A DNA stretch of 64,000 nucleotides. Source: Chitinophagales bacterium (lineage in GTDB: Bacteria > Bacteroidota > Bacteroidia > Chitinophagales > JANQFB01). Below the pieces are notes generated by a model. It was not told the origin of the DNA and searched no databases. It saw nothing but the letters and a program-made list of their open reading frames with translations. Shown in pieces: positions 1-64,000 of the stretch. The DNA lies in NCBI GenBank assembly GCA_028278085.1, contig JANQFB010000055.1, positions 3,806-67,805 on the forward strand, in the 5' to 3' direction. A program made the position numbers and the translations under genes. How positions within the stretch are numbered: position 1 is the first letter of the stretch; each line of letters starts with the position of its first letter.

Positions 1-480
1 CGGGAGATCTCAACGGCTACCATGGCACATAAATGGCTGTTTTATGCGGACTATGTGGAGCGCGACGATAGCTGGCCCCGGGATATTTTCACAAAAAAAC
101 GTCAAACGGGAACAGATTTAGGGGAAAAGATGTTTAATGCCTTTGAAAATGCCTTTGAATCTAATTACGGATCTGTTATTATTATAGGAAGTGACTGTCC
201 CGGATTAACCACCACATTGTTGGAAACAGCTTTTACTTATTTGACCACCAAGGATATAGTGATCGGACCCTCAAATGACGGCGGCTATTATCTATTGGGT
301 ATGCGTCAACCCGTCCCCCAAATTTTCCAAAACAAGTCGTGGAGTACCCCAACCGTTTTGGAACAAACCCTAGCTGATATTTCAATGTTGGGTCTTTCTG
401 TGGAGCTATTACCTGAATTGACGGATATCGATACGATCCATGATTGGCAGGCCTGGCAACAACAAACAGCGAGATCATGA
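1..480 (+). CDS. DUF2064/TIGR04282-type glycosyltransferase-fold protein (arsenosugar-cluster type); 5' end probably off-window
   Basis: The frame is open from nt 1 to the stop at 478-480. Motifs 'IIIGSDCPGL' and 'SNDGGYYLLG' are typical of DUF2064 nucleotide-sugar-transferase-like proteins. It lies directly upstream of an ArsM-like gene. Confidence 0.65.
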   Translation, partial: REISTATMAHKWLFYADYVERDDSWPRDIFTKKRQTGTDLGEKMFNAFENAFESNYGSVIIIGSDCPGLTTTLLETAFTYLTTKDIVIGPSNDGGYYLLGMRQPVPQIFQNKSWSTPTVLEQTLADISMLGLSVELLPELTDIDTIHDWQAWQQQTARS

Positions 481-551
481 AAACATACGTGGGCGGGTAC
501 ATCGATAAAAGCTCCCTTTATTCCTTGAAAAGTTAAAAAACGACCCGAAAG

Positions 552-1523
552 ATGTCCGAATACCTGGAAACAACCAAAGCCGTTTATAAAGATGCAGCCG
601 TGCAGCCAGTACAGGGATTATGCTGTACCACCAATCCCATTTGGCAACTCCCAGGCCTCGAGATCCCCGGGAAAATGCTGGAAATGAATTACGGATGCGG
701 CACTACAGTCCATCCCCGTGACCTCGTGAATGATCCGGCGGTGTTATATGTAGGTGTCGGCGGAGGTATGGAGCTTTTGCAGTTCTCATATTTCAGCAGA
801 CGGAAAGGAGCCATCATCGGTATTGATGCCGTTCCGGAAATGCTAGCGGTTTGTTACCGGAATTTCGAGGAAGCGGAAACTTTGAACCCATGGTTCAGCA
901 GTGATTTTGTTCAATTGAAAGCCGGAGATGCCCTTAACCTACCGGTTGACGATGCTTCCATAGATATTGCAGCGCAAAACTGTCTGTTCAATATTTTCAA
1001 ACCCGCCGACCTCACCCAAGCATTAACCGAAATGTACCGGGTACTGAAGCCTCATGGCAAATTGGTATTATCGGACCCTGTGTGTGAGACAGAGATACCG
1101 GAAGCGCTTGGGGAGGATGAAAAGCTACGGGCCTTGTGTTTAAGCGGGTCTATTCCCCTGGACGCCTATGTTAAAAAGATAAGCGATACAGGTTTCGGAA
1201 CGATAGAGGTCCGTGCCAAACGACCCTACAGAATACTCGACCCGGCGCACTATGATACCCCACACTTAATTTATATCGAAAGTGTGGAGATCTGTGCGAT
1301 AAAGGATCCGATGCCTGATGACGGACCCTGCGTATTCACCGGCAAAACGGCCATTTATTATGGTAGCGAGGATTATTTCGACGATGGGAAAGGACATGTG
1401 TTGCTGCAAAATCAACCCCTGTCCGTGTGTGATAAAACAGCCTCGAAACTGGCGGCGCTCGATAGAAATGATATTTTTATTTCGCCTTCCACCTATTTTT
1501 ATGACGGCGGGGGTTGTTGCTAA
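552..1523 (+). CDS. arsM: Arsenite S-adenosylmethionine methyltransferase (ArsM-like)
   Basis: SAM-binding motif I 'VLYVGVGGGMEL', an N-terminal vicinal cysteine pair 'GLCCTT', further conserved Cys residues, and a C-terminal 'GGGCC'. Length 323 aa. Confidence 0.75.
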   Translation: MSEYLETTKAVYKDAAVQPVQGLCCTTNPIWQLPGLEIPGKMLEMNYGCGTTVHPRDLVNDPAVLYVGVGGGMELLQFSYFSRRKGAIIGIDAVPEMLAVCYRNFEEAETLNPWFSSDFVQLKAGDALNLPVDDASIDIAAQNCLFNIFKPADLTQALTEMYRVLKPHGKLVLSDPVCETEIPEALGEDEKLRALCLSGSIPLDAYVKKISDTGFGTIEVRAKRPYRILDPAHYDTPHLIYIESVEICAIKDPMPDDGPCVFTGKTAIYYGSEDYFDDGKGHVLLQNQPLSVCDKTASKLAALDRNDIFISPSTYFYDGGGCC

Positions 1524-1570
1524 GGCCAACATTGCTTTTTAAACCTAATTATGATTGAAAACTTTCCCGA

Positions 1571-2134
1571 ATGGCATACATTGAAATAATTCAGCCGGAA
1601 CAATCCACAGGTCGTTTACAGGAGATCTATGCTCAAATCAAAGAGAAACGCGGAAAGATCGCCGAAGTTCACAAGATCCAAAGCTTAAACCCGGAATCTA
1701 TTGTCAACCACATGGATCTCTACATGACCATTATGTTCGGTAAGTCTCCCCTGAAAAGATATCAGCGGGAAATGATGGCAGTGATCGTATCTAAAAACAA
1801 CGATTGTGACTATTGCCAGCAGCATCATGGAACAGCATTGCTGCATTTCTGGAAAGATCAGCAGAAGATCGATCAGCTAAAGCAGGATTACCATGCCCTG
1901 GGCCTGGATCCCGCTGATCAACAGTTGTGCGAATATGCAAGAGAATTGACCGTCAATCCGGGTGGCATCAAAGAGGAGGATCATATCCAAAAACTCCGGG
2001 AAGCTGGCCTGGATGACACGGCTATCCTGGATGCTTCCCTGGTCATTGCTTATTTCAATTTTGTCAACCGGATGGTACTTGGCCTGGGTGTGCACCTGGA
2101 ACAAGACAACGGGAGAGGATTTTATTACGATTAA
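1571..2134 (+). CDS. AhpD/carboxymuconolactone-decarboxylase-fold peroxidase-related protein (arsenosugar-associated type)
   Basis: Contains the AhpD-like CxxC-H motif 'CDYCQQHH'. It is 187 aa and starts 47 nt downstream of arsM on the same strand. Confidence 0.7.
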   Translation: MAYIEIIQPEQSTGRLQEIYAQIKEKRGKIAEVHKIQSLNPESIVNHMDLYMTIMFGKSPLKRYQREMMAVIVSKNNDCDYCQQHHGTALLHFWKDQQKIDQLKQDYHALGLDPADQQLCEYARELTVNPGGIKEEDHIQKLREAGLDDTAILDASLVIAYFNFVNRMVLGLGVHLEQDNGRGFYYD

Positions 2135-2166
2135 CAGCCTTCCCGGCAAGCCTCAAAGAGCTGGTA

Positions 2167-4305
2167 TTATTGTTTCACAACCATTAACCGGTCCTTGAAA
2201 ATTATCCCTTGGGTATTGCTGGTAATAACCATATAGATCCCCGGTTCCACCGAATTATTGATATCAATCCCTATTAAGGCGCCGCTGCTGTTGTAAATGA
2301 CCATCTTTGAAAATACTTCCCTGCCTACCATATCGGATAAGACGATCAAAACCTCTTCCCCGGACCGGGTATCTCCATCCGGCAGCACCACATAAAAGGA
2401 CTCCCCGTTCCTGACCGGGTTCGGAAATAATTTATACCCCTGTGCGGCTAACAACAGATCCTTCCTGACCGGAACCATATCGGAATAGGTATAGCTGCCG
2501 TCAAAGTCGACTTGCTTTAAGCGGTAGTAGGACAATCCGCTGTACGGGAATTTATCCAGGTAGCTGTAAGTGCTTATATCAGCAGTGGTACCATTGCCAG
2601 GTATCCGTGCGATGGCGTCAAAATGCATACCATCTTTGCTCCGTTCAAGGGCAAAGTGGTCATTGTTTACTTCACTGGCCGTAACCCAGGTAAGCAGGAT
2701 ACCACCGGGGTCATTTTTTGCCGTTAATATAATCCCTTCAATGGGCAGCAGACCACCATCCTCCAAAGGATTGGATCCGGCCAGGGAAGAACCGAATGTA
2801 ATGGGGCCAAAAGAAGTTATCGCCCCGCTCGAGGTCACGCTTCCGGACCCTACAGTACCGGATACAGCTCCCTGGCCGTCGTTTTGCCAAAGGGCGCCAT
2901 CGAAACTGCTGATCTTGATATCGGCGAGGTCATTGATACCGCTTCGGCTGCCATTTCCCCAAAATAAGGTAACGGTCAGATTGTTCGTGCCCGATATTTC
3001 ATTGAGGTCCCAATACTCGACCGTACTGACATTATTCAGCGAAACCGATAACGCCGAGGTATTCACATAAGCCCCATTATGATATTCCACCTGGTAAATA
3101 TCGCTGGTATTGTTGGGAGCGCTGATCGCAATGGGTGAATAAAAGCTCCCATCGCCAACCGGAAAGGTAAATGCATCATCCCCGGCCTTACGCAACGGGC
3201 CATCGACATAGCTTGCCGAGGAACCGCCGGTAGACACACCCTCATCCGCTATCATTAAATAGTTGGTAAGGGTACTATAAACGACGCCGGTTGAAAGCGC
3301 TAAAATACTATCGACCCTGGTTTGATTGTTTAAGGTAACCCCAAACCCGCTGGTATTGCTGATCGCCAATATCTCAAAATCTTCTCCGTTCGGGTTGGTA
3401 ATCGATTGTGGATTGGAACCTTTAAACGTTACGGCCATTTTATACTGTCTAAAAGGATCCGGGGCCGTGCTGTTATTGATCCAGTTGCCTTCGATGTCTA
3501 TGTCGTTTTTAGCCGGATTCAAGATAGCAGACCCGGTAATGGTCAGATCTCCGCTGACTTCGAGATCAAAGCCGGTATATTTGATATCCGAGGTTGACAG
3601 GATGAGATTATAATAAGAACTGACCGGATCTTTAATGGCTTGCATCCCTGCCATATAATAATTAACCGTGTTTCCGGGCGTGGATGCTTCAAGCTTGCCG
3701 AACCCGGAAAAGATCTGGTTGCCGGAATTCAAGATTCCTCTATTATCGAAAGTGGCATCGGCATGGGTGGCTACCAGGTTGGCCGGTCCGAGACTTATGG
3801 TGCCATAATTGGTAACGGTGGGAAAGGAACCGGAAAAAGATGCCAGGGCCAAATCCCCGCCGATCATATCAATATCGGCGCTGCTTAAAATATCCAGGTC
3901 TCCAAAGAGGTTGACGGTACTCGTGTTGCTAACAAACCCCGTTCCGTCAAGGGTGTGGGAAGTACCGGCAAAACCCCAGATCAAGAAACTGGCACCATCG
4001 AAATTTCCATTCAGGATCAGATCCCCATTGATATGAAACATCCTTCCGGATGCCAGCAATTGAGCTCCTGCCTCGACGTTAAGATCATTAATAATGGTGG
4101 AGGCGGCGGTCAATACAATTACGCTCCCATTGGCAATAACCGCATCGTCAGTACTGGCGGGAATACAGAAACAATCCCAGGATGAAGGGTCACTCCACAA
4201 CCCCGCCCCCACAACTACCGTTGTCCGGGTAAAGGAATAAGCCTCACCGGAGAAAAGAATAAGAACCCATAAAAACCTCTCAAATAATACATGAACCGCT
4301 CGCAT
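2167..4305 (-). CDS. T9SS-secreted surface protein, tandem paralog 1 of 4 (type-A C-terminal sorting domain)
   Basis: Hydrophobic signal sequence 'FLWVLILFSGEAYS', then the N-terminal motif 'LWSDPSSWDC'. A Gly/Asn/Thr-rich region looks beta-helix-like. The pre-CTD domain reads 'LPIEGIILTA...YYRLKQVDFDG'. The C-terminal 'LFPNPV...GIYMV' tail is typical of Por sorting domains. The ORF track starts at a TTG at 4326, but the ATG at 4305 is the more likely start. Confidence 0.8.
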   Translation of the reverse strand: MRAVHVLFERFLWVLILFSGEAYSFTRTTVVVGAGLWSDPSSWDCFCIPASTDDAVIANGSVIVLTAASTIINDLNVEAGAQLLASGRMFHINGDLILNGNFDGASFLIWGFAGTSHTLDGTGFVSNTSTVNLFGDLDILSSADIDMIGGDLALASFSGSFPTVTNYGTISLGPANLVATHADATFDNRGILNSGNQIFSGFGKLEASTPGNTVNYYMAGMQAIKDPVSSYYNLILSTSDIKYTGFDLEVSGDLTITGSAILNPAKNDIDIEGNWINNSTAPDPFRQYKMAVTFKGSNPQSITNPNGEDFEILAISNTSGFGVTLNNQTRVDSILALSTGVVYSTLTNYLMIADEGVSTGGSSASYVDGPLRKAGDDAFTFPVGDGSFYSPIAISAPNNTSDIYQVEYHNGAYVNTSALSVSLNNVSTVEYWDLNEISGTNNLTVTLFWGNGSRSGINDLADIKISSFDGALWQNDGQGAVSGTVGSGSVTSSGAITSFGPITFGSSLAGSNPLEDGGLLPIEGIILTAKNDPGGILLTWVTASEVNNDHFALERSKDGMHFDAIARIPGNGTTADISTYSYLDKFPYSGLSYYRLKQVDFDGSYTYSDMVPVRKDLLLAAQGYKLFPNPVRNGESFYVVLPDGDTRSGEEVLIVLSDMVGREVFSKMVIYNSSGALIGIDINNSVEPGIYMVITSNTQGIIFKDRLMVVKQ

Positions 4306-4530
4306 AACAATAATTTTAATACCCAAAAAAAGGCACAGGTGCAGATCTGTCAGTTGATCTGCCTCTCTATTAATGTTGCTCGCGGAAAATAACCTGCCAT
4401 AATAAGGCAGGATCGGATAGATCTAAAAAGCTAAAAATTTCCTATACGGGTATAAGAATCTGTCAGCTATTTATACCTAAGTTAATACATTCCTAACGGA
4501 TCTCCAAATAAAATTCATCTTCCGGGTCCT

Positions 4531-6681
4531 TTATTGTCTCAGGACCATTAACCGGTCATTGAATCGAATTTGATCATCATTACTGGCAATGGCCACATAG
4601 ATGCCCGGATTGAGTTGGTTGTTGACATCCACAGCAATATGTACCCCATTTTTCTCAAAGACGATCACTTTGGAAAATACTTCTCTGCCATTGATATCCG
4701 CTAAAACGATCAGCACCTCCTCTCCGGCTTCAAAGCTTCCGTCGGGAAGACTGATATGGAACTGTTCCCCGCTTACAACAGGATTGGGAAATATCTTAAT
4801 GCCGCTGGTAGCCGCGGGCAGTATGTCGAATCGGGCGGTAACGGTTTCCGTATAGGAAAAATTACCGTCGAAATCTGTCTGCCTGAGCCGGTAATAGGAC
4901 ATACCATATAAAGGCTGTTCATCGACATACAGATATTGTGAAACACTACTTTTGTTCCCGGCTCCTTTTACCCTGGCAATGGGCTCGAAATGTTCTCCGT
5001 CGACGCTTCTTTCCACCGTAAAATGATCACAATTCACTTCAACTGCCGTAACCCACTGAACGTTGATCTGTTGATGGTCTTTAACGGCGTTCAGTGAGAT
5101 CAGTTCAATCGGAAGGATCGTACCGGCTCCGAGCGGATTGACACTTCCTGACGAAGAGCCAAAAGTAACATAGCTATAATCGATCATGGATATATTACCT
5201 TCTATTTTTCCGGCGGCCAAATTCCCGCTAACAGAACCTCTTCCAAGGTCGAGCCATTTACTGAGCGTGGCGTCATAATTAGAGACCGTCAGATCATTCA
5301 GATCGTTTATATCACTTTTGGTACCATCTTCCCAGTAAATCGTAACTTCAAGGGCATTGGAACCGCTGATCTCCTCCAACCGCCAGTATTCAAGTACACT
5401 GACATTATTCAACCCCGCCCCTTTGGATCCGGGGTTGATCGTAGGATCGCCGATATATTCGGCGCGATAAGTATCGGTAACATTAGCCGGAGAAGATATT
5501 TCTATCCGGGCATAGTGATTGTCGTCGCCAACCGGAAAAACAAATCCGGAATTGCCCACTTTTTCCATGGGTCCGTCAACAAAACTGACATTGGAGGAAA
5601 TCGTAGAAGCGCCGTTGAGTACCGTTAACATCGACGATAAAGAGGTATATAATATCCCGTCTAGCAATTCCAGTTGAGAATTGATGTGAACAGGCCCTTT
5701 TAACGTTACACCGGTGCTGCTGGTGTTCACCATCCTGACATTGTCCAAAGTTTCCAAGGCAGCCGTGTTGATGTCTTGTGGCTGAGATCCCTGTATATAT
5801 ATGATCGTACCGGTCTCAAGAAAAGGATCTGCATGAGTACTGGTGTTGTTCCAATGACCGCTTAGGTAGATCACTTTACCCATCGGGTCGTATTGAGCCG
5901 ATCCTTCAATGGTCAGATCTCCATCGATGGTGATATCATGATCCGATGTTTTTGTTCCACTGGTACCGATCTTGAGATGGTAATAGGTGGAAACCGGCTC
6001 CACGATGTACTGATTGCCCGCCTGGTAATAATTGACCGTATTTCCGGGGGATGACGCATCCAGTTTTCCTTTACCGCCATAGGCCTGAAATATTTCGCTG
6101 GCAGAGTTCAGGGTTCCCCGGTTAATGAACATACCGTCAGATCCCTGGGATGACAGGTTTGCCGGACCAAGGCTGATGGTACCATTATTGGTTACTACCG
6201 GATCAGGGCCCGCATTATCCACTAAAAAAAAGTCACCTCCGATCATGGAAAGATCAGAGTTGGAAAGAATATTCAGGTCGCCCCTGATCGCCAATAAATT
6301 CGTATTGCTGAAAAAACCGGATCCGCTAAGCGATGCTGTAATCCCGGGTGCTCCTAACATGATAGCGCTGGCGCCATCCAGTTGGCCATCCAGAATGATC
6401 CAGCCGGCGACGTTAAAAACAAATCCCGAGGCTTGAAGGACGCCCCCGGTCTCAATTTCGAGCCCCATGATCTTTAAAGCGGTGATCGCCAGGATTACTG
6501 TTTTTCCCGAAGGAATGACTGCCGTATCCAGAGCTGTCGGAACAGTACCCAGATCCCAGGTTGTCGGATTACTCCATAAGGCCGGAGCGGCATTTACCGC
6601 GACATATCTGTCAGCGTAGCTATTTAAGCCGATCAATAGTGCGATAGTAAGAAAGCCGTGGCTTAACAGACTTCGAAACAT
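4531..6681 (-). CDS. T9SS-secreted surface protein, tandem paralog 2 of 4 (type-A CTD)
   Basis: Signal peptide 'FLTIALLIGLNSYA', then 'LWSNPTTWD'. It shares the domain order and 'LPIELISLNA...YYRLRQTDFDG' with the other paralogs, and ends in 'IFPNPVVSGEQF...GIYVAIASN'. Confidence 0.85.
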   Translation of the reverse strand: MFRSLLSHGFLTIALLIGLNSYADRYVAVNAAPALWSNPTTWDLGTVPTALDTAVIPSGKTVILAITALKIMGLEIETGGVLQASGFVFNVAGWIILDGQLDGASAIMLGAPGITASLSGSGFFSNTNLLAIRGDLNILSNSDLSMIGGDFFLVDNAGPDPVVTNNGTISLGPANLSSQGSDGMFINRGTLNSASEIFQAYGGKGKLDASSPGNTVNYYQAGNQYIVEPVSTYYHLKIGTSGTKTSDHDITIDGDLTIEGSAQYDPMGKVIYLSGHWNNTSTHADPFLETGTIIYIQGSQPQDINTAALETLDNVRMVNTSSTGVTLKGPVHINSQLELLDGILYTSLSSMLTVLNGASTISSNVSFVDGPMEKVGNSGFVFPVGDDNHYARIEISSPANVTDTYRAEYIGDPTINPGSKGAGLNNVSVLEYWRLEEISGSNALEVTIYWEDGTKSDINDLNDLTVSNYDATLSKWLDLGRGSVSGNLAAGKIEGNISMIDYSYVTFGSSSGSVNPLGAGTILPIELISLNAVKDHQQINVQWVTAVEVNCDHFTVERSVDGEHFEPIARVKGAGNKSSVSQYLYVDEQPLYGMSYYRLRQTDFDGNFSYTETVTARFDILPAATSGIKIFPNPVVSGEQFHISLPDGSFEAGEEVLIVLADINGREVFSKVIVFEKNGVHIAVDVNNQLNPGIYVAIASNDDQIRFNDRLMVLRQ

Positions 6682-7040
6682 AAGGCAAATTTTTTAGTTA
6701 ATTAATACAATTAACACTTCATTGCCTGGGGTCACTTGGTTGTTGTTTGTTCTAAAAGCCCGGAGCTATAAGCTCATTTCGCATAATCAGATAGACATTA
6801 CTCAGGCTTTTAAGGTGGGTAGATTATTGATAATGTCTATTAGACTTTAACTAAAATAAGTCATCAGGTAAGCAATTCCAAATAAAAATCACCAATCCCG
6901 GGAAAATGGATGTTTCTACTTATGGAAATACTTAGAACCTCGTAGGCAAAACAACCATACTAAATCCCTAAGAGATTTTCCAAGGATGAAAAAACCTATA
7001 TGATTTGATTAAAATGCGGGAAATAAAGGCGAGAGCGTTG

Positions 7041-9209
7041 TTACTGCTCCAAAATATATACCCGCTCTCTGAAGACTATCTGGTCGTCGTTGCTGGCCAC
7101 TACCATATAAACGCCGGGACGAAGCTGATCATTGACGTCAACGGCAATCTTTGAACCATTCTTCTCAAAGACAACCAATTTGGAAAAAACTTCCCTGCCG
7201 GTAACATCGGCCAAAATGATCAATACTTCTTCGCCTTCAACGGAGCTTCCGTCCGGTAAGGCAATATTGAAGTTTTCACCGCTAACGACCGGGTTGGGAA
7301 ATAATTTTACCCCACCTGCCGCCATCAACATATCATTCCTGACGGTAACCGTTTCGGTATAGGAATAGGTTCCATCAAAATCGGTTTGCTTCAGCCGGTA
7401 ATAAGAAATTCCATACAGCGGATGCTGGTCGAGGTAACTGTAATTGGTAAGCTCCGTGGTATTACCGGCGCCCGGAACCCTGACCAATTCATCGAAATCG
7501 AGACCATTGGCGCTCCGCTCGACCGAATAATGATCATTGTTGATCTCGGTAGCCGTAATCCAGTTGATCCTGACGCCATTGGGTTCTTTGACGGCATTTA
7601 AGGCAATCAATTCAATCGGTAGAGGCCCGCCTACATCTCCCAAAGGATTAAATCCGTTGGTCGAAGAGCCGAGGGTGAAAGATCCATAAGTGGTTACAGC
7701 GCCTACAGAAGTGACGCTACCGGCAGCAGGGGAGCCCGAATTGCCTCCCTGGCCCTGATCATTCCACTCAGGAACACCTCCGTCGAAATAGGAGACTTTA
7801 AGATCTCCCATGTTGTTGACACCGCTCCGGGTGCCATCTTCCCAAAACAATGTAACGGCGACCGTGTTACCCGTAGCAATCCGGTTCAGGTTCCAATATT
7901 CCACAACACTGACGTTATTTAGGGCAGCATCCACTGACGCAGTATTAAAATGGCTGCCGTCAAAATATTCAGCTTCGAATATAGCCGCAGGTGAAGCCGG
8001 TGCAGTCATCCCGATACGGGCAAAAATGGTTCCGTCACCTACCGGGAAGGTAAAAATATCATTTCCTTCTTTTCGCATCGGGCCGTCGACAAAACTGGCC
8101 GCAGATCCGGAAGAGGATGTGGCGCCATCGGAAATGGATAACAGGCTGGCCGCAGAAGTATACAAATTACCGTCGACCAGGCTCAAAGCATTATCTACTC
8201 TTATATCATCATTAAGTGTGACACCGGTCGCACTCGTATTGTTGATGATGAGGTCTTCAAAAGTTTCTCCGATATTACTGGTAATGGATTGGGCTGCGGT
8301 ACCGTCAAAAGTAACATCCGAACCCGCCTCTACAAAGGGATCGCCATTTGTACTAATGTTGTTCCAATGACCGGCAACATCGACGTCAAAGCCGCTCGGA
8401 TCGAATTGAGTGGATCCGTCGATCTTCAGATCTCCGTTAACATCGACATCGGCCGATAAGGATTTGATATTGGAAGTTTCAAAATATAAGTGGTAATAGC
8501 TGCTCTCCGGCGGTTTGATGGCCTGGTTTCCGCTCTGTTGATAGATTACTATGTTCCCGGCAGTAGAGGCTTCAAGTTTCCCTTTACCACCATTCTGCAC
8601 AAAAACTTCACTCCCGGAACGCAAGGTGTTTCTATTGTCGAACATGCAATCGACACCGGCGGCTTTTAAGTTGGCTGGCCCTAAGCGGATAACACCGAAA
8701 TTGGTTACCACCGGATCCGGTCCACCGATATTATCCGCTAAATTCAAATCCCCGCCGATCATGGAAATATCCGTACCGGCAAGAATATCCATATCTCCCA
8801 GTATGTTGATGGTACCAATGGCCGTAAAAGTACCCAGACCCGACAAAGTGGTTGCAGACCCGGGAAAACCGACAGTGATCAGGCTGGCGCCGTTTACATC
8901 TCCATTAAGGATAATGTTGCCACTTACCTGAAATATGGCTCCCGCTACGTTGAACGTACCACCGGCCTGCACTTCCAAACCGGTACATTGTGCAAAGGGT
9001 AGTACAAGGGTTACATCGCTAACGTTGGAGATCACCACATTATCAATGGCTAAAGGAACGCGGCCGCAACTCCATATGGCCGGATTAGACCATAGGCTGG
9101 GAACAGCCGTTGTACAAGTACAGGTTAGCGCAAAGGTATGAATGGAAATCGTAGTGAATATAGCAAGGGAAAATAGCCGGGGAAAAAAATGCTGTAGAGA
9201 TTTATACAT
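7041..9209 (-). CDS. T9SS-secreted surface protein, tandem paralog 3 of 4 (type-A CTD)
   Basis: Signal peptide, then 'LWSNPAIWSC'. It shares long identical runs with paralog 4 ('MRKEGNDIFTFPVGDG', 'PLPIELIALNA', 'ALPDGSSVEGEEVLIILADV'). Confidence 0.85.
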   Translation of the reverse strand: MYKSLQHFFPRLFSLAIFTTISIHTFALTCTCTTAVPSLWSNPAIWSCGRVPLAIDNVVISNVSDVTLVLPFAQCTGLEVQAGGTFNVAGAIFQVSGNIILNGDVNGASLITVGFPGSATTLSGLGTFTAIGTINILGDMDILAGTDISMIGGDLNLADNIGGPDPVVTNFGVIRLGPANLKAAGVDCMFDNRNTLRSGSEVFVQNGGKGKLEASTAGNIVIYQQSGNQAIKPPESSYYHLYFETSNIKSLSADVDVNGDLKIDGSTQFDPSGFDVDVAGHWNNISTNGDPFVEAGSDVTFDGTAAQSITSNIGETFEDLIINNTSATGVTLNDDIRVDNALSLVDGNLYTSAASLLSISDGATSSSGSAASFVDGPMRKEGNDIFTFPVGDGTIFARIGMTAPASPAAIFEAEYFDGSHFNTASVDAALNNVSVVEYWNLNRIATGNTVAVTLFWEDGTRSGVNNMGDLKVSYFDGGVPEWNDQGQGGNSGSPAAGSVTSVGAVTTYGSFTLGSSTNGFNPLGDVGGPLPIELIALNAVKEPNGVRINWITATEINNDHYSVERSANGLDFDELVRVPGAGNTTELTNYSYLDQHPLYGISYYRLKQTDFDGTYSYTETVTVRNDMLMAAGGVKLFPNPVVSGENFNIALPDGSSVEGEEVLIILADVTGREVFSKLVVFEKNGSKIAVDVNDQLRPGVYMVVASNDDQIVFRERVYILEQ

Positions 9210-9298
9210 AATCCAATAGTTTATATATACCTTAAAAATAGCTTATCTAAGGCATTTTAACAAATATTTTTCCGTTTAACGGGGTGTGCCGGAAGGCT

Positions 9299-11461
9299 CT
9301 ATTGCTGGTCGATGATAAGGATCCTTTCCTTGAAAACGATCTTGTCATAATTGCTGGCTAAAACCATATATACACCAGGGTCCAGGCGGTCATTGACATC
9401 AACGGCTAATTTGGCGCCATTGTTTTCATAAACCACTAACTTGGAGAAGACTTCCCGGCCAACGACATCGGCGAGGATGATCAAAACCTCTTCTCCTTCA
9501 ACGGAACTTCCGTCCGGTAAGGCAATATTGAAAGACTCACCGCTCAATACCGGGTTGGGGAATATCTTCACACCATTCGCAGCAGTGATCACATCATTTC
9601 TAACGGTTACAACCTCCGTATAAGCAAAAGATCCGTCAAAATCGGTCTGTTTCAGCCGGTAGTAGGAAACGCCGTAATAAGGCTGGCGATCCAGGTAGGA
9701 ATAATTGGAAAGCGATGAAGTATTCCCGTTTCCATTGACAATAGCGATCTCTTCAAAAGTAAGTCCGTCGGCGCTTCTTTCCACGGAATAGAAATCGTTA
9801 TCGATCTCTGTTGCCGTTACCCAGTTCACCCGGACACCATCCGGATCTTTCAAAGCATTCAACGCTATCAATTCGATCGGCAACGGACCGCCGCCTTCAC
9901 CCAGGGGATTCACAGCGCCGCTCGACGAACCGAAAGTAAAAGGCCCGAAAGTAGAGATAGCGCCATTGGAAGTAACACTACCTGCTGCAGTGGTTCCGGA
10001 GGTGGTGCTTTGTCCGCGGTCTTGCCATTGCGATCCGTCCCAACCGCCCACTTCGATATCACCCATATTGTTGATATCACTTCTCGTTCCGTTCTCCCAG
10101 TACAAGGTTATGGAAACATTGTTACCGGTGGCAATCCGGTTCAAATCCCAATATTCGACCGTGCTGACGTTATTGAGGGCAGCCACCAAAGAGCTGGTAT
10201 TGGAGTAGGAGCCATCATGATATTCCGCTTCGAATATGGCTGCCGTCGAAGCCGGAGCACTGATGCCGATCCTGGCAAACTCGGAGCCATCGCCTACGGG
10301 AAAGGTAAAAATATCATTGCCTTCTTTCCGCATGGGACCGTCCACAAAACTTGAGCTGGAACCATTGGTCGAAGTCGCATCGTCTGAAATCGTCAGCAAG
10401 CTGCTGGCCGAACTGAATACGTTTCCATCCACCAGGCTTAAAGAGTTATCAACCCTGGTATCATCGTTCAACGTAAGGCCGGTGGCGCTTGTATTATTGA
10501 TCACCAGATCGTGGAAGGTTTCTTCGGCGGAACAAGTTAAATTCTGAGGAGCGCTGCCATCAAAAGTGATCTCGGTACCGGCCTCCACGAAAGGATCGCC
10601 GTTAGTACTGATATTGGTCCAGTCACCGGCAACGGAAATATCAAAACCTGCCGCATTCAACTGTGAGGAACCGTCGATCCTTAGGTCTCCGTCGACATTG
10701 GTATTGGCTACGAGCGTTTTGACGCCGCTGGTCTCGAAATACAAATGATGGTAGGTACTTTCCGGCGCTTTGACATTCTGAGCCCCGGCTTCCATATAGG
10801 CCACGGTATTCCCGGCAAAGGAGGCTTCAAGCTTGCCCTTCAGGCCGTTTGCCTGAAAAACATCACTTCCCGAGTTCAGGGTGCCCCGGTTATCAAACAT
10901 ACAATCGACACCTGCAGCTTTTAAATTAGCAGGGCCCAGCTTGATCGTTCCGAAATTGGTAACAACAGGATCAGCTCCACTAAGATTGTCGGCAAGGTTC
11001 ATATCCCCGCCGATCATTTGAATATCCGCAGAGGCCAGGATATCCATATCCCCTAAAATATTGATCGTAGCAATACTGGTGAAAAGTCCCGACCCATCGA
11101 GTGTGGTGGAAGAACCGGGAAAACCGATGGTTACCAAACTTGCTCCGGCCAACTCACCGTTCAGTATAATATTGCCGGTAACCGTGATCAAAAAACCGGA
11201 AGCAGACAATTTACCGCCTGTATTAATGGTTATATCGTCAATTTGTGTAAATGGCAATGCCAAAATTACTTCATCCGTACCCCTGATAACGATGTCATCC
11301 GTCAATGCGGGTACACAAACACAATCCCAGGTAGTTGGATTACTCCAGATGCCCAAGGCTGTATTGGATGTTCTGACCGCGGCAAAACCGGAGATGGTAA
11401 AGGAAATTAATGCAATGAGAATAGCAATTTGCCTTGCAAAACCGAATAGGAAAGTTTTCAT
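9299..11461 (-). CDS. T9SS-secreted surface protein, tandem paralog 4 of 4 (type-A CTD)
   Basis: The ATG at 11461 gives 'MKTFLFGFARQIAILIALISFTISGFA', a good signal peptide. The track ORF extends to 11512. Architecture matches paralogs 1-3. Only 89 nt separate it from paralog 3. Confidence 0.85.
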   Translation of the reverse strand: MKTFLFGFARQIAILIALISFTISGFAAVRTSNTALGIWSNPTTWDCVCVPALTDDIVIRGTDEVILALPFTQIDDITINTGGKLSASGFLITVTGNIILNGELAGASLVTIGFPGSSTTLDGSGLFTSIATINILGDMDILASADIQMIGGDMNLADNLSGADPVVTNFGTIKLGPANLKAAGVDCMFDNRGTLNSGSDVFQANGLKGKLEASFAGNTVAYMEAGAQNVKAPESTYHHLYFETSGVKTLVANTNVDGDLRIDGSSQLNAAGFDISVAGDWTNISTNGDPFVEAGTEITFDGSAPQNLTCSAEETFHDLVINNTSATGLTLNDDTRVDNSLSLVDGNVFSSASSLLTISDDATSTNGSSSSFVDGPMRKEGNDIFTFPVGDGSEFARIGISAPASTAAIFEAEYHDGSYSNTSSLVAALNNVSTVEYWDLNRIATGNNVSITLYWENGTRSDINNMGDIEVGGWDGSQWQDRGQSTTSGTTAAGSVTSNGAISTFGPFTFGSSSGAVNPLGEGGGPLPIELIALNALKDPDGVRVNWVTATEIDNDFYSVERSADGLTFEEIAIVNGNGNTSSLSNYSYLDRQPYYGVSYYRLKQTDFDGSFAYTEVVTVRNDVITAANGVKIFPNPVLSGESFNIALPDGSSVEGEEVLIILADVVGREVFSKLVVYENNGAKLAVDVNDRLDPGVYMVLASNYDKIVFKERILIIDQQ

Positions 11462-12072
11462 TTTTTGGGGTTTAAAGTATAGTTTGTCAAATCGCACTAT
11501 GCAAAATAACAAAATTTTTGATGTATTTGCCTCTTTCCAATCAACATTTTAACGGATATTCGGGGTCGCTTGTTTCAAAATTGTTGATTTTTTTTAACCT
11601 GTTTCGATCCGCTGGAATTTATTAAATTATTTTATGTTGAATACCAACAGTTTATGAAGAAATCTTGACCCTTCCCATATGCCGGAATTCACATGTAAAA
11701 TCGTTAAAATTTAAGGATTTTATCGAGTGTCCGATAGCCTCAAAAACGCCCCTGTTCCTCCCTGGTTTTTGGACTTGGATTGAATTACAAATTATTTATT
11801 ATCAATATTAAATGGATATTCGTAAACTTATATTTCAAAAGCCATTTTTATGATCGGTGTTTTTATCTACGTAAAAACGCTTATGTGTGAAAAAAATAGC
11901 GTAATATTATAAGGTGAATTGAAAAAAGTTATAAATTTAAAATCCTGGGAAATATGTAATTCTTCGCTTGTCCGGAATTGAAAACTGTGTACTGATCCAC
12001 TTAAACATGACTGGCATTCTTTGTTTCACCCCTAATTGATATCCATTTAAGTTAACTGAGCACACCACATAG

Positions 12073-14112
12073 ATGAGATTATCCATTTATTCTTTCCTGG
12101 TAATAACCCTTTTATCGGTACACACAAGCTTCAGCCAGAATAACCCTCCGGTTTTTAACCACGACACGGCATTTACCTTAAAAAATACCCGCCTGGTGAT
12201 CGACGTTCAGGCCAATGATTTCGACCCTGACGGCGACCCAATGAACACGGTTATCCTGGTTCATCCCAAAAATGCCGACCTGCTCGGGGCGACCAATTGT
12301 GCGGTTTCACAAGCCAGAACCCTGGCAGCCGACAGTATCGAATATTACCCCTGCGACGGCTATTGCGGCCCTGACACCATTGGCTACCGGATCTGTGATT
12401 CCCCCGGTGCATTATGCGAAGACACGGCATGGGTCTATATTTTCGTTTGTGCTCACCCGGAAGCCAACCCTGACTCTATTACGACGGATGAGGAGGTTGC
12501 CGTAACGATCGATGTACAAGATAATGACACCGACCTGGACAGCGATTCCTTGATCACCAGCCATATATCCGGCCCCTCAAACGGCAGCTTTGCCCTGATC
12601 GGGGATTCCAGTATTCAATATACACCGGATCCGAATTTCAACGGCCGCGATACGATCTTTTATGAAGTCTGTGACACGGATGGCTTGTGCGATACTTCCC
12701 TGGCGATCTTTATCATCAACCCGGTGCCGGATACACCCATGGCATTGCCCGATACGGTGATCTTGAATGAAGATGCATCTATCGTTATCCAAGTACAGTC
12801 GAATGATTCGGATGCTGACGGTGACCCGCTCACCACTAGCATCGTGATCGATGCCATGCATGGCTCCACGAATATTATCAATGGAGACAGTATCTCCTAC
12901 TCCCCCGACCAGGATTATAACGGTTTGGATACCATCGTTTACCAGGTATGCGACGGCGGGGGTTTATGCGATACGACCATTGTCAGTATAACCGTTAATC
13001 CAATGCCGGACCCACCGGTGGCGGTAAACGATACGGTGCAATTGCCGGAAGATTCAATGATCGTAATCGATGTTCAGATCAATGACAGTGATGCCGATAA
13101 CGATCCCCTGGTTTCCGCTGTATTGATCGATGCTTTGAACGGGCAAACCGCTGTTTTGGACAATGATAGCATCCAATACACCCCGGACCAGGATTACAAT
13201 GGTAACGATACGATCTTCTATACGGTTTGTGACCCGGCGCTGACCTGTGATACGGCTATGATCCTTATTACGGTAACTCCCGTTAATGACAAACCCCTGG
13301 CAGTCGATGATTCGGCCGCTTCTTCTTCCCTGAGTAATGTGGTTATTCCCGTACAGGTCAATGATAGTGATCCGGACCACGATAATTTAACGACATCTGT
13401 GATCACCCAACCGGCGAATGGTACGGCCACCGTGCTGGATAACGACAGCATTGAATTTGAGCCGGACCTGGTATTGTTCACCCATGATACCCTGGTTTAC
13501 CAGGTTTGTGACCCGGGATCGCTTTGCGATACTGCCACCGTATACCTGGTGTATAACCTGGAACCCAACCAACCCCCTGTTGCCGATGACGACAGCACCA
13601 CCACCTTCCTGGAAACAGCCAAACTGGTATTCGTTCTGTCGAATGATACGGACCCGGATGGCGATTCGCTTGAAGTGCTGATCCTCGACGGCCCGTTCAA
13701 CGGTATGGCAGTGGTGGAAAACTCCGGAGGTATAACTTATACGCCGGGGATGGGCTTTTCGGGCTTCGACAGCCTGCAATATGAGATCTGTGATGACGGA
13801 CTTCCGTCTTTATGCGATACGGCCGGCCTGCACATCGAAGTCGTATCAGGTGTTACCATTCCAAGCGGATTTTCTCCCAACGGAGATGACGTCAACGACT
13901 TTTTTATGATCCTCAACCTGGAACATTTCCCCGGCGCCATGCTACACGTGTTCAACCGATGGGGTAGCCAGGTATTTGAAAGTTCCGATTATCAGAATGA
14001 CTGGAACGGAACTAATAAAAACGGTGAAGACCTGCCTGACGGCACTTACTTTTATATACTGCAAATCGATGAAGAAACAACTTCTTCCGGACATATCACC
14101 TTACACCGCTAA
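12073..14112 (+). CDS. Cadherin/Ig-like tandem-repeat adhesin with T9SS type-B sorting domain (gliding motility-associated C-terminal domain)
   Basis: Signal peptide, then six units of about 93 aa, each with 'VQxND(S/T)DxDxDxL ... Y(T/S)PDxxxxGxDT..Y.VCD..(G)LCDT'. The C-terminus reads 'PSGFSPNGDDVNDFFMI...VFNRWGSQVF...WNG...LPDGTYFYIL'. Confidence 0.85.
   Translation: MRLSIYSFLVITLLSVHTSFSQNNPPVFNHDTAFTLKNTRLVIDVQANDFDPDGDPMNTVILVHPKNADLLGATNCAVSQARTLAADSIEYYPCDGYCGPDTIGYRICDSPGALCEDTAWVYIFVCAHPEANPDSITTDEEVAVTIDVQDNDTDLDSDSLITSHISGPSNGSFALIGDSSIQYTPDPNFNGRDTIFYEVCDTDGLCDTSLAIFIINPVPDTPMALPDTVILNEDASIVIQVQSNDSDADGDPLTTSIVIDAMHGSTNIINGDSISYSPDQDYNGLDTIVYQVCDGGGLCDTTIVSITVNPMPDPPVAVNDTVQLPEDSMIVIDVQINDSDADNDPLVSAVLIDALNGQTAVLDNDSIQYTPDQDYNGNDTIFYTVCDPALTCDTAMILITVTPVNDKPLAVDDSAASSSLSNVVIPVQVNDSDPDHDNLTTSVITQPANGTATVLDNDSIEFEPDLVLFTHDTLVYQVCDPGSLCDTATVYLVYNLEPNQPPVADDDSTTTFLETAKLVFVLSNDTDPDGDSLEVLILDGPFNGMAVVENSGGITYTPGMGFSGFDSLQYEICDDGLPSLCDTAGLHIEVVSGVTIPSGFSPNGDDVNDFFMILNLEHFPGAMLHVFNRWGSQVFESSDYQNDWNGTNKNGEDLPDGTYFYILQIDEETTSSGHITLHR
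12150..13850 (+). repeat. Six tandem coding repeats of about 279-309 nt (tandem-95-type Ig-like domains)
   Basis: The 'V(Q/L)xND' motif codons recur at about 12205, 12514, 12793, 13072, 13351 and 13633. Array boundaries are approximate. Confidence 0.7.
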
Positions 14113-14118
14113 CGGCTT

Positions 14119-15042
14119 ATGAAAAAAACGATCTTCATCATAATATTCCCGTTTTTGCTGCTTACGGCACAAGCCCAGCAGGAAGTACTTTTCAGTCAGT
14201 ATATGTTTAACGGCCTGGCCCTGAACCCAGCCTATGCCGGTAGTAATGAAGTGCTCAGCTTTACGGCCCTGTACAGAAAACAATGGGTGGGCCTCGATGG
14301 AGCCCCGGAAACCCAAACGGTCAGTTTTCATACACCCCTGAGGAATGAAAAAATAGGTCTAGGCTTACAGATCTTCCATGATAAGATCGGGATCTTTAAC
14401 CGGAATGGCGCTTACGGCAGCTATGCCTTTCACCTGCCGACCACCAATGGCGCTTTTTCCATCGGATTACAAGGAGGGATAACCTCTTACCAGGCCAGGT
14501 GGGCCGACGAAGTCACCATTTCCCCGGGCGACAACGCATTTGCCAACAACTCCGAGACCATGATCGCCCCTAATGTCGGTTTTGGCCTGTATTACCGGAC
14601 CCAAAAGTATTATGCCGGCGTTTCCATTCCCTACTTATTGGAAAACAACCTGGATTTTAATAACAATGTAACCAATGCCTCCAAAAGGTCACATCAATTC
14701 AGGCATTACTTTTTATCGGGAGGATATGTTATTGCGCTGAAACCCGATATTCAACTGAAACCCGAGATCCTGTTGAAATACGTGCAAAACGCACCCACGC
14801 AACTGGATATCAACCTCACGGCGCTATTTTATAACTCCCTTTGGGTCGGCGGAGGATTCCGGACAGACGGTTCGGTGGTATTGCTCCTGGAGTATCAATT
14901 GAACAAACAATTCAGCTTTGGATATTCATTCGATCTGTTGAGCAATCCGCTCAGAAAGGCCAATAGTGGTTCTCATGAAATTATGGTTCGATACGAATTT
15001 AGTTTTGATAAAAGCAATCTGGCACATCCGCGGTACTTTTAA
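14119..15042 (+). CDS. T9SS membrane protein, PorP/SprF family
   Basis: N-terminal 'AQQEVLFSQYMFNGLALNPAYAGS' and 'YRKQWVGLDGAP' are the PorP/SprF signature. It starts 6 nt after the type-B cargo gene. Confidence 0.85.
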   Translation: MKKTIFIIIFPFLLLTAQAQQEVLFSQYMFNGLALNPAYAGSNEVLSFTALYRKQWVGLDGAPETQTVSFHTPLRNEKIGLGLQIFHDKIGIFNRNGAYGSYAFHLPTTNGAFSIGLQGGITSYQARWADEVTISPGDNAFANNSETMIAPNVGFGLYYRTQKYYAGVSIPYLLENNLDFNNNVTNASKRSHQFRHYFLSGGYVIALKPDIQLKPEILLKYVQNAPTQLDINLTALFYNSLWVGGGFRTDGSVVLLLEYQLNKQFSFGYSFDLLSNPLRKANSGSHEIMVRYEFSFDKSNLAHPRYF

Positions 15043-15064
15043 CCGTTAAAATGTCTGTTTACAT

Positions 15065-18000
15065 ATGAAGGGAATCTCTACACTTTTACAGGGTCTTAAA
15101 TATTGTCTGGCTTTCCTGCTCTTCATTTCCTTGGCAGGCAAGGTTTTCGGTCAGGATAAAGATATTGCCCTTGGCGAAGCTTATTATGAAAATGTATCCT
15201 ACGCGAAAGCCATCGAACATTTTCTAATGGCCCTGGAAAAGGAAGAAAACCAGGAGGATGCCGAACTGATGGCTAAGCTGGCAGACTGTTACCGGTTAAC
15301 CGGCAATACCAAAGAGGCAGCCTCGTGGTATTTACAATCCGTCGATAGCGGGAAGGTCGCCGCATCGACCTCGCTACACCTGGGACAGGTATTGATGATG
15401 GAAGGGCAATATGAGGAAGCTAAAAAGTGGTTCCTGGAATATGCCAAACAAAGGCCCGGAGATCCCAGGGGTAAGGTCCTGGCCAATTCCTGTTCGAATA
15501 TCGGTCAGTACAAATCCGCTCAACGTAATTACAGCGTCAGCTCTTTGCCTTTATCCTCGGATCTGACGGCCTTTTCCCCGGCCTTTTATGGGGAAGACCT
15601 TGTTTTTGTTACGGAACGGCAGGATTTTGGCATCCGACGGAACAATACCTGGACCGGCGGCGGTATGTTGGATCTCTATGTGATCCGGAAAAATAATAAT
15701 GGGGATTGGCAAGAGCCGAAACTGTTCTCCGCTCGCCTGAAATCCTCGTTAAACGAAGGCCCGGCTACTTTCACCAGGGATGGTAAAACCATATATTTCA
15801 CCCGCAATCATAAAAGCAGCAGCGGCGAAAAGGTTAAAAAACTACAGATCTTAAGCGCCACCCGCAAGGGCGGAGGATGGAGTCAGCCCAAACCCTTGTC
15901 GATCAACAGCAAAGGCTATAATGTCGCTCACCCCAGCATTTCGGCCGACGGACAATTTTTGTATTTTATGTCGGACATGCCGGGCAGCAAAGGCGGATCG
16001 GACATATACGTTAGCCGGAAAAGCGGCGATTCGTGGGGAGCCCCGCAAAATCTAGGGTCGGAGATCAACACCAAAGGTAATGAGGCCTTCCCCTTTATTC
16101 ACCCTGACGGCACCCTGTATTTTTCATCGGATGCCCATGAAGGTATGGGCGGACTGGACATTCACATCGCCAGGAATAATAACGGTAAATGGACGCGCAT
16201 TAAGAATATGGGCTTCCCTGTAAATTCGGCAAAAGACGATTTTGGCATAATTGTTGACAAAGATTATCACAACGGTTATTTCTCTTCTAACAGATCCGAT
16301 GGTACGGATAACCTGTATAAGATCAGGATCCTCCAGAAAGACGATATCATGGCCATTCAGCCTGAAGGACTGGCCATCAGCGGAAAGCTGACCGACGACT
16401 CGGAAAGCGCGGTGGAAGGTATCAACGTTACGCTATTCAACGAGGATAAAACGGCCATTTCTTCCTTAAAAACATTAAAAGACGGTACATTCCGGTTTGA
16501 AATGCTTACCCCTGATCAGCAATATATGATCAAGGTAGATGAACCGGAAGACACGGAATTATATATCGAAATGGATCTATCCGACAACAGCGGTACGTTA
16601 GAAAGCATCGAAAGGACAAAGGTGAAAGACCATTATTTCAAGTTTGAAAAACTGCCGGCTATGCAGGAAATGATCCGGTTGCTGGGCGTGGAAGATACGG
16701 AATTGGAGATCGACGAGGGCAAACTGGGTTTTATCGGGAAAGTAACCGACCAGGATCAACAACCCCAGACCGGTGTTTCGATGATCTTGTATGATGAGAA
16801 CAGGAAAGTGATCAGCCGGACAAAAACCGACGACAAAGGCATCTTCAGATTCGAAAATCTGCCGGCCGACGTCAATTATATGTTCCAGATCGATGACGAA
16901 AACGATGCCGGATTCCTGGTCGACATGTTTATGCAAGATGATAAAGGAGGGCTGCTTAAAATGATCACCAGGAGGAGCAAAGACGGTATGTTCCTTTTCG
17001 AGAACCTGCCGGCCTCATCGGCCTTGCTTTCCATGATGGAAGTGGAAGATACGGAATTGAGCGTCGATGATGGAGAGCTGGCCATTTTTGGTAAGATCGC
17101 CGATGGATCACAGCTACCCCAGGGAGGGGTTTCCTTGTCTTTATATGATGAGAACAGAAAAGTGATCCAGCGAACCCAAACGGATGATAAAGGCATTTTC
17201 AAATTTGAAAACCTGCCTTCCGACAAAAACTACCGGATCAAGATCGATGAAGCCGACGATTCGGGTTTCCTCGTGGATATGTTTATGCGCGATGATCAGG
17301 GTAATACTATAAAACTGATCAAGAGCAAGGATGCCGAGGGTATGTTCGCCTTCGAAAACCTTCCCGCAGCACTTACCGATATGGCTTTAATGGCGGTAGA
17401 AGATACCGATCTGTTTATTGACGAAGGAAATATCGGCCTCAAAGGAATGGTAACCGATCCGTCTAAAAATCCGCAGGAAGGGGTGAACATGGTCTTACTC
17501 GACGAGAACAGGAAAGTGATCAGCCGCACAAAAACCAACGATAAAGGGCAATTCATTTTTGAAAACCTGCCTTCCGATATGAATTATATGATCATGGTCG
17601 ATGAAGAAAATGATGCCGGCTTCCTGGTCGATATGTTCATGGAAGATGATAAAGGCAATACCACCCGCCTGCGGAAGCGCAAGAATGCCGATGGCCTCTA
17701 TATCTTTGAAAACCTCCCGGCAGCCTCCGCTATGTTGAGCATGCTGGGCGTTGAAGACACGGAATTAAAAGCCGATGAAGGTAATTTTGGCATCTTCGGA
17801 AAAGTCGGCGATGAAAATAGCCCCGTCAGGGAAGGTGTAAAAATGGCATTGACCGATGAAAACGGTAATATTATTGCCCGGACAACCACCGATAGCAAAG
17901 GGATCTTTAAATTCGAAAACCTGCCTTCCGACAAAAACTACCGGATCAAGATCGACGAAGCCGATGACCAAGGCTTCCTGGTCGATATGTTTATGGCCGA

Positions 18001-20317
18001 CGACCAGGGGCATACCCGGAAATTGATCACCCAAAGAGGGGCCGATGGATTATTTATGTTTGAAAATCTCCCGGTCCAGCAAGCCGGTATTGCCTTGCTC
18101 GATATTTCAGATACGGAATTGGCCATTGACGAAGGAAATATGGGCATATTCGGTAAGCTTGGCGGTGAAGATCCGGATGCCGGGAAAAATGTCAAAATGA
18201 GCCTCTTGGATGAAATGGGGAATGTTGTCGCTACCACAACCACCGACGAAGACGGGGTTTTTACTTTCGAAAACTTACCCACTAATAAAAATTTCAGGAT
18301 CAGGATAGATGATGCCACGGACGAGGGCTTACTGGTAGATATGTTCATGCAGGATGATAAAGGGAATGCCCGCCGGTTGGCGACGCAAAGAGATGCCGGA
18401 GGATTATACATTTTCGAAAGTCTTCCGTCGGAAAAGTCTTTGCTGGAAATGATGGGGGTTAGGGATACCGATCTCGATATCGAAGAAGGAAATATCGGGC
18501 TCATGGGTAATATCAGCAACCTCGAAAAGCTGCCGAGGGAAGGGATCAGGATCATGCTGCTGGATGAAAACGATAATGTGGTGGCCACGGCCATGACCGA
18601 TGAAAAGGGGAATTTTACCTTTGAAAACCTGCCCGGCGACCTTAATTACCGGATCAAGGTCGATGATGATTCCGATGCCGCATTATTAGCGGAGATCCTG
18701 ATGGCAGATGACAAGGGAAATATCAAACGGCTCGTTAAGCGACAAACAGAAACCGGGCTTTTCGAATTCGAGAATCTGCCGGCCACAAAATCCATGTTGA
18801 GTTTCCTGGGTGTGGAAGATACCGAGCTTAGCATCGATGAAGGGCAAATGGGCTTGATCGGGAAGCTGGAGAATTCGGACAACCTGCCGCGCGAAGGGGT
18901 TAAAATGATGTTGCTGGATGAAAATGACAATGTTATCGGAACAGCCATGACCGATGATCAGGGGATCTTTACATTCGAGAACCTGCCGGCGGATCTCAAT
19001 TACCGGATCAAGATCGATGACGACAGTGATGAAGGAGCCCTGGTCGAAATGTTCATGGAAGATGACCGCGGCAATGTTAAACGTTTGATCAAAAAAGAAG
19101 CAGACCAGGGGCTGTTTGAATTTGAAAACCTGCCGGCCAGCAAGAGCATGATAGGCCTGTTGGGAGTTTCCGATACCGAACTCGATATCGATGCCGGCCA
19201 AATGGGCTTGATCGGAAAGATCGAAGATCCGCAAAACCTGCCGCGGGAAGGTGTCAAAATGATGCTGTTGGACGAAAATGATAATGTTGTCGGAACAGCC
19301 ATGACCGATGACCAGGGGATCTTCAAATTCGAGAACCTTCCCGTCGATCCGAATTACCGAATAAAGATCGCCGATGAGGCGGACCAGGGGCTGTTAATGG
19401 AATTGTTTATGGAAGACGACCAGGGTAAAACCGCCTATGTGGAACAATCCAAAACCGGTAACGGTACCTTCGCCCTGGAAAACCTGCCGACCTCCGGAGG
19501 CGGCCTGAGCGAAGCCGAATTAACGGATACCAAGCTTCAAATGCCGGAAGATGGCGACATGTACGTTTTCGACAATATTTATTATCCGTACGAAAGCAAG
19601 GTTTTTCATGATGATGCGATCAAAACCCTGCAAAAGGTGGTGAAGGTGATGAAAGAAAACCCGGAGTTGCGAATAGAGGTGGCCTCTCATACCGATAGTA
19701 AGGGTGAGGCGGCTTATAACTTAAAACTGTCGAAAAAAAGAACGGAAAGCGTGGCACGCTATCTTGTTCAAAATGGCATTAAACGTAAGCGGGTGATCAG
19801 CAAATGGTTCGGAGAAACCCAGTTGGCCGAAAAAGATATGACTGCCGATGGCAAAGAGATCCTCGAAGCCATGCAAAAAAACAGGCGCACCACCCTGAAA
19901 GCCTTCGACTTCCATAGCGCCTTTTCGGCGGAAGGCGGTAAAAGCGTGGTAAAAAGCGGAAAGCAATGGAAATTTGAGAATATTTATTACGAATTTGAAA
20001 GCAACAGATTTACCCAGTCCGCTAAAGACCAGCTCAGGGATATTGCCGCTACCCTTAAAAACAATCCGGAATTGCGGTTGGAAGTGGCTTCGCATACCGA
20101 CAGCAAAGGACCGGAAGATTATAATCTGAATTTGTCCAAAAAAAGGTCGGAAAATGTTGTCCGCTACCTGGTCAGGCAGGGAGTGAAAAAAAACAGGGTC
20201 GTAACGAAATGGTATGGCGAAAGCCAGCTATTGATAAAAGATATAACCGATAGTGGCCTGGAGATACCGGAAGCTATGAAAAAAAACAGGCGGACGAGCT
20301 TTACAATTTTGCGATAA
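15065..20317 (+). CDS. Giant PorE-like protein: TPR + TolB-like beta-propeller + 9 CRD-like repeats + 2 OmpA C-terminal domains
   Basis: TPR-like helices lie at aa 30-150. PD40-like motifs include 'GPATFTRDGKTIYFTRN', 'ISADGQFLYFMSDMPGSKGGSDIYVS' and 'HPDGTLYFSSDAHEGMGGLDIHIA'. Nine 118-aa units follow. Two OmpA-like domains are present ('ASHTDSKG...LSKKR...NRRT' occurs twice). Confidence 0.85.
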   Translation: MKGISTLLQGLKYCLAFLLFISLAGKVFGQDKDIALGEAYYENVSYAKAIEHFLMALEKEENQEDAELMAKLADCYRLTGNTKEAASWYLQSVDSGKVAASTSLHLGQVLMMEGQYEEAKKWFLEYAKQRPGDPRGKVLANSCSNIGQYKSAQRNYSVSSLPLSSDLTAFSPAFYGEDLVFVTERQDFGIRRNNTWTGGGMLDLYVIRKNNNGDWQEPKLFSARLKSSLNEGPATFTRDGKTIYFTRNHKSSSGEKVKKLQILSATRKGGGWSQPKPLSINSKGYNVAHPSISADGQFLYFMSDMPGSKGGSDIYVSRKSGDSWGAPQNLGSEINTKGNEAFPFIHPDGTLYFSSDAHEGMGGLDIHIARNNNGKWTRIKNMGFPVNSAKDDFGIIVDKDYHNGYFSSNRSDGTDNLYKIRILQKDDIMAIQPEGLAISGKLTDDSESAVEGINVTLFNEDKTAISSLKTLKDGTFRFEMLTPDQQYMIKVDEPEDTELYIEMDLSDNSGTLESIERTKVKDHYFKFEKLPAMQEMIRLLGVEDTELEIDEGKLGFIGKVTDQDQQPQTGVSMILYDENRKVISRTKTDDKGIFRFENLPADVNYMFQIDDENDAGFLVDMFMQDDKGGLLKMITRRSKDGMFLFENLPASSALLSMMEVEDTELSVDDGELAIFGKIADGSQLPQGGVSLSLYDENRKVIQRTQTDDKGIFKFENLPSDKNYRIKIDEADDSGFLVDMFMRDDQGNTIKLIKSKDAEGMFAFENLPAALTDMALMAVEDTDLFIDEGNIGLKGMVTDPSKNPQEGVNMVLLDENRKVISRTKTNDKGQFIFENLPSDMNYMIMVDEENDAGFLVDMFMEDDKGNTTRLRKRKNADGLYIFENLPAASAMLSMLGVEDTELKADEGNFGIFGKVGDENSPVREGVKMALTDENGNIIARTTTDSKGIFKFENLPSDKNYRIKIDEADDQGFLVDMFMADDQGHTRKLITQRGADGLFMFENLPVQQAGIALLDISDTELAIDEGNMGIFGKLGGEDPDAGKNVKMSLLDEMGNVVATTTTDEDGVFTFENLPTNKNFRIRIDDATDEGLLVDMFMQDDKGNARRLATQRDAGGLYIFESLPSEKSLLEMMGVRDTDLDIEEGNIGLMGNISNLEKLPREGIRIMLLDENDNVVATAMTDEKGNFTFENLPGDLNYRIKVDDDSDAALLAEILMADDKGNIKRLVKRQTETGLFEFENLPATKSMLSFLGVEDTELSIDEGQMGLIGKLENSDNLPREGVKMMLLDENDNVIGTAMTDDQGIFTFENLPADLNYRIKIDDDSDEGALVEMFMEDDRGNVKRLIKKEADQGLFEFENLPASKSMIGLLGVSDTELDIDAGQMGLIGKIEDPQNLPREGVKMMLLDENDNVVGTAMTDDQGIFKFENLPVDPNYRIKIADEADQGLLMELFMEDDQGKTAYVEQSKTGNGTFALENLPTSGGGLSEAELTDTKLQMPEDGDMYVFDNIYYPYESKVFHDDAIKTLQKVVKVMKENPELRIEVASHTDSKGEAAYNLKLSKKRTESVARYLVQNGIKRKRVISKWFGETQLAEKDMTADGKEILEAMQKNRRTTLKAFDFHSAFSAEGGKSVVKSGKQWKFENIYYEFESNRFTQSAKDQLRDIAATLKNNPELRLEVASHTDSKGPEDYNLNLSKKRSENVVRYLVRQGVKKNRVVTKWYGESQLLIKDITDSGLEIPEAMKKNRRTSFTILR
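16382..19567 (+). repeat. Nine tandem coding repeats, each exactly 354 nt (118 aa)
   Basis: Units start with Gly codons at 16382, 16736, 17090, 17444, 17798, 18152, 18506, 18860 and 19214, all exactly 354 nt apart. Each unit carries two 'FxFENLP' motifs. Confidence 0.9.
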
Positions 20318-20338
20318 TTTAACTTTATTTATAATAAA

Positions 20339-20346
20339 TAATTTTG
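20339..20346 (+). promoter_or_regulatory. Candidate Bacteroidota -7 promoter box (TAnnTTTG)
   Basis: 'TAATTTTG' lies in the AT-rich gap upstream of the YfiR-like gene. The call rests on a motif match only. Confidence 0.3.
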
Positions 20347-20377
20347 CTTTTTTTTGTAAATTAGTTGAAAATTTGGC

Positions 20378-20968
20378 TTGCTAAATACATCGTTAACAAA
20401 TATGATATTGAATTTCTTAAAAAGATTTAATGGATTATACAGGTCAGCAGGGCTTGCGGTTTTGTTGATTGCGGGTGGGCTGTTGTGTTCCTTTCATCCC
20501 CAATCTATCGATGAAAAGAATACCAACACCAAGATCAAAGCCATATTCCTGTATAATTTCACTAAATATATCGAGTGGCCGTCCGATTATAAAAGCGGAA
20601 TGTTTAAGATCGGCATACTCGGCAGCACAGATATGATCCAGGAACTAGAGCAAATGGCAAGTAAAAAAAAGGTAGGGGCTCAACAAATTGTTATCTCAAA
20701 ATTCGCTTCTGTTGATGCCATTACCAAATGCCATATGATCTATATACCCCGCGAGAAAAGCGGGACACTGGCGGAAGTGGTCAAAAAAGTCGGTGGCAAC
20801 AGCACATTGATCATTACTGACAAAGAAGGCTCGGCCCGGAAAGGAGCAGCAATTAATTTCGTGGTCGAATCCAACAAACAACGCTTTGAATTAAATGTTT
20901 CCAATGCCTTAAAACACAATCTCAAGGTGAGCTCCAATTTATCCGGACTTGCTATTGTAGTTCAGTAA
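20378..20968 (+). CDS. YfiR-family (DUF4154) periplasmic protein
   Basis: Contains 'IKAIFLYNFTKYIEWPSD' and the C-terminal 'FELNVSNALKHNLKVSSNLSGLAIVV', both typical of DUF4154/YfiR. The track start is a TTG at 20378; the ATG at 20402 is an alternative. Confidence 0.7.
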   Translation: MLNTSLTNMILNFLKRFNGLYRSAGLAVLLIAGGLLCSFHPQSIDEKNTNTKIKAIFLYNFTKYIEWPSDYKSGMFKIGILGSTDMIQELEQMASKKKVGAQQIVISKFASVDAITKCHMIYIPREKSGTLAEVVKKVGGNSTLIITDKEGSARKGAAINFVVESNKQRFELNVSNALKHNLKVSSNLSGLAIVVQ

Positions 20969-20982
20969 AACTGAAAGTTATC

Positions 20983-21870
20983 ATGAAACGAGCACTTATT
21001 CTCATATTTATATCCATCGCAGCATTGGCATCGCATGCACAAAAGGATGTGGTGAATGATGCTATCCGGCATTTGAAGAACAAATCATTGGATAGTGCCA
21101 AACTGCTGATCGACCAGGCAGTAGCACACGAAACCACCAAAGATCTTGCCACGACATGGTATTACCGCGGATTCATTTATAAAGAATTATACAAAGAGCG
21201 GGAAAAAAACGACGCTTCCTCTCAATTTCGGATCACTTCTTTTGAATCTTTCAAACACTCCTGCGAACTGGATGCTACCAATGAATCTTTCGAAAACAAT
21301 AAAAGCAACCTGGATTATTTATCAAGGGTATTCTTCAACGATGCGGTCAAAACACTGAATACCGATCAATACCCGCTTTCACTCAAAAACTTCAAACATT
21401 TTAAAGAAACCTCGAAGATCATAGATCCAAATATCGACCTCACCCAAAAAACCATCGAGTACAAAATAGGTATCGCCACCGTATATATGCAGTTGTATGA
21501 ACAGGATATGGAAAAGAACAAAGGCTTCCTGGAAAAGACCAAGGAATCTTATGAGTTTGTGCTCGACATTGATCCGGATAACATCCGTGCCAATTATAAC
21601 ATGGGTGTGTTGTATTACAACCAGGCGGTGAACATCATCCATTCCCTGGAATACGATACCGATATGATCGCCTTGAGTGAAATTCAAAATGATTGCATCA
21701 AATTATTCAAAGAATCGCTTCCTTTTATGGAACTGGCTCATAAGCTCGATCCTAATAACATAAATACATTAAAGGGTTTATCCGGTATTTACTACAGCCT
21801 GAATGAGATTGACAAATCTAATGAGCTAAAAGCTGCAATAGAGGACCTGAAAAAGAAACAACAGGATTAA
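20983..21870 (+). CDS. Secreted TPR-like repeat protein
   Basis: Signal peptide 'LILIFISIAALASHAQ' followed by helical repeats, e.g. 'ANYNMGVLYYNQA' and 'LKGLSGIYYSLNE'. Confidence 0.55.
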   Translation: MKRALILIFISIAALASHAQKDVVNDAIRHLKNKSLDSAKLLIDQAVAHETTKDLATTWYYRGFIYKELYKEREKNDASSQFRITSFESFKHSCELDATNESFENNKSNLDYLSRVFFNDAVKTLNTDQYPLSLKNFKHFKETSKIIDPNIDLTQKTIEYKIGIATVYMQLYEQDMEKNKGFLEKTKESYEFVLDIDPDNIRANYNMGVLYYNQAVNIIHSLEYDTDMIALSEIQNDCIKLFKESLPFMELAHKLDPNNINTLKGLSGIYYSLNEIDKSNELKAAIEDLKKKQQD

Positions 21871-21924
21871 GGTTTTTTCATAAAATATCCTCTGGCCAGT
21901 AGAAAAGAAGGTTTCATATCAAGG

Positions 21925-24162
21925 ATGAATTTCACTATAGGTAAAAGAATCGGGGCTGGGTTTGCTATTCTCATCATACTCACCAGTGTCGTTTTTACCC
22001 TCACCAATTATACCCTTAATGAAAGTAAAGAAATAAATGATGCCATAACCACCATTTATAACCCTTCTATTACTGCCCTCGAAGACCTTAATATCGTTAT
22101 TGTACGGTCTAAAATGCTTATCAACAATTGGGTTTTCATTCAAAGCGGTGAAGACAACATCTACAAAACCCAACTGCGAAACCTCATAGGGGAGGAGTAC
22201 CCGGCAAAAAAAAAAAGAACGCTTGAGCTATCGGAAAATTGGCCGGAGCACCAGAAACTCCTGATCGATACCATCACTAACCGGATCGAAGAATTGTTCA
22301 GCTTACATGAGGAGATCATGATGCAGTTGAATTCTTTCGAAAGCTATGAAGATGCTATGGTGGTATTCATGATCAATCCCATGATCGAAGAAAACGGGGA
22401 AGTAGATGTCGCCACGAATGAGATCCTCAGCAAGCTCCAGTTCCTCATCAGCCGCCAAAAGGAAGAGAGTACCATGTTCACCACCCAAATGGTGGAATCG
22501 TTCAGTCTCCTCCAGTTAGTGGTACGCGGGTCGGGTATCTTGCTGGCGATCGGGGGTATCATCATTGCCCTGATCACCACACGGAGTATCGTCAACCCGG
22601 TCAATCAACTGAAAACCATTTTGCTGAAACTGGGTAAAGGCTTGTTCCCCCAGGAAAAGATCACCAAACGTTCCGACGAGATCGGCGAAATGTCGGAAGC
22701 GCTGGAAGACCTCGTAGCCGGGTTAAAACGAACCACCCAATTTTCCAACCAGGTCGGGGCCGGAGATTTCGAAGCGGAATTCGAACCCTTGAGCAGGGAA
22801 GATGTGCTTGGTCATGCTTTGTTAAAAATGCGGAATAACCTGAAAGACCTCACCTTCAAGCTCGAGCAGGATAAATTCAAGGTAAAACAGCATTCCATAG
22901 AGCTCAGGCAAAAAAACGATGAACTCGCCAAATTGTCTATTGTGGCCAGTGAAACCGATAATGCGGTAGTGATCGCTACCCCTGAAGGCCAGCTCGAGTG
23001 GGTCAATGCTGCTTTTGAGCGGATGTCAGGATTCACCCTGGATGAATTTATCGAGGAAAAAGGAAACAACATCATCGATACCAGTTCGACCGATAATATC
23101 GAAGCCCTGATCAAGGAAAGCATCGAGACGAAAAAATCAGTGGTTTTCGAGTCACTGAATTCCGCCAAAAACGGCCGGCAATTTTGGGTATCCTCTACCC
23201 TTACCCCGATTTTCGACGATACCAACAATATTAAGAAGCTCGTGATCATCGAGGCGGATATTACGGAACGGAAAACAGCGGAGGAGCTGATCCAGCGGAA
23301 AAATAAGGCTATTAAAGACAGTATCGTATACGCCAAAAGGATCCAGGAAGCTATTTTGCCCACCAAAGAGTTTATCAAGGAGGCGCTGCCCGACTCCTTC
23401 ATTCTTTTTAAGCCCAGGGATATTGTCAGCGGCGACTTTTATTGGTACAGCTCGTTAAAAGGAAAAAGTATTATTGCAGCGGTCGATTGTACCGGACACG
23501 GGGTTCCGGGAGCATTCATGAGCATGATCGGCAACTCCTTGTTGAATGAGATCGTTTATGAAAAAGGCCTGCTCAAACCTTCCGCTATCCTCGACAACAT
23601 GAAAACCGGTATTATCAAATCCCTGAAGCAAAAAGGAGAACGCGGGGAATCGAGGGATGGTATGGATATCGCCATTTGCGCCTTCGATCATAAAACGGGT
23701 ATGCTGGAGTATGCCGGCGCCTATAATCCCTTATATATCATCCGGGCCATCGATCCTGCCAACAAAAAGCCATTCAAAAGAACGGCATCATCGAAGGTAA
23801 TGGAGCCCGCAAAAATTGAAATGGATCCGGAAGCGACAAATGAAGAATTCAATTTGTATGAAATTAAGGCCGACAAACAGCCTATCGGTATCCACTACCG
23901 GAAATCCATCGAGCCTTTTACCAACCACAAAGTACAATTAGTCAAGGGAGATGCTTTTTACATCTTTAGCGATGGTTACCCCGACCAGTTTGGTGGTAAG
24001 CTGAACAAGCGTTTTATTACCAAACGCTTCAAAAAATTGCTCTTATCCATTCAACAGAACTCTATGGAAGAACAGGGAAAGATCCTCGAAAAGCACCACC
24101 TCGAATGGAAAGGGGGATTTGAGCAGAACGATGATATTGTGGTTATCGGGGTCAAATATTGA
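21925..24162 (+). CDS. Membrane sensor protein phosphatase: extracytoplasmic domain-HAMP-coiled coil-PAS-PP2C/SpoIIE
   Basis: Two TM segments flank a loop of about 170 aa. A HAMP-like region follows TM2 ('RSIVNPVNQLK...EIGEMSEALEDL'). A PAS-like region reads 'NAVVIATPEGQLEWVNAAFERMSGF'. SpoIIE motifs are 'SGDFYWYS' and 'VDCTGHGVPGAFMSMIG'. Confidence 0.8.
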   Translation: MNFTIGKRIGAGFAILIILTSVVFTLTNYTLNESKEINDAITTIYNPSITALEDLNIVIVRSKMLINNWVFIQSGEDNIYKTQLRNLIGEEYPAKKKRTLELSENWPEHQKLLIDTITNRIEELFSLHEEIMMQLNSFESYEDAMVVFMINPMIEENGEVDVATNEILSKLQFLISRQKEESTMFTTQMVESFSLLQLVVRGSGILLAIGGIIIALITTRSIVNPVNQLKTILLKLGKGLFPQEKITKRSDEIGEMSEALEDLVAGLKRTTQFSNQVGAGDFEAEFEPLSREDVLGHALLKMRNNLKDLTFKLEQDKFKVKQHSIELRQKNDELAKLSIVASETDNAVVIATPEGQLEWVNAAFERMSGFTLDEFIEEKGNNIIDTSSTDNIEALIKESIETKKSVVFESLNSAKNGRQFWVSSTLTPIFDDTNNIKKLVIIEADITERKTAEELIQRKNKAIKDSIVYAKRIQEAILPTKEFIKEALPDSFILFKPRDIVSGDFYWYSSLKGKSIIAAVDCTGHGVPGAFMSMIGNSLLNEIVYEKGLLKPSAILDNMKTGIIKSLKQKGERGESRDGMDIAICAFDHKTGMLEYAGAYNPLYIIRAIDPANKKPFKRTASSKVMEPAKIEMDPEATNEEFNLYEIKADKQPIGIHYRKSIEPFTNHKVQLVKGDAFYIFSDGYPDQFGGKLNKRFITKRFKKLLLSIQQNSMEEQGKILEKHHLEWKGGFEQNDDIVVIGVKY

Positions 24163-24185
24163 TCAACTTTTGAAAACTCTTATCC

Positions 24186-24758
24186 ATGACGGCAAATGCT
24201 CCGGAAAGATGCGGATGGGTCGGTAATGACCCGGATTACTTCAAATACCACGACCTGGAATGGGGCGTTCCTCAACATGATGACCGGAAATTGTTCGAGG
24301 CCATCGTTTTGGATGCTTTCCAGGCCGGTCTAAGCTGGATCACCATCCTGAAAAAAAGGGAGAATTTCCGGGAAGCCTTTGATAATTTCGACCCGCAGAC
24401 AGTAAGCCAATATTCCGAATCGAAGGTCCGGGAATTAATGCAAAACCCCGGGATCATCCGAAATAACCTGAAGATCCGGGCAGCCATCAGCAATGCAAAA
24501 GTATTTTTGGAAACGCAACGATCATTCGGAACTTTCGATCATTATATCTGGCAGTTTACCAACCACCAAACGATAGTCAATCACTGGAACTCGCTGGACC
24601 AGATCCCGGCCAAAACACCCGAATCCGACAGAATGAGCGCCGACCTGAAAAAACGGGGATTTAAATTCGTCGGTTCAACCATTTGCTATGCTTTTATGCA
24701 GGCCACAGGCATGGTCAACGATCACCTCGTTACCTGTTTCCGGTATAAGGAGGTTTGA
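24186..24758 (+). CDS. tag: DNA-3-methyladenine glycosylase I
   Basis: Contains 'RCGWVGNDPDYFKYHDLEWGVPQHDDRKLFE...LDAFQAGLSWITILKKRENFREAF', a strong Tag signature. Length 190 aa. Confidence 0.9.
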   Translation: MTANAPERCGWVGNDPDYFKYHDLEWGVPQHDDRKLFEAIVLDAFQAGLSWITILKKRENFREAFDNFDPQTVSQYSESKVRELMQNPGIIRNNLKIRAAISNAKVFLETQRSFGTFDHYIWQFTNHQTIVNHWNSLDQIPAKTPESDRMSADLKKRGFKFVGSTICYAFMQATGMVNDHLVTCFRYKEV

Positions 24759-25708
24759 CCATTCACCCTTATTCAAAACCTGTGAATCCAACGGGCCAGA
24801 TCTACCATCCCCACCAGATCCGTTTCAAGGCGGATGATCTGCTGTCCACTAAAAGTGCTACCAAAGTATTGTTGTGCTCACCGGAATATTTCGATGTCGT
24901 CGACCGGAAAAATATCCATATGTCCCCATCGGAAAGACCGGTGAATAAAGCCCTGGCTATCCGGCAATGGGAACAGCTAAGGGACCATTATCGCCATCTC
25001 ATGCAAACGGGCTTCCTCGAAGAGGTGGAGGTAATCCCGGGCATAAAAGGTTTGGAGGATATGGTCTTTTGTGCCAATCAATGCCTGCCCTGGATCACTC
25101 ATAATGGCCGCAAAAAACTGGTCATGAGTAATATGAACCATAAGTCCAGGCAAAGAGAGGTAGGATATTTCAAACAATTTTTCCAGGATAAAGGCTACGA
25201 GATCCTATACCTCCCACCGGACCTTACGTTCGAAGGCATGGGCGATGCCATCCCCCATCCGGAGAAAAACTTACTATGGGGGGGTTATGGTTTCCGGACA
25301 TCCTTAAACGCATATACATACATTGCTAAGGAGCTGGAGGTAGCGGTCATTCCGTTAAAACTTGTTCATTCATCCTTTTATCATTTGGATACCTGTTTTC
25401 TGCCCATAGACCCGGAAACGGTATTGCTTACGGAAGAAGCCTTCGATCCTCAAAGTCTGAAAGCTATCGCAGCGATTTTTCAAGAGGTGATCGCTATTCC
25501 AGCCGCGGAGGCCGGCACATACTTTAGCCTGAATGCCCATTGTATACCCGGCTTAAACGAGCAAAACAGGGTCTGCATCATCCAGGAAAACAGCCGGCAC
25601 ACCATTGAGATCCTGCAAAAACACGGCTACCGGATCATTACAACGGATACCGGTGAATTCATGAAATCCGGGGGGAGTGTGTTTTGCATGAAAATGATGT
25701 ATTTCTGA
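24755..25708 (+). CDS. Amidinotransferase / arginine-deiminase-related (guanidino-modifying enzyme fold) protein
   Basis: The C-terminal 'GGSVFCMKM' carries the nucleophilic Cys motif of this fold. 'FYHLDTCF' is also present. The TTG start overlaps the tag stop (TTGA). Confidence 0.6.
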   Translation: MTIHPYSKPVNPTGQIYHPHQIRFKADDLLSTKSATKVLLCSPEYFDVVDRKNIHMSPSERPVNKALAIRQWEQLRDHYRHLMQTGFLEEVEVIPGIKGLEDMVFCANQCLPWITHNGRKKLVMSNMNHKSRQREVGYFKQFFQDKGYEILYLPPDLTFEGMGDAIPHPEKNLLWGGYGFRTSLNAYTYIAKELEVAVIPLKLVHSSFYHLDTCFLPIDPETVLLTEEAFDPQSLKAIAAIFQEVIAIPAAEAGTYFSLNAHCIPGLNEQNRVCIIQENSRHTIEILQKHGYRIITTDTGEFMKSGGSVFCMKMMYF

Positions 25709-25782
25709 TTTTTGTAACGACCTACTTATGGGCTATGGTGTAGGCTACCATAAATTCATCAAGCGCTGCTCCATGGATCACC

Positions 25783-26544
25783 TTAATACTCATCCACCGG
25801 CCTTTCCGGCTTTACCATCGGTACAAAGCGTACCGGGATCACATCTTCGGACTCGAAGCCGGTTTCCAGTTTTCGGATCAGCTTTAATTCCTGGTATCTT
25901 TTTCCAACAGGTATAACCAGGAGGCCGCCGGGTTTCAACTGATCGACCAGTGCCGCGGGCACCTGCTCGGGAGCAGCAGTAACGATGATCTTATCGAAAG
26001 GAGCGAATTCCGGCCATCCTTTATAGCCGTCGCCCCATTTTACCCGGATGTTTCGGTAGCCCAGTGATCGAAGGGTGGAAGATGCCGAATCTGCCAATGC
26101 CTTGATGAGCTCCACGAAATACACACTATCGGCAAGCATCGACAATACGGCGGCCTGGTAGCCCGAACCGGTGCCGATCTCCAATACCTTATCATCTTCG
26201 CGGATCTCCAGCAGGTCGGTCATTAAAGCCACGATATAGGGTTGGGATATGGTCTGCTGTTCCGCGATCGGTAAGGGATGATCATCGTAGGCCTGGCTTC
26301 TGAACAATTTGGGCACAAAAACATGCCTCGGGACGTTACGCATGGCGTCCAATACCTTTTTATCGTCTATTCCCCTGGATTCGATCTGCTGCTTCACCAT
26401 GACCTTCGCCTTTTCCTTCCAAACCTGATCACTTTTGGGTTCCGTTTGGCCGATCATTCCCTGGCCATAGAGAGATGTGCTGTAAAGCATGCTTCCCGGA
26501 ACCAGGAAGATAGCCATCAAAAGACGAGAGCGGTATTTGGGCAT
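25783..26544 (-). CDS. pcm: Protein-L-isoaspartate O-methyltransferase
   Basis: Contains 'TISQPYIVALMTDLL', 'VLEIGTGSGYQAAVL' and 'LKPGGLLVIPVG'. The longest ORF adds a hydrophobic N-terminal extension. Confidence 0.85.
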   Translation of the reverse strand: MPKYRSRLLMAIFLVPGSMLYSTSLYGQGMIGQTEPKSDQVWKEKAKVMVKQQIESRGIDDKKVLDAMRNVPRHVFVPKLFRSQAYDDHPLPIAEQQTISQPYIVALMTDLLEIREDDKVLEIGTGSGYQAAVLSMLADSVYFVELIKALADSASSTLRSLGYRNIRVKWGDGYKGWPEFAPFDKIIVTAAPEQVPAALVDQLKPGGLLVIPVGKRYQELKLIRKLETGFESEDVIPVRFVPMVKPERPVDEY

Positions 26545-26560
26545 GGATCCGATGATTCAG

Positions 26561-27283
26561 TTACCGTAAAGTTATCGATTCAACCATGGTTTCGGCACTG
26601 CCCAGGTCAAAATATTCCATTCGGGCCATTTGATCGTCCAGTACCAGGGAGGTAATACTCAAAGTAAATAACTGGTGTTCGTTGTCTTCACTCCCTTGAA
26701 CAGCCCGGTGGTCATATTTTTCCTGCTGATGGAAATTTAAGGCATGTCCGACCGGATCGGAATTTGCCTTTTCCATCCATTGATAAAATCGCGCTTCCCT
26801 GGCGGTGATCAGCTCGGGAGGATACAGTTTTGCCGCCGACCATATCCTCGGGCCAGCTAAGGGCAGCGATTTCAGGTAACGATCTTTGCCGTCCCACCGG
26901 ATCTCCAGGAGCTTGGGTAAACGGACATGCTCCAGGATAACCAACGTAAAGGGCTCGATATTTTCCAGGTCATAGGCCTCAAAATACTGCCGTGGGTCTT
27001 CCGACAATAGCGCATCGATCACCACCAAACCACGACTTTTTCGATAGGGCGGCCTGTGTTCATGGGCCACAAAAGCCCCGTTCAGCAAGCAAACGCTCCG
27101 GCCACTCTCTGTGGTGCCCAGCCAAGTACCCCCACCTAAAGGATCCACAGGCATCAACAGGCTAATGCCGTCAAAATTCCGTACTTGGGGATTGCCGGCC
27201 TTTGGTCGCAAAGCGCTTTCATCACGGTTGGAAGTCATTACAAACCGTTCGCTTTCCAGGGGAATAATGGTCAGTACACACAT
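26561..27283 (-). CDS. NRDE-family (TANGO2-like) protein
   Basis: N-terminal 'MCVLT...TSNRDE' is the family signature. Length 240 aa. Confidence 0.7.
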   Translation of the reverse strand: MCVLTIIPLESERFVMTSNRDESALRPKAGNPQVRNFDGISLLMPVDPLGGGTWLGTTESGRSVCLLNGAFVAHEHRPPYRKSRGLVVIDALLSEDPRQYFEAYDLENIEPFTLVILEHVRLPKLLEIRWDGKDRYLKSLPLAGPRIWSAAKLYPPELITAREARFYQWMEKANSDPVGHALNFHQQEKYDHRAVQGSEDNEHQLFTLSITSLVLDDQMARMEYFDLGSAETMVESITLR

Positions 27284-27348
27284 GGTAATAGGGGTTCGGG
27301 ATAAATGATCCTGTCAATTTGAACAAAAGTTAAGAAATTTGTGCTACA

Positions 27349-28134
27349 ATGAAACCTGTCATTTTATTAGTAAGCCTGATGCTTGCCGGAAGCCTGTTCA
27401 CCGCCTGTCAGATGGGAGGGAACCAAGGGTCCGGTAAAAATGAGCTGGTCGTTGTGGCATCCATACATCAACGGCATTTACGGTTCAAAACTTACAGCCT
27501 GGATATCTTAAAGGCCTTGATCCGGGAGATCGATCCGGACATTGTGCTTGCCGAGATCCCACCCGACCGCCATGAGCAGGCCATAGAGCAATTTCTGGCT
27601 GACGGTAAAGTGAAAGATAAGCGAGTGGCCAATCTGCCCGAGATCAGCAAAGCATTGCTTCCTTTGTCGCAGGAAATGGATTTTGAGATCATTCCGGTTT
27701 CGGCATGGACGGCAGAAATGGCGGAACAAAGAACCCGTCAGATGCAAGCCTTCCGTAAAGATTCGGCTTTCCGCGATCGGTTCAAATTAATGACAAATGC
27801 CCGGAAAAGATCTGACGCTGCACTCAAAGCCGGGGGTACCTTGGGTGAACCCTTGTATATCCATTCGGATACCTATGATCAGGCGGTCGGTATCTGGACC
27901 CATACCTATAACGAACACTTCAACGACTTGCTGGGCGCCGGTGGCTGGGACAATATCAACCAGGCCCATTATGCTTATATCTCAAAAGCATTGGAACAAC
28001 ATAAAGACCAGGGCAAGCGGATCTTATTGCTGTTTGGCGCCGCCCATAAAGGCTGGTTCCTGGAAAAGCTGAAAAACCGGGATGATATCACGCTGCTAGC
28101 GGTCGAACCTTTCCTAAAAAAGGTGGTCGAGTAG
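27349..28134 (+). CDS. Lipoprotein of unknown function (possibly TraB/GumN-like)
   Basis: Lipobox 'GSLFTAC'. 'VVVASIHQRH' and the late 'LLLFGAAHKGW' resemble the TraB/GumN superfamily. This assignment is tentative. Confidence 0.4.
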   Translation: MKPVILLVSLMLAGSLFTACQMGGNQGSGKNELVVVASIHQRHLRFKTYSLDILKALIREIDPDIVLAEIPPDRHEQAIEQFLADGKVKDKRVANLPEISKALLPLSQEMDFEIIPVSAWTAEMAEQRTRQMQAFRKDSAFRDRFKLMTNARKRSDAALKAGGTLGEPLYIHSDTYDQAVGIWTHTYNEHFNDLLGAGGWDNINQAHYAYISKALEQHKDQGKRILLLFGAAHKGWFLEKLKNRDDITLLAVEPFLKKVVE

Positions 28135-28186
28135 GTTTTTCGGAACAAATATTGGAGGAAACGCCCAGGATGATTAAATTCGGTAG

Positions 28187-30016
28187 ATGTTGCATTGGTA
28201 TGTTTGTACTTTCCTGTTCATGCTGGTGTGTTGGGTATTTCCCGTCAAAAAAGTCAGCGCCCAGGTAGTCGACATCCGGGTCGATGCCGGACAAATTGCC
28301 GGTGAGCTGGCCCCGATATGGGGCGACCACTACGATCTCTCCGTGATCCACAGCCTCACCAATTATCCTGCCGATCTTGCCTTCCAGCAGCAGGTTTCCG
28401 GTATTAACCCCCGGTATTGGCGTTGTTCCGTAGGCCGTTGGGAAGTCGGGTTTACCGCCCCGGCCGGTGGAATTGACCCGGATACGGCTGTTCTCAGGCA
28501 AATGGAAAGAGAATTCTACCGCGGGGCAAATAATTTAAACGCTGCGGATGATCCGGCCAATTATCATTTTGCCTATTTGGATAGTCAACTAAATGCTATT
28601 CTTAAAACCGGAGCCATTCCGTTGCCCTGTTTCGACTATATGCCCTTCACCCTGAGCAGTATCAAAGATCCCGGTAATGCTTTCAATTATTCGGCCAATC
28701 CCACCTATACTTTTTCAAACGGTATCCGAACCAGCCCTCCGGCCGATCCGGCAGTATACGCCCGGGTAGTACGGAATACCATCCGGCATACCAAAGGACT
28801 ATTTGCAGGTACAAAAGACTATGGGATCACCTATGTCGAGATCGGTAATGAACCGGACCTGCCGCCCGCCCCGGAATTGATCTTCTGGACCGGTACAAGC
28901 CTCGATTTTTATAACATGTATGCTGCCATTGCCCAAGAGATCGATGGTGATACTGACCTCAACCAGGCTATTCAACTCGGAGGAGGCTCCTTTGCCTTTT
29001 TCCTGCAGCAGACCGTATTCACGGCAGATTTCCTGGCCCTGGTTGCCGCCAATAGCACCCGGCTCGATTTCTTATCCTACCATTCTTATCATGATGATCC
29101 GGGAGGACACTTTGCCGCCATGCAGGCGATACATGGACTGAGGAACACCTTTGCTCCCCAAGCCATACTGGTCAACGGTGAATGGGGCCGCGTACTGGAT
29201 GGTCCGGACCCCGTATATGACCGGATTGAACACGGCTTGCTCAAAGCAAAAACCATGATCCTGATGCAATTATTCGGGATAAAGATCGCCAATGAAGCCC
29301 TGCTGATCGATCCCCCGGGAGATAATAATCTCGGCTTATTTTCCTCCGGGCCGATTGCCGGCAAACCGGTTACGGATGTTTATAAAGGCCTTAATAAGTT
29401 AAATAACTGTTTGAATGCCCTGCCTATCACCACCACACCACCCGATAATGAATATACCATTGCCGGTATGGATAATGCCAACGAGCGGATCTGCGTGATC
29501 TATATAGGTGATGATCCCGGAATCGGCCAAACCAAAACGGTTCAAATGCAGGTATCGAATTTACCCTGGTCCTCTTATTATGCCTACCGGTACGAAGTGT
29601 CAGAAGAAAGCTGGTCGGGTCAGCAGGGTGTCTGGCTGAAGAAAACCGATACCCTGACGGGTAATACCTTTAATGAAACCGTCAGCTACGGCCCGGGGCC
29701 GGGGAATGGGCAGCTTTTGATCTGGGAGTTGTCGAGCAAGCCTGTTACAGCCAACACATCGTTTAAACCAAAGCCGGGTTGGAAGATCATCCCACAAAAA
29801 GAGCAGCATAGGCTAATGGTCACCTGGAAAAACCTCAACACTTCCACCAGTACCGTTAGCTTGCTCAATACAGCCGGTCAACAGCTCCTGACACAACAAC
29901 TTAATGGTACATCAGGTTCATACCCAATAGACATCAGCGGTATAGCGCCGGGTACTTATGTGGTGGTGGTGCAATCCGGCCATGAAAGGGATGCACAAAA
30001 GATCGTTCTCCATTAA
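28187..30016 (+). CDS. Clan GH-A-like glycoside hydrolase with T9SS type-A sorting domain
   Basis: Signal peptide, then 'YVEIGNEPDL' (acid/base Glu context) and 'ILVNGEWG'. The C-terminal tail is 'VSLLNTAGQQLL...GIAPGTYVVVVQSG'. Confidence 0.55.
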   Translation: MLHWYVCTFLFMLVCWVFPVKKVSAQVVDIRVDAGQIAGELAPIWGDHYDLSVIHSLTNYPADLAFQQQVSGINPRYWRCSVGRWEVGFTAPAGGIDPDTAVLRQMEREFYRGANNLNAADDPANYHFAYLDSQLNAILKTGAIPLPCFDYMPFTLSSIKDPGNAFNYSANPTYTFSNGIRTSPPADPAVYARVVRNTIRHTKGLFAGTKDYGITYVEIGNEPDLPPAPELIFWTGTSLDFYNMYAAIAQEIDGDTDLNQAIQLGGGSFAFFLQQTVFTADFLALVAANSTRLDFLSYHSYHDDPGGHFAAMQAIHGLRNTFAPQAILVNGEWGRVLDGPDPVYDRIEHGLLKAKTMILMQLFGIKIANEALLIDPPGDNNLGLFSSGPIAGKPVTDVYKGLNKLNNCLNALPITTTPPDNEYTIAGMDNANERICVIYIGDDPGIGQTKTVQMQVSNLPWSSYYAYRYEVSEESWSGQQGVWLKKTDTLTGNTFNETVSYGPGPGNGQLLIWELSSKPVTANTSFKPKPGWKIIPQKEQHRLMVTWKNLNTSTSTVSLLNTAGQQLLTQQLNGTSGSYPIDISGIAPGTYVVVVQSGHERDAQKIVLH

Positions 30017-30079
30017 TTTTAACGATCTTTGCCGACATTTTTGATGGATCCTTAATGCCGGCTAACCTGTAATATAATT

Positions 30080-30880
30080 ATGACCAAACCTATCATCGCC
30101 ATCCTTGGTGCCGGGAATATCGGGCAATCGATCGCCAGGGGGCTCCTGGAAAGCAAGGCTTTTCAGGCGGAACAACTGATCCTGACCAAAAGAAGGATTG
30201 GACAACTGGCGGATTTCAAAGCGCTGGGTGTTCGCATCCTCGACAATAATCCCCAGGCTGTGTCGGCCGCCGACATCATCATTTTAGCGTTTAAACCCCA
30301 TAAGATCAAAGCGGTACTCACGGAGATCGACCCCTATTTGAAGGAAGACAGGCATGTGCTGGTTTCCGTGGCTACCGGGGTGTTTCTACATGAGATCAGA
30401 GACATATTATCCGATGAAGTGGCCGTGTTCCGGGCAATGCCCAATACAGCCATCGCCGTCCGGGAGTCCATGACCTGTATTTGCGGGGAAAATGCTAACG
30501 GCGGCCAGGAACAAATGATCATCGACCTGTTTAACCAACTGGGCATCGCCATTAAGATCGAGGAAGAACATATGGATGCAGCTACGGTGCTGGCTGCCTG
30601 CGGTATTGCTTATGCCCTGCGCTTTGTTCGCGCCAATATGCAGGGTGGTATCGAGATCGGATTCGATGCGACAGATGCCCTGAACATCGCCAGCCAAACC
30701 GTGAAAGGAGCCGCTGCACTGCTGATCGAAGGCCATCAACACCCGGAAGACGAGATCGATAAAGTAACCACTCCGCAGGGATGCACCATTGCCGGCCTGA
30801 ATGAAATGGAGCACCGGGGTTTCAGCTCTTCCCTGATCAAAGGTATTGCGGCATCTTTTCAAAAAATCAGATCCTCCTGA
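30080..30880 (+). CDS. proC: Pyrroline-5-carboxylate reductase
   Basis: Contains the NAD(P) fold 'IAILGAGNIGQSIARGL', plus 'RAMPNTAIAVRESMT' and 'VTTPQGCTIAGL'. Confidence 0.9.
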   Translation: MTKPIIAILGAGNIGQSIARGLLESKAFQAEQLILTKRRIGQLADFKALGVRILDNNPQAVSAADIIILAFKPHKIKAVLTEIDPYLKEDRHVLVSVATGVFLHEIRDILSDEVAVFRAMPNTAIAVRESMTCICGENANGGQEQMIIDLFNQLGIAIKIEEEHMDAATVLAACGIAYALRFVRANMQGGIEIGFDATDALNIASQTVKGAAALLIEGHQHPEDEIDKVTTPQGCTIAGLNEMEHRGFSSSLIKGIAASFQKIRSS

Positions 30881-31524
30881 GTACCGTCCATCATATCGTT
30901 GTCCGAAAAACCGCGCGCTACTTTACCTCGGGTAATTTATCGGCTAATCATGTCTGGTTCGTTTGCCATGGTTATCGCCAGTCGGCGGAACATTTTCTGA
31001 AGAAATTCGAGGCCCTCGATCCGGGATCCCACTGCGTCATTGCCCCGGAGGGATTGCATCGTTTTTATGTGAAAGGCTACTCCGGGCATGTCGGCGCCTC
31101 CTGGATGACCAAGGAAGACCGGCTAAATGATATCCAGGATTATGTCTATTACCTGGACCAGGTATACCGGGAAGTATTCAGCAACCGGGATCCTCAAAAG
31201 GCCAGGATCCATATATTGGGATTTTCACAGGGAGTGGCAACCGTCAGCCGATGGATGCGCCAAGGCCAGGTAAAGGCCAATAGTCTGATCCTGTGGTCAG
31301 GCTTGTTCCCGCCAGATATGGACTTTGAGATCGACCGGGAAAAGCTATCCGGCATGGCTATTAAATTGATCTGCGGTACAAAAGATGAGTTCATCGATCC
31401 GGCCCAATTGCAGGAGCAAGCCAAAAAGATCGAACAAGCCGGATTACCCTATGACATGAAATTCTTCGAGGGCAATCATGATATCCAAGCCAACGCCTTG
31501 TTGCAACTGGCCGGGGAACTCTAA
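30877..31524 (+). CDS. Alpha/beta-hydrolase (predicted esterase); start codon non-canonical or lost
   Basis: The frame is open from 30805. The conserved-looking N-terminal region 'HHIVVRKTARYFTSGNLSANHVWFVCHGYRQSAEHF' lies upstream of the first canonical start (TTG at 31054). 'ILGFSQGV' is the nucleophile elbow. The only plausible initiator is the CTG at 30877, which overlaps the proC stop. Confidence 0.55.
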   Translation: MSTVHHIVVRKTARYFTSGNLSANHVWFVCHGYRQSAEHFLKKFEALDPGSHCVIAPEGLHRFYVKGYSGHVGASWMTKEDRLNDIQDYVYYLDQVYREVFSNRDPQKARIHILGFSQGVATVSRWMRQGQVKANSLILWSGLFPPDMDFEIDREKLSGMAIKLICGTKDEFIDPAQLQEQAKKIEQAGLPYDMKFFEGNHDIQANALLQLAGEL

Positions 31525-31573
31525 GTTTTTTCCGGGAGATCTAACAGAGCGCCTTAGGCTAAACCGGTCAAAC

Positions 31574-31933
31574 TTAACTATTGGGAGGGGTTTTAGTCAA
31601 TTCCTGCTTTACCCTGGCATCGAAATTGTTGCAAAAGTTTTTCATTTCTTCAATCGCAAAAGGACAACCGGTGGCATTTTCAAGGGTTTCCGCCCATGAC
31701 ATCATGCTTTGATAGAAGTGTACATACATTTCATCCACCTGCATCTCCTTGGTCCACAGGTTAATGTTCAGGGTATTTTTTTCTTCCGGATCCCACAAAT
31801 TGATCATCATGGTCTTGGTTTTTTTGTCTTCCTTGTGCTGGGAATCAGAAGCATACCAATGAATGGCTGAAGGCACATTCTGATCATTAAGCTGAATGGT
31901 AAATTTGATGCGAGATGTTTTGTCTTTACCCAT
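31574..31933 (-). CDS. gldC: Gliding motility protein GldC
   Basis: 119 aa. 'IKFTIQLNDQNVPSAIHWYASD ... INLWDPEEKNTLNINLWTKEMQVDEM' matches the GldC pattern I remember. Confidence 0.75.
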   Translation of the reverse strand: MGKDKTSRIKFTIQLNDQNVPSAIHWYASDSQHKEDKKTKTMMINLWDPEEKNTLNINLWTKEMQVDEMYVHFYQSMMSWAETLENATGCPFAIEEMKNFCNNFDARVKQELTKTPPNS

Positions 31934-32121
31934 TGTTACCTGGTTTTAACCGTTATCGATGGCGGCTCATTTCAACGCCGCGATGTTCGGGGATTGAAAG
32001 GAATGCCGGAGGTTGTGCAGCAAAAATACAATTATCGGTTTGATTTGAAAACCTTCCGGACACATGTAGAATTAAAAGGGTTTCCTTAAATTTATTAAGT
32101 CAAAACCCTACCCTATTATAA

Positions 32122-33150
32122 ATGCTGACCTCGGTACATCAGTGGATCATGTTATGCCTGTGTGTGGCTGCCTTATTAACCCCCTGGCGGTTAAATTCGA
32201 ACAATCCGGCTAAGATCAACGGGGTCAGTTTTGTCTCACCGCCGAAGCCATTTACAGCAGACCCCATCAAGCCGATATTAGCGGTTAACGGTAATTGGGT
32301 CGCCATCTCGCCTTTTGCCTATTGCAAGGCAGGCCAACCCAATATCATCTACAATTCTTCCCGGCAATGGTGGGGAGAACGGACTGAAGGAATTATAGAG
32401 ACCATCAAATTTGCCCGGAAAAACGGCTTGTTTATCATGTTGAAACCCCAGGTTTGGAATAACCAGGAGGGCTGGATGGGAACCTTCGACCTGCCGGATG
32501 AGGCATCCTGGAAAAAATGGGAACAGCAGTATGAAAATTATGTACTTCCCCTGGCCCGGGTGGCCGATTCCATGCAAGTGAATATCTTTTGCATCGGTAC
32601 GGAATTCAGGATTGCTGCCAGGCAGCGGCCCGACTTCTGGTGCGGACTGATCGACAAGGTCAGGCAGGTCTATTCCGGGAAACTGACTTATGCCTCGAAC
32701 TGGGATAACTTTCACCTCATCGGGTTCTGGGACGAACTGGACTTCATCGGTATCGATGCCTATTTCCCCCTGTCGTCCGAAAACACGCCGGCTGTCGACC
32801 AACTGAAATCCGCCTGGAAAGAACCTTACCGGTTGATCGATCAGATCCGTAAAAAATTCGACAGACCTGTTATCTTTACGGAATACGGCTACCGGAGCAT
32901 CAACAAAACGGCCGGTAAACAATGGGAGCTTGAAGACGACTGGCATTACCGGGGAAAAGGCAACCATACGGCCCAGTTCAATGCTTTCAAAGCTTTGTAC
33001 CAGGTTTTTTGGGATCAACCCTGGTTTGCAGGCGGTTTCATCTGGAAATGGTATCCGGATCATCATTCCGCAGGCGGATTGAACAATACGGATTATACCC
33101 CCCAAAACAAGCCGGTTGAAGAATTGATCCGGGAAGTGTACCAGCAATAA
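32122..33150 (+). CDS. TIM-barrel glycoside hydrolase (clan GH-A, GH113-like)
   Basis: Signal peptide. Candidate catalytic Glu contexts are 'FCIGTEF' and 'VIFTEYGYRS'. The family assignment is from memory only. Confidence 0.5.
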   Translation: MLTSVHQWIMLCLCVAALLTPWRLNSNNPAKINGVSFVSPPKPFTADPIKPILAVNGNWVAISPFAYCKAGQPNIIYNSSRQWWGERTEGIIETIKFARKNGLFIMLKPQVWNNQEGWMGTFDLPDEASWKKWEQQYENYVLPLARVADSMQVNIFCIGTEFRIAARQRPDFWCGLIDKVRQVYSGKLTYASNWDNFHLIGFWDELDFIGIDAYFPLSSENTPAVDQLKSAWKEPYRLIDQIRKKFDRPVIFTEYGYRSINKTAGKQWELEDDWHYRGKGNHTAQFNAFKALYQVFWDQPWFAGGFIWKWYPDHHSAGGLNNTDYTPQNKPVEELIREVYQQ

Positions 33151-33183
33151 CCAAATTTAATTCATCATCAAACAGTCACAGAT

Positions 33184-33846
33184 ATGTTGCAAAAATCAAC
33201 CATAAAATTCCTCAAAGACCTGAATGATAATAACAATCGCGAGTGGTTCAACGATCATAAAAAAGACTATGAAGCGGCCAGGGATAATTTCATCGAATTT
33301 GTCGATGAACAGATCGCAGGCATCGGCAAATTCGATCCTTCGATCAAAGGGCAGGAGGGCAAAAAGTGTATGTTCCGTATTTATCGCGACGTCAGGTTTT
33401 CGAAAGATAAAAGCCCCTACAAACCTCATTTTGGGGCCGTGATGACCCGGAATGGAAGGCAGGCCCACACGCCAGGTTATTATTTTCACCTGGAGCCGGG
33501 TGGAAAAACCGTTTTCGCCGGTGGCGCCTGGATGCCCCCGGCCGATAAGCTGGCAGCCATCCGCCAGGAGATCGATTACAATACCAAGGACTTCAAAAAG
33601 ATCCTTAACAACAAAACCTTCAAGGAGCTATTTGATAAATTGGATGAAACCGATATGCTCAAAACAGCGCCCAAAGGATATCCCAAAGATCATCCGGAGA
33701 TAGAGCTATTGCGGCATAGGAGTTTTGTGGTTTTCCACAGAGTCCCCGATAAGCAACTGACCACCCCCGACCTGCTCGACTATAGCTTAAAGGTTTTCAA
33801 AGCCATCAAACCCTTCGACGATTTCCTGATCGAGGCGATGGATTAG
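33184..33846 (+). CDS. DUF2461 (TIGR02453) family protein
   Basis: Contains 'FLKDLNDNNNREWFNDHKKDYE' and 'FRIYRDVRFSKDKSPYKPHFG', both characteristic of the family. Confidence 0.8.
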   Translation: MLQKSTIKFLKDLNDNNNREWFNDHKKDYEAARDNFIEFVDEQIAGIGKFDPSIKGQEGKKCMFRIYRDVRFSKDKSPYKPHFGAVMTRNGRQAHTPGYYFHLEPGGKTVFAGGAWMPPADKLAAIRQEIDYNTKDFKKILNNKTFKELFDKLDETDMLKTAPKGYPKDHPEIELLRHRSFVVFHRVPDKQLTTPDLLDYSLKVFKAIKPFDDFLIEAMD

Positions 33847-33850
33847 TGGG

Positions 33851-35680
33851 TTAGGATAACACATCCACCTCTTCCCGCTGAACATGGATGGGTTGGTTCA
33901 GGACGTCGCCGTTGTAGCGGCCTTTTTCAGGACCATTTTCAAGGCTGAGGACGCCTCTGGGGCATACGGCCGAACAAATACCACAACCGACGCAGGAGGA
34001 GCGGATGATATTCTGGCCCCGCTGGGCATACCAGCGGACGTCGATGCCCATTTCACAATAAGCAGAGCAGTTCCCGCAAGATATACATTGTCCTTTGTTC
34101 ACCGTGATCCGGAAGCGGGATCTGAACTTCTGAACCAGCCCCAGGTAAGCTGCCAAAGGGCATCCGAACCGGCACCATACCCGGTTGCCCATGAGGGGGT
34201 AAAACCCGGTGCCGACCACTCCGGCAAAAGCAGATCCGATCAGGAAACCATAGGCTTTTTGGATCGAAACCGTTTCGATTCCCATCACTGTCCAGGAGCC
34301 GGAAAAGAAAGTATAAAGCGTTAGCCCCGTCATTAACACGGCAAAAACCAGCACACTGTGGATCAACCACCGTTCGACCTTCCAGGCGTTCAACGATTTA
34401 TCCGACAATTGCCGGTAGGGGTCACCCAGGGTTTCGGCCAGTCCCCCGCAACCACATACCCAGGAGCAATACCAGCGCTTGCCATAAAAATAAACCAGCA
34501 CCGGTACACCGACAATGATGAGCGCTATACCCCAGACCAACATCAGGAAGCCGACCCTCCCACCGTTGATCACGGCCACACCCTCCTGCTGCATGCCGTC
34601 ATAGTTCAGGAGCCACCCGTTAAAAAAGAAATCATAATCCAGCGGCCAGATATTCTTCAGGTCCATATAGGGTTGATTCAGCCGGACAAGGATCTCGGGG
34701 ATCAAAAAAGCGAAGGCAACCTGGAAAAAGATCACCGATACGGTCCGGATCATTTGATAATTGCTGTGCCGGTATTTAATGATCATCCGTATGCCCATAA
34801 CCACCATAGCCAGGCAATACATAAACCCATATAAAAACCATTGACTGGCCGGATTACCGCTGATCGATAGACTCACCCCATCCAGTAACAATACCCAATT
34901 GGTGATATATTCCGGCCACCAGTAGAGCAAAATATAAAAGCCGATAAGGAAGCCGCCGGTGATCATACCGATCCATCCCCGGTTGGTAGAAGCATGCTGG
35001 AATATGTGGTTGTTCTTAATGCCGGGAGGTCCTTCTTTGATGCCCGGAAGGATATATAATAAAGCGCCCAGGCAGCTCCCGAGAAAACAAATGATCGCCA
35101 GCAACAACCGCTGATCTTTGATGATACCGATCGTCGAGGCTTTGGTTAAGCTGAACTTCAGGTCCTTGATCGCTGGGTCGGGAAACCCTTTATCCGCGAT
35201 CAGTTGCCGGTTGATCGCCGGAACTTTGGTATTCAGGTCGGCCAGGAAAGCATCTTTATCGGCATATTCGCGGCCAAACATCCAACCCGTATGGTCAAAC
35301 AAGGCCTTTTTCTTAAAAGCATGAGGAGCTGTCGGCCCGGGGAAAGCCTGAGCCAAAATCGATTCGGAATAATTGACCGCGCCGGAGCTTGTCGCCAGGT
35401 CTCCGATCCGTTGCACATCTGTATCCGTAATCCCCAGATCCGCCACGATCCGGCTGTTGGCGGCCGAAAATGTTTTGTCCAGGGCAGCGGTAAACGCAAA
35501 TTGGTTGCCAAATTCATGGTCGATCAACTGTTGTTCGGCAGCAAAAAAGTATTCCACCGATTCCGGCGAATAAAAAGTTTGCTGAACCAGGTCATGCGTT
35601 AACCGGTAATTACCCAGGCTCAGGCTAACCAGGAAAACGGTTAACGAACAAAGAAATATGATAAGACCTGCCTTCCTCAT
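33851..35680 (-). CDS. Polytopic membrane 4Fe-4S (polyferredoxin, NapH/FixG-like) protein
   Basis: Multiple TM segments. Cys clusters are 'CSWVCGCGG', 'CRFGCP', 'CISCGNCSAYC' and 'CVGCGICSAVCP'. Confidence 0.75.
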   Translation of the reverse strand: MRKAGLIIFLCSLTVFLVSLSLGNYRLTHDLVQQTFYSPESVEYFFAAEQQLIDHEFGNQFAFTAALDKTFSAANSRIVADLGITDTDVQRIGDLATSSGAVNYSESILAQAFPGPTAPHAFKKKALFDHTGWMFGREYADKDAFLADLNTKVPAINRQLIADKGFPDPAIKDLKFSLTKASTIGIIKDQRLLLAIICFLGSCLGALLYILPGIKEGPPGIKNNHIFQHASTNRGWIGMITGGFLIGFYILLYWWPEYITNWVLLLDGVSLSISGNPASQWFLYGFMYCLAMVVMGIRMIIKYRHSNYQMIRTVSVIFFQVAFAFLIPEILVRLNQPYMDLKNIWPLDYDFFFNGWLLNYDGMQQEGVAVINGGRVGFLMLVWGIALIIVGVPVLVYFYGKRWYCSWVCGCGGLAETLGDPYRQLSDKSLNAWKVERWLIHSVLVFAVLMTGLTLYTFFSGSWTVMGIETVSIQKAYGFLIGSAFAGVVGTGFYPLMGNRVWCRFGCPLAAYLGLVQKFRSRFRITVNKGQCISCGNCSAYCEMGIDVRWYAQRGQNIIRSSCVGCGICSAVCPRGVLSLENGPEKGRYNGDVLNQPIHVQREEVDVLS

Positions 35681-35692
35681 GTGATTGAACCC

Positions 35693-37201
35693 TTAAAACT
35701 TAATGCCGATGAAAGCCACATCGTCGATCTGGTTATATTCGCCTTTCCATTCTTCAAAAGACCTGTTAATGATCCGGCACTGTTCCTCCATGCTTCTATC
35801 TTTATTTTCCGCGATCAACTGTTTCAGCCGCTTACTCATAAACTTCTTATTATTAGGGCCGCCAAATTGATCGACATAACCATCCGTGAAGAGGTAAACC
35901 GCATCCCCATTACTCAGTTGGAGCGTATGATTGGTGAATTTTCGGTTAAAGTCGAATTGAGAACCTCCAATGGGAAATTTGTTGCCTTTGATCTCCAGTA
36001 ATTCCCCGTCCTTTACATAATATATCGGGCGATAGGCAGCCGCAACCTGAATTTCAAGATTATCAAGATTGATATGACAAAGCGCCACGTCCATTCCGTC
36101 TTTGGATTGAGCGCTTTTTTCATCCTGTTTCAATGTTTTAATAACACTGGCATTCAATTGGTTCAGGATCTCGGCCGGTTGAGTGATCTTCTTTTCTTTG
36201 ACAATTTCATTGAGCAGGGAATTGCCGATCACCGACATCATCGCTCCCGGAACGCCATGTCCGGTACAGTCGACCGTTGCCAATAATAATTGGTGCTTAT
36301 TTTTATCCAATGATGAATAGGTCAGGCTATTGAACCAATAAAAGTCTCCGCTGACCACATCCTTGGGTTTATAAAGAATAAATGCATCGGGTAAAAATTG
36401 GTAGATCTCATCATGCTCCGGTACCAACGCCTGCTGGATCCGGCTGGCATAATTGATACTATCGGTAATATGCTTGTTCTTGGCTTCTATGATCCGGTTG
36501 GATTCCTCCAGCGCCAGTTTGGAAGCTTCTTCCTGCGCCAGCAGGCTCTTTATCAGGCGGAACAGGAAAAAACCGACCACTAAAAATATGGCCAGTGTAA
36601 TGCCTATATTTCTCCAAAGTTCCTGCCTGGCGCGCTGGATAAATTCATCAAAAGGTTCATCGACCTCGATCACGGCGGTAACATTCCCATGCCTGTCTTT
36701 GACCGGCGCCACCGCCGAAAGCCAACTGCCATGTTCATCTTCAAAAGCCGGCAAAACCCCACCGGATTGGTAGATCCCCGGCAGCTCCTTGGGAAAGGTA
36801 CTGTACTCATGCCTGTAATAAGGATTTTCGGCCGAGGTTACCCCAAAACAATAATTTTGCCTATCGGCTTGCCAGGTAAGGGTATAGATCGGCGATTTTA
36901 ACCCGTTCAGGGTATAAGCTTCCAATAATATATCGTGTATGGCCTGGTAATCGGGATCATCCGAATTTTTTTTGATGGCATCTTTCTCCGGATACCTTGT
37001 TAATAATCCCATTAACTGATCACCGTCGATCTGCATGGATAAGGTGGAACTGATACTATGTAAGCGTGCCAGCAGATCAGCTTCCGAATTTCTGAGGAAA
37101 CTGAAATAGGACGACACGATAAAATAAACGGACAGCAGCAATAATGCTCCGAATACCGTTACCAGCAATCTTCCGGTGATATTTTTAACAATACTGGACA
37201 T
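35693..37201 (-). CDS. Membrane sensor PP2C/SpoIIE protein phosphatase
   Basis: TM, an extracytoplasmic domain of about 160 aa, a second TM, then a coiled coil. SpoIIE motifs are 'SGDFYWFNS' and 'VDCTGHGVPGAMMSVIG'. The C-terminal half is paralogous to 21925..24162. Confidence 0.8.
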   Translation of the reverse strand: MSSIVKNITGRLLVTVFGALLLLSVYFIVSSYFSFLRNSEADLLARLHSISSTLSMQIDGDQLMGLLTRYPEKDAIKKNSDDPDYQAIHDILLEAYTLNGLKSPIYTLTWQADRQNYCFGVTSAENPYYRHEYSTFPKELPGIYQSGGVLPAFEDEHGSWLSAVAPVKDRHGNVTAVIEVDEPFDEFIQRARQELWRNIGITLAIFLVVGFFLFRLIKSLLAQEEASKLALEESNRIIEAKNKHITDSINYASRIQQALVPEHDEIYQFLPDAFILYKPKDVVSGDFYWFNSLTYSSLDKNKHQLLLATVDCTGHGVPGAMMSVIGNSLLNEIVKEKKITQPAEILNQLNASVIKTLKQDEKSAQSKDGMDVALCHINLDNLEIQVAAAYRPIYYVKDGELLEIKGNKFPIGGSQFDFNRKFTNHTLQLSNGDAVYLFTDGYVDQFGGPNNKKFMSKRLKQLIAENKDRSMEEQCRIINRSFEEWKGEYNQIDDVAFIGIKF

Positions 37202-37285
37202 CGCTCGGTTTTTTTTATGTTTTCAGTAGTTATTCGATGGCTTTACCTGGGGAAAACATCCATGCGGATGGCTATTCAACAGTTT

Positions 37286-38620
37286 CTACCTGAAAATTCC
37301 CGCAAACAAGCCCCTTTTTCGTTTCAAAGTAACCGGGTTTCCCTCATTTTGCCGGTTGAATTCAGCTACTATATCCGCTTCATATTGCCGGAAAAACTCA
37401 GGATCAAAGTTGGCCGCTCCCAGGTTTTCCAATACCTGCCTGATCCCGGAATTATTTTTGATCCAATGCTCACATACTTCCTGCCGGTAGCGGATCCCCA
37501 TCAGGTTGAATCCGATCACCCGCTCATCATCGCCCCTGTAATTGATCCGGATGGATCGTTTTCCGGCGCTGTCTTCCCAATACAAGGATCTTACACCGGC
37601 TTCAGGCTTAGGCTTGATATCGCCGTAAACCTGGTACTCAATATCGAAAAACTTTGCGGAATTGAACCAAATACCCGGATCATAAGCTACGGGTTGACCA
37701 CAGATGTTATGGGCAACTGTTTTCCCCTGTATTCTGCCCGTATACCAGATCGGTTCGATCGGCCTTCTTCCTTCCGGAGGATCTTTTAGTTCGGCGCAAT
37801 CACCTACGGCATAGATATCCGGGTGGCTTGTTTGAAAATGTTGATTGACCAGGATGCCTTTATCGGTTTCCAACCCCGATGCTTTCGCCAGATCGATATT
37901 CGGATGAACGCCTACCGTTAAACCGACGAATTGGCAGGGGATCTCAGCACCGTCATTGGTGATGATCCCGCGAACCTGACCGTTTTCATCCCCCAGTATC
38001 TCGGCAAGTTCCCGTTTTTCATGGAGGTCGATCCCATGGTCCCTGATCTCCCTGGATACCATATTTGCCTCTTCGGGCGGTAAAAAATGGCTTGAAAAAC
38101 CTTTTTCCCGGATCAGGTAGGTTACCGGAATATGCCTGGAGTGCAGCATTTCAGCCATTTCCACGCCAATAAGTCCGCCACCCAGCACCACCGCACGGCT
38201 GATGTTTTCCGTGTTGGCTTCCATCAGTTCAAGATCCTGGTAACTGTACAAACCCTGCACGCCTTTCAGATTCTGCCCGGGCCAACCGAATGTATTGCTT
38301 TGAGAGCCGGTAGCCAGGATCAAATGATCATAGGACAGCGCTTTGCCGGACCTTAGCGCTATTTTTTTGCTGGCCTTGTCGATCTTCTCCACGTAATCCC
38401 GCACCAGGTCGATCCGGTTTTTTGGCCAGAACCCATTTTCATAGGGCTTGGTATGTTCATAGGTCATGTGTCCCATGTAGATATACATCAGCGCCGTTCG
38501 GGAGAAAAAATGATCCGTTTCTGCGGAGATCACCGTAATCGAATGATCCGATAATTTGCGGATAAACCGGGCAGCCGTAATGCCTGCAATCCCATTACCG
38601 ACGATAACAATTTGCTGCAT
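37286..38620 (-). CDS. NAD(P)/FAD-dependent pyridine-nucleotide-disulfide-type oxidoreductase
   Basis: First dinucleotide fold 'IVIVGNGIAGITAA', second fold 'AVVLGGGLIGVEMA', and 'YAVGDCAE'. Confidence 0.8.
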   Translation of the reverse strand: MQQIVIVGNGIAGITAARFIRKLSDHSITVISAETDHFFSRTALMYIYMGHMTYEHTKPYENGFWPKNRIDLVRDYVEKIDKASKKIALRSGKALSYDHLILATGSQSNTFGWPGQNLKGVQGLYSYQDLELMEANTENISRAVVLGGGLIGVEMAEMLHSRHIPVTYLIREKGFSSHFLPPEEANMVSREIRDHGIDLHEKRELAEILGDENGQVRGIITNDGAEIPCQFVGLTVGVHPNIDLAKASGLETDKGILVNQHFQTSHPDIYAVGDCAELKDPPEGRRPIEPIWYTGRIQGKTVAHNICGQPVAYDPGIWFNSAKFFDIEYQVYGDIKPKPEAGVRSLYWEDSAGKRSIRINYRGDDERVIGFNLMGIRYRQEVCEHWIKNNSGIRQVLENLGAANFDPEFFRQYEADIVAEFNRQNEGNPVTLKRKRGLFAGIFR

Positions 38621-39000
38621 GAGAAACGGGCAGATCCTGAAAAGGCCAGGATCCGATCAAATAGGATTTCGGGTTAAAAAATAATTCAAAAAGATACGAA
38701 TTATAGCCATTGCAAGGCATGAATTAGGGGAAAAAGATCATGAAAAAGCGGTTAAATTTAGCGAATTGATCAAAAATTGAACAAGGCGATGCGATCATAT
38801 ATCGGGAGTAAACCGGATCCGATTGGAATTGGTTCCTCAACATCATGTGATCATGATATTTCAATCGATCGTTCCCGGGATGTCCGGAACAAGCAGGCGT
38901 TTCCCGGATATTTGCCTATCCTTTGTACATTCGTGTAAACGTTTGGTACAACCAGCCGGCCGCATCGTCCATTGGTTCGGCAGCTCATCCATGGGAATCA

Positions 39001-39008
39001 TAATTTTG
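39001..39008 (+). promoter_or_regulatory. Candidate -7 promoter box (TAnnTTTG)
   Basis: 'TAATTTTG' ends 37 nt upstream of the ATG at 39045. The call rests on a motif match only. Confidence 0.3.
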
Positions 39009-39044
39009 TAAAAACATGTAAATTGCGATCATAAATAATATTTG

Positions 39045-40466
39045 ATGATGATTTTTAAAAGATTGACGATCACCTTCCTACTTTGCTGGACCATTGCTCC
39101 TTCATTCGGAACGCATATAGTCGGCGGTGAATTTTGGTACGAATGTATCGATAGCGCCGCAAACCTATACAGAGTCTCCTTGTTGTTGTACAGGGATTGC
39201 AGCAGCCCCTTGGCAGCCGAATTCGACAATCCGGCTTACCTGGGTTTATATGATACTGCAGGAAACCTGATGAACGGGCCCATCGGAACAGATATGACGC
39301 TGCTCTCAAGGGATACCCTGCTGAATACCGTTTCCAATATTTGCAAAGCAGCGCCTCCGGGCGTCTGTGTGGAGAAAGGCCTGTATGAAGTAACGATGAT
39401 CATCGTTCCAAAGGCAGGAGGCTATCACCTGGTTTATCAGCGTTGCTGCCGGAACGACGATATCATCAATATCCCGAATCCTTTGGGAACAGGCTTCAGT
39501 TGGACGGTTCAGATCCCGGATCCCGGCATGGCCGGGTGTAATAATTCACCCGTTTTCAGTATAGTACCACCCACCCTGATATGTTTACAGGACAGCGTGA
39601 TCGTCGACTACCGGGCGGTGGATCCGGATGGAGACTCGCTTACCTATGAATTATGTTCGCCAAAAGGCAGCAGTGTCATTGTGATCGACGGCAGCGTACC
39701 TGCTCCCGATCCCCTGCCTGCATTTGCAGATATGAGCTATATCCAGCCCTATACTTTCAATAATCCCCTGGACCCTCAACCGGGCAACCTTGTCGTCGAC
39801 CAGGGGATGATCCGGGGAATTGCGAATATTTCCGGGCAATTTGTTACAGGCATTTGTGTAAAAGAATATCGAAATGGCAATCTATTATCCACCTATATCC
39901 GGGATTTCAATTTCAATGTAGCGAATTGCCTGGATACAACACCGGTGGCGGATTTCATGGCCAGCACGGATACGGCCTGTATCGGTGATTCCATTCGATT
40001 CGAGGTGATCTCCCCCCTGGGCCCGGCGGTAAAATATACCTGGAATTTCGGCGATGCCGGTGGAACTTCAACCGAACAAACGCCCGTATATGCCTATCAG
40101 CAGGCTGGAGATTTTGATGTGAGCCTCAGCGTAAGCCAGGGGCCGGCCTGCTCCGCCGATACCCTCAAACAATGGTTTATACATATCGCCGACTGTGCTG
40201 CTTCAGGTATTTCGGATACCCAGGATGTTCCAACCATCCTGGTTTCTCCTAATCCGTTTAAAGACCGCTTTCTCCTGGAATGGTCATCCATCAGGCCGGA
40301 GATCTTACAAATTTTCGATATACAAGGGCAAATGGTCAAACAGATCCGCCTCAACACCACTAACCGTCAGCAAATTATGGTTGAAGATCTTCCTCCGGGG
40401 TGCTATATATACCGCCTGAATTCATCAAATTCCAGGCCGGCTTACGGGAAATTGGTGAGGTACTAG
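39045..40466 (+). CDS. Secreted Cys-rich passenger-domain + PKD protein with T9SS type-A sorting domain
   Basis: Signal peptide ending 'SFGTH'. The domain 'IVGGEFWYECID...LLLYRDC...QRCCRNDDIINIPNPLGTG' is shared with the next gene. PKD motif 'YTWNFGDAGG'. The tail is 'VSPNPFKDRF...IFDIQGQMV...GCYIYRL'. Confidence 0.8.
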   Translation: MMIFKRLTITFLLCWTIAPSFGTHIVGGEFWYECIDSAANLYRVSLLLYRDCSSPLAAEFDNPAYLGLYDTAGNLMNGPIGTDMTLLSRDTLLNTVSNICKAAPPGVCVEKGLYEVTMIIVPKAGGYHLVYQRCCRNDDIINIPNPLGTGFSWTVQIPDPGMAGCNNSPVFSIVPPTLICLQDSVIVDYRAVDPDGDSLTYELCSPKGSSVIVIDGSVPAPDPLPAFADMSYIQPYTFNNPLDPQPGNLVVDQGMIRGIANISGQFVTGICVKEYRNGNLLSTYIRDFNFNVANCLDTTPVADFMASTDTACIGDSIRFEVISPLGPAVKYTWNFGDAGGTSTEQTPVYAYQQAGDFDVSLSVSQGPACSADTLKQWFIHIADCAASGISDTQDVPTILVSPNPFKDRFLLEWSSIRPEILQIFDIQGQMVKQIRLNTTNRQQIMVEDLPPGCYIYRLNSSNSRPAYGKLVRY

Positions 40467-40616
40467 TATTCTCCTACGCTTCAGGGCGATTTGGGCATTT
40501 TCGGATAATTAGCGAAAAACGGACTCCAAATATCCTGAAATAGCCGTGTTTCTTGCCTTATGGCATGGTTTTCTAAATTATTTTTTATAAATTGCCTGTC
40601 ATAAATTCTTTGGCAG

Positions 40617-42578
40617 ATGGCTGGCTTATATCGTCCGATTATTGTATGCCTGGTATATTGGGTATTGATGGGTGCCCAGCCTGCTTTTGGTACGCATGTG
40701 ATTGGTGGAGAGTTGTATTACGAATGTGTCGACCCTAACAATCATTTTTATCGCATTACCTTATTGCTTTACCGGGATTGTACGAATTCCTCCAATGCGG
40801 AGTTCGACGACCCTGCATACCTGGGTATTTATGATGATGCCGGGAACCTGATCAACGGGCCCATCGGTACGGATCTCCCGCTGATCAGCAGGGATACCTT
40901 ACCCAATGAAACCTACCAACTTTGCCTCTTTTCTCCCCCCAATGTTTGTGTGGAAGAAGGCTTATACGAACAAACCATCCAGATGCCTCCGCTTCCCGGG
41001 GGCGGTTCTTATACCCTGGTGTTTCAAAGATGTTGCCGGAACGATGATATTGTAAACATCCCCAATCCCCTGGGTACCGGCGCCAGTTGGGAGATCCAGG
41101 TACCGGACCCCAGTGTGGCCGATTGTAACAGCTCTGCTTCTTATAACATTTTCCCACCGACGATCATTTGCCTGAATGAAGAGATCGTTTTCGACCATTC
41201 CGCAAGCGATCCCGACGGTGACTCCCTGGCCTATAAGCTTTGCAACCCTCACCTGAGCAGCCTTGTAGTGGTCGACGGTAGCGTCCCCTCCCCGGATCCG
41301 AAACCGAATTTTGGAAATGTTCCCTATAATTCGGGATTCTCCTTTCAAAATCCCCTGGGAGGAACCGGACCTACGCAATTGCAGATCGACCCGGTAACAG
41401 GCGCATTATCCGGCAGGCCTCAATTCCCGGGGCAGTTTGTGGTCGGTATTTGTGTGGAAGAATGGCGGGACGGCCAGTTGCTGACTACCAATCGAAGGGA
41501 TTTTCAGTTTAACGTGGCCCTTTGTGATACGGACCTGACCGCGGTCTTCGACTGGTCGATGGATACCTGCTCGAATACCCTGACCTTTACCAATGAAAGT
41601 ACAAGGGGCACCACCTACTTCTGGGATTTTGGCGTGGATACTTCCACCATGGATACCAGTTCGGCGGAACATACCTCCTACCAGTTCAAGGAAATCGGTA
41701 CGTATAATGTTCTGTTCATCGTAAATCCTGCCACCAAATGCGTGGATACCATGCAGCAAACCATTGTCATTTCCGATCCACCGCTAATTGTGGATTTTAC
41801 CTTTAATGATGTCTGCCTGGGAGATACCACCTTTTTTGCCGATAGTTCTTCCAGCGGCAGCGGCAGCGGTAGTATCAATTCCTGGTATTGGGAATATGGT
41901 GACGGTACCACGCATAACGGCCCCAACCCGCCTTCCCATGTTTACGAAGATACGGGCTCCTATCCCCTGTTGCTGGCCATTACCACCGACAGGGCCTGCA
42001 CCGATACCGCCAGGGGGGGAGGTTTCCTGGTGAATGTATTCCCGATCCCGACCGTCGACGCCGGATCCGATCAGACCATTATGATCGGCGACAGCATCTT
42101 GCTGATGCCCAGCTCCGGCTTTGCATCCTACTTGTGGGATCCTGCGGAAAGCCTGAGTGATTCCTCCCTGGAATCTCCGTATGCCAGTCCTACGGTTACG
42201 ACCAGCTACAACCTGAATGCCCTCGACCATAACAATTGCCCGGCATCCGACCAGGTATCCATTGAAGTGCTGGTGCCTGCTACCATCGATGTACCGACGG
42301 CATTTACGCCCAATAACGATGCCCTGAACGATATCTTTTTTGTGTATGACCTGCTCGGTTTCCAGGGAGCAGGCTTGTCAGAATTCGATCTGAAGATCTT
42401 TAACCGCTGGGGAGAGCTTGTTTTTGAATCCGATAACATCAATACGGGTTGGGACGGTAATCATATTCGAAACGGAAAGCCTTCCGATATCGGTGTTTAT
42501 GTGTGGATGGTTAGCGGTACCAAGGTAACCGGAGAGAAAATTGATCCGATTTACGGCAATGTTTCCCTGATCCGGTGA
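40617..42578 (+). CDS. Secreted Cys-rich passenger-domain + 2 PKD protein with T9SS type-B sorting domain (gliding motility-associated C-terminal domain)
   Basis: The N-terminal domain is the same as in 39045..40466 ('GTHVIGGELYYECVD...LLLYRDC...QRCCRNDDIVNIPNPLGTG'). PKD motifs are 'YFWDFG' and 'WYWEYGDG'. The tail is 'PTAFTPNNDALNDIFFV...IFNRWGELVFES...GWDG...GVYVWMV'. Confidence 0.85.
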   Translation: MAGLYRPIIVCLVYWVLMGAQPAFGTHVIGGELYYECVDPNNHFYRITLLLYRDCTNSSNAEFDDPAYLGIYDDAGNLINGPIGTDLPLISRDTLPNETYQLCLFSPPNVCVEEGLYEQTIQMPPLPGGGSYTLVFQRCCRNDDIVNIPNPLGTGASWEIQVPDPSVADCNSSASYNIFPPTIICLNEEIVFDHSASDPDGDSLAYKLCNPHLSSLVVVDGSVPSPDPKPNFGNVPYNSGFSFQNPLGGTGPTQLQIDPVTGALSGRPQFPGQFVVGICVEEWRDGQLLTTNRRDFQFNVALCDTDLTAVFDWSMDTCSNTLTFTNESTRGTTYFWDFGVDTSTMDTSSAEHTSYQFKEIGTYNVLFIVNPATKCVDTMQQTIVISDPPLIVDFTFNDVCLGDTTFFADSSSSGSGSGSINSWYWEYGDGTTHNGPNPPSHVYEDTGSYPLLLAITTDRACTDTARGGGFLVNVFPIPTVDAGSDQTIMIGDSILLMPSSGFASYLWDPAESLSDSSLESPYASPTVTTSYNLNALDHNNCPASDQVSIEVLVPATIDVPTAFTPNNDALNDIFFVYDLLGFQGAGLSEFDLKIFNRWGELVFESDNINTGWDGNHIRNGKPSDIGVYVWMVSGTKVTGEKIDPIYGNVSLIR

Positions 42579-42655
42579 CAACAGTTGATAACGACATAAT
42601 TTATTTATATTAGCAATAATTTCAACAACTTCAGTTATTACCATATCAAAAAGTC

Positions 42656-43723
42656 ATGAAACTATATCTACCCTTAAAACGACCCATAATCCTATTTACC
42701 CTGGTTATGGCGGGACTTATCCTTATTAGTCCGGAAATGAAGGCGCAGGACATTCATTTTTCGCAGTTTTATAATTCCCCGCTAACGCTCAATCCGGCCA
42801 TGACCGGTAATTTCGACGGTACCTACCGGTTAGCCGGCAACTACCGTAGACAATGGGCAAGTATACATCCGAACACGCCCTTTGAAACCTTTGCCGCATC
42901 CGTGGATATGGAGATCCCCAATAACCTGATCAAATCCGGTAAAATAGCCTGGGGCTTACAATTTTTCAATGATCAATCCGGTTTGAGCAATTTGACCAAT
43001 CAATCGATATTCGGTTCGTTGGCCTATCACCATGCCATCAATAAAGATCATGTGGTAAGCATTGGTTTCCAGGGTGGGCTGGTCAATAAACGGATCGATT
43101 ATTCCCGCTTAACTTTCAACAACCAATTCGATGGTCAGATCTTTAGCAGCGACCTTCCTCATGGCGAAAGCGGAATGAACGAATCCATGTCTTATATGGA
43201 TTTTCAGGCCGGACTGGGATGGACATCCGTGCTCAATGAAAAACTTTCGGCATTCGGTGGCATAGCCATGTTCCACCTCACGCAACCCAATGAAAGCTTC
43301 CTGAATCAAACCGACAATCCCCTGGAATCGCGGCTTGCCGTACACGCAGGCACCCAATATAAAGTGAACGAAAAAGTCGGTGTGGTGCCCAGTGTCATTT
43401 TCATGAGTCAGCGTAAAGCCCAGGAGATCAACCTTGGCGCCTCTGCTACCTATGAGTTGCAGGAAGGAAAACTTTCGCAGGCTGTCCTTTATTTCGGATC
43501 CTGGTTCCGGATGTCTGCGGGTAATTCTATTATCGATGCCGCCATACCTACCACCGGCTTGCAATACAAAAACTGGAAGCTCGGCCTGAGTTATGACGTC
43601 AATATTTCTTCCCTTAACGAGGCATCCACCTATAGAGGAGGGCCTGAGATCTCGCTAATATATATCGGCAACCTGAGCAAACCTTTGCCGATCAACCCGG
43701 TTTTACCCTGCATCAGGTATTAA
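42656..43723 (+). CDS. T9SS membrane protein, PorP/SprF family
   Basis: Contains 'AQDIHFSQFYNSPLTLNPAMTGNFDGTYRLAGNYRRQW'. Confidence 0.85.
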   Translation: MKLYLPLKRPIILFTLVMAGLILISPEMKAQDIHFSQFYNSPLTLNPAMTGNFDGTYRLAGNYRRQWASIHPNTPFETFAASVDMEIPNNLIKSGKIAWGLQFFNDQSGLSNLTNQSIFGSLAYHHAINKDHVVSIGFQGGLVNKRIDYSRLTFNNQFDGQIFSSDLPHGESGMNESMSYMDFQAGLGWTSVLNEKLSAFGGIAMFHLTQPNESFLNQTDNPLESRLAVHAGTQYKVNEKVGVVPSVIFMSQRKAQEINLGASATYELQEGKLSQAVLYFGSWFRMSAGNSIIDAAIPTTGLQYKNWKLGLSYDVNISSLNEASTYRGGPEISLIYIGNLSKPLPINPVLPCIRY

Positions 43724-43816
43724 AACCCACCACCACAAAAAGCCCATGCGAAATGATGAAGGCCACCGATCTAAATCCTGAAAAATTTAAGAACCTGTCC
43801 CAAAACTAAAATTGGA

Positions 43817-45880
43817 ATGAGATTACTATTGTGCAGTTGTTTGCTGATGATACTCTTCGGGTGTAAATCCCAGAAAGGAGCGGGAGATAAGGAATATTCA
43901 CCCAAGCAAAACTTGAAATTCGCAGATCAGTTGTTCAATATGGGCAGCTACTATAATGCCATCGACTACTATGCCAAAGTCCATGAAAGTACGCCCGACA
44001 ACCCGCATGTTGCCTGGCAATTGGCGGAATCCTATTTTTTATCCCGGGATTATGTAAAGGCAGAAGAATGGTATAAAAAAACCATGGACCAGGCCGCGGC
44101 AAAATATCCGCTGGTCGGCTTCAAGTATGCCCAGGCCCAAAAGATGAACGGCAAATATGCCGAAGCCAAAAAATCCTTTACCAACTTTATCAAAACCTAT
44201 AAGCAGTCGGATGCCCAGAATTACAAGAAGATCGTAAGGGTCGAAAAAGAAGGCTGCGATTATGCCCTGGAAGCTCAAAAAAGCCCGGCTAATATCAAAA
44301 TGATCCACATGGACGAAAACATCAATGCGGCTTATACCGAATTCGCTCCGATGCCCATGGGTGATGATAAATTCTTCTATGCTACCCTGTATTCCGATTC
44401 CGTGATCGAGCTCGACGGAAAAAAGAATGTCAAACATTTCAGCAGGATCTTCCAGCTCGACCGGAATGGCGGTGAATATACCAACAAACAAAAATTGCCG
44501 CCGGCTATCAATGATAATAACTATCATACCGGCAACGGTACTTTTTCCTTTAACGGCAGCAAATATTATTTCACCAAATGCCAGCAGACCGAAACCGGTA
44601 AGGTAAATTGTGAGATCTATGTAACCAATTACAAAAAGGGTGATTGGGGTACCCCGGAAAAACTGGAGTTCAACATCAATATGGAGGGCTACACCAGTAC
44701 ACACCCAACGATCGGGCCCTATAAAAGAGGCGGGCAGGTGCTTTATTTCGTGTCTGACCGGCCGGGAGGTGTCGGAGGAATGGATATATGGTACTCGGTT
44801 ATTTCCCGCAACGGTAAAAAATACGGCGAGCCGCAAAATGCAGGCCGGAAGATCAATTCCCTGAGGGATGATATCACGCCTTATTTCGATAACAAATCCA
44901 AAACCTTTTATTTCAGCTCTAACGGCCGTGTCGGTATGGGCGGCTATGATATTTTCAGAACCGAAGGGATGATGAAAAAATGGACCAAGCCGGAAAATAT
45001 GGGTCCTCCTTTGAACACAAGGGTCGACGATATGTATTTCGTACCGGAGAAAAGCGGGCAGGGTGGTTACCTGGTATCCAACCGTCCGGGTTCCATTGCC
45101 TTGAAAAGCCCGACCTGCTGCGACGACATTTACCGGTTTGAATACCGCAATGTGATCAACGTTGCCGTTCAGGGTTATGTGTATGACGAAAGCGATCCCT
45201 CCAAAACGCCCATCAACGACGCCACCGTTTCGCTATATATCGCCAATTCGGAAGATGAAAGCGGAGAGCCCCTGGCGATCGCCTCGGAAATTACCAAAGA
45301 CGGCAACATGTATTTTTTCGACCTGAATCCTAACAAAGAATACAAATTAAGCGCCGCGAAAAAAGGATATTTCTCCGGTAAAAGCCTGTTCACCGATTAT
45401 GAAGGTGTCAGTACCATGGGCATTACACGCTCGGATACCTTCCGTGTCGATCTTTTCCTGAAAAAAATGGAATTGAATGTTGCTTACCGGCTTCAAAACA
45501 TCTATTATGATTTCGATAAAGCCACGCTGCGGCCGGAATCCATCAAGACCTTGGATTCCCTGTTGATCTTACTCCGTGAGCATCCTGCCATAAAGATCGA
45601 ATTGGGCTCCCATACCGATAGTAAAGGCAGTAATGAATACAACATCCAGCTTTCTCAAAAACGGGCGGAAAGTGTGGTGAAGTTCCTGATCAAAAACAAG
45701 ATATCACCGGAACGCCTGGTTCCCAAAGGTTATGGTGAAGAAGTGGCCATTGCCCCGAATTCCAATCCCGATGGATCGGACAACCCTGAAGGCAGACAAT
45801 TGAACCGAAGAACGGAATTTAAGATCATCGGAGAACTGGAAAATGTCAAATACATGGAACCCGGAGAGGAAGAATATTAA
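43817..45880 (+). CDS. PorE-like lipoprotein: TPR + TolB-like propeller + one CRD + one OmpA_C domain
   Basis: Lipobox 'ILFGC'. TPR-like helices. PD40-like runs include 'GGQVLYFVSDRPGGVGGMDIWYS' and 'KTFYFSSNGRVGMGGYDIFRT'. The CRD-like region is 'VQGYVYDES...ATVSLY'. The OmpA domain is 'LGSHTDSKGSNEYNIQLSQKRAESV...NRRTEF'. Confidence 0.8.
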   Translation: MRLLLCSCLLMILFGCKSQKGAGDKEYSPKQNLKFADQLFNMGSYYNAIDYYAKVHESTPDNPHVAWQLAESYFLSRDYVKAEEWYKKTMDQAAAKYPLVGFKYAQAQKMNGKYAEAKKSFTNFIKTYKQSDAQNYKKIVRVEKEGCDYALEAQKSPANIKMIHMDENINAAYTEFAPMPMGDDKFFYATLYSDSVIELDGKKNVKHFSRIFQLDRNGGEYTNKQKLPPAINDNNYHTGNGTFSFNGSKYYFTKCQQTETGKVNCEIYVTNYKKGDWGTPEKLEFNINMEGYTSTHPTIGPYKRGGQVLYFVSDRPGGVGGMDIWYSVISRNGKKYGEPQNAGRKINSLRDDITPYFDNKSKTFYFSSNGRVGMGGYDIFRTEGMMKKWTKPENMGPPLNTRVDDMYFVPEKSGQGGYLVSNRPGSIALKSPTCCDDIYRFEYRNVINVAVQGYVYDESDPSKTPINDATVSLYIANSEDESGEPLAIASEITKDGNMYFFDLNPNKEYKLSAAKKGYFSGKSLFTDYEGVSTMGITRSDTFRVDLFLKKMELNVAYRLQNIYYDFDKATLRPESIKTLDSLLILLREHPAIKIELGSHTDSKGSNEYNIQLSQKRAESVVKFLIKNKISPERLVPKGYGEEVAIAPNSNPDGSDNPEGRQLNRRTEFKIIGELENVKYMEPGEEEY

Positions 45881-45937
45881 ATCATCATAAATACCAGCAA
45901 AAATCTGACTACGATCACCCCATATAAATCATTAGCT

Positions 45938-48900
45938 ATGAAAAAAAATTATTACTATATCCTGATAACAGCCCTGTTCATGTTGTGTGGACAGTTTACT
46001 ATAGCACAGCAGGCCACCCTGATATTCGTGCAGGATTTTGATATTCCCCAGAATTCGGGAGCCTTCGATGTCAATTCCCCTTTAGGTATCAATAATTACG
46101 GGTCCAATGAATGGGTGATCAATTCAGAGTATGACGGACAACCGATCTATATGGATACCCCGCCACAGGATACGATTTTCGATACCATCGGAAACATTGC
46201 TTTCCCCGGCGGTAACTATATGCACATCAATGATAATACCACCTTTCCCCAGGGCGCCACGTATAACGCGGCCAATAATTCGGATCAATGGACAGTGATG
46301 AACAATGGCGGGGTTTGTACCTATGGTTACGGAGAGGTGCTGATCACTTTCTGGTACCTGAGCATCGGTTCGCCCTATGGTTTTGGTGAAGTTTATTACA
46401 GCACCGATGGAGGGGCCAACTGGAACCTGACCGTTAACCGGGATGGTGAAACGAAATATAAGGATATGGACCGGTGGAAATACACGGAAATATCGATGCC
46501 TCAATTTGTAGGGCATGGAAATTTTCTGATCGCTTTCCGATGGATCAACACCAATGCGGATACCTCCGGCGGCGGCCAAATACCCTTTGCTGTCGATGAT
46601 GTTATGCTGGTAGGGATCAACGGCGATACGACCACGCCTGACCAGCCCTCACCGGCTATTATTGCCACCAGCATGTCGCCGACACCGGTGTGCCATGAAG
46701 ATGTGAACAACCCTGACATAACCTTTGCCTTTACGGTTACCGAACCGCTTTGTGAAGGAGATTATGTTATTGAATTATCCGATTCGAGCTGTAATTGGGA
46801 CAATTCCTTTGTATTCGGGATCCTGTCGAATTTTGTCGCCACGCCCGGCAACTGGGTGGCCACCGGAACCGGATTCCTGGTACCTTCTTCCATACCTATC
46901 GGACCATGCTATTGTTACCGGATCAGCAGGATCAGCAATCCGACCTTTGTCGGTACACCAAGCACCATTTGCTGGGAGATCATTGATTGCCCGGATTCAA
47001 CAGCCATTGCGGATACTCCTGCGGTGTTGAAAGACCCGATCATGAACGGATCGGGGGCCGGAACAGGTACTACCTTTCCTACCATATGTATGAACAGTGT
47101 GATCGACGTTCCGTTTTATTCGTACGGCGCCTATAATCCTGGCAATGCCTATTGGCTGGAGCTATCGGATTCCAACGGCAACTTCCCGGCCAACCCGCCG
47201 GATACCATCGGCGGACCATCCGGACCCAATACGCAAACCTATGATCCGGCCATTTATCCCCCACCTATATCACCAGGCTCACAATCCGGCAAAATACCGG
47301 ATGATGTGCCGGAAGGATGTAATTATTATATCCGGGTCAATTCAACGGATCCGGTTATAGAAGGAGCGATATGGGGACCCTTCTGTATCGTTAATTGCGA
47401 CGTGGAAACCAACCAGGCACAGGATTTCAGTGTTTGTGTCACCGATACGGACAGTGTATGTATAGAAATACCTTACGACATCAATAAATTCGATCCCAAT
47501 ATCGTCTATGATCCGAATAACGAGTTCCTGTTCCAGGTGCTGGACAATCAAACCATGGCAGTGATCAACGAAGGGGTATTGGGGCTCGAGCTCAATACGG
47601 CCAGTGGATTAATGGAATTATGTTTCCCCCCATTCCAGCAATACCTGGCGCTGCCCATGGAACCCAAGATGTATTATGTCCGGGTGATCTCGTCGAACGG
47701 TTCGGATACAACCGATCAATGGGGCAGCCTGGTGCGGATGACGGTTACCGGCATCTCCGGCTGGCCGATCACACTTACCGGCGACCGGGATACGATCATT
47801 TGTCCGCCAAACCCGAGGAACCCGATCTGCCTGACGGTGAGCTCCAACTGGTTGTCGCCGACATCGCAATACCAGTTCGAGTTCAGTACGGGCGGTTCCT
47901 TTACCTGGCGTCCACCACCGGGAAATGCGCCACAAATACCGCCGCATCCTCCATTACCGACCATATGCTTTAATACGGATAATTTCCCCGAAGGCTGGAC
48001 CAGTGTGACCGTTCAGGAAACGGCGGGGCCCGACTGTACCGGGCCGGTTTCCAATCCTGTGCAGTTCTATATCTGGAATGCCGCCGTTACCCGTGACTTT
48101 GACGGCGACTTCGATGTGTGCCAGGGCGATACCGTGACCTATACCGCAACCTTCTTTGAAGAATCGAACGGCTGGTATCACTTCGAACAAAACGGGGGAA
48201 AAGTCGTTAACGACTATGTTCCCAATACCCAGATACGGGTGGTTTGGGATTCGATCGGTTTCGGATTCTTTGTATCGCTGACCATTATCGGCGACCAGTG
48301 TGCCGGTGACCAGTATATCCAGAAAACGGTGAATGTCCTCCCACGGACCAAAGCCGATATTTCCGGTGATACCTCGGTTTGCCATGGGGAAACCGTCAGT
48401 CTGCGGGCCAGGAACGCCACCACCCAGTTCAACAATGAATATAACTGGTTTTACCTGGATGATACCACCACTACTTTAGCTGATTCCGTTGACGGGGATA
48501 CGGTTTCCATATTGACCCTTACCCCGGATACGACAACAGACTTGTTGCTGGAAGTGATCTATTCGCCGCCCGACGGTTGTTTCGATTACGATACGTTCCA
48601 GCTTAAAGTTCATAAGGCAGATGTCGACGCCGACAGTATCGAACTATGCGAGGGTGATACCATACCGCTAGTTGGTTCCGTAAACGGAGCCGTCAGCAGT
48701 GTGCATTGGGAACCGCCGACCGACCTGCTGTACCCGGATTCCTTACAGGCCCAAACCTATACCGTCGACCCGATCACCTACAAGCTGATCGCGGAATTCG
48801 GTACCGGGTGTTCGGATACGGCAGAGATCGCCATCGATATCATCCCGACATCCTTTGATATCAGTGAAGATGATACCATCGCACCGGGACAGCAATCCTT

Positions 48901-49348
48901 CCTGGTAGCGAACGGCGGGATCGAATATTTATGGGAGCCCGGATCGAGTCTCGACTTTACCGATATTTCCAATCCAACTGCTACACCTGACTCCACCACG
49001 GAATACCAGGTAAAGATCGTGGATGCAAACGGCTGTAAACGGACACTGGACGTAACGGTCTTTGTGCTGGATCCGAATATTGTGGTACCCACAGCCTTTT
49101 CACCGAATGGAGATAAAACCAATGACATCTTCTATCCCATTTATATGGCCATCGAAGAACTTTATGAATTCAAGGTCTTCAATCGATGGGGTGAATTAGT
49201 ATTCGAAACCAATGTGATCGGTCAGGGCTGGGATGGAAAGTACAAGGGTGTACCACAGGAGATTGGAACGTATATGTTCATTATTAAAGCCAAAACCTTA
49301 CTGGATGAAGAAAGAGCCTTCGAAGGTAATGTGACCCTGATCCGGTAA
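45938..49348 (+). CDS. Large Cys-rich surface protein with T9SS type-B sorting domain
   Basis: Signal peptide, 1136 aa. The C-terminus is 'PTAFSPNGDKTNDIFYP...VFNRWGELVFET...GWDGKYKG...GTYMFII'. Confidence 0.8.
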   Translation: MKKNYYYILITALFMLCGQFTIAQQATLIFVQDFDIPQNSGAFDVNSPLGINNYGSNEWVINSEYDGQPIYMDTPPQDTIFDTIGNIAFPGGNYMHINDNTTFPQGATYNAANNSDQWTVMNNGGVCTYGYGEVLITFWYLSIGSPYGFGEVYYSTDGGANWNLTVNRDGETKYKDMDRWKYTEISMPQFVGHGNFLIAFRWINTNADTSGGGQIPFAVDDVMLVGINGDTTTPDQPSPAIIATSMSPTPVCHEDVNNPDITFAFTVTEPLCEGDYVIELSDSSCNWDNSFVFGILSNFVATPGNWVATGTGFLVPSSIPIGPCYCYRISRISNPTFVGTPSTICWEIIDCPDSTAIADTPAVLKDPIMNGSGAGTGTTFPTICMNSVIDVPFYSYGAYNPGNAYWLELSDSNGNFPANPPDTIGGPSGPNTQTYDPAIYPPPISPGSQSGKIPDDVPEGCNYYIRVNSTDPVIEGAIWGPFCIVNCDVETNQAQDFSVCVTDTDSVCIEIPYDINKFDPNIVYDPNNEFLFQVLDNQTMAVINEGVLGLELNTASGLMELCFPPFQQYLALPMEPKMYYVRVISSNGSDTTDQWGSLVRMTVTGISGWPITLTGDRDTIICPPNPRNPICLTVSSNWLSPTSQYQFEFSTGGSFTWRPPPGNAPQIPPHPPLPTICFNTDNFPEGWTSVTVQETAGPDCTGPVSNPVQFYIWNAAVTRDFDGDFDVCQGDTVTYTATFFEESNGWYHFEQNGGKVVNDYVPNTQIRVVWDSIGFGFFVSLTIIGDQCAGDQYIQKTVNVLPRTKADISGDTSVCHGETVSLRARNATTQFNNEYNWFYLDDTTTTLADSVDGDTVSILTLTPDTTTDLLLEVIYSPPDGCFDYDTFQLKVHKADVDADSIELCEGDTIPLVGSVNGAVSSVHWEPPTDLLYPDSLQAQTYTVDPITYKLIAEFGTGCSDTAEIAIDIIPTSFDISEDDTIAPGQQSFLVANGGIEYLWEPGSSLDFTDISNPTATPDSTTEYQVKIVDANGCKRTLDVTVFVLDPNIVVPTAFSPNGDKTNDIFYPIYMAIEELYEFKVFNRWGELVFETNVIGQGWDGKYKGVPQEIGTYMFIIKAKTLLDEERAFEGNVTLIR

Positions 49349-49379
49349 TAAGGCTTTTGGCGGCCTGTTATATATTTCA

Positions 49380-50432
49380 ATGTACAAACTTGAAGGTCTA
49401 GCTTTGTGTGGGAAGGTATGTTCAAGCGTGTTGCTGGCCCTGCTGGTTGGTTTGCTGATATCCGTTAAACCTGCACAAGCGCAGGATATACACTTTTCAC
49501 AATTCTATTTTTCCCCACTAACGGTAAATCCGGCACAAACCGGTTTCTTTAACGGCCGCTACCGGTTTGCCGCCAATTACCGGGATCAATGGGGATTTGT
49601 CCCCTTCCTCAAAACCTATGCCGCCAGCTTCGATGCCAAGCTGGTCAATAATCTATTCAGCTATGGTAATATCCTCGCGCTCGGGGTGTATATGTATGGC
49701 GATAATCCCGAACCGGGCCATATTGGCAGAACCGGCTTTTTTGGGTCAGCCGCCTATCATCAAACCCTGGGGGACAAAAACCACTATATTGCCGTGGGCG
49801 TACAGGGAGGGCTGCACCAGATAGGATTTGACCCCAATCTGCTGCGGTTCGGCGACCAGATCGTAAACGGCTCAACATCCTCCAATGAAGCGTTTAACAG
49901 CACCAATATTCAATTCACCGACATCGGGGCTGGAGCTTTATGGAATATCGTTCCTAATGAACGGGCCAATATTTATGCCGGCTTTTCTCTTTTTCACCTT
50001 AACAGTCCGGTCGTTAATTTTGCCAGCGGCCCGGCGAATACCCTGTCGATGAGAACAGTTATCCATGGTGGCGCCGCTATCAAATTAAATGACCAATTCG
50101 ATCTTCTGCCGGCCATCATGCTCATGAAACAAAGATCTGCCAGTGAACTAATAATGGGTGCGGCTTTACGTTACAACCTGGAAGATAATGCCGGTATAAG
50201 ATTTGGCAGTTGGTTCAGGAATTACAGAAATGCCGATGCTCTTGTTATTATGACTGCCCTCGACTATCAACGATTTATTTTTGGCCTCAGCTATGATTTC
50301 AATATCTCCTCCTTTAGCCGAGTCAGCAACGCGAGGGGTGGCTACGAAATATCGCTGATCTATACCGGCGGTGTGATCGTCGAATCCAAACGGAACCGTA
50401 ACAAAGGCCGGATCCCCTGTCCTATTTTATAA
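49380..50432 (+). CDS. T9SS membrane protein, PorP/SprF family
   Basis: Contains 'AQDIHFSQFYFSPLTVNPAQTGFFNGRYRFAANYRDQW'. It starts 31 nt after the cargo gene. Confidence 0.85.
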   Translation: MYKLEGLALCGKVCSSVLLALLVGLLISVKPAQAQDIHFSQFYFSPLTVNPAQTGFFNGRYRFAANYRDQWGFVPFLKTYAASFDAKLVNNLFSYGNILALGVYMYGDNPEPGHIGRTGFFGSAAYHQTLGDKNHYIAVGVQGGLHQIGFDPNLLRFGDQIVNGSTSSNEAFNSTNIQFTDIGAGALWNIVPNERANIYAGFSLFHLNSPVVNFASGPANTLSMRTVIHGGAAIKLNDQFDLLPAIMLMKQRSASELIMGAALRYNLEDNAGIRFGSWFRNYRNADALVIMTALDYQRFIFGLSYDFNISSFSRVSNARGGYEISLIYTGGVIVESKRNRNKGRIPCPIL

Positions 50433-50780
50433 ACTTGTGCAATCACAGAATGATGTCAATTTTGCGTTAAATCAACGTCAACTTTGAGTCATTCTTGACA
50501 TTTTCCGAGAATAAATGTGAGTTCGCGCCCAGGTTATTAGCTGTTTTAGCCTACTCAGATAGTTGCATAGCCAATAGTTTGAGGAAAACAAGAAAGTCCC
50601 AGAGAGGCAAAATTGGCAAATAACGTGAAACGTCCCTTAATCGCCAACTGGCTGTTGTTATAAACATGTTTTATCGATAAAATAACCGTATTGAACGAAT
50701 AATCAAAAGTCTATTGATTTAAAATTCAATCTCCTCTTGCACCACAATATTTATTTTATTATACTTACATATATAAATTA

Positions 50781-50798
50781 GCGAAAGTATACTTTCGC
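50781..50798. promoter_or_regulatory. Perfect 18-bp palindrome, candidate operator
   Basis: GCGAAAGTATACTTTCGC is its own reverse complement. It ends 22 nt upstream of the GTG start at 50821. Confidence 0.35.
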
Positions 50799-50820
50799 AT
50801 GTCAAAGACCTGGTAATTTC

Positions 50821-51528
50821 GTGAAAACATTTTTCATCATATTTTGTCTTTTACCTATGGTGATATTTGCACAAGAAGCAAAGTATCATCAACCACTCCG
50901 GATAGGATTATGTTTCAGTCCTGAGATCCAATATGTGACGGGAGGATATAATAAAATATATCTTATTTCTCCAAAAACAGGGATTACAGTAGGCATTAAT
51001 GGAGAAATCACCATTTCCAAACGGTTTTCCATGAGAACGGGTTTGTTTTATCGGCAAAAAAGGATCACTTATACGGAACCTGGGGGTGGAGGATTTTGGG
51101 ATGAACAAACGGGCAACAGAGTTTATGTAGATATGGATATAGATTATTCATTTGATGAATGGTTAGTCCCCATATTACTCAAGCACAATTTCCATAGTAA
51201 AAAGAATGCATTTTTTATATCCTTTGGCGGTGGAGTAGGCCTTCGAAGATTTACCTACCATCAAACACGGATTTGGTATCCTCGACGTCTTGGTGGTGTA
51301 TTTGTGGACTTAGACGATCCAAAACCACATGGTTTGTGGTCCTCAGGAAGTTTGGCTTTAATAGCGAGTTTCGGATATGAATATTCATTCTCCCGAACAT
51401 CCTTACTTTTAATAGAGCCTATGATAAAAATTCATCTGATCGAGGGAGTTCCATATGATCCTGCCTTCGATTATTCCTACACTTGGGGATTGAATATAAC
51501 TTATAATGTGGTGTTAGATCGTAACTAG
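50821..51528 (+). CDS. Putative outer-membrane beta-barrel protein
   Basis: Signal peptide 'FIIFCLLPMVIFAQE'. Alternating hydrophobic strands, Gly/Tyr-rich, with an aromatic-rich C-terminal strand 'YTWGLNITYNV'. GTG start. The gene is visibly AT-richer than its neighbours. Confidence 0.5.
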   Translation: MKTFFIIFCLLPMVIFAQEAKYHQPLRIGLCFSPEIQYVTGGYNKIYLISPKTGITVGINGEITISKRFSMRTGLFYRQKRITYTEPGGGGFWDEQTGNRVYVDMDIDYSFDEWLVPILLKHNFHSKKNAFFISFGGGVGLRRFTYHQTRIWYPRRLGGVFVDLDDPKPHGLWSSGSLALIASFGYEYSFSRTSLLLIEPMIKIHLIEGVPYDPAFDYSYTWGLNITYNVVLDRN

Positions 51529-51695
51529 TTGTGCAAGCAATTGGTCCTGGTGTCTTGATATATCTTATTGGTGTTGTGTATCAGCCTGTTAACAATTGAA
51601 ATTTTAACACCGAACATTTCTTGTTTTATTTCGGGTAGAATCATCTCGATACAGACAGACGGCCGTCCGTATAGAGGCTTTAATAATTCATCAAT

Positions 51696-51740
51696 GATCC
51701 GGAAGATTCTTCTGATCAATATAATTCGATCTTCCGGATC
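51696..51740 (-). terminator. Hairpin spanning the stop codon of the PKD/GEVED gene
   Basis: A perfect 12-bp stem, GATCCGGAAGAT (51696-51707) with ATCTTCCGGATC (51729-51740), and a 21-nt loop. No clear U-tract. Confidence 0.3.
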
Positions 51741-54700
51741 AACTGTTCTTTGCCCTGAACGATCTTAACAAGATAAATTCCCTTGGCCCAAGCCGACATA
51801 TTTACCGTGATATCGAAGCTTTCAGTGTGTTGTGATTGAAGCATGGTTTCACCCAATACATTTATCACGGAAAGTGAGATATCACCCTGGCCTTCGAACC
51901 GGTAAGAGAGGTTCAATTGACCCTGGGTAGGGTTCGGATAGATCCGGAGCTCGTTAACAGCAGCAGGGGCTCCGATCCCCGTCAGATCGGCAACTTGTAC
52001 GGCGGCTACTTTGAAATGGCTGCAGCCCTCATCATTTTCAACGGTTAACCTGACATTATAGGCGCCGGTCTCGGTATAGACATGGTCCGGGTGGACCAGG
52101 CTGGATGAATTGCCATCACCGAAATTCCAGTCGAGTTCGTCATAATCGTAGCTCTTATTTGTAAAGGATACCGGTTCGCCCACTTGTACCGGGTTGGGCG
52201 TGATCAGGAAATCGGCATAGTTGAAGGCCACCAGCACAGATTCGACCAGTGTATCGGATCCGTGGGTGTTGGTCGTTATTAAAGTAACGTCATAATGACC
52301 GGGCACGCTATACGTGTGGACCGGATGCTGCACGTTGGAGGTGGTGCTGTCTCCGAAATCCCATAACCAACTGCTGGCCTGGTTGATACTCTTATCGGTA
52401 AATTGCATTTCTCCGGTGCAATTACCGATATTTTCCGATTCAAAAGAAGTGATCGGGGGTATTTGGTTGCTGATCACGGTAACGGTATAATCTTCCACCT
52501 GTCCGTCGAAGGTAGTGGCACAGGGATCCGGTGTCATCAGCAGATCCGATGTGGAAGCCACACGCATCCGGATCGGGATATCATGTACTGTACCGCTGGG
52601 TACGGTGAAGTTCCCGTCATGATAGATGAATTTATCATCGGATGCAAGCACCAATTCGGTAACCGGATCGAAGTCCAGGCTATTATCATAATCGATCCAT
52701 ACCCTTACATTCTCATTGAGGAGCGTCCCGGTAAGTATGGAGATATCATAACTCACGCCTTCGATCAGGGTCGTTTTAGTATTGGTACAAGCCTGGTCAT
52801 AATAACCTTCCTGCATGCCATCTAATGTTACGTTATGGATCGTATTCAGGTGAACTTCGAATATCCCGACATTCGGGATCGCGTTGACTACGGCCGGCAC
52901 ACAATTGGGATCGGCGGCGCCGTAGTTGAAGTCGACATATTTATCCAGGACGATCGTATCGCAGCCATAAGGATTGCAAACGATCAGGCTTACCGTATAG
53001 CTTCCGGTATCGGGAAAGGCATAGGTATGGGAAGGATTTTCCTGGTTAGAAGTATTTCCATCCCCGAAATCCCACTCCCATGAGGTGGGGAAGTTGAAGG
53101 AATTATCGCTGAATTTGACCAGGCCACTGCAGGTATTCAGGGGTGTACCGGAAAAACCTGCTTCCGGGGGCAGCATATTTTCTTCGATGATCACACTATA
53201 ATCTTCTATCTGACCGGTCGTGATATTACCGCAAGGTGTGGGTGGTACACCGAATCCCCATTCCGACATTACGCGCATCCGAAGCAAGGTGTTGTAGGTA
53301 ACATTTTGCGGGAGCATGAGGGTACCCAGATGCGTTACCCGTTTCGGCTCACTGTCGAATACCATTTCCGCAGGATCGTCGAATACGCCATTATTATCGA
53401 AATCGATCCAGGCCCTTACATATTCGTCATAGGTCGGACCGGTAACCACCTTGATCGGCGTTGGAACGCCGGCGGTTATGGTGATAATTTGGGTGCATAC
53501 ATAATCCTGGTAACCTTCGATACCATTCCCGGAATTATGTTCGAATGTCGAATCAACCTGCACCTGGTAAATACCGGCATCGTTAAAATAACCGTTGTTC
53601 GGAATGCAGGAAGCTGCCGCCGGGCTGGCATTGGTTACTTCGATCAGGTCGGTTTTGGTCATGGTGTTCTGACCATGCTGGTTACTGGCCGTTAGCGTTA
53701 CGGTGTATACCCCTGTCGATATGTATGTATGTACCGGGTTTTGAAGATTGGAAGTATTCCCGTCCCCAAAATTCCATAGCCAGGTATCCGGAAAGTCTAC
53801 CGAGCGGTCCTCAAAATTTACGGTCAACGATCCGTTACAGGCCAGGGTATCGGAAACCGTGAAATCCGCAACCGGAGGATCGGTAATCTGTTTGACGACG
53901 ATATTATCGATATACACGCCATTACCCATATCCGGGCCGCCGTTGTCATAAGCATAACGGCAACTGGATTCGAATTTAATTTCTACCACACCGCCCACAT
54001 AAGCGGAAAGGTCCAGGTTCTGGGTGATCCAATCGCTGGTGATCCCCTGGGGTTGATAGGTATTACCGATCTGGTTACCGTCGACAGTAACCCGGAAATT
54101 GGTATAATTATCGACATACTGGTAAATGAGTTTCAGATCGAAGATCAAGCCTAAAGAGGTCGCACTCGTGGCGTCGATACACAAACTTGCCGAGGCCAGG
54201 TGCTCCGGGTTCGTGGTAAATTCATTCCCTTGACTCGGGGTGATCCAGGAGGCAAAGGTGTTGCCACCCATAGCTAATCCGTCCGGCCCGGTTTTGGCCG
54301 CAACGCTGGTAACCCTTACTTCCGACTCGGTATTTTCGATCACGATGAAATCATCCAGGTCCGATGAACCATTCGGGAATGGCTGCTGATAGGGGATCCC
54401 TAACGAACTTCTGTATTCTACGAAATCTGTTCTTACCAGGGTATCATAACCGAAGGCATTGTGTGTGATCAGGGTAACGGTGTAAGTTCCCGGTGTGGCA
54501 TAGGCATGTGTAGGATTGGCTACCGTATCGGTATTGCCATCGCCGAAATCCCACATACGCTGGTCGATATCCCCGGCGGTGAAATCCATGAAGGTAAACG
54601 TACCACTGCAACTTTCCAACTGATCCACGCCAAAGGAAGTAACCGGTGGTATGCTGGCAGGGTCGCTTTCGAAACGCATATCAGGCCGGTTAACCGTGGG

Positions 54701-55291
54701 TGTATAGGCAAAAGTTGACGCACAAACAGTATTGGTATTGGTATAATAATAGCTGGTACCGCTGAAACCTGCAGGCGTAAAATAGATCTGGTCATTACCG
54801 GTAAAACAGGTATTGTTGAAACAGGTTTCAACGATCAGGTTGGAAATGCCGTCCCAATAAAATGGGCTGGTCAGCGTGTGAATATTCCAACCTACACTAT
54901 CGGTATGATCCTGCGGGCCCCAAACGGTTGATAAGCCGGTCTCGAAGTTATTGGTCAGGATGTCGACCGAGGTCAGCTTCATCTTGATGGTAAAATCATC
55001 CAGCGGAACCAATGATCCGCAATCACCGACACTTGTATTGGTCGCGAAGACATTGAATGCAAAAGTGGTAATGTCGCCAGGGGCCATACCTGCTGCTGCC
55101 AGTTCCGAGGCACGGATAAGGACCTGGTGCTTGGCGCCGTTGAACCAGTTCCCATAAGGGGAAGGGAACATAAAGCTACTGCTGATATTGGACCCATTGC
55201 CGATAAATACCGTATCGGTAGCCTGGCCAAACAGGGATACGGATACGAATAAGGCTATGATCAAAGCTGAGAGGTTTCGGGATTTTTTCAT
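51716..55291 (-). CDS. Multi-PKD / GEVED-domain protein with T9SS type-A sorting domain
   Basis: Signal peptide. At least five PKD motifs ('WDFGDGNT', 'WNFGDGNT', 'WEWDFGDGNT', 'WLWDFGDST', 'WNFGDGNS'). GEVED-like 'GQIEDYSV' and 'GQVEDYTV'. The tail is 'LRIYPNPTQGQLNL...GIYLVKI'. Confidence 0.85.
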   Translation of the reverse strand: MKKSRNLSALIIALFVSVSLFGQATDTVFIGNGSNISSSFMFPSPYGNWFNGAKHQVLIRASELAAAGMAPGDITTFAFNVFATNTSVGDCGSLVPLDDFTIKMKLTSVDILTNNFETGLSTVWGPQDHTDSVGWNIHTLTSPFYWDGISNLIVETCFNNTCFTGNDQIYFTPAGFSGTSYYYTNTNTVCASTFAYTPTVNRPDMRFESDPASIPPVTSFGVDQLESCSGTFTFMDFTAGDIDQRMWDFGDGNTDTVANPTHAYATPGTYTVTLITHNAFGYDTLVRTDFVEYRSSLGIPYQQPFPNGSSDLDDFIVIENTESEVRVTSVAAKTGPDGLAMGGNTFASWITPSQGNEFTTNPEHLASASLCIDATSATSLGLIFDLKLIYQYVDNYTNFRVTVDGNQIGNTYQPQGITSDWITQNLDLSAYVGGVVEIKFESSCRYAYDNGGPDMGNGVYIDNIVVKQITDPPVADFTVSDTLACNGSLTVNFEDRSVDFPDTWLWNFGDGNTSNLQNPVHTYISTGVYTVTLTASNQHGQNTMTKTDLIEVTNASPAAASCIPNNGYFNDAGIYQVQVDSTFEHNSGNGIEGYQDYVCTQIITITAGVPTPIKVVTGPTYDEYVRAWIDFDNNGVFDDPAEMVFDSEPKRVTHLGTLMLPQNVTYNTLLRMRVMSEWGFGVPPTPCGNITTGQIEDYSVIIEENMLPPEAGFSGTPLNTCSGLVKFSDNSFNFPTSWEWDFGDGNTSNQENPSHTYAFPDTGSYTVSLIVCNPYGCDTIVLDKYVDFNYGAADPNCVPAVVNAIPNVGIFEVHLNTIHNVTLDGMQEGYYDQACTNTKTTLIEGVSYDISILTGTLLNENVRVWIDYDNSLDFDPVTELVLASDDKFIYHDGNFTVPSGTVHDIPIRMRVASTSDLLMTPDPCATTFDGQVEDYTVTVISNQIPPITSFESENIGNCTGEMQFTDKSINQASSWLWDFGDSTTSNVQHPVHTYSVPGHYDVTLITTNTHGSDTLVESVLVAFNYADFLITPNPVQVGEPVSFTNKSYDYDELDWNFGDGNSSSLVHPDHVYTETGAYNVRLTVENDEGCSHFKVAAVQVADLTGIGAPAAVNELRIYPNPTQGQLNLSYRFEGQGDISLSVINVLGETMLQSQHTESFDITVNMSAWAKGIYLVKIVQGKEQLIRKIELY

Positions 55292-55547
55292 TCGTATATA
55301 GATTTAATAGGACGAAGGTTTATCGCACGGATAAAATTTTCATTGATTTTTTTCGCTGTCCGGATGAGTATTCGATGGCTTTCGATAATCCGGCAGGTAA
55401 CTTTCAAATTTAACGCTTCGATACTTAAAATACAAATATTGACGGCTAAAATTCACGGTATGAAAAGCTTTCAGGCCGTTTGTTAATTTTAAGATCCGAT
55501 CTTTTTTTTGTTTTTTCGATCGAAAAAATATTGCGGAGTGTTGGAAA

Positions 55548-55637
55548 AAGTAGGCAGTCCAAGAGTAGGCAGTGGGCAGTGGGCAAATACTTTCAGACTT
55601 GCCCAACTGCCCACTGCCTACTGCTTCCTGCCTACTT
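55548..55637. repeat. 90-nt imperfect palindrome built from heptamer repeats (AGTRGGC / GCCYACT)
   Basis: The inner arms are 55564-55586 (AGTAGGCAGTGGGCAGTGGGCAA) and 55599-55622 (TTGCCCAACTGCCCACTGCCTACT), which pair with a 1-nt bulge and a 12-nt loop. The outer arms are AAGTAGGCAG (55548-55557) and CTGCCTACTT (55628-55637). Confidence 0.8.
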
Positions 55638-55771
55638 AATCACTGCCAACTAAACACCCACCAAAGCGCCACATGATCACTTATTCACGCAATTTGGTAT
55701 ATACTGGCATAAACAAAAACCGGCACGATAATTGAAATTGAAAAAATCAGCCCTGCCCAAAGGCTATCTGT

Positions 55772-55790
55772 TAAATTTGTGGTAAATTTG
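55772..55790 (+). promoter_or_regulatory. Two candidate -7 promoter boxes (TAAATTTG x2)
   Basis: 'TAAATTTG' occurs at 55772-55779 and 55783-55790. The second ends 17 nt upstream of the DUF547 ATG at 55808. Confidence 0.35.
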
Positions 55791-55807
55791 AGCATAACCC
55801 GTTCCCT

Positions 55808-56539
55808 ATGAAACCTTTCATCCTAATCGTTCTGCTGCAGCTAGCGCTGTTCGGGACTTTTGCAGACAACAACAATACTTCCGTCAACTTTTTCCAGGCT
55901 GCCGATGCATTCCTGGCTAAAAACATATCCGACGGCCGTGTGGATTATAAAGGGATCAAACAAAAGCCACAGGAACTGAATAACCTGTTGGAATTGATCG
56001 CCAAGTATGACCTGGAAAAACAGCCGGCCAATACCCAAAAGGCTTTCTGGATCAATGCCTATAATATTTTGGTCATCAAAGGTATCATCAATCACTTCCC
56101 GGTGAAATCACCCATGGATATCAAAGGATTTTTCGATACGGAAAAAAGGTCCGCCGCGGGTCGCCAGATCACCCTCAACGATATTGAAAACAAAATGATA
56201 CGGCCGGTGTACAACGATGCCCGGATCCATTTCGTCCTGGTTTGTGCCGCAATCGGCTGTCCCCAAATTGTCAACTTCGCCTATATGCCCGAAAAGCTGG
56301 ATGCCCAGTTGGAAAAGCAAACCCGGATGGCCATGAACGATCCTCAATTTATTCGGGTGAATACCGCTGAAAAAAAGCTGGATGTTTCGGAGATCTTCAA
56401 ATGGTATAAAGAAGATTTTGCCGTGGACGGGAATAGCATCCGGGATTATGTGAATCAGTACAGGGATCAAAAAGTCCCGGCTGACTATGCTTTCGGCTTC
56501 TATACCTACGACTGGAACCTGAACATAAAAAAAAAGTAG
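55808..56539 (+). CDS. DUF547 domain protein (secreted)
   Basis: Signal peptide 'LIVLLQLALFGTFA'. Contains 'KAFWINAYN', 'RIHFVLVCAAIGCP' and 'IFKWYKEDF'. It ends '...YDWNLNIKKK*', at the same relative point as the paralog at 60692..61492. Confidence 0.8.
   Translation: MKPFILIVLLQLALFGTFADNNNTSVNFFQAADAFLAKNISDGRVDYKGIKQKPQELNNLLELIAKYDLEKQPANTQKAFWINAYNILVIKGIINHFPVKSPMDIKGFFDTEKRSAAGRQITLNDIENKMIRPVYNDARIHFVLVCAAIGCPQIVNFAYMPEKLDAQLEKQTRMAMNDPQFIRVNTAEKKLDVSEIFKWYKEDFAVDGNSIRDYVNQYRDQKVPADYAFGFYTYDWNLNIKKK
56530..56536 (+). promoter_or_regulatory. Candidate -1 frameshift slippery heptamer A_AAA_AAG (inside an A9 run) immediately before the DUF547 stop
   Basis: The zero-frame codons are ATA AAA AAA AAG TAG. 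Slipping -1 on A_AAA_AAG reads GTA GCC CGG..., which is the 284-codon open frame that follows. Confidence 0.35.
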
Positions 56540-57390
56540 CCCGGGAGAAAGCCGACAGTCTTTCCGTTGCGATCAATCTTCAGGCTTATACCCCATCCGT
56601 ACTGCTGAAACCGGATCAGTGGGAAGCTAAGCTCTTTAACAACCTATATACCCAAACACAGGTCTTCAATGCTTCCGGAGCCAGGATCGATGCCAATGCC
56701 CGGGGCACTTATTTCAGCGGGATCTACCAGTTCCTGTACGGACTGGATCCCTCGGTAAATATCGGTTTTGACCTGTGGCTGAAATCCGTTCGGATCGATC
56801 AGCCGGGCAGTTCTCCTTTTGATCTTTTCCGTTTTGAAATCAGCACGAATACCCGAACCGCCATATCCGGCTGGGGGCCCAAGATCAAAATAGCGCCCTT
56901 TAAAAAACTAAACAATCTTTCCATTCAAAGCACCTTATTGTTCCCCATCGCCGGCGACCTCGAAGGCTCGGGTAGCCCGGAAGGTAATAATAATGACAAG
57001 CCCTATCTCGAAGCAGACCGGTATTTGTGGTTGACCCAGCTCTTTTATGACCAGGAACTGGGAACGGATTTCCGGCTTTTTCTGCAATTCGCACCATGGA
57101 TCAACATCGACCGTCAATGGGATTTCGACCAAAGCTACGTTGCCACGCCCTTGAGCGCCTTTTTATCCTTTTTTCCCAACCGGCTTACCACGCTTTACCT
57201 GATGAACGAGATATGGCCCACCTATGGCACGATGTTTATCAGCTCCTATTTCAACCAGTCAGGCCTGGGCGCCAAATACCAGTTGATCCCCGGTAAACTG
57301 GAATTGGAGCTCTTGTATACCCGCTTTATCGTCGGAAAAAACAGCGGCGCCGGTGAAACATACAATTTCGGGATAAGGATTATCAACTAA
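56536..57390 (+). CDS. Start-less ORF, beta-barrel-like protein. It is either a fusion partner of DUF547 (frameshift or A-run length) or a 5'-truncated gene
   Basis: The frame is open from 56485 to 57390, but the first ATG/GTG/TTG is at 56938. The upstream 130 codons look protein-like ('GTYFSGIYQFLYGLDPSVNIGFDLWLKSVRIDQ'). There is no signal peptide. The C-terminus is 'ETYNFGIRIIN'. Confidence 0.4.
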   Translation, partial: VAREKADSLSVAINLQAYTPSVLLKPDQWEAKLFNNLYTQTQVFNASGARIDANARGTYFSGIYQFLYGLDPSVNIGFDLWLKSVRIDQPGSSPFDLFRFEISTNTRTAISGWGPKIKIAPFKKLNNLSIQSTLLFPIAGDLEGSGSPEGNNNDKPYLEADRYLWLTQLFYDQELGTDFRLFLQFAPWINIDRQWDFDQSYVATPLSAFLSFFPNRLTTLYLMNEIWPTYGTMFISSYFNQSGLGAKYQLIPGKLELELLYTRFIVGKNSGAGETYNFGIRIIN

Positions 57391-57617
57391 ACCGGTTGGT
57401 TCATCTCCGCCTGGTCATAATTTCATGGAGTGGTCAAGGAGGATCGTACATAAATGAAAAATCCGAAATGGGATCAAACCCTTGCATGACAGTATTTCCG
57501 GCGTTTCAGGATGGGACCCGGCCCCCGCTTCCTCGATTTACCCTGCCGCTTATCCCGGAATATCGTTACTCCGATCAATAATACATAACAAATATTGACT
57601 ATGCCGCATTAGTTTAA

Positions 57618-57625
57618 TAGATTTG
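57618..57625 (+). promoter_or_regulatory. Candidate -7 promoter box (TAGATTTG)
   Basis: The motif overlaps the track's TTG start at 57623, which argues for the ATG at 57713 as the real start. Confidence 0.3.
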
Positions 57626-57712
57626 TACCATTCATCACATTTTCCTGCCCCGTTCAAATACTTAATAACCCTGCCATTATCAATTAACCGGCTCCAATTT
57701 CAAATCAAAGCT

Positions 57713-60499
57713 ATGGAATCTATCAGCAATAACAAACGAGAGCAAATACTACGGAAACTTACGGCCTATTCTTCACTGGCAGCTACTTTGACCGGTATAA
57801 GCCATGAAACCAAAGGTGCAGTTATATACACGGATATCGATCCTGATTCCGTATTCATGCAATCCGGCGACGCTTACGAGCTTGACATTAACCACGATAA
57901 TACACCCGATTTTAAGCTCAGCATGTATTATCATTCCAACACCTATTCCTATTGGCTGGTCAGTAAATACATATCCATCGAAGGATTGAATTCCAATGAG
58001 GTCATCGGTCACTTTTCATCCTCGATGAATCCTTGCAGTTCACAATTCTCCGCCTATATGGCCGATAAGCTCAGCAGCGGGGTACTGATCGATAGTGGCC
58101 AGAATTGGGAGTCCGGCAATAACAGGCTCACCAATATCTTTGCCCATTCCCTATGCAGCACTAATGTTAATATGGGTTCCTGGCTGGGCGAACAGGATCA
58201 ATATCTCGGATTGAAAATTTTGGTGAACGGACAAGCCTATTACGGCTGGGCCAGGCTCGATGTAGCTGCTGACAGTAAATCCTTTACCCTTAAAGATTAT
58301 GCCTACGAAAACGCTCAAGGCATGCCCATACCGGCGGGCGCATTGTCTTCCCCATATCCTTTCCCGGCTACATCGGTTGTCGCTAATGACATCGACAATT
58401 TCGGTGACGGCAGGGATATGGAGATCCGTTTCGATAAAGTCATGGATGAAAATACCATAGATCATTACCGGGTTATGGTCGTAAAAAGCGCTAATCTCGC
58501 ATCCTTCGACCTGGCTACGGCCGGTGCCGTTCCCGGGGGTAATTACACTCACATCGCCAAAACCGGCGTCAATATCGTTGACACGCTATCCGCCGGAAGC
58601 CTGGACGTAGACGGAGATCCCATCACGACCGGGGTGCCTTATAAAGTATTGGTATTAAGTGTCGGCGACGGTATTATTTCAACCGGTAATACCTTGTCCT
58701 TACCTTCTAATGATATAACCCTGGGAATACCGGCAGATCCGGTGATGAACATCCAGGTGGCGGATGTGGGTGATACCGGAGACGGTCGCGACCTCCAAGT
58801 AAGTTTCGATAAAGCACCGGATGAGAATAAGGTTGCCGGCTACCGGGCCGTGGTGGTAAAATCTCCGGATACCTTGAACTTCGATATGGCTGTCGCCAGG
58901 CAGGCCTTTACCAACGGGTTTTATAAGGATATTGCCAAAACGGGCGCTGACATCAGCATTACCCTTGCTGCCAGTACCAGAGACATCGATGGTGATACCG
59001 TTGGAACGGCCATCCCTTACAAGTTATACATTATTACCATGGCAGATGGGATCAATGCAAATGTCGATGTATTAGCCGGACCATCCCCGGAGATCACTTT
59101 ACAAACGATCTCCTCACCGGTCGACAGTATTATGGCTTTTGATATCGGAGACAATGGAGATGCTTCGGACCTACAGGTTACCTTCGACAAAGCTCCCGAC
59201 GAATCCAGGGTAAAATGGTACGATATTTATGTGGTTAAGTCTGCCAATGCCGGTAGTTTCGACAAAAATGCAGCTTATGCCGCCCAGGATTTTAGCCGGG
59301 CTTATAAAACAGGTTCGAATATCAATTATGTATTACCCTGGTATGAAAGGGATACGGACGGAGACAATATTCACATGGGCCAGCCCTATAAAGTTTTTGT
59401 TTTGTCTGTGGCCGATGGGTCTTATGCCACTATCGATACACTTTCCGGACCATCCAATGAGATCATATTGACCACTAATTCACCGGATAGTGTCAAAAAT
59501 ATCATGCCAAGCGATGTGGCCAATTATTTTGATGGCCGGGACATCAAGGTTACTTTTGATAAAGTAAACGATGAAAGTGAGATCGGGGAATACCGCTTAT
59601 TTATGACGACATCTTTTGATGCGCCGTTCGTTGACCTGAACTACGCAAACAATCTCAGCCCCTCTCAATATAAGGTCGTTCCAAAAACAGGCAATAATTT
59701 ATCCGTTCAACTGGATTCCACCTTTAAGACCGGCAGTGGTGCTTCCATCCAAGGCTATACAAACTATAATATTTTTGTCCTATCCGTTGCAGATGGCGTA
59801 AATACCACGAGTAATCAACTATCCTCACCCTCCCCTACTTTTGAATTAACCGATAACGGGTCTGCTAACCCGGTAACCATTACTAATGTACAAGATGCTA
59901 CGGACTTTCATGATGGAAGGGACCTGGTGGTCAGTTTTAACAAAGCCGATGCGGAAGAAGATATCGAAACATACCGGATCATTGTGGTTCCAACAGCGAA
60001 TGCAGCAACATTTACTTTAGCAGATGCCGAAGCGCTGGCCTCCGATCGTTATTATGAAGCTGCTAAAACCGGTCAAAATATCATGACTAACCTGGATGAC
60101 CAGGTAAAAGACTCGGAAGGTAATGCCATTGTCGAACAAACAGCCTACCAGCTATTTGTTTATTCCGTGCCCGACACTTTCAAGATAGCTTCAGGAGCGC
60201 TTTCTTTACCTTCCCAGGAGATTGCCTTATCATCGGTGACCGGTTATCGTAATTTAAATAAAGGGGTACAGGCTCCGGAGATCTTTGCCAGCGGCAGGTC
60301 GGTAACCGTTCGCAGCAGGCATTCGGACCTGGTACCAGAATCTTTAACGATCTGGAATGCTATGGGGCAGCAAGTTTATCAAACCTATTCCATTGGCGCC
60401 ATACAGACCATCGATCTGTCCCATGCAGCAAGCGGTATGTACATTGTTCAAGTGCGATGGAAAGGGTTTGATGTTCAGCGAAAGGTAATTCTGCATTAA
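57713..60499 (+). CDS. Repeat-containing surface protein with T9SS type-A sorting domain
   Basis: N-terminal 'KLTAYSSLAATLTGIS...VIYTDIDPD' and '...YYGWARLDV'. Five units of about 125 aa. The tail is 'LTIWNAMGQQVYQ...ASGMYIVQVRW'. Confidence 0.8.
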   Translation: MESISNNKREQILRKLTAYSSLAATLTGISHETKGAVIYTDIDPDSVFMQSGDAYELDINHDNTPDFKLSMYYHSNTYSYWLVSKYISIEGLNSNEVIGHFSSSMNPCSSQFSAYMADKLSSGVLIDSGQNWESGNNRLTNIFAHSLCSTNVNMGSWLGEQDQYLGLKILVNGQAYYGWARLDVAADSKSFTLKDYAYENAQGMPIPAGALSSPYPFPATSVVANDIDNFGDGRDMEIRFDKVMDENTIDHYRVMVVKSANLASFDLATAGAVPGGNYTHIAKTGVNIVDTLSAGSLDVDGDPITTGVPYKVLVLSVGDGIISTGNTLSLPSNDITLGIPADPVMNIQVADVGDTGDGRDLQVSFDKAPDENKVAGYRAVVVKSPDTLNFDMAVARQAFTNGFYKDIAKTGADISITLAASTRDIDGDTVGTAIPYKLYIITMADGINANVDVLAGPSPEITLQTISSPVDSIMAFDIGDNGDASDLQVTFDKAPDESRVKWYDIYVVKSANAGSFDKNAAYAAQDFSRAYKTGSNINYVLPWYERDTDGDNIHMGQPYKVFVLSVADGSYATIDTLSGPSNEIILTTNSPDSVKNIMPSDVANYFDGRDIKVTFDKVNDESEIGEYRLFMTTSFDAPFVDLNYANNLSPSQYKVVPKTGNNLSVQLDSTFKTGSGASIQGYTNYNIFVLSVADGVNTTSNQLSSPSPTFELTDNGSANPVTITNVQDATDFHDGRDLVVSFNKADAEEDIETYRIIVVPTANAATFTLADAEALASDRYYEAAKTGQNIMTNLDDQVKDSEGNAIVEQTAYQLFVYSVPDTFKIASGALSLPSQEIALSSVTGYRNLNKGVQAPEIFASGRSVTVRSRHSDLVPESLTIWNAMGQQVYQTYSIGAIQTIDLSHAASGMYIVQVRWKGFDVQRKVILH
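58367..60240 (+). repeat. Five tandem coding repeats of about 372-381 nt (about 125 aa)
   Basis: The core motif 'GDGRD(L/M)x(V/I)xF(D/N)K..DE..(I/V)..YR..VVKS' recurs at about 58403, 58778, 59156, 59528 and 59909. Array boundaries are approximate. Confidence 0.75.
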
Positions 60500-60559
60500 C
60501 AGCACTTTAAAGGCTAATTGACAAAAATTTGACGGATGTATCTGTTAACCCATTATCTT

Positions 60560-60597
60560 TTATCCGTGTCACCCGACTAAGGAGGGGACACGGATAA
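60560..60597. terminator. Hairpin between convergent genes
   Basis: A perfect 11-bp stem, TTATCCGTGTC with GACACGGATAA, and a 16-nt loop. Confidence 0.45.
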
Positions 60598-60617
60598 ATG
60601 GTAACACCGCGAATGTA

Positions 60618-60662
60618 TTATATGCAGGGTCTCCGCCAACCGGCGGATGACCCTGCATATAA
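60618..60662. terminator. Long GC-rich hairpin between convergent genes (likely bidirectional terminator)
   Basis: The outer 14-bp stem is TTATATGCAGGGTC with GACCCTGCATATAA. The inner 6-bp stem is TCCGCC with GGCGGA around an AACC loop. There is a one-nt bulge. Confidence 0.6.
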
Positions 60663-60691
60663 AGTAGGGGGCGTCGAAATGTGGCGATCTA

Positions 60692-61492
60692 TCACTGTCC
60701 ATTCAACCGCCAGTCGTATTCCAAATATCCTATCATTGCGGTGGATTCAATTTTAATCCTACTGTACTGGTTCAAATAGCCCGGCAAAGAAAGGTCATGC
60801 GTAAAGTCCCCCTCATACCAACCAAATATTTTCGATAGGTTCACGGCCATGGCACCGATCTGATTTTTGGCCGGATCATTGATAAAATCCCTGGCCTGAT
60901 CTTCCAATTGATGATCCAGCTTTGTAGCAGTATAGGCTTCATTTCTCAACTTGGGGCAGGACATCGCCGCACACACCAGGGCAAAATGGATCCGGGGTTC
61001 ATTAAAATGGCTGCGGATCATTCCATGCTCGATATCATTCAGGTCCATCAATTGTCCGTTGATCCGGATAAACCTGATATCCCAGGCGGAATAAACAAAG
61101 GGGATATTAAAAGGCAGGATCTTTTTGATCCCGTAATAAGGATCGAATCGTATGATCAGTTGTATGGTAAAGGCATTATAGGCATTGATCCAGTAGGCCA
61201 GGATCTCTTTGTTCGTCCAGTTTCTTGGGTTCGGAGCATGCTGCGACAAAAGATCCAGGTAACGGTTCAGGTTGACGCTGTCCCGGGCAAAGCCTTCATA
61301 ATCGACCATACCGGCATCATCGACGTAGGTTTTTAACAAGCTATCCCAAACCTGGTGGGAAATGGGATGGCTGCCCGGATCCGGGTCGGGCCGGTCAAAA
61401 CAAGCCGAAAAGCCGGCAGACAGCAGGATAATACTCCACCCGATGATTGGGGTACGAAACAACATATTCCTTAAACAATGGATCGACGCCAA
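60692..61492 (-). CDS. DUF547 domain lipoprotein (paralog of 55808..56539)
   Basis: Lipobox 'LSAGFSAC'. Contains 'ILAYWINAYN', 'RIHFALVCAAMSCP' and 'IFGWYEGDF'. The ATG at 61465 is an alternative start. Confidence 0.8.
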   Translation of the reverse strand: MASIHCLRNMLFRTPIIGWSIILLSAGFSACFDRPDPDPGSHPISHQVWDSLLKTYVDDAGMVDYEGFARDSVNLNRYLDLLSQHAPNPRNWTNKEILAYWINAYNAFTIQLIIRFDPYYGIKKILPFNIPFVYSAWDIRFIRINGQLMDLNDIEHGMIRSHFNEPRIHFALVCAAMSCPKLRNEAYTATKLDHQLEDQARDFINDPAKNQIGAMAVNLSKIFGWYEGDFTHDLSLPGYLNQYSRIKIESTAMIGYLEYDWRLNGQ

Positions 61493-61537
61493 ATGTTCGG
61501 CAAGCAGGTTGATGGCTGCAGGGAAAGTATAAAAACC

Positions 61538-61738
61538 CTAAGCGTTTTTTTTGTTTTTTTGGCCGATCTTGCTGACCAATACACCCACAATAATACCGAA
61601 TGTAGGGCCAGCCGCCAGGCCGATCTCGACCTGATCGAAGTAAATTCCCAAACCAATCGAGATCACAACAGGAGTAGTCATAGCCAGGCCGATCAGCGTA
61701 CCGCGCAACATCGATCCTTTTCCGGGGTGGTCAGGCAT
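61538..61738 (-). CDS. Small glycine-zipper membrane protein (hypothetical)
   Basis: 66 aa from the ATG at 61738, with two hydrophobic Gly-rich segments ('GTLIGLAMTTPVVISIGLGI' and 'GLAAGPTFGIIVGVLV'). No recognisable family. Confidence 0.35.
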   Translation of the reverse strand: MPDHPGKGSMLRGTLIGLAMTTPVVISIGLGIYFDQVEIGLAAGPTFGIIVGVLVSKIGQKNKKNA

Positions 61739-61817
61739 AGTTTTAATAATCTTATGATTTGACCCCGCAAAATTAAGGAAATCAACCCACAAAATCCGTA
61801 TCCCTTGATATCCGGGT

Positions 61818-62324
61818 TCAATATATTTTTTGCCCCTTTACGAGCCATTTCGACCACGACCGGTCATAGGTATGTACTTTGGTGGTCACGGAATCCCGGG
61901 CGTCATACACCTGGTATCCCCGATTAACCCATTCGAAAATGCCGCCATACAAGTTATAAACAGGCGAATATCCCATTTTCAGAAGCTTTTCTCCGATCTT
62001 TTCGCTGCGATAACCTACGGTACAGTAGGTGACAATAGGTGTGTTTTCCGGTAGGTTTTCGACCGAAGTCTTACGGAATTTATCATAGTTGACAAATGTT
62101 GCGCCGGGCAGGCGGGAAACCTCAAATTCTTCCGGGCTGCGCGTATCCAATATTACCACGTTACTATCCGCCTCCATTAAAGCCATGAGGCTGTCAGCCC
62201 GGATCACCGGAACGGTATGGCTGTAAAGGGAAGCCAGCTCCTGGTAATAAGCGGCCGTAGATTGCGCAGGTCCGCTTATCGAAAGACATATACCCAGGAA
62301 CAAAAGGATCATCCGGTAAAACAT
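61818..62324 (-). CDS. Rhodanese-like sulfurtransferase domain protein (secreted)
   Basis: Signal peptide. Contains 'VILDTRSPEEFEVSRLPGA' and the active-site loop 'YCTVGYRS'. Confidence 0.75.
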   Translation of the reverse strand: MFYRMILLFLGICLSISGPAQSTAAYYQELASLYSHTVPVIRADSLMALMEADSNVVILDTRSPEEFEVSRLPGATFVNYDKFRKTSVENLPENTPIVTYCTVGYRSEKIGEKLLKMGYSPVYNLYGGIFEWVNRGYQVYDARDSVTTKVHTYDRSWSKWLVKGQKIY

Positions 62325-62456
62325 AGCTTAAAATTATGGAAAAAAAGAACTCCCCGGTCGGGTCCACTTATCCAAGTAACCGGGGAGTTCCGTTCCTTTA
62401 AGCATCCCAGTGGCTGTTCAGAAAGTCAAAACAGCGCTCTCCACATCATCAGGGTG

Positions 62457-64000
62457 TTATTTGCTTAATTGGAACTTGAATGGGAGGGTGAAAGAGGTTT
62501 CGACCGCTTTCCCTTGCCGCAATCCCGGCTGCCACCTCGGCATCAGCTTCAATACCCGGATCGCTTCTTTGGTCAATGACTCACCGGGGCTTCTGAGCAC
62601 TTCTATATCCTTGATCTTTCCGGTTTTATCGACCGTAAACTTCAAATACACCGTGCCTTCTATCCGGTTCAAACGGGCTTCTTCGGGGTACTTCATTTCC
62701 TTTATGATAAAACTCATTAGCGCTTCCCGGCCGCCCGGAAATTCAGGCATTTTTTCTACGACCGCAAATTTCTCATGGCTACCGTCGGCATCTTCCATAT
62801 CATCCATGGAGATGGCTTCCGGCTCGGAGGCCTCTGTGGCTGGGGAAATGGATAAGAAAAAATCTTCTTTTCTATCGACCTTTTTCGACCGGTAAACCTT
62901 ACTGGCACTTCCCATTAATCCCCTGCCACCAGCACTGCCGCCGACCGCATGATCCGAAACGCCTTCGGGCAAGGGTAAGGGTTGTTTGACATGGCTAAGG
63001 GCGCCGCTTTTGTTCCTGACCTCAGAGTCGATGGCTACAAAGGAAGTATAGGCGGTCAATAAATTATAATCCAGGCCTAATTGTGTGATCTCCTGTTTTC
63101 TTTCGGGGTTCATTTGCAAGCGGTTATAATCGTCGAGGATCTTGATCCTTTCCCTGGCCCACAAGTACCTCAGGGCCTGGTGGTCGGGTCTGGGCTGAAC
63201 CGCTCCGGCATCCACGGTTTGGCTATAAGCGCCCCGGCCGCCGGCCCCGGTTAACTTAACCCTGCCGGATGCTTTACCCCGGTACTTGCCATAAACGATC
63301 ACCGGTCTTTCGGCAAGCATATCCGGGATCGATGCAGGTTCCAGGTCATAAACATCCATGCCGCCGAAATCGATACCGATATCCGTCAATACCGGGGAAC
63401 TGATATATTCCCGGAGTTTATCCGCTTTCCTCGTAGCTTCGGATTCGTTGGTAACGATCAGGGGTTCTCCCGATCCGACATGAGCCATTCCCTCGATGAT
63501 GTACCGGTTAACACTCGAACCGATACCCAGGGCAAAGAAATTAGCCTCCGACAAATTGTTCCGGATCAGGTCAAAAGCCTCCTGTTCCACATGCACATAG
63601 CCATCGGTGGCAATGATAAATGTCCTGGAATATCCTTGGGTTTGCTCCATATTCAAGGCCGTTTCCAGGGCCGGCATTAATTGTGTGCCTCCGCTGCCTC
63701 TTTGTTGGTCGATGATCTTAATTGCGCGTTGGATATTTGCTGGTGTGGCCGGCAAAGAGGCAGGTGACATCACCGTATTTCCACCCGCAAATAATACCAC
63801 ATTAAAGCGATCGACCGGACGTAAATTGCCGATCAGGTCTTTTAGCAGCTTTTTGGATACCTTGAGCGGAAATCCGTTCATCGATCCGGATACATCGACG
63901 ATAAAAACATATTCCCTGGGCGGTATTTGAGCCGGTGTGACCTTGGCCGGCGGTTGAACCATCAGTAAAAAATGGTTTTCCTTTTCCCCTTCATACAATA
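62457..64000 (-). CDS. VWA-domain protein (probably VIT-VWA) fused to a C-terminal TonB domain; N-terminus off-window
   Basis: The VWA MIDAS region is 'YVFIVDVSGSMNG'. The C-terminal TonB_C-like region is 'VEKMPEFPGGREALMSFIIKEMKYPEEARLNRIEGTVYLKFTVDKTGKI'. The frame stays open to the window edge. Confidence 0.75.
   Translation of the reverse strand, partial: LYEGEKENHFLLMVQPPAKVTPAQIPPREYVFIVDVSGSMNGFPLKVSKKLLKDLIGNLRPVDRFNVVLFAGGNTVMSPASLPATPANIQRAIKIIDQQRGSGGTQLMPALETALNMEQTQGYSRTFIIATDGYVHVEQEAFDLIRNNLSEANFFALGIGSSVNRYIIEGMAHVGSGEPLIVTNESEATRKADKLREYISSPVLTDIGIDFGGMDVYDLEPASIPDMLAERPVIVYGKYRGKASGRVKLTGAGGRGAYSQTVDAGAVQPRPDHQALRYLWARERIKILDDYNRLQMNPERKQEITQLGLDYNLLTAYTSFVAIDSEVRNKSGALSHVKQPLPLPEGVSDHAVGGSAGGRGLMGSASKVYRSKKVDRKEDFFLSISPATEASEPEAISMDDMEDADGSHEKFAVVEKMPEFPGGREALMSFIIKEMKYPEEARLNRIEGTVYLKFTVDKTGKIKDIEVLRSPGESLTKEAIRVLKLMPRWQPGLRQGKAVETSFTLPFKFQLSK

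Follow-up and report, generated by a model that had tools for sequence, protein, structure and literature searches.

Within the window, by which we mean the whole 64-kb stretch of DNA analysed, an open reading frame at 15065..20317 (+) runs without interruption for 5.25 kb and encodes a protein of 1750 aa, in whose interior a 118-aa unit recurs nine times. What does such a protein do in the cell envelope, and what does its multiplied interior contribute? [quoted passage not shown] This periplasmic protein of 1750 residues probably connects an adhesin on the cell surface with the wall via nine beta-sandwich modules and two wall-binding domains. It reveals no new kind of system, and is an extreme case in a repeat-expanded family that is common in databases and essentially undescribed in the literature searched. 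The initial annotation, which knew of no such variant of the T9SS component PorE, was thus roughly right about the literature, but databases hold many such proteins.

The genomic setting is part of the evidence for this role. The giant gene is the third in a tight operon, separated by 22 nt from a PorP/SprF gene that itself follows a cargo gene after 6 nt:

12073..14112, + strand: cargo gene; adhesin-like product of 679 aa that carries six Big_9/cadherin-like repeats and a C-terminal sorting domain (CTD) of T9SS type B (Pfam, NCBIfam)
14119..15042, + strand: PorP/SprF-family outer-membrane protein, 307 aa (PF11751, 277 bits; TIGR03519, 286.5 bits against a cutoff of 90.55)
15065..20317, + strand: giant PorE-like gene, 1750 aa (open reading frame, Pfam and NCBIfam profiles)

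The cargo product matches Big_9 (330 bits, 6 stretches) and CHU_C (95 bits) in Pfam, and TIGR04131 in NCBIfam with 64.3 bits against a cutoff of 35. The type-B cargo initially proposed upstream is supported, and the PorP/SprF protein is presumed to be its cognate shuttle and anchor. Operons of cargo, PorP(SprF)-like and PorE-like genes in Flavobacterium johnsoniae (for example Fjoh_3952-3951-3950) follow the same three-gene logic, in that the PorE-like gene adjoins porP/sprF-like and type-B-CTD genes. Five to six such operons occur in that species, and static anchoring of non-motile type-B cargo has been proposed for them (PMC9143113, PMC12618676). In contrast to the giant protein, the F. johnsoniae PorE-like proteins, compared here by description only, are not described in these two sources as having a multi-module array or tandem OmpA domains.

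The same arrangement recurs elsewhere. The order CHU_C protein, PorP_SprF, multi-unit PorE-like protein was found at six of six homologue loci examined (within L001-L007), and the window itself contains a second T9SS anchor cluster:

40617..50432, + strand: second T9SS anchor cluster (Pfam, NCBIfam), comprising the next five features
40617..42578, + strand: type-B cargo
42656..43723, + strand: PorP/SprF
43817..45880, + strand: lipoprotein PorE-like, 687 aa (LFGC lipobox by inspection)
45938..49348, + strand: type-B cargo
49380..50432, + strand: PorP/SprF

The PorE-like protein of this second cluster had been read as having the same domain order with one unit related to the carboxypeptidase-regulatory-like domain (CRD) and one OmpA domain. 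Its TPR, PD40 and OmpA regions were recovered, but its single CRD, with 17.7 bits (E = 0.0045), stayed under the cutoff of Pfam.

Profile searches place the giant protein close to PorE, with the following features along its length:

15065..15151, + strand: signal peptide, aa 1-29, presumed SPI cleavage between VFG and QDKD (sequence inspection)
15167..15505, + strand: TPR region, approximately aa 35-147 (Pfam TPR_16, TPR_12, TPR_2, TPR_19)
15542..16354, + strand: PD40/TolB-like beta-propeller region, approximately aa 160-430 (PF07676, 63.9 bits, 2 stretches)
16382..19567, + strand: array of nine 354-nt (118-aa) units (repeat finder, translation, profiles, model)
19568..19924, + strand: first OmpA domain (PF00691; motif SHTDSKG..YNL.LSKKR conserved)
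19973..20314, + strand: second OmpA domain (PF00691; best PDB match 6TOP, E = 2.2e-16)

This is the layout given in the initial annotation (TPR, PD40-like propeller, nine units, two OmpA_C domains), and the four profile types that it named for checking, CarboxypepD_reg, PD40, OmpA and TPR, were all matched. The order of TPR, PD40, CarboxypepD_reg (nine) and OmpA (two) in Pfam is that of PorE, and PDB consensus-TPR matches cover aa 35-147. The T9SS_PorE profile (NF052230) scores 474.4 bits (E = 5.1e-142), aligning aa 19-489 with profile positions 7-474 of 648, and the best NCBIfam match, the CHU_0125 family OmpA-like outer membrane integrity protein (NF053607), scores 481.5 bits; together the two profiles align over aa 20-490. 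The initial PorE-like assignment is supported, with the N-terminal 470 aa matching both profiles at E ~1e-142. Formal membership in either family does not follow, because both full-length scores lie below the curated NCBIfam cutoffs (474 against 600 for PorE, 481 against 620 for CHU_0125).

PorE of Porphyromonas gingivalis (PG1058) shares with the giant protein the TPR, beta-propeller, CRD-type sandwich and OmpA_C domains and the linkage to PorP-family and type-B cargo genes. It is a lipoprotein of approximately 670 aa with one sandwich and one OmpA domain, whereas the giant protein has nine and two, respectively, and 1750 aa. Inspection of the N-terminus, MKGISTLLQGLKYCLAFLLFISLAGKVFG followed by QDKD, for a lipobox found none, and the cysteine expected of PorE as an outer-membrane lipoprotein is thus not seen; the giant protein is therefore not taken to be a lipoprotein. 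At the aligned position the second PorE-like protein of the window has its LFGC lipobox, and the signal ends in '..AQ' without a lipobox in nearly all multi-unit homologues. We conclude that the giant protein is probably a cargo-specific PorE paralogue, not a core secretion component.

The C-terminal domains point to the cell wall. OmpA (PF00691) matches two stretches with 135.5 bits, above the gathering score, and the duplication seen initially was confirmed, with 'ASHTDSKG' and 'NRRT' each occurring twice. The closest solved relative of both domains is the C-terminal domain of P. gingivalis PorE (PDB 6TOP). Its alignment with an OmpA domain pairs SHADRKGPDAYNLGLSDRR with SHTDSKGPEDYNLNLSKKR and conserves the HxD, YNL and R residues, and by alignment the peptidoglycan-contacting motif is present in both copies.

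Between propeller and OmpA domains lies the array, which we defined with a seed-based repeat finder and direct translation. Unit starts fall at 16382 + 354n with the translation in register, and what is measured, the eight intervals from one start to the next, is exactly 354 nt each time. Tandem Repeats Finder returned nothing at period 354 because the units are too diverged, sharing 27-68% amino-acid and 43-68% nucleotide identity. The early reading that no unit contains an indel stands as far as these eight intervals go, but in the tail of unit 9 both MAFFT and pairwise alignments prefer what is probably a 1-aa insertion. The spacing of the FxFENLP-coding motif alternates between 147 and 207 nt, and in unit 1 both copies are degenerate (FRFEMLT, FKFEKLP). 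The half-unit duplication proposed to explain the two motifs is supported by hhalign, which aligns unit positions 14-47 with 62-96 (probability 95%, E = 1.8e-8).

Each unit appears to be a beta-sandwich. Over the whole protein, CarboxypepD_reg matches nine stretches with 236 bits and SdrD_B (PF17210) nine stretches with 214.6 bits, in agreement with the nine-fold amplification of a CRD-type segment that was first suggested. A single unit falls just below the cutoff of CarboxypepD_reg (PF13620; 31.6 against 32.3 bits, profile columns 4-54 of 82 only) and passes that of SdrD_B (34.2 against 29.7 bits, columns 24-68 of 112 only), and in both cases the match is confined to the first ~55 residues, which are generic. 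The best PDB sequence match of a unit is an SdrD B domain (10ps, E = 7.6e-8), and the top Foldseek matches of the modelled unit are SdrD B, CnaB/SpyCatcher, pilin shafts and TIE. An AF2 model of two units (pTM 0.42) assigns pLDDT values of 80-94 to the sandwich and ~40 to the linker; the unit is thus modelled as a confidently predicted CnaB/SdrD-B/CRD-type beta-sandwich of ~90 aa with a low-confidence linker of ~23 aa. The Staphylococcus aureus SdrD B repeats and the CnaB-type stalk domains of Gram-positive adhesins and pilins are likewise tandem prealbumin-like beta-sandwiches of ~110-118 aa, but they belong to extracellular, sortase-anchored proteins, whereas the array is periplasmic in a diderm, and the similarity to them is limited to the first half of the unit. 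Specific to the PorE-like family are the second half, in which an FxFENLP hairpin is repeated, and the D-T-x-L linker. Lys at unit position 2, considered for CnaB-type isopeptide bonds, is not invariant.

The units of the array are old, and their sequence carries constraint of its own. Among unit pairs, pN is 0.21-0.50 and pS 0.67-0.90, so that synonymous sites are saturated; we used pN and pS directly, since saturation of dS makes dN/dS ratios unreliable. Across the nine units 19 alignment columns are invariant, including D-T-x-L, and with pN far below pS this indicates that the unit sequence itself is conserved. Judged from sequence comparison, the units are old and under purifying selection. 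All nine are closer to one another (42-68%) than to any homologue unit (at most 47%), and the expansion is thus lineage-specific; among the arrays compared, this one is the second least diverged (mean 49%). It probably arose by lineage-specific tandem duplication of an ancestral 118-aa unit already containing the half-duplication; purifying selection has accompanied the later divergence of the copies, and units 1-8 have gained no indels. The longest exact run common to any two units is the following pair:

17207..17247, + strand: 41-nt run in unit 3, identical to 17915..17955 in unit 5
17915..17955, + strand: unit-5 partner of the 41-nt run, from pairwise unit comparison

This run, which includes the 38-nt string at 17210 and 17918 noted at the outset as near-identical DNA in units 3 and 5, is likely a micro gene-conversion tract. 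A shared stretch of 41 nt is not long enough for an assembler to lose or multiply units, and the array is therefore not an assembly artefact, a concern raised in the initial annotation. With units at most 68% identical in nucleotides, the frame uninterrupted and pN far below pS, we attach practically no probability to an artefact or a decaying pseudogene. NCBI-derived data contain an identical 1750-aa protein, encoded on a contig of 70.8 kb.

Work on PorE gives a basis for assigning roles to the parts. The PorE-PorP-PG1035 complex bridges peptidoglycan and the outer membrane (PMC9143113, PMC12618676), and within PorE the WD40 domain has been implicated in the binding of PorP; the protein requires its OmpA domain and the residues there that bind peptidoglycan, but can do without the CRD (PMC12773672). 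By analogy, the head of the giant protein would bind the cognate PorP-like barrel from the periplasmic side, and the barrel in turn would hold the secreted adhesin on the surface, and the tandem OmpA domains may grip peptidoglycan non-covalently, with an avidity above that of a single domain. The nine-module acidic array would form a long tether between these ends, acting as a leash and load-bearing connector and not as a strut of fixed length. Domain sizes in general put the extended array at an estimated ~35 nm or more, which exceeds the gap between outer membrane and peptidoglycan; it would therefore have to run alongside the wall or fold back in part.

The initial annotation had favoured selection on the physical length of the array rather than on its sequence, with a spacer, ruler or extended stalk in mind; in a ruler or strut, units fixed at 118 aa would set the distance from peptidoglycan to PorP precisely. 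The eight exact 354-nt intervals, retained despite saturated synonymous sites, are consistent with such a ruler, as is the share of gap-free unit pairs in homologous arrays, which at 40-60% identity is no higher than 38-63%; for the absence of any indel from the whole unit tree a rough estimate gives p ~0.03-0.1, uncorrected for the choice of this array. We nevertheless regard a ruler as unlikely. Purifying selection on sequence, with its 19 invariant columns and pN far below pS, runs counter to the proposal, and the dozens of homologues have arrays of 3-10 units with unit lengths of 91-130 aa, some alternating between 116 and 97 or 114 and 130, so that neither unit nor total length is conserved. 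Free variation in unit length among orthologues had been named at the outset as evidence against length selection; it is found here in relatives that are distant (at most 33% identity) and not orthologues. The whole-protein search of genome contigs gave no confirmed relative, and the homologues found include no orthologue above 33% identity. The gap-free share of 38-63% at similar divergence also tells against a ruler, since many unit pairs elsewhere lack gaps too and this array is the second least diverged of those compared. Exact periodicity is shared with another array, P0219 (107 aa, four intervals), while the probable insertion in unit 9 and the low confidence of the modelled linkers fit poorly with a rigid measure. 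Nine sandwiches in series would also be wider than the periplasm. Finally, the single CRD of PorE can be dispensed with (PMC12773672).

The composition of the array raises another reading, namely that nine acidic modules bind a ligand multivalently: Ca2+, giving an SdrD-B-like rod that is stiffened and mechanically stable, or glycan strands, or intermediates of cargo in the periplasm. D/E residues make up 20.7% of the array, which has a net charge of -112 and no Cys or Trp, its units conserve the acidic motifs LlDEN, TDdkG, MFM.DD.Gn and VEDTEL.IDEG, and among 39 di-units drawn from diverse homologues 90% or more keep the linker residue D105; the SdrD_B score of a single unit and its closest PDB relative point the same way. 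On the other side, the units leave the N-terminal part of the SdrD_B profile unmatched, presumably where the Ca2+ loops are located, and PorE does not need its CRD (PMC12773672), and we rate ligand binding as rather improbable. A general envelope tether, that is, a CHU_0125/Pal-like linker of outer membrane and peptidoglycan that serves integrity with no specific cargo role, seems very unlikely. CHU_0125 of Cytophaga hutchinsonii is a periplasmic Bacteroidota protein of the same TPR/propeller/OmpA type and its family gives the best NCBIfam match, and when chu_0125 is deleted, cellulose degradation that depends on the outer membrane is affected (PMC5891637). Yet that score is below the cutoff, the cargo-PorP-PorE-like order holds at all six homologue loci and in the second cluster of the window, and the giant protein has no lipid anchor with which to reach the outer membrane independently of PorP. 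The published description of CHU_0125 is moreover that of a Pal-like lipoprotein with an effect on outer-membrane function (PMC5891637) and not of a multi-repeat protein such as the giant one.

Besides the sub-cutoff profile scores and the absence of the lipoprotein anchor of canonical PorE, one further point counts against the preferred reading of a peptidoglycan-anchoring subunit for type-B cargo: the conserved acidic motifs and the invariant D-T-x-L linker suggest that the array does more than tether passively. We put forward, as a speculation that is on present grounds doubtful, that non-lipidated multi-module PorE-like proteins form a distinct functional class: long acidic periplasmic leashes, possibly Ca2+-stiffened or extensible, that would be held to the outer membrane only via a PorP-like barrel and to the wall via one or two OmpA domains. 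Lineage-specific duplication would tune the number of modules, and this number would then set the lateral range of a surface adhesin or fibre, or its mechanical compliance under load. If true, this class would be to the periplasm what the B-repeat stalks are to Gram-positive adhesins.

It is PorE-like proteins that have been proposed to link type-B T9SS cargo to the cell wall, and of the PorE domains the CRD is understood least. In the large syntenic subfamily identified here, the single CRD is replaced by 3-10 SdrD-B/CnaB-like modules and the lipid anchor is absent. The subfamily thus offers a natural length series for relating tether length to adhesin mobility, load bearing and spacing, and for addressing the role of the CRD. 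Additionally, some of its members duplicate the OmpA domain.

The initial annotation described a giant PorE-like protein with a nine-fold repeat, and we found that the ORF indeed codes for 1750 aa and that cutting at 16382 + 354n yields nine in-frame units of 118 aa. The gene is the third of a tight operon (gaps of 6 and 22 nt), and the window holds a second T9SS anchor cluster.

Main features of the operons and the repeat array
12073..14112, + strand: first operon gene, a 679-aa protein with six Big_9/cadherin-like repeats and a type-B C-terminal sorting domain (CTD)
14119..15042, + strand: second operon gene, a PorP/SprF-family protein
15065..20317, + strand: third operon gene, the giant PorE-like gene
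17207..17247 (unit 3) and 17915..17955 (unit 5): 41-nt identical run, the longest exact run of any unit pair
40617..50432, + strand: second T9SS anchor cluster, in the order cargo-B, PorP, PorE-like, cargo-B, PorP

Pfam profiles detect TPR and PD40 in the giant protein, nine stretches each of CarboxypepD_reg (236 bits) and SdrD_B (215 bits), and two OmpA domains (135 bits). Residues 20-490 align to the NCBIfam models PorE (474 bits, E = 5e-142; curated full-length cutoff 600) and CHU_0125 (481 bits; curated full-length cutoff 620). The proposed PorE kinship is thus borne out as clear homology and, because both scores lie under the curated cutoffs, the protein is on profile evidence a formal member of neither family. 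The closest solved relative of the OmpA domains is the C-terminal domain of Porphyromonas gingivalis PorE (6TOP, E = 2e-16), and both copies keep the SHTDSKG..YNL.LSKKR motif, which in the alignment falls on the segment where PorE contacts peptidoglycan. The N-terminus reads as an SPI-type signal (..VFG|QDKD) without a lipobox; the second PorE-like protein in the window carries an LFGC lipobox at the corresponding place, and nearly all multi-unit homologues carry SPI-type '..AQ' signals. The array is strongly acidic (20.7% D/E, net charge -112) with neither Cys nor Trp, and the OmpA region is basic (net charge +14).

Flavobacterium johnsoniae has five to six cargo / PorP-like / PorE-like operons, whose PorE-likes have been proposed as static wall anchors of non-motile type-B cargo via PorP-like proteins (PMC9143113, PMC12618676). 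The operon described here shares that three-gene arrangement, as do all six homologue loci located on contigs, each with the order CHU_C protein, PorP_SprF, multi-unit PorE-like. Architecture, conservation of the binding motif, synteny and unit fold suggest that the giant protein is probably the wall-anchoring subunit of a static type-B cargo anchor. Its head would bind the cognate PorP-like barrel, which would hold the adhesin, the two OmpA domains would bind peptidoglycan, and the nine-module acidic array would serve as a long leash or load-bearing connector lying along the wall. In the second cluster, a PorP/SprF gene follows each of two type-B cargo genes (653 and 1136 aa), and the two pairs flank a single lipoprotein-type PorE-like gene (687 aa), which thus may serve both. 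In each of the six homologue loci, PorP is preceded by a small type-B-CTD protein, of 237-254 aa except in L003, where the 69-aa call looks like a fragment. Fibre-like genes precede the type-B-CTD gene in some loci (PTL_trimer proteins in L005, a Peptidase_S74 protein in L004), a hint that what these complexes anchor may be surface fibres of several subunits.

An AlphaFold2 model of units 3-4 (alignment of 39 rows) predicts a confident beta-sandwich over roughly the first 90 residues of each unit (pLDDT 80-94), followed by a linker of ~23 residues with a short helix at low confidence (pLDDT about 40); with a pTM of 0.42, the relative orientation of the modules is undefined. Foldseek matches in the PDB include SdrD A-B domains, the BcpA and SpaA pilin shafts, the Bacillus anthracis TIE protein and SpyCatcher/CnaB2, and the best solved relative by sequence is the SdrD B domain (E = 7.6e-8, nine-unit profile). 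A single unit scores above the SdrD_B cutoff and just under that of CarboxypepD_reg, both profiles matching only its first ~55 residues. The suggested half-unit duplication is supported by an alignment of positions 14-47 to 62-96 (hhalign, E = 1.8e-8, probability 95%). All nine units agree in nineteen columns, among them the D-T-x-L of the linker, and no fewer than 90% of di-units drawn from diverse homologues keep the Asp of this motif.

A repeat finder recovers families with copies spaced exactly 354 nt apart, and a short FxFENLP-coding motif whose spacing alternates between 147 and 207 nt. Tandem Repeats Finder reports nothing at a 354-nt period in the giant gene, indicating that the units are highly diverged; among themselves they share 27-68% amino-acid and 43-68% nucleotide identity, and the motifs of unit 1 are degenerate. 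The exact register, measured over only eight start-to-start intervals, had been taken to mean that no unit contains an indel. This holds for units 1-8; in the tail of unit 9 (19490..19567), which joins the first OmpA domain, the linker diverges (..SGGGLSEAELTDTKLQMPEDGDMYV) and MAFFT and pairwise alignment favour a 1-aa insertion. The DNA string noted as shared by units 3 and 5 is real and lies within the 41-nt run, which probably represents a small gene-conversion tract, since synonymous differences elsewhere are saturated. An assembly artefact was rejected and has a negligible probability: units that share no more than 68% of their nucleotides, and runs of 41 nt, could be neither collapsed nor inflated by an assembler, and the reading frame runs unbroken for 5.25 kb.

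Saturated synonymous differences between units (proportion 0.67-0.90), against non-synonymous proportions of 0.21-0.50, point to old units under purifying selection, constraint on the linker falling just short of that on the sandwich (pN 0.38 vs 0.30). Every unit is nearer to units of its own protein (42-68%) than to any homologue unit (at most 47%), a pattern indicating that the array expanded, or was homogenised, within its own lineage from a 118-aa ancestor. Scanning 1.84 billion representative proteins in full, we found 3004 that match the unit profile at E <= 1e-10. The complete unit is confined to proteins of ~600-1800 aa, most ending in OmpA, with up to ~10 units, and in giant proteins of 2000-7800 aa the match is limited to its generic first half. 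Dozens of the best 120 database matches carry 3-9 units at spacings of 91-130 aa, and two OmpA domains occur in 14 of 119 homologues. Among four library homologues (P0148, P0131, P0144 and P0219), unit lengths strictly alternate in some arrays (116/97 five times, 114/130 three times), which implies that blocks of two units were duplicated; in P0219, four intervals measure exactly 107 aa.

The initial annotation read the constant length as selection on the physical length of the array rather than on its sequence. Unit pairs of other arrays align without gaps in 38% of cases at 40-50% identity and in 63% at 50-60%; within-array identity here averages 49%, the second-highest among the arrays compared. 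From these rates we infer a chance of zero indels over the nine-unit tree of roughly 0.03-0.1, uncorrected for the array having been picked, so that the exact register lies in the tail of the distribution for this family, not beyond it. That position favours a length ruler, but unit length and number both vary in relatives and the sequence is clearly constrained, and taken together the results do not support the claim. Nine ~4-nm sandwiches with linkers would span about 35 nm or more, which exceeds the distance from outer membrane to peptidoglycan, and probably the whole periplasm, making a perpendicular strut impossible. Additionally, the carboxypeptidase-regulatory-like domain (CRD) of P. 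gingivalis PorE is dispensable (PMC12773672), and we consider a ruler distinctly improbable. It is unlikely, if slightly less so, that the array is a functional multivalent or Ca2+-binding rod, and very unlikely that the protein is a general CHU_0125-like envelope tether.

A PorE-like gene in a cargo-PorP-PorE-like operon is a known kind of system, and multi-unit PorE-likes are common in databases. A non-lipidated form with expanded repeats and tandem OmpA domains, as here, appears undescribed; we found no treatment of multi-unit PorE-like arrays in a literature of which our coverage was incomplete. Such proteins offer a natural length series for testing what role the CRD plays and whether the length of the tether makes a difference.

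Immediately after the giant gene, 20378..24162 (+) encodes a YfiR/HmsC-like DUF4154 protein, a TPR protein and a HAMP-PAS-SpoIIE phosphatase, and a SiaA-like phosphatase gene lies further on (35693..37201, -); together these could be a module for biofilm or surface regulation beside the adhesin operon. Four tandem paralogous genes at 2167..11512 (-) encode proteins of 716-737 aa with 45-66% mutual identity and a conserved C-terminal tail; one has a weak type-A T9SS CTD match, and no other Pfam family was detected in the two scanned. The gene at 552..1523 (+) exceeds the NCBIfam cutoff for the arsenosugar-biosynthesis arsenite methyltransferase ArsM (545.6 bits, cutoff 400).

Follow-up and report, generated by a model that had tools for sequence, protein, structure and literature searches.

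Neighbouring T9SS cargo genes share an Ig-like head domain but carry sorting domains of type A and type B

In the 64-kb stretch of DNA analysed here (the window), we identified two neighbouring, intact genes whose products begin with the same kind of domain and end with different T9SS sorting domains (CTDs). Here we refer to them as gene A (39042-40466, 474 aa) and gene B (40617-42578, 653 aa); these and all other features given below lie on the forward strand. Gene A encodes a putative signal peptide, the shared domain (head), one PKD domain and a type-A CTD, and gene B encodes a putative signal peptide, the head, two PKD domains, an Ig-like linker and a type-B CTD. In our judgement A and B are probably T9SS cargos that bear the same Ig-like head on different stalks and tails and follow different routes, and the head has probably recombined repeatedly between A-tailed and B-tailed genes.

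Gene A can start at a TTG (39042) or at one of two ATG codons (39045 and 39048), and the public gene call is 472 aa long; for gene B, the public contig calls the same 653-aa gene, which was also found in the protein collection. By eye, the N-terminus of A, MMMIFKRLTITFLLCWTIAPSFG followed by THIVGGE, has the basic, hydrophobic and small-residue regions of a putative signal peptide. BLASTP aligned A and B with 49% identity over 387 aa (E 8e-122), and the head of A (39108-39929, aa 23-296) showed 58% identity (159 of 274 positions) to that of B (40689-41525, aa 25-303), a likeness far above chance. The sequence-only reading of this locus had described a common N-terminal domain right after the signal peptide, with more than half of the positions identical by eye; both statements agree with the alignment, which gives a head of about 275 aa and in which the signal peptide is also common to the two genes. 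Past about aa 300, A and B showed generic PKD likeness only, and the PKD of A had no specific kinship to the first PKD (PKD1) of B. Thus, the shared module is the putative signal peptide plus the head.

The head consists of two Ig-like beta-sandwich modules with conserved cysteines and a DPDGDSL motif. The AlphaFold2 model of the A head (pLDDT 92.9) showed the two Ig-like sandwiches, which suggests a possible adhesin. Searching for the passenger domain with profiles, as the sequence-only reading had proposed, gave no Pfam or NCBIfam match for either head, and fold searches returned generic Ig-like matches only (E >= 3e-3), with no characterised adhesin domain matched. A family profile built locally from homologues scored 390 bits for A and 413 bits for B over the full length, and within the window it matched these two ORFs only. 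A near-invariant histidine at the head start was considered as part of an LPMO-like histidine brace; this was rejected, as the mature protein most likely carries the histidine at position 2 and no match to an LPMO fold was obtained. In fibrillar adhesins a binding domain sits distally on a stalk of repeats, and the arrangement here is alike, with the head directly after the signal peptide, a stalk of PKD/Ig repeats and a C-terminal anchor; unlike in those adhesins, the fold of the head matches no characterised adhesin domain, and its binding role is putative.

Behind the head, A has one PKD domain (39939-40154, aa 300-371; PKD_4, PF18911, 49.5 bits) and a type-A CTD (40242-40463, aa 401-474), with the model match spanning aa 401-465, which was recognised by TIGR04183 (35.6 bits, cutoff 23) and by PF18962 (Por_Secre_tail, 41.1 bits, cutoff 27). 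The stalk of B (41526-42284) has two PKD_4 domains, the second at aa 388-463, and a linker (aa 464-556) with no Pfam match. It is followed by a type-B CTD (42285-42575, aa 557-653; model match aa 557-634), which was recognised by TIGR04131 (41.1 bits, cutoff 35) and PF13585 (CHU_C, 56.7 bits, cutoff 27). The domain content read earlier from the letters, one PKD and a type-A tail in A, two PKDs and a type-B tail in B with a PorP/SprF gene after it, is thus recovered by profile matches above curated cutoffs. The two tails fall into two different curated CTD classes, and neither matched the opposite class in the profile searches.

A sequence resembling the Bacteroidota -7 promoter box, TAATTTTG (39001-39008), lies about 35-40 bp upstream of gene A. 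It is a weak candidate, being one of 50 matches to this motif in the window against 43 expected, which is no enrichment. The 150-bp spacer between A and B has no -7 motif and no convincing terminator, and a scan for sigma-70-type promoters gave matches at background level.

Both genes are intact, with open frames and with all conserved cysteines of the head kept. Over the heads, third codon positions are 39% identical and amino acids 58% (dN 0.37, dS saturated), so the divergence of A and B is old and has proceeded under purifying selection. The earlier description of one and the same passenger therefore stands as to homology and only loosely as to sequence, at 58% identity, with synonymous sites saturated and A the faster copy. 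The faster evolution of A (39 unique changes against 17 in a Tajima test, chi-square 8.6) and its lower conservation at the 66 family-conserved columns (56 kept and 10 changed in A; 60 kept and 6 changed in B) could indicate that A is a decaying or functionless duplicate, in which case only B would matter and there would be no dual routing. We hold this to be very unlikely, since the 474-codon frame of A is unbroken, its putative signal peptide and conserved cysteines are kept and its PKD and CTD score above curated cutoffs; saturated synonymous sites beside a protein that is still 58% identical speak for long-term purifying selection, and A-tailed members of the head family are common in other genomes.

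To that family, a large one in Bacteroidota, we assigned 303 full-length members, in which 207 tails were of type B and 28 of type A, proportions that come from a biased sample. When 88 family tails were classed with Pfam, 79 were CHU_C (type B) and 8 Por_Secre_tail (type A). A scan of the genome collection with a 12-sequence alignment found at least 592 relatives of the head; an all-library profile search, whose profile included PKD columns, returned 8089 matches at E <= 1e-30, which overstate the family size and were not used as an estimate of it. In most members the head starts at aa 20-40, and it is followed by a stalk of one to dozens of PKD or Ig repeats, in proteins of up to 4580 aa.

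In a neighbour-joining tree of 226 heads (100 bootstraps, many deep nodes weak), the heads of A and B were sisters with 96 of 100 bootstraps. As they are mutual closest relatives and their tails belong to different classes, recombination between head and tail has happened. The head tree requires at least 14 switches of tail type, five of them well supported, and its sister pairs of an A-tailed and a B-tailed gene have 96-100 support. The junction always separated the CTD module from the head or PKD stalk, and it was found after the head, after PKD1 or after the second PKD. For instance, the B-tailed gene of L008 and the A-tailed gene of L055 are 73% identical over 442 aa, and the identity then drops abruptly to at most 22% at the tail. 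The natural domain swap proposed from the sequence was right in so far as each of the two heads has the other as its closest relative; as a one-time, datable event peculiar to this pair it does not hold, given the switches throughout the family and the presence of B in an island found elsewhere. Searching the literature for natural swaps of A and B tails returned none.

Gene B belongs to an island in which a type-B cargo, a PorP gene, a PorE-like gene, a second type-B cargo and another PorP gene follow one another, an order conserved in three other genomes (L008, L023 and L042). The PorP/SprF-family outer-membrane protein (42656-43723; TIGR03519, 210.6 bits, cutoff 90.55) is encoded 77 bp downstream of B and is presumed to be its cognate shuttle or anchor; the same position is likewise occupied in L008, L023 and L042, and an adjacent PorP was found in only 10 of 69 type-B members of the head family. 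The next gene (43817-45880) encodes a protein with TPR, PD40 beta-propeller and OmpA_C domains, which we call PorE-like rather than PorE because its architecture agrees but its scores fall below the curated cutoffs (T9SS_PorE, NF052230, 345.8 against 600; CHU_0125_OmpA, NF053607, 381.2 against 620). It is presumed to be the peptidoglycan anchor, and its syntenic counterparts in L008, L042 and L030 are 48-49% identical to it from end to end. The second type-B cargo (45938-49348, 1136 aa; TIGR04131, 53.7 bits) is colinear with proteins of 1159 aa in L042 and 1179 aa in L023 (36-39% identity), and its PorP/SprF partner (49380-50432; PF11751, 129 bits) has as best matches the PorP genes after the big type-B gene in other islands. 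PorV, PorU and other core T9SS genes are absent from the window. A neighbouring oxidoreductase matched other proteins at no more than 65% identity, those with a named source being mostly from Saprospiraceae or Bacteroidota. Two of the three other island genomes have an A-tailed copy linked to the island as well; that of L008 and L023 is convergent and downstream of PorE, whereas in the window A lies upstream of B in tandem.

We compared what the heads group with to what the neighbouring genes group with. In quartets of the window pair, informative sites grouping the heads by lineage outnumbered those grouping them by tail type 42:3 and 28:6, and the quartet of L008/L055 against L023 gave 29:2 by lineage. 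On the other hand, the PorP paralogues in L008, L023 and L042 group by type (62:3, 51:1 and 39:5), as do the B tails of the same genomes (26:2, 20:1 and 22:2), and for the 350-aa region of B behind the head the top three of 235 matches were the B genes of L008, L042 and L023, all colinear with it. Heads that group by lineage, beside PorP genes and B tails that group by type, point to recurrent head/tail recombination or gene conversion between A and B genes. Control quartets of the window against other genomes gave no clear majority (5:6:8, 8:4:3 and 9:11:6), so that they fit descent of the window's A gene from an earlier A copy as well as an independent origin. The split between the A and B heads of the window is younger than the split of the island from its counterparts in other genomes. 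In concerted evolution, or gene conversion, of linked paralogues, segments group by genome, and flanks and neighbours group by orthology. The pattern here is alike, with the exchanged segment grouping by genome or lineage and the neighbours by orthology (L008/L055 against L023); it differs from the general case in that the exchanged unit is a functional head and the unexchanged part is the secretion and anchoring signal, and in that the window pair has no recent conversion tract, its longest identical DNA run being 14 nt.

It might be argued that heads group by lineage only through a tree artefact of composition or rate, and that A and B are ancient paralogues whose heads were never exchanged. 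The trees are distance (neighbour-joining) trees only, the heads of A in the window and in L023 are long branches, and the window controls are near even (5:6:8 and similar). We find this explanation scarcely credible, as the raw informative sites are lopsided (42:3:0 and 29:2:0) and identity in the L008/L055 comparison falls abruptly from 73% to at most 22%. Moreover, long-branch effects should drive A away from B, not towards it, and within these genomes the neighbouring paralogues group according to type (62:3 and similar), which excludes genome-wide convergence.

As to the origin of this particular pair, it could derive from a one-off, lineage-specific event, in which the 5' part of B (signal peptide and head) was partially duplicated in tandem and fused to the PKD and type-A CTD of an unrelated cargo, without an earlier A partner or any gene conversion. 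We regard this as possible but doubtful. It would account for the sisterhood of the two heads, for the tandem position of A directly upstream of B, which differs from the convergent placement seen in L008 and L023, and for A being the faster-evolving copy; the PKD of A is also closer to the PKDs of many other proteins than to PKD1 of B, and the CTD of A has no clear orthologue and shows no evident kinship with the A tails of its 12-member subclade in the head tree. However, none of the other seven type-A tails in the window is close to that of A, so no donor was found among them, and further linked A/B pairs exist in this island in other genomes. In addition, the nearest outgroup of the pair, L004, is A-tailed, with a tail most like the A tails of the subclade, which suggests that an A-tailed gene was already present in the lineage. 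In the reading that we prefer, the head-encoding 5' part has recombined many times between A-tailed and B-tailed genes. This pair would then have come about in one of two ways: gene conversion acted between A and B genes that already existed, or a new partial duplication captured a tail.

Both proteins would display the common two-domain Ig-like head, probably as an adhesive tip, and from work in other species we infer that A and B have different surface fates. For A, PorV would take the protein off the translocon, and the PorU sortase would remove the CTD, after which the protein would be fixed to anionic LPS or released. For B, the PorP/SprF protein encoded next door would take the protein and, with the adjacent PorE-like, peptidoglycan-binding protein, would hold it in a static, non-covalent surface complex, with the CTD retained. 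When A and B CTDs are swapped by engineering, the cargo takes another route, and static anchoring results from operons that combine a type-B cargo with SprF-like and PorE-like genes (PMC12618676); neither PorU nor PorV is required for the PorE-PorP-PG1035 complex to form (PMC9143113), and for PorP/SprF-dependent secretion with CTD retention we also draw on a review (PMC10202324).

The locus is built from known parts, and the pair is real. The same gene order of type-B cargo, PorP/SprF and TPR/beta-propeller/OmpA_C protein is found in operons of Flavobacterium johnsoniae, such as Fjoh_3952-3951-3950, and in PG1035-PorP-PorE of P. gingivalis (PMC12618676, PMC9143113), where the cargo is an adhesin-like repeat protein, as it is here. 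The published model, in which PorP and PorE anchor the cargo statically, would apply directly to gene B. Unlike in those systems, the cargo here has a linked paralogue with the same head and a type-A tail, and the PorE-like protein scores under the NCBIfam cutoffs for PorE and CHU_0125. In the engineered SprB/RemA/AmyB chimeras (Paillat et al. 2025, PMC12618676), one passenger is likewise combined with a type-A or a type-B CTD, and the CTD alone decides release, static anchoring or gliding-track loading. The exchange described here, unlike that in the laboratory chimeras, is natural, recurrent across the family and fixed as two co-resident genes, and the type-B tail belongs with the static tails linked to PorE rather than with that of SprB. 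The pair does illustrate what the CTD determines, as had been proposed from the sequence; it is not a unique handle on it, since the CTD swap is already published for F. johnsoniae (PMC12618676).

Perhaps the head is kept matched because the two forms cooperate, the short released or LPS-linked form binding, capping or bridging the cell-wall-anchored long form head-to-head (homophilic, cadherin-like), so that selection would favour repeated conversion of the head between the two routes in the conserved island. This is an improbable idea; if true, one adhesin would naturally be displayed by two routes at this locus.

T9SS tails are known as address labels, and the present locus, with its relatives, suggests that such modularity is exploited by bacteria themselves. 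A very widespread head occurs on both addresses, has been switched between them many times and tracks its partner copy by lineage in a conserved island. For annotation, this means that the orthology of T9SS cargos is not readable from the passenger alone, and the large head family, for which there is no curated model, deserves a domain definition. Together, its members offer naturally matched pairs of A and B cargo with which to probe each route.

Two neighbouring genes on the same strand, here referred to as A (39042-40466; 474 aa) and B (40617-42578; 653 aa), are separated by a 150 bp spacer and were both present as gene calls on a public contig. Gene A opens with TTG, and ATG codons follow at 39045 and 39048. 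The proteins showed 49% identity across 387 aa (BLASTP, E 8e-122). The region following the signal peptide (assessed by eye in both), at aa 23-296 in A and aa 25-303 in B, was 58% identical, in line with the sequence-only reading of a common N-terminal domain with more than half of its positions identical. We refer to this passenger module as the head, and to the T9SS C-terminal sorting domain (CTD) as the tail; a family profile search of the 64 kb found head copies only in A and B. Curated models identified a single PKD and a type-A sorting domain in A (TIGR04183, 35.6 bits, cutoff 23; PF18962, 41.1, cutoff 27), and two PKDs and a type-B sorting domain in B (TIGR04131, 41.1 bits, cutoff 35; PF13585, 56.7, cutoff 27), as had been read by eye. 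Neither tail matched the curated models of the other class, so the finding that would have spoken against two distinct CTD classes, both tails falling into one, was not obtained. The PKD of A showed 24–29% identity to PKD1 of B over <50 aa, while unrelated PKDs reached 38–43%; the common module stops at the head end, with the PKD of A no nearer to PKD1 of B than PKDs generally are.

Both reading frames are intact and every conserved Cys is kept in both; of the 66 columns with 85% or more conservation across 226 family heads, 56 are retained in A and 60 in B. The head DNA is 60% identical (39% at third codon positions), with no identical run beyond 14 nt, a dN of 0.37 and a saturated dS; the divergence is therefore old and under purifying selection, without a recent conversion tract. 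A evolves faster, with 39 vs 17 unique changes in the Tajima relative-rate test with locus L004 from another genome as outgroup (chi-square 8.6) and similar results with two other outgroups. Sigma-70 promoter scans gave matches at background level only; one Bacteroidota-type -7 motif was detected upstream of A, and this motif is not enriched across the window.

No Pfam or NCBIfam model matched the head even at E 10, the sole hint being He_PIG (E 0.13), which agrees with the earlier view of a passenger with no nameable function, and a PDB sequence-profile search matched the PKD part and not the head. The AlphaFold2 model (78-sequence alignment) folded into two all-beta sandwiches (pLDDT 92.9, pTM 0.90; domain 1 modelled separately, pLDDT 90.2), for which Foldseek against the PDB returned generic weak Ig-like matches only (E >= 3e-3, TM <= 0.42), namely tandem Ig modules and, for domain 1, PD-L1. 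Since the head lies immediately after the signal peptide, is followed by PKD stalks of greatly varying length (family members have 371 to 4580 aa) and carries a DPDGDSL motif, which we take to be cadherin-like, it most likely serves a fibrillar adhesin as its distal binding domain.

Members of the head family are numerous and occur only in records of Bacteroidota type: a scan of species-representative genomes confirmed at least 592 relatives, in genomes named as Chitinophagales, Saprospiraceae, Flavobacteriales/Cryomorphaceae and Cytophagales. By Pfam, the 86 complete locus proteins and the 2 window genes carried 79 type-B tails, 8 type-A tails and 1 of neither type. Profiles built locally from Pfam-confirmed tails assigned the 303 members with full-length heads to type B (207), type A (28), tailless (58, mostly fragments) or cut (10). 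The proportions in both samples are sample-biased and not population estimates. NCBIfam confirmed the tails of key comparators. The sample is contig-limited and several of its comparators come from MAGs, L023 has ambiguous bases, and word-indexed homology searches can miss close relatives: both skipped protein B (P0256), present in the collection and 57% identical to the query. One metagenomic protein (P0133, 677 aa) has tandem head modules (aa 23-297 and 307-577) before a type-A tail, showing that head duplication inside a single protein is possible too.

In a neighbour-joining tree of 226 heads, the only tree method used, the heads of A and B were sisters (96/100 bootstraps), and parsimony required at least 14 changes between A and B tails. 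Other neighbours with opposite tails (suffix A or B) were also well supported: L008B with L055A (100), P0059A with P0219B (100), P0037A with L024B (96), and a mixed clade of L023B, L023A, L042B and P0055A (93). The junction falls directly after the head in L023, P0059/P0219 and the window pair, after PKD1 in P0037/L024, and after PKD2 in L008/L055, where identity is 73% across 442 aa and at most 22% beyond; these differing places favour several independent events. As PKD-coding repeats precede both tail kinds, the events may plausibly have come about by ectopic recombination within or close to these repeats. The L008 (5887-7818, B-tailed) and L055 (5917-7617, A-tailed) genes, from related MAGs, show mosaic identity: 92% over about head aa 70-150, 57–75% elsewhere and an abrupt fall to at most 22% near aa 465, and may hold a more recent conversion tract inside head domain 1.

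Downstream of B lie the PorP/SprF gene that had been noticed earlier (42656-43723; TIGR03519, 210.6 bits, cutoff 90.55), a PorE-like TPR/PD40/OmpA_C protein (43817-45880; below cutoffs, at 345.8 vs the curated 600), a type-B cargo of 1136 aa (45938-49348) and a second PorP/SprF gene (49380-50432). The A and B heads belong to a 12-member subclade (support 98) whose other three B-tailed members, in L008, L023 and L042, share the architecture of B, with 336–341 aa past the head. When the 350 aa of B past its head were compared with 235 family tails, these same three ranked top (34–39% identity, full length). Their islands read big type-B cargo, PorP, family-B gene, PorP and PorE-like, with a convergent family-A gene immediately past PorE-like in L008 and L023; in the window these genes recur in a rearranged order. 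Full-length matches of the big cargo (36–39%) and PorE-like protein (48–49%) support orthology, and the window PorP after the big cargo matched best its positional counterparts. The otherwise syntenic L042 island has an aspartate carbamoyltransferase (11696-12622, minus strand) in the slot of the convergent A copy, so its A partner is absent or elsewhere in that genome.

The heads group differently from these neighbours. Head identity was 58% between A and B, 46–49% between B and the other B heads, 80% between L008B and L055A, and 58% between L008B and L023B. Quartet sites in heads supported lineage, tail type and cross groupings as 42, 3 and 0 (window vs L008/L055), 28, 6 and 2 (window vs L023), and 29, 2 and 0 (L008/L055 vs L023). 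In the three control pairs among L008, L023 and L042, PorP paralogues gave lineage 3, 1, 5, type 62, 51, 39 and cross 1, 4, 4, and the last 200 aa of the two type-B cargos gave lineage 2, 1, 2, type 26, 20, 22 and cross 2, 0, 2. Type-A tails of the subclade were mutual best matches among 72 type-A tails, except that of A, whose affinities are ambiguous. Amid orthologous tails and neighbours, the heads group by lineage and not by tail type, which in L008, L023 and L042 is the classical signature of head exchange between linked paralogues, by gene conversion or repeated recombination. Control quartets involving the window resolved no grouping (5:6:8, 8:4:3, 9:11:6), as its lineage is too distant; a neighbouring oxidoreductase had no match above 65% identity. 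For the window pair the claim stops at an A/B head split that is more recent than the separation from the other islands. This would fit two origins: conversion between an older A and an older B gene, which the A-tailed outgroup L004 favours, or a new partial duplication that captured a tail, which the tandem position of A favours.

T9SS cargo is unusually dense in the window, with 8 type-A-tailed and 3 type-B-tailed ORFs, three PorP/SprF genes and two PorE-like genes. Four tandem paralogues at 2167-11512 (minus strand; 719, 716, 722 and 737 aa; 45–66% mutual identity) have no Pfam match, their C-termini match the local type-A tail profile, and they look like a second expanding cargo family without a curated model. 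A further type-B cassette (12073-20317, plus strand) encodes a cargo of 679 aa (6 Big_9/cadherin-like repeats, CHU_C), then a PorP/SprF protein (14119-15042), and ends with a giant PorE-like protein of 1750 aa that combines TPR and PD40 with seven CarboxypepD_reg/SdrD_B-type repeats and two OmpA domains. GC dips at the 3′ borders of both type-B islands (0.395 at 20001-22000 and 0.404 at 50001-52000; ~0.47 elsewhere). Membrane sensors with SpoIIE-type PP2C phosphatase domains (21925-24162, plus strand; 35693-37201, minus strand), one also with HAMP and PAS domains, flank the cargo islands.

All parts are of known kinds (type-A cargo, type-B cargo, PorP/SprF and PorE-like protein), and CTD-dependent destination is already published. 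In the searched literature we found no description of natural recurrent exchange of one head between tail classes, of linked A/B pairs in a conserved island with heads tracking each other, or of the head family, which has no curated model. In published systems, PorV collects type-A CTDs and PorU cleaves them, and the cargo is released or attached to anionic LPS; type-B CTDs stay uncleaved and depend on a cognate PorP/SprF protein, through which they anchor (PMC10202324, PMC9143113). CTD swaps among SprB, RemA and AmyB redirected passengers in F. johnsoniae, where type-B cargos encoded with SprF-like and PorE-like proteins (Fjoh_3952-3951-3950) formed static foci, the pattern expected of a complex tethered to the cell wall (PMC12618676). 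B and the two genes following it match this operon class. By analogy, A would most likely take the PorV route and display the head on a short stalk that is either shed or linked to LPS, and B would hold the same head on a longer stalk attached to a complex of outer membrane and peptidoglycan. Not surprising in principle, the locus is of use to T9SS specialists and for annotation.

Follow-up and report, generated by a model that had tools for sequence, protein, structure and literature searches.

Results

The stretch of Chitinophagales DNA analyzed here (the window, 64 kb) carries eight ORFs arranged as three same-strand cassettes, all on the + strand and at the coordinates first listed in the initial annotation (Table 1). 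Cassettes 1 and 2 have the order cargo, PorP-like, PorE-like on one strand with short intergenic gaps (6 and 22 nt in cassette 1, 77 and 93 nt in cassette 2). Cassette 3 starts 57 nt 3' of PorE-like 2 and consists of a cargo and a PorP-like gene 31 nt apart, so that all three PorP-like genes lie directly 3' of a type B cargo gene on the same strand. No PorE-like gene follows PorP/SprF-like 3 in the window; a 388-nt gap is found instead. Our own HMMs for the three families, applied to every ORF of 70 aa or longer in the window, recovered exactly these eight genes and no further members. The genes of a cassette may be co-transcribed; scans that are uninformative for this phylum detected neither convincing terminators nor −7 boxes of the Bacteroidota type in the intra-cassette gaps.

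Table 1. Genes and subgenic features of the three cassettes (window coordinates).
Feature	Coordinates	Strand	Description
Cargo 1, 679 aa	12073..14112	+	Putative signal peptide, 5-6 tandem Big_9/cadherin-like (tandem-95) repeats, type B CTD 595-679
PorP/SprF-like 1, 307 aa	14119..15042	+	'P1' subtype; TIGR03519 286.5 bits, PF11751 277 bits; outer-membrane beta-barrel
PorE-like 1, 1750 aa	15065..20317	+	SPI-type signal without lipobox, TPR, beta-propeller (~20-490), repeat array, two OmpA_C
Repeat array of PorE-like 1	16694..19525	+	Eight ungapped 118-aa units, two G.F.FENLP motifs each, CarboxypepD_reg/SdrD_B-like
Two tandem OmpA_C-like domains of PorE-like 1	19568..20302	+	Residues ~1502-1610 and ~1641-1746; HTDSKG...YNL.LSKKR in both
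Cargo 2, 653 aa	40617..42578	+	Putative signal peptide, two PKD domains, type B CTD
PorP/SprF-like 2, 355 aa	42656..43723	+	'P2/3' subtype; TIGR03519 210.6 bits
PorE-like 2, 687 aa	43817..45880	+	Lipobox LFGC, TPR 29-153, beta-propeller 160-443, CRD-like beta-sandwich 449-559, OmpA_C 573-673
Cargo 3, 1136 aa	45938..49348	+	Putative signal peptide, Reelin-subrepeat-B-like and Ig_7 regions, type B CTD
PorP/SprF-like 3, 350 aa	49380..50432	+	'P2/3' subtype; TIGR03519 162.9 bits

Profile searches bear out the earlier family assignments, and the CTD and PorP N-terminal motifs quoted with them are found in the translations. All three cargos carry a type B CTD, with TIGR04131 (T9SS type B sorting domain) scores of 64.3, 41.1, and 53.7 bits for cargos 1, 2, and 3, above the curated cut-off of 35 bits. 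These matches run to the C terminus or very close to it, and our own CTD HMM spans residues 586–679, 547–653, and 1039–1136, respectively. PF13585 (CHU_C) also matches all three (56.7 bits in cargo 2), and each translation, read by eye, has a hydrophobic N terminus. Cargo 1 additionally matches NF012211 (235.7 bits) and PF17963 and appears adhesin-like; cargo 2 matches PF18911. Cargos 2 and 3 are paralogues (33% identity over 288 aa).

The PorP-like proteins match TIGR03519 (PorP/SprF; 292 positions, cut-off 90.55 bits) nearly end to end. PorP1 is 33–44% identical to 80 homologues from other species, and PorP2 and PorP3 are paralogues of each other (39% identity).

The third-position genes match PF00691 (OmpA) and had initially been called PorE-like. 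They are indeed full-length homologues of the PorE profile NF052230 (T9SS_PorE; E=5e-142 for PorE-like 1 and 4e-103 for PorE-like 2), but their scores of 474.4 and 345.8 bits fall under the 600-bit NCBIfam cut-off, and we therefore file both as PorE-like paralogues and not as PorE proper. That their function equals that of PorE is an assumption. NF053607 (CHU_0125_OmpA) is the best NCBIfam match for both, again under its cut-off (481.5 and 381.2 bits versus 620 bits). The two proteins are 29% identical to each other.

The AF2 model of PorE-like 2 (pLDDT 89.7, pTM 0.80) has the four-domain PorE architecture of TPR, beta-propeller, CRD-like, and OmpA_C domains. The best PDB sequence match of this protein is the C-terminal domain of Porphyromonas gingivalis PorE (6TOP, E=2e-26), to which its OmpA domain is 40–45% identical; among Foldseek matches of OmpA_C, 6TOP ranks 3–4, after Capnocytophaga gingivalis OmpA (5WTL/5WTP). 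Within the motif TD601...N609..LS..R616, Asp601, Asn609, and Arg616 are invariant across 62 homologues, and the predicted peptidoglycan-binding D/N/R residues are kept both here and in the two OmpA domains of PorE-like 1. A lipobox-like signal was seen in 10/118 and 6/119 homologues, in agreement with the report that lipoproteins are a minority among the PorE homologues of gliding bacteria (PMC12773672).

The least ordinary part of the locus is the 1750-aa PorE-like 1. Its N terminus is of the 'E1' type, and its profile matches include nine to PF13620, nine to PF17210, and two to PF00691. Compared with the PorE family, the ends are the same, but the CRD position is expanded to eight repeats and the OmpA domain is duplicated. 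The repeat units are acidic (20% D+E), with a motif spacing of exactly 118 aa and a mean identity of 52% at the amino acid and 60% at the nucleotide level; no DNA-level tandem repeat was found in the array. In the AF2 model, the repeat beta domains have pLDDT values of 80–95 and are joined by low-confidence linkers, and the second OmpA domain is modeled with pLDDT >95, the first poorly. Extended PorE-like proteins of about 1000–1800 aa are widespread (>100 seen), and no description of such a class was found in the literature searched.

Gene order was compared across species for the 80 closest PorP1 relatives, one locus each from different species. In this sample, which is not an unbiased set of PorP paralogues, a PorE-like gene lies directly 3' of the PorP1-like gene in 69/76 evaluable loci (median gap 21 nt), a cargo lies directly 5' in 69/74, and full cargo/PorP/PorE-like triads are present in 62 of the 71 evaluable loci of other species. 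Viewed from the other side, all 85 PorE-like genes in these loci are directly 3' of a PorP gene (85/85); none of the eight other PorP genes in the locus flanks was found to have a PorE-like neighbor (0/7). The arrangement is far beyond chance, with dozens of other species showing this gene order. The subtypes also co-segregate, with 72 P1/E1 pairs, 9 P2-3/E2 pairs, and no mixed pairs. Nearest relatives are mostly Bacteroidota MAGs and metagenome contigs, named matches (Chitinophagales and Chitinophagaceae) start only from about 45% identity down, and the triad order is kept across orders of Bacteroidota.

Cassettes 2 and 3 together form a five-gene module of two cargo–PorP pairs and one PorE-like gene. 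The content of this module is kept in three other lineages (L001, L002, and L006), where the genes occur in two arrangements, with full-length orthologues of cargo 2 (39–41% identity) and cargo 3 (37–39%) as well as orthologues of PorP2 (40–45%) and PorP3 (40–50%). Across the four genomes, the PorE-like gene always comes directly after the PorP2 orthologue and never after that of PorP3.

Discussion

Type B T9SS cargos include adhesins that Bacteroidota use for sticking and gliding. Current thinking is that such a cargo is fixed or moves depending on a PorE-like tie between its PorP-like partner and the cell wall. We consider it probable that the cassettes described here are T9SS "static adhesin" modules of the Flavobacterium johnsoniae kind, anchored to the wall through a PorE-like protein, with cassettes 2 and 3 sharing one. 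Each cargo would be exported by Sec, its type B CTD would be recognized by the T9SS translocon, and it would then be passed to the cognate PorP/SprF-like barrel encoded next to it and remain bound at the cell surface. The periplasmic face of the barrel would bind the PorE-like protein that follows through its TPR/beta-propeller region, and the OmpA_C domain or domains of the latter would bind peptidoglycan, such that the adhesin is fixed to the wall and not moved by the gliding machinery. P. gingivalis has a demonstrated PorE–PorP–PG1035 complex, and in F. johnsoniae, porE-like genes adjoin porP-like genes (PMC9143113). The WD40 domain of PorE is implicated in PorP binding, its OmpA domain is essential, and its CRD is dispensable (PMC12773672). 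In F. johnsoniae, Fjoh_3952 behaves as static, and Fjoh_3950 is the proposed anchor (PMC12618676).

The initial annotation favored cargo-specific PorP–PorE-like complexes over a single shared PorE, and the adjacency counts (69/76 and 85/85), the co-diversification of subtypes, and the invariant residues all point the same way. It had also suggested that cassette 3 may draw on the PorE-like gene located just 5' of it; retention of the module content despite differing gene order fits such borrowing, and the conserved linkage in the three other lineages argues for it. Most likely, PorE-like 2, a predicted lipoprotein and the only PorE-like protein of the module, is shared by the two paralogous cargo–PorP pairs. 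Pair 3 could equally be unanchored, because the PorE-like gene is always beside the PorP2 orthologue and none is beside that of PorP3.

One or both PorE-like genes might instead encode the general PorE, a core T9SS component on which, as in P. gingivalis, the secretion of many cargos depends, and would then happen to adjoin a PorP gene without being private anchors. The full-length homology to the PorE profile is what such a role would produce, as is the four-domain architecture that the model shares with PorE, and PorE-like 2 is predicted to be a lipoprotein, which P. gingivalis PorE also is. Moreover, no single PorE orthologue is singled out in gliding Bacteroidota, with "Many" in Cytophaga hutchinsonii (PMC11611037) and five homologues in F. 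johnsoniae (PMC5445135). We nevertheless think this unlikely, as both scores are well under the PorE cut-off, the 64-kb window alone holds two divergent copies, and each has diversified in step with a PorP subtype of its own. A better PorE candidate may lie elsewhere in the genome. Somewhat less likely still is a CHU_0125-type role for the PorE-like proteins as Pal-like envelope-integrity factors, providing a general tether between outer membrane and peptidoglycan without cargo specificity, with PorP adjacency reflecting shared regulation. NF053607 is their best NCBIfam match, and deletion of CHU_0125 leads to outer-membrane integrity defects (PMC5891637, PMC11611037); however, the scores are below that family's cut-off, the invariable PorP adjacency and subtype co-segregation are difficult to account for unless the proteins are specific partners, and the PorE–PorP complex of P. 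gingivalis has been shown biochemically (PMC9143113). Local duplication and hitch-hiking without functional coupling, with cassette 3 a partial duplicate that has lost its anchor or never possessed one and does not use PorE-like 2, would account for the paralogy of the cargos and PorP proteins of cassettes 2 and 3 and for the PorE-like gene never following PorP3, but it is very improbable given that the duplication is ancient, with orthologues of each pair separable across four lineages, that the five genes are still linked despite rearrangement, and that triad order is kept across Bacteroidota orders.

In PorE-like 1, the spacer of eight 118-aa domains seems too long for a simple strut from outer membrane to wall, which counts against the static adhesin model. 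We can only tentatively propose that the extended PorE-like proteins are a functionally distinct class and more than paralogues, in which the dispensable CRD position of E1 has turned into a stalk or leash of variable copy number, and that barrels and anchors form at least two ancient cognate lineages (P1/E1 and P2-3/E2), co-diversified across Bacteroidota. If so, the stalk would set the reach or freedom of the wall-tethered adhesin–PorP complex relative to the peptidoglycan. More generally, the strict pairing of PorP and PorE-like subtypes offers a covariation data set for mapping their interface, and natural variants are potential test cases of anchoring, among them loci where one anchor goes with two cargo–PorP pairs, loci where one PorP goes with two cargos, and giant 8-repeat anchors.

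CHU_0125 of C. hutchinsonii ("Pal-like") has the same TPR/PD40/OmpA_C make-up as the PorE-like proteins, which are under its family cut-off; published work presents it as an envelope-integrity factor, with no linkage to PorP or cargo genes reported in the description consulted. SprB–SprF of F. johnsoniae, a mobile type B adhesin with its cognate PorP-like protein, resembles cassette 3 in that the pair is not followed by a PorE-like gene. Cassette 3 differs, however, in lying directly 3' of a PorE-like gene with which it is co-inherited, and cargo 3 is not SprB-like. With PorE (PG1058)–PorP–PG1035 of P. gingivalis, PorE-like 2 shares domain order, D/N/R residues, and lipobox. In P. gingivalis, however, each of the three is a single-copy gene unlinked to the others, and general gingipain secretion requires PorE, whereas here the genes are multi-copy, linked, and under the PorE profile cut-off.

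The closest likeness is to the Fjoh_3952–Fjoh_3951–Fjoh_3950 type of F. johnsoniae, in which these three families are likewise encoded on one strand in an identical order, the PorE-like gene being directly 3' of the PorP-like gene. F. johnsoniae has five or six such operons (PMC9143113, PMC12618676), and its PorE homologues are Fjoh_1647, 4540, 3950, 3973, and 3476 (PMC5445135). As at the present locus, there are several units per genome, adhesin-like cargos, and a proposed static wall-anchor role (PMC9143113, PMC12618676, PMC5445135). The private-anchor idea has already been stated for F. johnsoniae by Gorasia 2022 (PMC9143113) and Paillat 2025 (PMC12618676), the latter citing Kulkarni 2019. 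Layout and proposed role are thus already published, and our locus is a well-documented ordinary example that introduces no new principle. The comparison across species does show that, for one PorP lineage, the triad holds as a rule throughout the phylum and is not a peculiarity of F. johnsoniae. The locus differs from the F. johnsoniae units in its five-gene module of two cargo–PorP pairs and one PorE-like gene, in a 1750-aa PorE-like protein extended by eight repeats and another OmpA domain, and in belonging to a different Bacteroidota lineage.

Three cassettes and their genes

The eight genes that the initial annotation had grouped into three cassettes are present on the plus strand at exactly the coordinates it gave (see table), with gaps of 6 nt and then 22 nt within cassette 1 and of 77, 93, 57, and 31 nt along cassettes 2 and 3. 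[quoted passage not shown] Our own HMMs of the three families, run over all ORFs of the window, recovered these eight genes and nothing else. Calling the third-position genes PorE-like is also appropriate, with one restriction. Both match the PorE and CHU_0125 profiles over their full length, yet fall under both cut-offs, and thus they are PorE-like paralogues and not PorE by NCBI's rule. The cargos contain 5–6 tandem Big_9/cadherin-like repeats (cargo 1), two PKD domains (cargo 2), or Reelin-subrepeat-like and Ig_7 regions (cargo 3); all three look like adhesins.

Positions and profile scores of the features discussed (window coordinates unless a comparison locus, L, in another genome is named; cut-offs in brackets)
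Feature	Position	Strand	Profile match or remark
Four tandem paralogues, 716–737 aa	2167-11512	-	type A CTD, 21–25 bits (23)
Cargo 1	12073..14112	+	TIGR04131, 64.3 bits (35); PF13585 CHU_C
PorP1	14119..15042	+	TIGR03519, 286.5 bits (90.55)
PorE-like 1	15065..20317	+	NF052230 (T9SS_PorE), 474 bits (600); NF053607 (CHU_0125 family), 481 bits (620)
PorE-like 1 repeats	16694-19525	+	eight repeats
Bacteroidota -7 box	20339		TAATTTTG
YfiR-like DUF4154 periplasmic protein, TPR protein, HAMP-PAS-SpoIIE/PP2C phosphatase (SiaA-like)	20378-24162	+	YfiR-like: NF053591, 124.3 bits (125)
GH39-like type A CTD substrate	28187-30016	+	
SpoIIE/PP2C phosphatase	35693-37201	-	paralogue of 21925-24162, phmmer E=2.5e-75
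PKD type A CTD substrate	39042-40466	+	
Cargo 2	40617..42578	+	TIGR04131, 41.1 bits (35); PF13585 CHU_C
PorP2	42656..43723	+	TIGR03519, 210.6 bits (90.55)
PorE-like 2	43817..45880	+	NF052230, 346 bits (600); NF053607, 381 bits (620)
Cargo 3	45938..49348	+	TIGR04131, 53.7 bits (35); PF13585 CHU_C
PorP3	49380..50432	+	TIGR03519, 162.9 bits (90.55)
PKD/GEVED type A CTD substrate	51716-55291	-	
Ig-like type A CTD substrate, 958 aa	57623-60499	+	
T9SS_plug_1st gene	L001 5416-6705		PF17116
23S_rRNA_IVP gene	L002 8352-8798		PF05635
Short cargos	L010 8314-9078; L012 8291-9004; L013 8289-9047		237–254 aa
Reg_prop/Y_Y_Y/guanylate-cyclase gene	L013 and L014 13387-17187		Acidiluteibacter

PorE-like 2 (687 aa) has a lipobox, LFGC. 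Its AlphaFold2 model, built from a 62-sequence alignment, is confident (pLDDT 89.7, pTM 0.80) and predicts a TPR domain (residues 29–153), a β-propeller (160–443), a β-sandwich at the CRD position (449–559), and an OmpA_C domain (573–673), which is the four-domain PorE architecture of PMC5445135 and PMC12773672. Among all PDB chains, the top sequence match of the OmpA domain is 6TOP (E=2e-26), the C-terminal domain of Porphyromonas gingivalis PorE, with 40–45% identity (Foldseek). The peptidoglycan-binding D/N/R positions are invariant across 62 homologues.

Conservation of the triad and cognate subtypes

Homologues of PorE-like 2 at 41–53% identity were traced to their own contigs, and in each distinct context (comparison loci L001, L002, L003–5, L006–7, and L008–9) a PorP_SprF gene lies directly upstream, preceded by at least one CHU_C cargo. 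Searching a single genome for each GTDB species and scoring with our own HMMs gave 80 PorP1-like loci, spread over Flavobacteriales, Bacteroidales, Chitinophagales, Cytophagales, and Saprospiraceae. These represent the closest relatives of PorP1 and do not sample PorP paralogues at random. Of the 76 loci that could be evaluated, 69 have a PorE-like gene directly downstream, at a median gap of 21 nt; a type B CTD ORF is directly upstream at 69 of 74, and the full triad is found at 62 of 71. Other PorP genes in the flanks have a cargo upstream in seven of eight cases, whereas none of seven has a PorE-like neighbor, so there are two PorP classes, as in Flavobacterium johnsoniae. Over all loci the PorE-like gene comes after the PorP gene (85/85); two seeming exceptions were artefacts of ORF start choice.

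Adjacent pairs were classed by similarity to the window's paralogues. A PorP of the PorP1 subtype is paired with a PorE-like 1-type head in 72 cases and one of the PorP2/PorP3 subtype with a PorE-like 2-type head in nine; there are no mixed pairs. PorP served to choose one set and PorE to choose the other, so the subtype of the partner was in each case observed and not selected. Such strict pairing, though indirect evidence, is what would be expected if interacting pairs had duplicated and diverged together. The proposal that PorP and PorE-like proteins form cargo-specific complexes is sound, but as a hypothesis it had already been published. Within the window, PorP2 is a paralogue of PorP3 (39% identity over 330 aa), and cargos 2 and 3 are related as well (33% over the last 288 aa, rising to 43% in the final 100 aa); the identity of PorP1 to either PorP2 or PorP3 is only about 30%.

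Possible anchoring of cassette 3

Cassette 3 has no PorE-like gene after PorP3 and had been suggested to borrow the one upstream. The window's five-gene order, cargoA-PorPa-PorE-cargoB-PorPb, recurs in L001, where the PorE-like protein is 53% identical, and L002 and L006 have the same five orthologues ordered cargoB-PorPb-cargoA-PorPa-PorE. Orthology is indicated by cargos that align full-length at 37–41% and by PorP identities that are higher within than between types. That five genes with one PorE-like gene were kept together through rearrangement supports borrowing of PorE-like 2 by cassette 3. The PorE-like gene always adjoins the PorP2 orthologue, however, so cargo 3 and PorP3 may instead be unanchored. 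A further variant in L003 and L008 combines two cargos with a single PorP and a single PorE-like gene.

The module of L002 also includes a small 23S_rRNA_IVP gene between a cargo and its PorP. In L001 a T9SS_plug_1st gene lies directly upstream of the module, a position occupied in the window by a PKD type A CTD gene instead.

The giant PorE-like 1 protein

PorE-like 1 (1750 aa) carries an SPI-type signal, and its TPR/propeller head is the same as in PorE-like 2. Its eight acidic, ungapped 118-aa repeats each have two G.F.FENLP motifs, match CarboxypepD_reg and SdrD_B, and show mean identities of 52% (amino acid) and 60% (nucleotide). After them come two OmpA_C domains whose binding motifs are intact. 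Tandem Repeats Finder detected no DNA-level repeat in the gene and a BLAST self-comparison returned the self match only, so the repeats are defined by motif spacing. Over the repeat region (16000–20000) both skews are markedly positive, with GC at +0.08 to +0.15 and AT at +0.16 to +0.18, which reflects the acidic, purine-rich codon usage of this gene.

An AlphaFold2 model of the 571 C-terminal residues predicts the repeats with confidence as β domains (pLDDT 80–95) linked by low-confidence stretches of about 20 residues. A pTM of 0.32 and a badly modelled first OmpA domain do not support any statement on overall shape. Eight domains of such rigid appearance would far exceed the length needed for a strut from outer membrane to wall; they might serve as a leash, as a scaffold that lies laterally, or as an element that depends on Ca2+.

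More than 100 extended PorE-like proteins of about 960–1800 aa were found, the best being 29–33% identical to PorE-like 1, which is an extreme member of this class. All three contexts inspected (L010–14) consist of a short CHU_C protein, a PorP, and an extended PorE-like protein. The short cargos of L010, L012, and L013 comprise the type B CTD, a small N-terminal part, and little more; cargo 1 (679 aa) is far longer.

Operon signals and surroundings

Scans for σ70 promoters and intrinsic terminators gave counts not above those of shuffles, and a search for the Bacteroidota -7 box gave a single site, in the 60-nt gap after PorE-like 1; all are too weak to define operon ends. Directly after PorE-like 1 are genes for a YfiR-like protein, a TPR protein, and a phosphatase. 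In Pseudomonas, the OmpA-like lipoprotein YfiB controls YfiR, which makes a YfiR-like gene beside a peptidoglycan-binding OmpA protein suggestive. Related TPR and PP2C genes were found in L038 only, about 8 kb from the triad, and we therefore claim no signaling link to triads. A second case of a signaling protein directly after an extended PorE-like gene occurs in Acidiluteibacter, where the signaling gene overlaps the PorE-like stop codon. The phosphatase has a paralogue elsewhere in the window.

The window is ordinary chromosome, unusually dense in T9SS substrates, which are interspersed with housekeeping genes. Besides the type B cargos there are four T9SS type A CTD substrates and four tandem paralogues, 45–66% identical full-length, that have no Pfam domain and match the type A CTD weakly.

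Comparison with known systems

A PorE–PorP–PG1035 complex has been shown in P. gingivalis (Gorasia et al. 2022, PMC9143113). The same authors note that six F. johnsoniae porP-like genes adjoin porE-like genes, an adjacency for which they and Paillat et al. 2025 (PMC12618676) point to Kulkarni 2019 as primary source, and postulate that PorP–PorE-like complexes anchor non-mobile type B cargos to the wall. Paillat et al. describe five operons that code for a type B substrate together with its cognate shuttle and a PorE homologue, and propose that the Fjoh_3952/3951/3950 complex is static; Lasica et al. 2017 list the five PorE homologues. According to PMC12773672, the WD40 domain probably touches PorP, the OmpA domain is essential, the CRD is dispensable, and the multiple PorE homologues of gliding bacteria are mostly non-lipoprotein, with which our lipobox counts in PorE-like homologues agree.

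The reading of a private anchor for each cargo is thus already in the literature, and the window's cassettes add members to it. We regard their interest as modest, with PorE-like 1 and the lineages of cognate pairs as a moderately interesting side issue. What goes beyond the published descriptions that we found is the phylum-wide census with its strict subtype pairing, the conserved module of two cargo–PorP pairs with one anchor, and the extended PorE-like class.

Follow-up and report, generated by a model that had tools for sequence, protein, structure and literature searches.

We asked how the sequence beyond the end of a DUF547 gene is read in a stretch of 64,000 nucleotides from a Chitinophagales bacterium (the whole of which is referred to here as ‘the window’), where the gene terminates directly after a run of adenines and an overlapping −1 reading frame stays open past its stop codon. 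Three readings of this arrangement had been put forward in an earlier note: programmed frameshifting that yields two products, a phase-variable or erroneous A run within what is really one fused gene, and decay of a 5′-truncated downstream gene; the note inclined to the first or the last. The first is supported by the conservation of the junction, by selection and by hairpins in relatives, and we consider it likely (in the absence of any experimental evidence) that positions 55808–57390 form one gene, belonging to a Bacteroidota clade, in which a conserved, programmed −1 recoding produces both a short DUF547 protein and a DUF547-barrel fusion. The features of the locus are:

55808–56539, + strand: DUF547 ORF (0 frame), 243 amino acids, with a signal peptide, a DUF547 domain and the C-terminus ...YDWNLNIKKK-stop (ORF list and Pfam)
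55808–55864, + strand: N-terminal signal peptide of the Sec type, MKPFILIVLLQLALFGTFA followed by D, read from the translation (cleavage site inferred, no predictor used)
56527–56535, + strand: A9 homopolymer, the sole A9 within the 64-kb window
56530–56536, + strand: slippery heptamer A_AAA_AAG in 0-frame phase; same heptamer and phase in the related loci L168, L171, L172 and L173–L179
56537–56539, + strand: 0-frame stop TAG, abutting the heptamer; part of GTA-GCC in the −1 reading; all relatives likewise have TAA or TAG here
56536–56574, + strand: −1-frame linker VAREKADSLSVAI between DUF547 and barrel, aligning with the linkers of in-frame fused homologs and with VIREKEVQ... of L168
56544–56565, + strand: weak hairpin remnant, GGAGAAAG paired with CUUUCC, loop CCGACAGU, at the site of the relatives' strong hairpin
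56575–57390, + strand: −1-frame predicted outer-membrane beta-barrel domain, NLQAYTPS...GIRIIN-stop, without its own start codon or signal peptide (homologs, AlphaFold, Foldseek)
60692–61492, − strand: stand-alone DUF547 paralog (PF04784, E=2.5e-30), C-terminus ...LEYDWRLNGQ-stop

The upstream ORF scores 87.5 bits on PF04784 in Pfam (E=8.9e-25), where the gathering cut-off is 27, and its 3′ end reads ATA AAA AAA AAG TAG, so that a second, overlapping A_AAA_AAA is present at 56527–56533. The −1 frame is open from 56485 to 57390 (302 codons), with its first ATG, GTG or TTG being a TTG at 56938. Any shift between the two frames is confined to 56525–56537, because 0-frame homology reaches the YDWNLN motif (to 56524) and the 0-frame stop lies at 56537. 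The paralog at 60692–61492 lies outside the recoded gene and shows a short DUF547 protein to be complete in itself. The DUF547 signal peptide appears, as inferred from sequence alone, to be the sole export signal available to the barrel. All of the earlier note's statements about these letters (the A9 run, the heptamer's phase, the stop, the open −1 frame, the first start at 56938 and the end of the paralog) held. The heptamer by itself is unremarkable, given that A_AAA_AAG also occurs in phase at two other places in the ~33 kb of coding sequence in the window; one of the two lies inside the DUF547-barrel gene itself (56370–56376).

The downstream ORF encodes a real protein. Its best homolog was found with E=2.6e-102, and the reading frame in the window retains 70 of 70 positions that are conserved at ≥85% among 28 homologs. 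Searches of Pfam and NCBIfam with this ORF returned no matches. An AlphaFold model of the ORF forms a closed beta-barrel (pLDDT 92.9, pTM 0.87), for which the top Foldseek matches were the COG4313 channel 4rl8 (E=3.7e-11, TM 0.65–0.71, 11–12% identity) and FapF (TM ~0.6). The model thus predicts a barrel of the COG4313/FapF fold class; the class is clear and membership in either family is not shown. The top single barrel match (P0001, 59% identity) is a stand-alone gene with its own signal peptide, as are many other homologs.

Homologs of the conceptual fusion fall into more than one architecture. More than 120 homolog clusters are single-ORF DUF547-barrel proteins of 473–640 amino acids that covered 90–100% of the conceptual fusion (45% in one case). 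Among 122 related loci gathered in two collection scans, 75 are in-frame fusions, 47 are two-gene arrangements and none is start-less. In the split loci the DUF547 ORF stops 2–3 codons past YDWxLN, and all 47 barrels start at an ATG or TTG of their own and carry a classical signal peptide. Start-less loci of the L168 type were missed by these scans, probably because ranking by the best tblastn segment favors uninterrupted genes. At the linker position equivalent to the A9 run, the nearest in-frame fused homologs carry A10 (L006, encoding NKKKRV, and L167, encoding NKKKI) or AAA AAA AAG (A8G, in L166). No close relatives of the window were found; the top identities were 53% in genomes and 46% in metagenomes.

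Start-less relatives were reached through four barrel homologs (P0016, P0024, P0038 and P0059) that begin inside a conserved N-terminal motif and lack a signal peptide. The junction was verified in DNA for the window and four distinct sequences, in each of which the heptamer is in phase, the 0-frame stop adjoins it and a start-less barrel follows in the −1 frame. It reads GAA AAA AAG TAA in L168 (CP058647.1), GTA AAA AAG TAA (A6) in L171, GAA AAA AAG TAG in L172 and GAA AAA AAG TAA in L173–L179, the last being the same in 7 independently sampled assemblies (Cytophagales MAGs and 5 SRA runs; 7 assemblies listed out of 14 contigs). The A runs of the four relatives measure only A6–A7, their −1 frame is shut by a stop directly 5′ of the run, and their barrels likewise have neither a start codon nor a signal peptide. 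Identity to the window is 48–55% for DUF547 and 48–51% for the barrel. L168 and L173 are close relatives, forming a 91% nucleotide-identical pair. Two of the checks proposed in the earlier note gave a result: homologs of the downstream ORF were found in fused, stand-alone (with signal peptide) and start-less forms, and the heptamer is conserved at these related loci.

In a neighbour-joining tree of 122 barrel domains the junction loci and the window form one clade; the tree carries no bootstrap values, and a stand-alone barrel (L001) falls inside the window clade. The best 12 clusters retrieved with a profile of the short form (P0240–P0251) all end in YDWxLN[E/V/I]KK(K), although a recoded junction in the other 8 of these 12 rests on protein C-termini alone, not on DNA. 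Compared with L168, the window has one additional AAA codon, which leaves the phase of the heptamer and the stop unchanged, and we therefore argue that A9 is the true length of the run. NCBI and Logan assemblies alike contain the identical 243-residue product (P0241).

In the relatives, purifying selection acts on the barrel as strongly as on DUF547. In the comparison of L168 with L173, DUF547 gave a dN/dS of 0.177 and the −1-frame barrel one of 0.175, versus wrong-frame values of 1.03 and 3.85 (synonymous excess p=8e-12). The arrangement of the sequence, its conservation and the purifying selection on the −1 ORF are shown. Gene callers annotate internal-start barrels of 238–264 amino acids in these relatives, with the called starts falling in the conserved N-terminal strand region.

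The relatives also possess hairpins, shown by folding, that start 5–6 nt 3′ of the heptamer in all four: −15.0 kcal/mol in L168 (z −3.4), −13.7 in L173 (z −2.8), −16.0 in L171 (z −3.1) and −23.1 in L172 (z −3.85). In 4 of 4 the hairpin is the most stable 45-nt window of the entire 1.4–1.6-kb gene, while at the equivalent place in 40 in-frame fused homologs the median percentile was 0.18 and the gene-wide minimum was never reached (lowest percentile 0.007). The stems of the four hairpins are unequal in length and their loops cannot be aligned. MAFFT alignment of the junction loci misaligns the A runs.

The corresponding region of the window is different. A weak hairpin proposed there in the earlier note held only in part: its position is right, judging from the relatives, but it is no better than chance (z against shuffles of +1.0, +0.3, +1.25 and 0.0) and ranks at the 45th percentile among 45-nt windows of the gene. 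It shares with the L168 hairpin the loop sequence ACAGUC at a corresponding position. No significant downstream hairpin or larger structure was detected in the window (pseudoknots were not covered). The upstream sequence, CTACGACTGGAACCTGAACAT, contains no GGAGG- or AGGAG-like element that could serve as a Shine-Dalgarno-like stimulator, and no Rfam frameshift element (including that of dnaX) matched the window or the relatives. A tRNA-Lys(CUU), if the organism has one, would be expected to make A_AAA_AAG less shifty; the window contains no tRNA genes.

We propose that standard decoding would yield an exported 243-residue DUF547 protein, ending at the TAG right after the slippery sequence. In a fraction of expression events the −1 frame would be entered on A_AAA_AAG or the A9 run, and the shifted reading would run on across a 13-residue linker to a ~270-residue outer-membrane beta-barrel, giving a predicted DUF547-barrel fusion of 527 amino acids that carries the DUF547 signal peptide alone. 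The shift in the relatives would most likely be ribosomal (−1 PRF), since their A runs are just A6–A7 and a strong hairpin lies 5–6 nt past the heptamer. In the window, where the hairpin would have degenerated and the run grown to A9, it may involve ribosomal slippage on the lengthened run, insertion of one A by RNA polymerase, or both; every route would lead to the same protein (...NIKKKVAREK...). Transcriptional slippage at the A9 run could be an equally viable route in the window genome, as the run meets the reported threshold of ~9 or more (PMC1088944) while the A6–A7 runs of the relatives do not. Frameshifting itself, its efficiency, the mechanism acting in the window genome and the need for both products are all inferred.

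The tolerance of an in-frame A11 in another gene of this genome speaks against very efficient RNA-polymerase slippage. The two predicted products would be of roughly 27 kDa (short form) and 58 kDa (fusion), and the junction stretch of the fusion (...YDWNLNIKKKVARE) lies in a region that trypsin would shred.

The best-surviving alternative, which we regard as unlikely, is a non-programmed break in an ordinary fused gene whose true or ancestral sequence has an in-frame A10 (ATA AAA AAA AAA GTA GCC). The A9 would then stem from an A missed in sequencing or assembly, from the recent loss of one base or from a phase-variable tract in its OFF state, and any fusion would be incidental leakage. In its favor are the abundance of single-ORF fusions in the family, the occurrence of A10 or AAA AAA AAG at the same linker position in in-frame homologs, the status of homopolymers as hotspots for indels and errors (PMC1088944), and a barrel without decay, as an error or a very recent event predicts. 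Because the nearest in-frame fused homologs have A10 or A8G tracts there, the change from A10 to A9 would be a trivially easy accident, a point against programmed recoding.

Against an interruption, the same heptamer phase and abutting stop recur in the window's clade with A6–A7, tracts that are not error-prone; one such junction is identical across the 7 independently sampled assemblies; two assembly sources contain the window's own product; genomes with the shifted arrangement show purifying selection on the barrel; and the relatives have a dedicated hairpin at canonical spacing. A window-wide audit of homopolymers revealed no further broken gene, and an A11 at 22206–22216 is in frame within an intact ORF. 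The erroneous-run part of the second reading in the earlier note is accordingly disfavored by the relatives' short runs, the repeated assemblies and the NCBI and Logan records. Sequencing error or a simple pseudogene was initially our favored explanation (in-frame fusions are widespread in the family, no start-less loci had been seen and L006, the closest genome hit, has an in-frame A10), and was dropped once the same junction was found in the relatives.

A two-gene operon, with separate DUF547 and barrel genes as in Flavobacteriaceae and a non-canonical or internal start (for example by termination-reinitiation at AAG-TAG), is very unlikely. Genuine two-gene arrangements do exist at 47 of the 122 related loci, and gene callers do annotate the internal-start barrels of 238–264 residues in the relatives. 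However, every one of the 47 split loci gives the barrel its own ATG or TTG and signal peptide, of which the window and its clade have neither; the first start codon in the window (56938) lies 134 codons into the barrel region; the called starts in the relatives land inside the conserved N-terminal strand region; and a stop codon just ahead of the A run closes the −1 frame in the relatives. In addition, Sec/BAM biogenesis offers a barrel that lacks a signal peptide no route to the outer membrane, which also counts against this model. Decay, the third reading in the earlier note, according to which the −1 ORF is the 5′-truncated remnant of a once independent barrel gene, draws on the many barrel homologs that stand alone with a signal peptide (P0001 among them) but failed and can be all but excluded, given the intact 302-codon frame with all 70 conserved positions kept, the collinearity of the window with fused homologs through the linker, and a dN/dS of 0.175 for the barrel in relatives of the same arrangement.

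If programmed recoding is correct, it would add to a short list. Few −1 programmed frameshifts have been confirmed in bacterial chromosomal genes that are neither mobile nor phage-derived: dnaX, cdd, copA, csoS2 and some GeneTack families are examples (see also PMC3711429 and PMC4066793). This would be a new one, combining the classical heptamer with a structure-only stimulator in a phylum that largely ignores Shine-Dalgarno sequences, and would offer a system for the study of SD-independent −1 PRF. The comparison of the window (A9, no hairpin) with its relatives (A6–A7, strong hairpin) may also reveal an interconversion of ribosomal and transcriptional recoding. At such loci, annotation pipelines at present give a short DUF547 gene and a ‘hypothetical protein’ that begins at a spurious internal start and lacks its N-terminus; the recoding interpretation would correct this.

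Across hundreds of genomes DUF547 occurs with the barrel as a fusion, as a neighboring gene or as part of a recoded gene, which makes a joint role of the two at the outer membrane likely. The family may treat three arrangements as interchangeable: separate genes, simple fusion and recoding. The barrel itself is uncharacterized, 12–14-stranded and without a Pfam model, and DUF547 has no known function; the literature searched contained only passing mentions of DUF547, none of them bacterial or mechanistic. Neither a DUF547 nor a Bacteroidetes case is described in the searched text of Antonov et al. 2013 (PMC3711429) and of the Atkins 2016 recoding review.

Among known systems, E. coli dnaX (tau/gamma) uses the identical A_AAA_AAG in 0-frame phase, and in both cases one gene gives two nested products. 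The hairpin in E. coli dnaX is located at 5 nt (PMC1851650), comparable with the 5–6 nt of the relatives' stem-loops, whereas the window has no significant hairpin. The shifted product of E. coli dnaX is the short one, while that of the DUF547-barrel gene would be the long fusion. E. coli dnaX also requires an upstream Shine-Dalgarno-like stimulator, ~10 nt 5′ of the heptamer, and none is seen at the DUF547-barrel junction; the label ‘dnaX-type’ in the earlier note thus held for the heptamer and not in the strict sense. Shine-Dalgarno sequences are generally unused by Bacteroidia ribosomes (PMC10798248).

The topology is that of OrfA/OrfAB in IS3-family elements (IS911) and of lambda G/GT, in which the 0 frame gives a short product and a −1 shift gives a longer fusion sharing its N-terminus. 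The slippery heptamer of IS3-family elements is A-rich, in many cases A_AAA_AAG with a hairpin after it (PMC4066793; G/GT is mentioned in PMC4256274). By analogy with these systems the short DUF547 product would presumably be the abundant one. They are mobile-element or phage genes, in contrast to the DUF547-barrel gene, a chromosomal envelope gene whose parts are elsewhere separate or plainly fused. In that respect it resembles the fs-gene clusters that Antonov et al. 2013 identified with GeneTack (magnesium chelatase, DUF111 and others), which likewise show conserved frame transitions in cellular genes with plainly fused homologs; those authors used such homologs as an argument for recoding, and analysed only 22 Bacteroidetes genomes (PMC3711429).

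The A9 of the window matches the tract length in T. thermophilus dnaX, and in many bacteria selection against slippage sets in at runs of nine (PMC1088944). It also resembles C. rodentium tssM1, where an A11 run leads to two length variants (PMC4256274), and Shigella mxiE, in that an extra A is needed for the full-length product and a stop lies just past the run. Reported efficiencies of transcriptional slippage are ~15–55% (PMC1088944, PMC4256274). Unlike T. thermophilus dnaX, tssM1 and mxiE, the DUF547-barrel genes of the relatives have A6–A7 and a 3′ hairpin, which points to ribosomal slippage, and heterogeneous mRNA has not been shown. A bolder possibility is that an undescribed, clade-wide −1 frameshift sets the ratio of free periplasmic to barrel-tethered DUF547, and that the window lineage has exchanged A6–A7 and a hairpin for a hairpin-less A9, towards RNA-polymerase slippage. 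Such a swap would parallel the difference between the dnaX genes of E. coli and Thermus.

The junction between the DUF547 gene and the frame downstream of it comprises the first four features below; the last two are further copies of the heptamer.

55808..56539, + strand: DUF547 ORF, 243 aa; N terminus resembling a signal peptide, DUF547 domain at Pfam E=8.9e-25
56485 to 57390, + strand: -1 open frame, earliest ATG/GTG/TTG at 56938
56527-56535, + strand: A9 run in the window sequence
56530-56536, + strand: A_AAA_AAG heptamer, in 0-frame phase, stop codon adjoining
56370-56376: extra heptamer within the same DUF547 gene, GCT GAA AAA AAG CTG
about 44419: extra in-phase A_AAA_AAG, nt 645 of ORF 43775..45880

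The DUF547 ORF ends ATA AAA AAA AAG TAG, and an earlier note's description of this end, of the A9 run, the heptamer and the -1 frame, made from the sequence alone, was upheld. 0-frame homology extends as far as YDWNLN (ending at 56524), with the stop of that frame at 56537; the frame change is therefore confined to ATAAAAAAAAAGT. The short product corresponds to protein cluster P0241, on record from NCBI and Logan. A_AAA_AAG is not diagnostic by itself, since ordinary coding sequence of the window holds the two further in-phase copies.

The downstream ORF has no match in Pfam or NCBIfam. Its homologs are numerous (top E=2.6e-102), and modelling with 47 of them gave a confident closed beta-barrel (pLDDT 92.9, pTM 0.87), for which the nearest solved folds found by Foldseek are the COG4313 outer-membrane channel 4rl8 (E=3.7e-11, TM 0.65-0.71) and also FapF. 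The family (window 56575-57390; homologous loci L004-L165) spans Bacteroidota, Calditrichia, KSB1 and Rhodothermales MAGs, and occurs in three ordinary contexts: stand-alone, as two genes (DUF547, then barrel), and as a single-ORF fusion. Stand-alone barrels (P0001-P0006) bring their own signal peptide and have no DUF547 in the neighbourhood. Among adjacent-domain loci from genome and metagenome scans, 75/122 are in-frame fusions and 47/122 are split; in every split locus (47/47) the barrel starts at an ATG or TTG of its own and carries a classical signal peptide. When the conceptual 527-aa fusion was used as query, the best 120 clusters were proteins of 473-640 aa with 90-100% coverage (one 45%), and its alignment to single-ORF fusions is collinear across the linker.

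Four barrel homologs (P0016, P0024, P0038 and P0059) begin within the conserved N-terminal motif, without a signal peptide. Their loci repeat the window's arrangement, which overturned an early reading of the window as a fused gene with a one-base homopolymer discrepancy. The junctions of these relatives, with their hairpins (z-scores each against 200 shuffles), are as follows.

L168 (CP058647.1, complete genome): 0 frame ...YDWTLNEKK then stop, GAA AAA AAG TAA; -1 frame KK-VIREKEVQ...NIQTYTPS; MFE -15.0 kcal/mol, z -3.4
L171 (CAYUTX010000155.1): 0 frame GTA AAA AAG TAA, only A6; MFE -16.0 kcal/mol, z -3.1
L172 (Logan SRR24874947): 0 frame GAA AAA AAG TAG; MFE -23.1 kcal/mol, z -3.85
L173-L179 (from two Cytophagales MAGs plus five separate SRA runs): identical GAA AAA AAG TAA; for L173, MFE -13.7 kcal/mol, z -2.8

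In all of them the heptamer has the window's phase and an immediate stop, the -1 frame is closed just 5' of the run, and the barrel lacks a start or signal peptide. Identity to the window is 48-55% in DUF547 and 48-51% in the barrel, and the relatives group with the window in an unbootstrapped neighbour-joining tree of 122 barrel domains. DNA-level verification covers only five distinct junctions (the window and four others), two of them close relatives. In a profile of short DUF547 forms, the 12 best clusters, P0241 among them, all end YDWxLN, then E, V or I, then KK(K). The window has one AAA codon more than L168 with both heptamer phase and stop preserved; for this reason we take A9 as its probable true length, an argument from comparison without read data.

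Gene callers start the barrels of L168, L171 and L173-L179 at spurious internal ATGs inside the conserved ...YTPSVLLKKGQWE... motif, giving products of 238-264 aa, so the public annotation of this clade is systematically wrong. The window's closest barrel (59% identity; L001, ena ERZ27249683 k141_548163, 2407-3303) is stand-alone: it has a signal peptide of its own, no DUF547 lies upstream of it, and it nests in the frameshift clade of the tree. A switch to an independent barrel in that lineage and an artefact of the tree are both possible.

Selection was examined between L168 and L173 (91% nucleotide identity, shift present in both). The dN/dS was 0.177 for DUF547 in the 0 frame and 0.175 for the barrel in the -1 frame, as against 1.03 and 3.85 for the barrel region in the first and second wrong frames, and synonymous changes in the barrel were in excess (binomial p=8e-12). 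Because both measures favour the -1 frame, and since the barrel, without its own initiation codon or export signal, could be made and exported only as a continuation of DUF547, we infer with considerable confidence from sequence comparison that it is translated in -1 as a DUF547 extension; experimental data on translation and export are lacking.

In 4/4 relatives a stem-loop begins 5-6 nt past the heptamer. Stem sequences differ among their lineages, and the hairpin is the most stable 45-nt window of each gene (among about 1,400-1,550); in 40 in-frame fused homologs, the equivalent site ranked at a median percentile of 0.18 (lowest 0.007) and never reached the gene-wide minimum. Heptamer, 5-6-nt spacer and hairpin constitute the canonical layout of -1 programmed ribosomal frameshifting (PMC1851650; PMC4066793), and polymerase slippage is thought to matter only above run lengths of A6-A7 (PMC1088944). 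Given that layout, and runs no longer than A6-A7, the shift in the relatives is most likely ribosomal, as inferred from sequence.

The weak hairpin that the earlier note placed after the window's heptamer fared no better than shuffled sequence and is statistically like background. It is a remnant of about 6 bp (GGAGAAAG/CUUUCC, loop CCGACAGU) corresponding to the L168 upper stem and ACAGUC loop, with the GGG/CCC lower stem gone; in the window lineage the hairpin would have been reduced while the run grew to A9. Transcriptional slippage in T. thermophilus dnaX uses A9 length, and selection against such runs is visible in many genomes (PMC1088944). C. rodentium tssM1 offers a close precedent, in which slippage on an A run shortly ahead of a stop codon restores a longer product with about 20-25% efficiency (PMC4256274). 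In the window either the ribosome would slip on A_AAA_AAA or A_AAA_AAG, or RNA polymerase would insert one A; both routes remain possible, yield the same protein and cannot be separated on present evidence. The window's longest homopolymer, A11 at 22206-22216, lies in frame (..PAKKKRT..) in an intact 745-aa HAMP/PAS/SpoIIE-phosphatase gene (21925..24162); that a coding region tolerates so slippage-prone a tract mildly disfavours very efficient polymerase slippage.

The chief rival, that A9 in this genome is erroneous or arose by recent mutation from a tract in frame, appears unlikely. In its favour are in-frame homologs with A10 or AAA AAA AAG at the corresponding point of the linker (L006 NKKKRV, L167 NKKKI, L166 NKKKP), chance in-phase heptamers elsewhere in the window (including 56370-56376 of the same gene), the unremarkable window hairpin, and a barrel without decay (conserved positions kept 70/70). 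Against it stand the same junction, phase and abutting stop in L168, L171, L172 and L173-L179, and the additional AAA codon that leaves phase and stop intact. A homopolymer and ORF check of the window found no other broken gene; the A11 gene is intact, and where ORFs overlap in pairs, each is an intact gene in its own right.

A second type of interrupted DUF547-barrel junction was seen in L169 (JBUDRJ010000113.1, 1040-1200) and L170 (Logan SRR33304591), assemblies possibly from the same reads. An A10 run lies at the linker end, the 0 frame reading ...ETEDDTKKKTLNFRL then stop and the -1 frame TAA AAA AAA AAC ATT = KKNIELSTLTPSF, which needs -1 or one additional A; no strong hairpin lies 3' of A10 (-7 kcal/mol). 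Either an independent slippage site or an error could explain this junction. Twelve further clusters of short DUF547 proteins (P0252, P0255, P0266, P0275, P0277, P0279, P0283, P0299, P0310, P0312, P0334 and P0348) end a few residues past a KKK run (for example ...LNDKKKV plus R, K or H, ...LNEKKKP or ...LNQKKK), and might represent further recoded or interrupted junctions, judging by protein C-termini only.

The recoded gene is flanked by type IX secretion genes (window 49341-55291 and 57623-60499), which place the window in Bacteroidota:

49341..50432: PorP/SprF-family protein
51716..55291, - strand: 1191-aa PKD/GEVED-repeat protein with Por_Secre_tail
57623..60499: 958-aa repeat protein, weak Por_Secre_tail

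DUF547 carries an invariant motif, H-F-x-L-x-C-x-A-x-x-C-P. The fused and adjacent loci form a Rosetta-stone link, an inference from gene arrangement suggesting that DUF547 may work with an outer-membrane channel. In several unrelated loci a gene for a protein of ~412-432 aa lies 3' of the DUF547-barrel gene (L166:3445-4707, with a POTRA match; L169:1906-3177, with a weak one; L004:4702-6000; L005:1926-3164), conceivably a conserved partner; it is not downstream of the window's DUF547-barrel, where a T9SS cargo gene lies instead.

The earlier note had called the site dnaX-type. The signal works similarly to dnaX and IS3-type frameshifting, but a strict dnaX-type element is not matched: the upstream SD is missing, and Rfam gave no match to the junction element. 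Bacteroidia ribosomes largely ignore the SD (PMC10798248). DUF547 is unmentioned in the main text and supplements examined of Antonov et al. (PMC3711429) and in the sections examined of a 2016 recoding review, and no mechanistic bacterial paper on DUF547 was found in the literature searched. The DUF547-barrel frameshift is thus probably an undescribed case of a known -1 recoding type, without experimental data as yet. The DUF547-barrel pair also exists as plain fusions and as two genes, an argument that Antonov et al. likewise made for the recoded magnesium chelatase family (PMC3711429), and the topology, a short product from the 0 frame and a long fusion from -1, is that of IS3 OrfAB and lambda G/GT.
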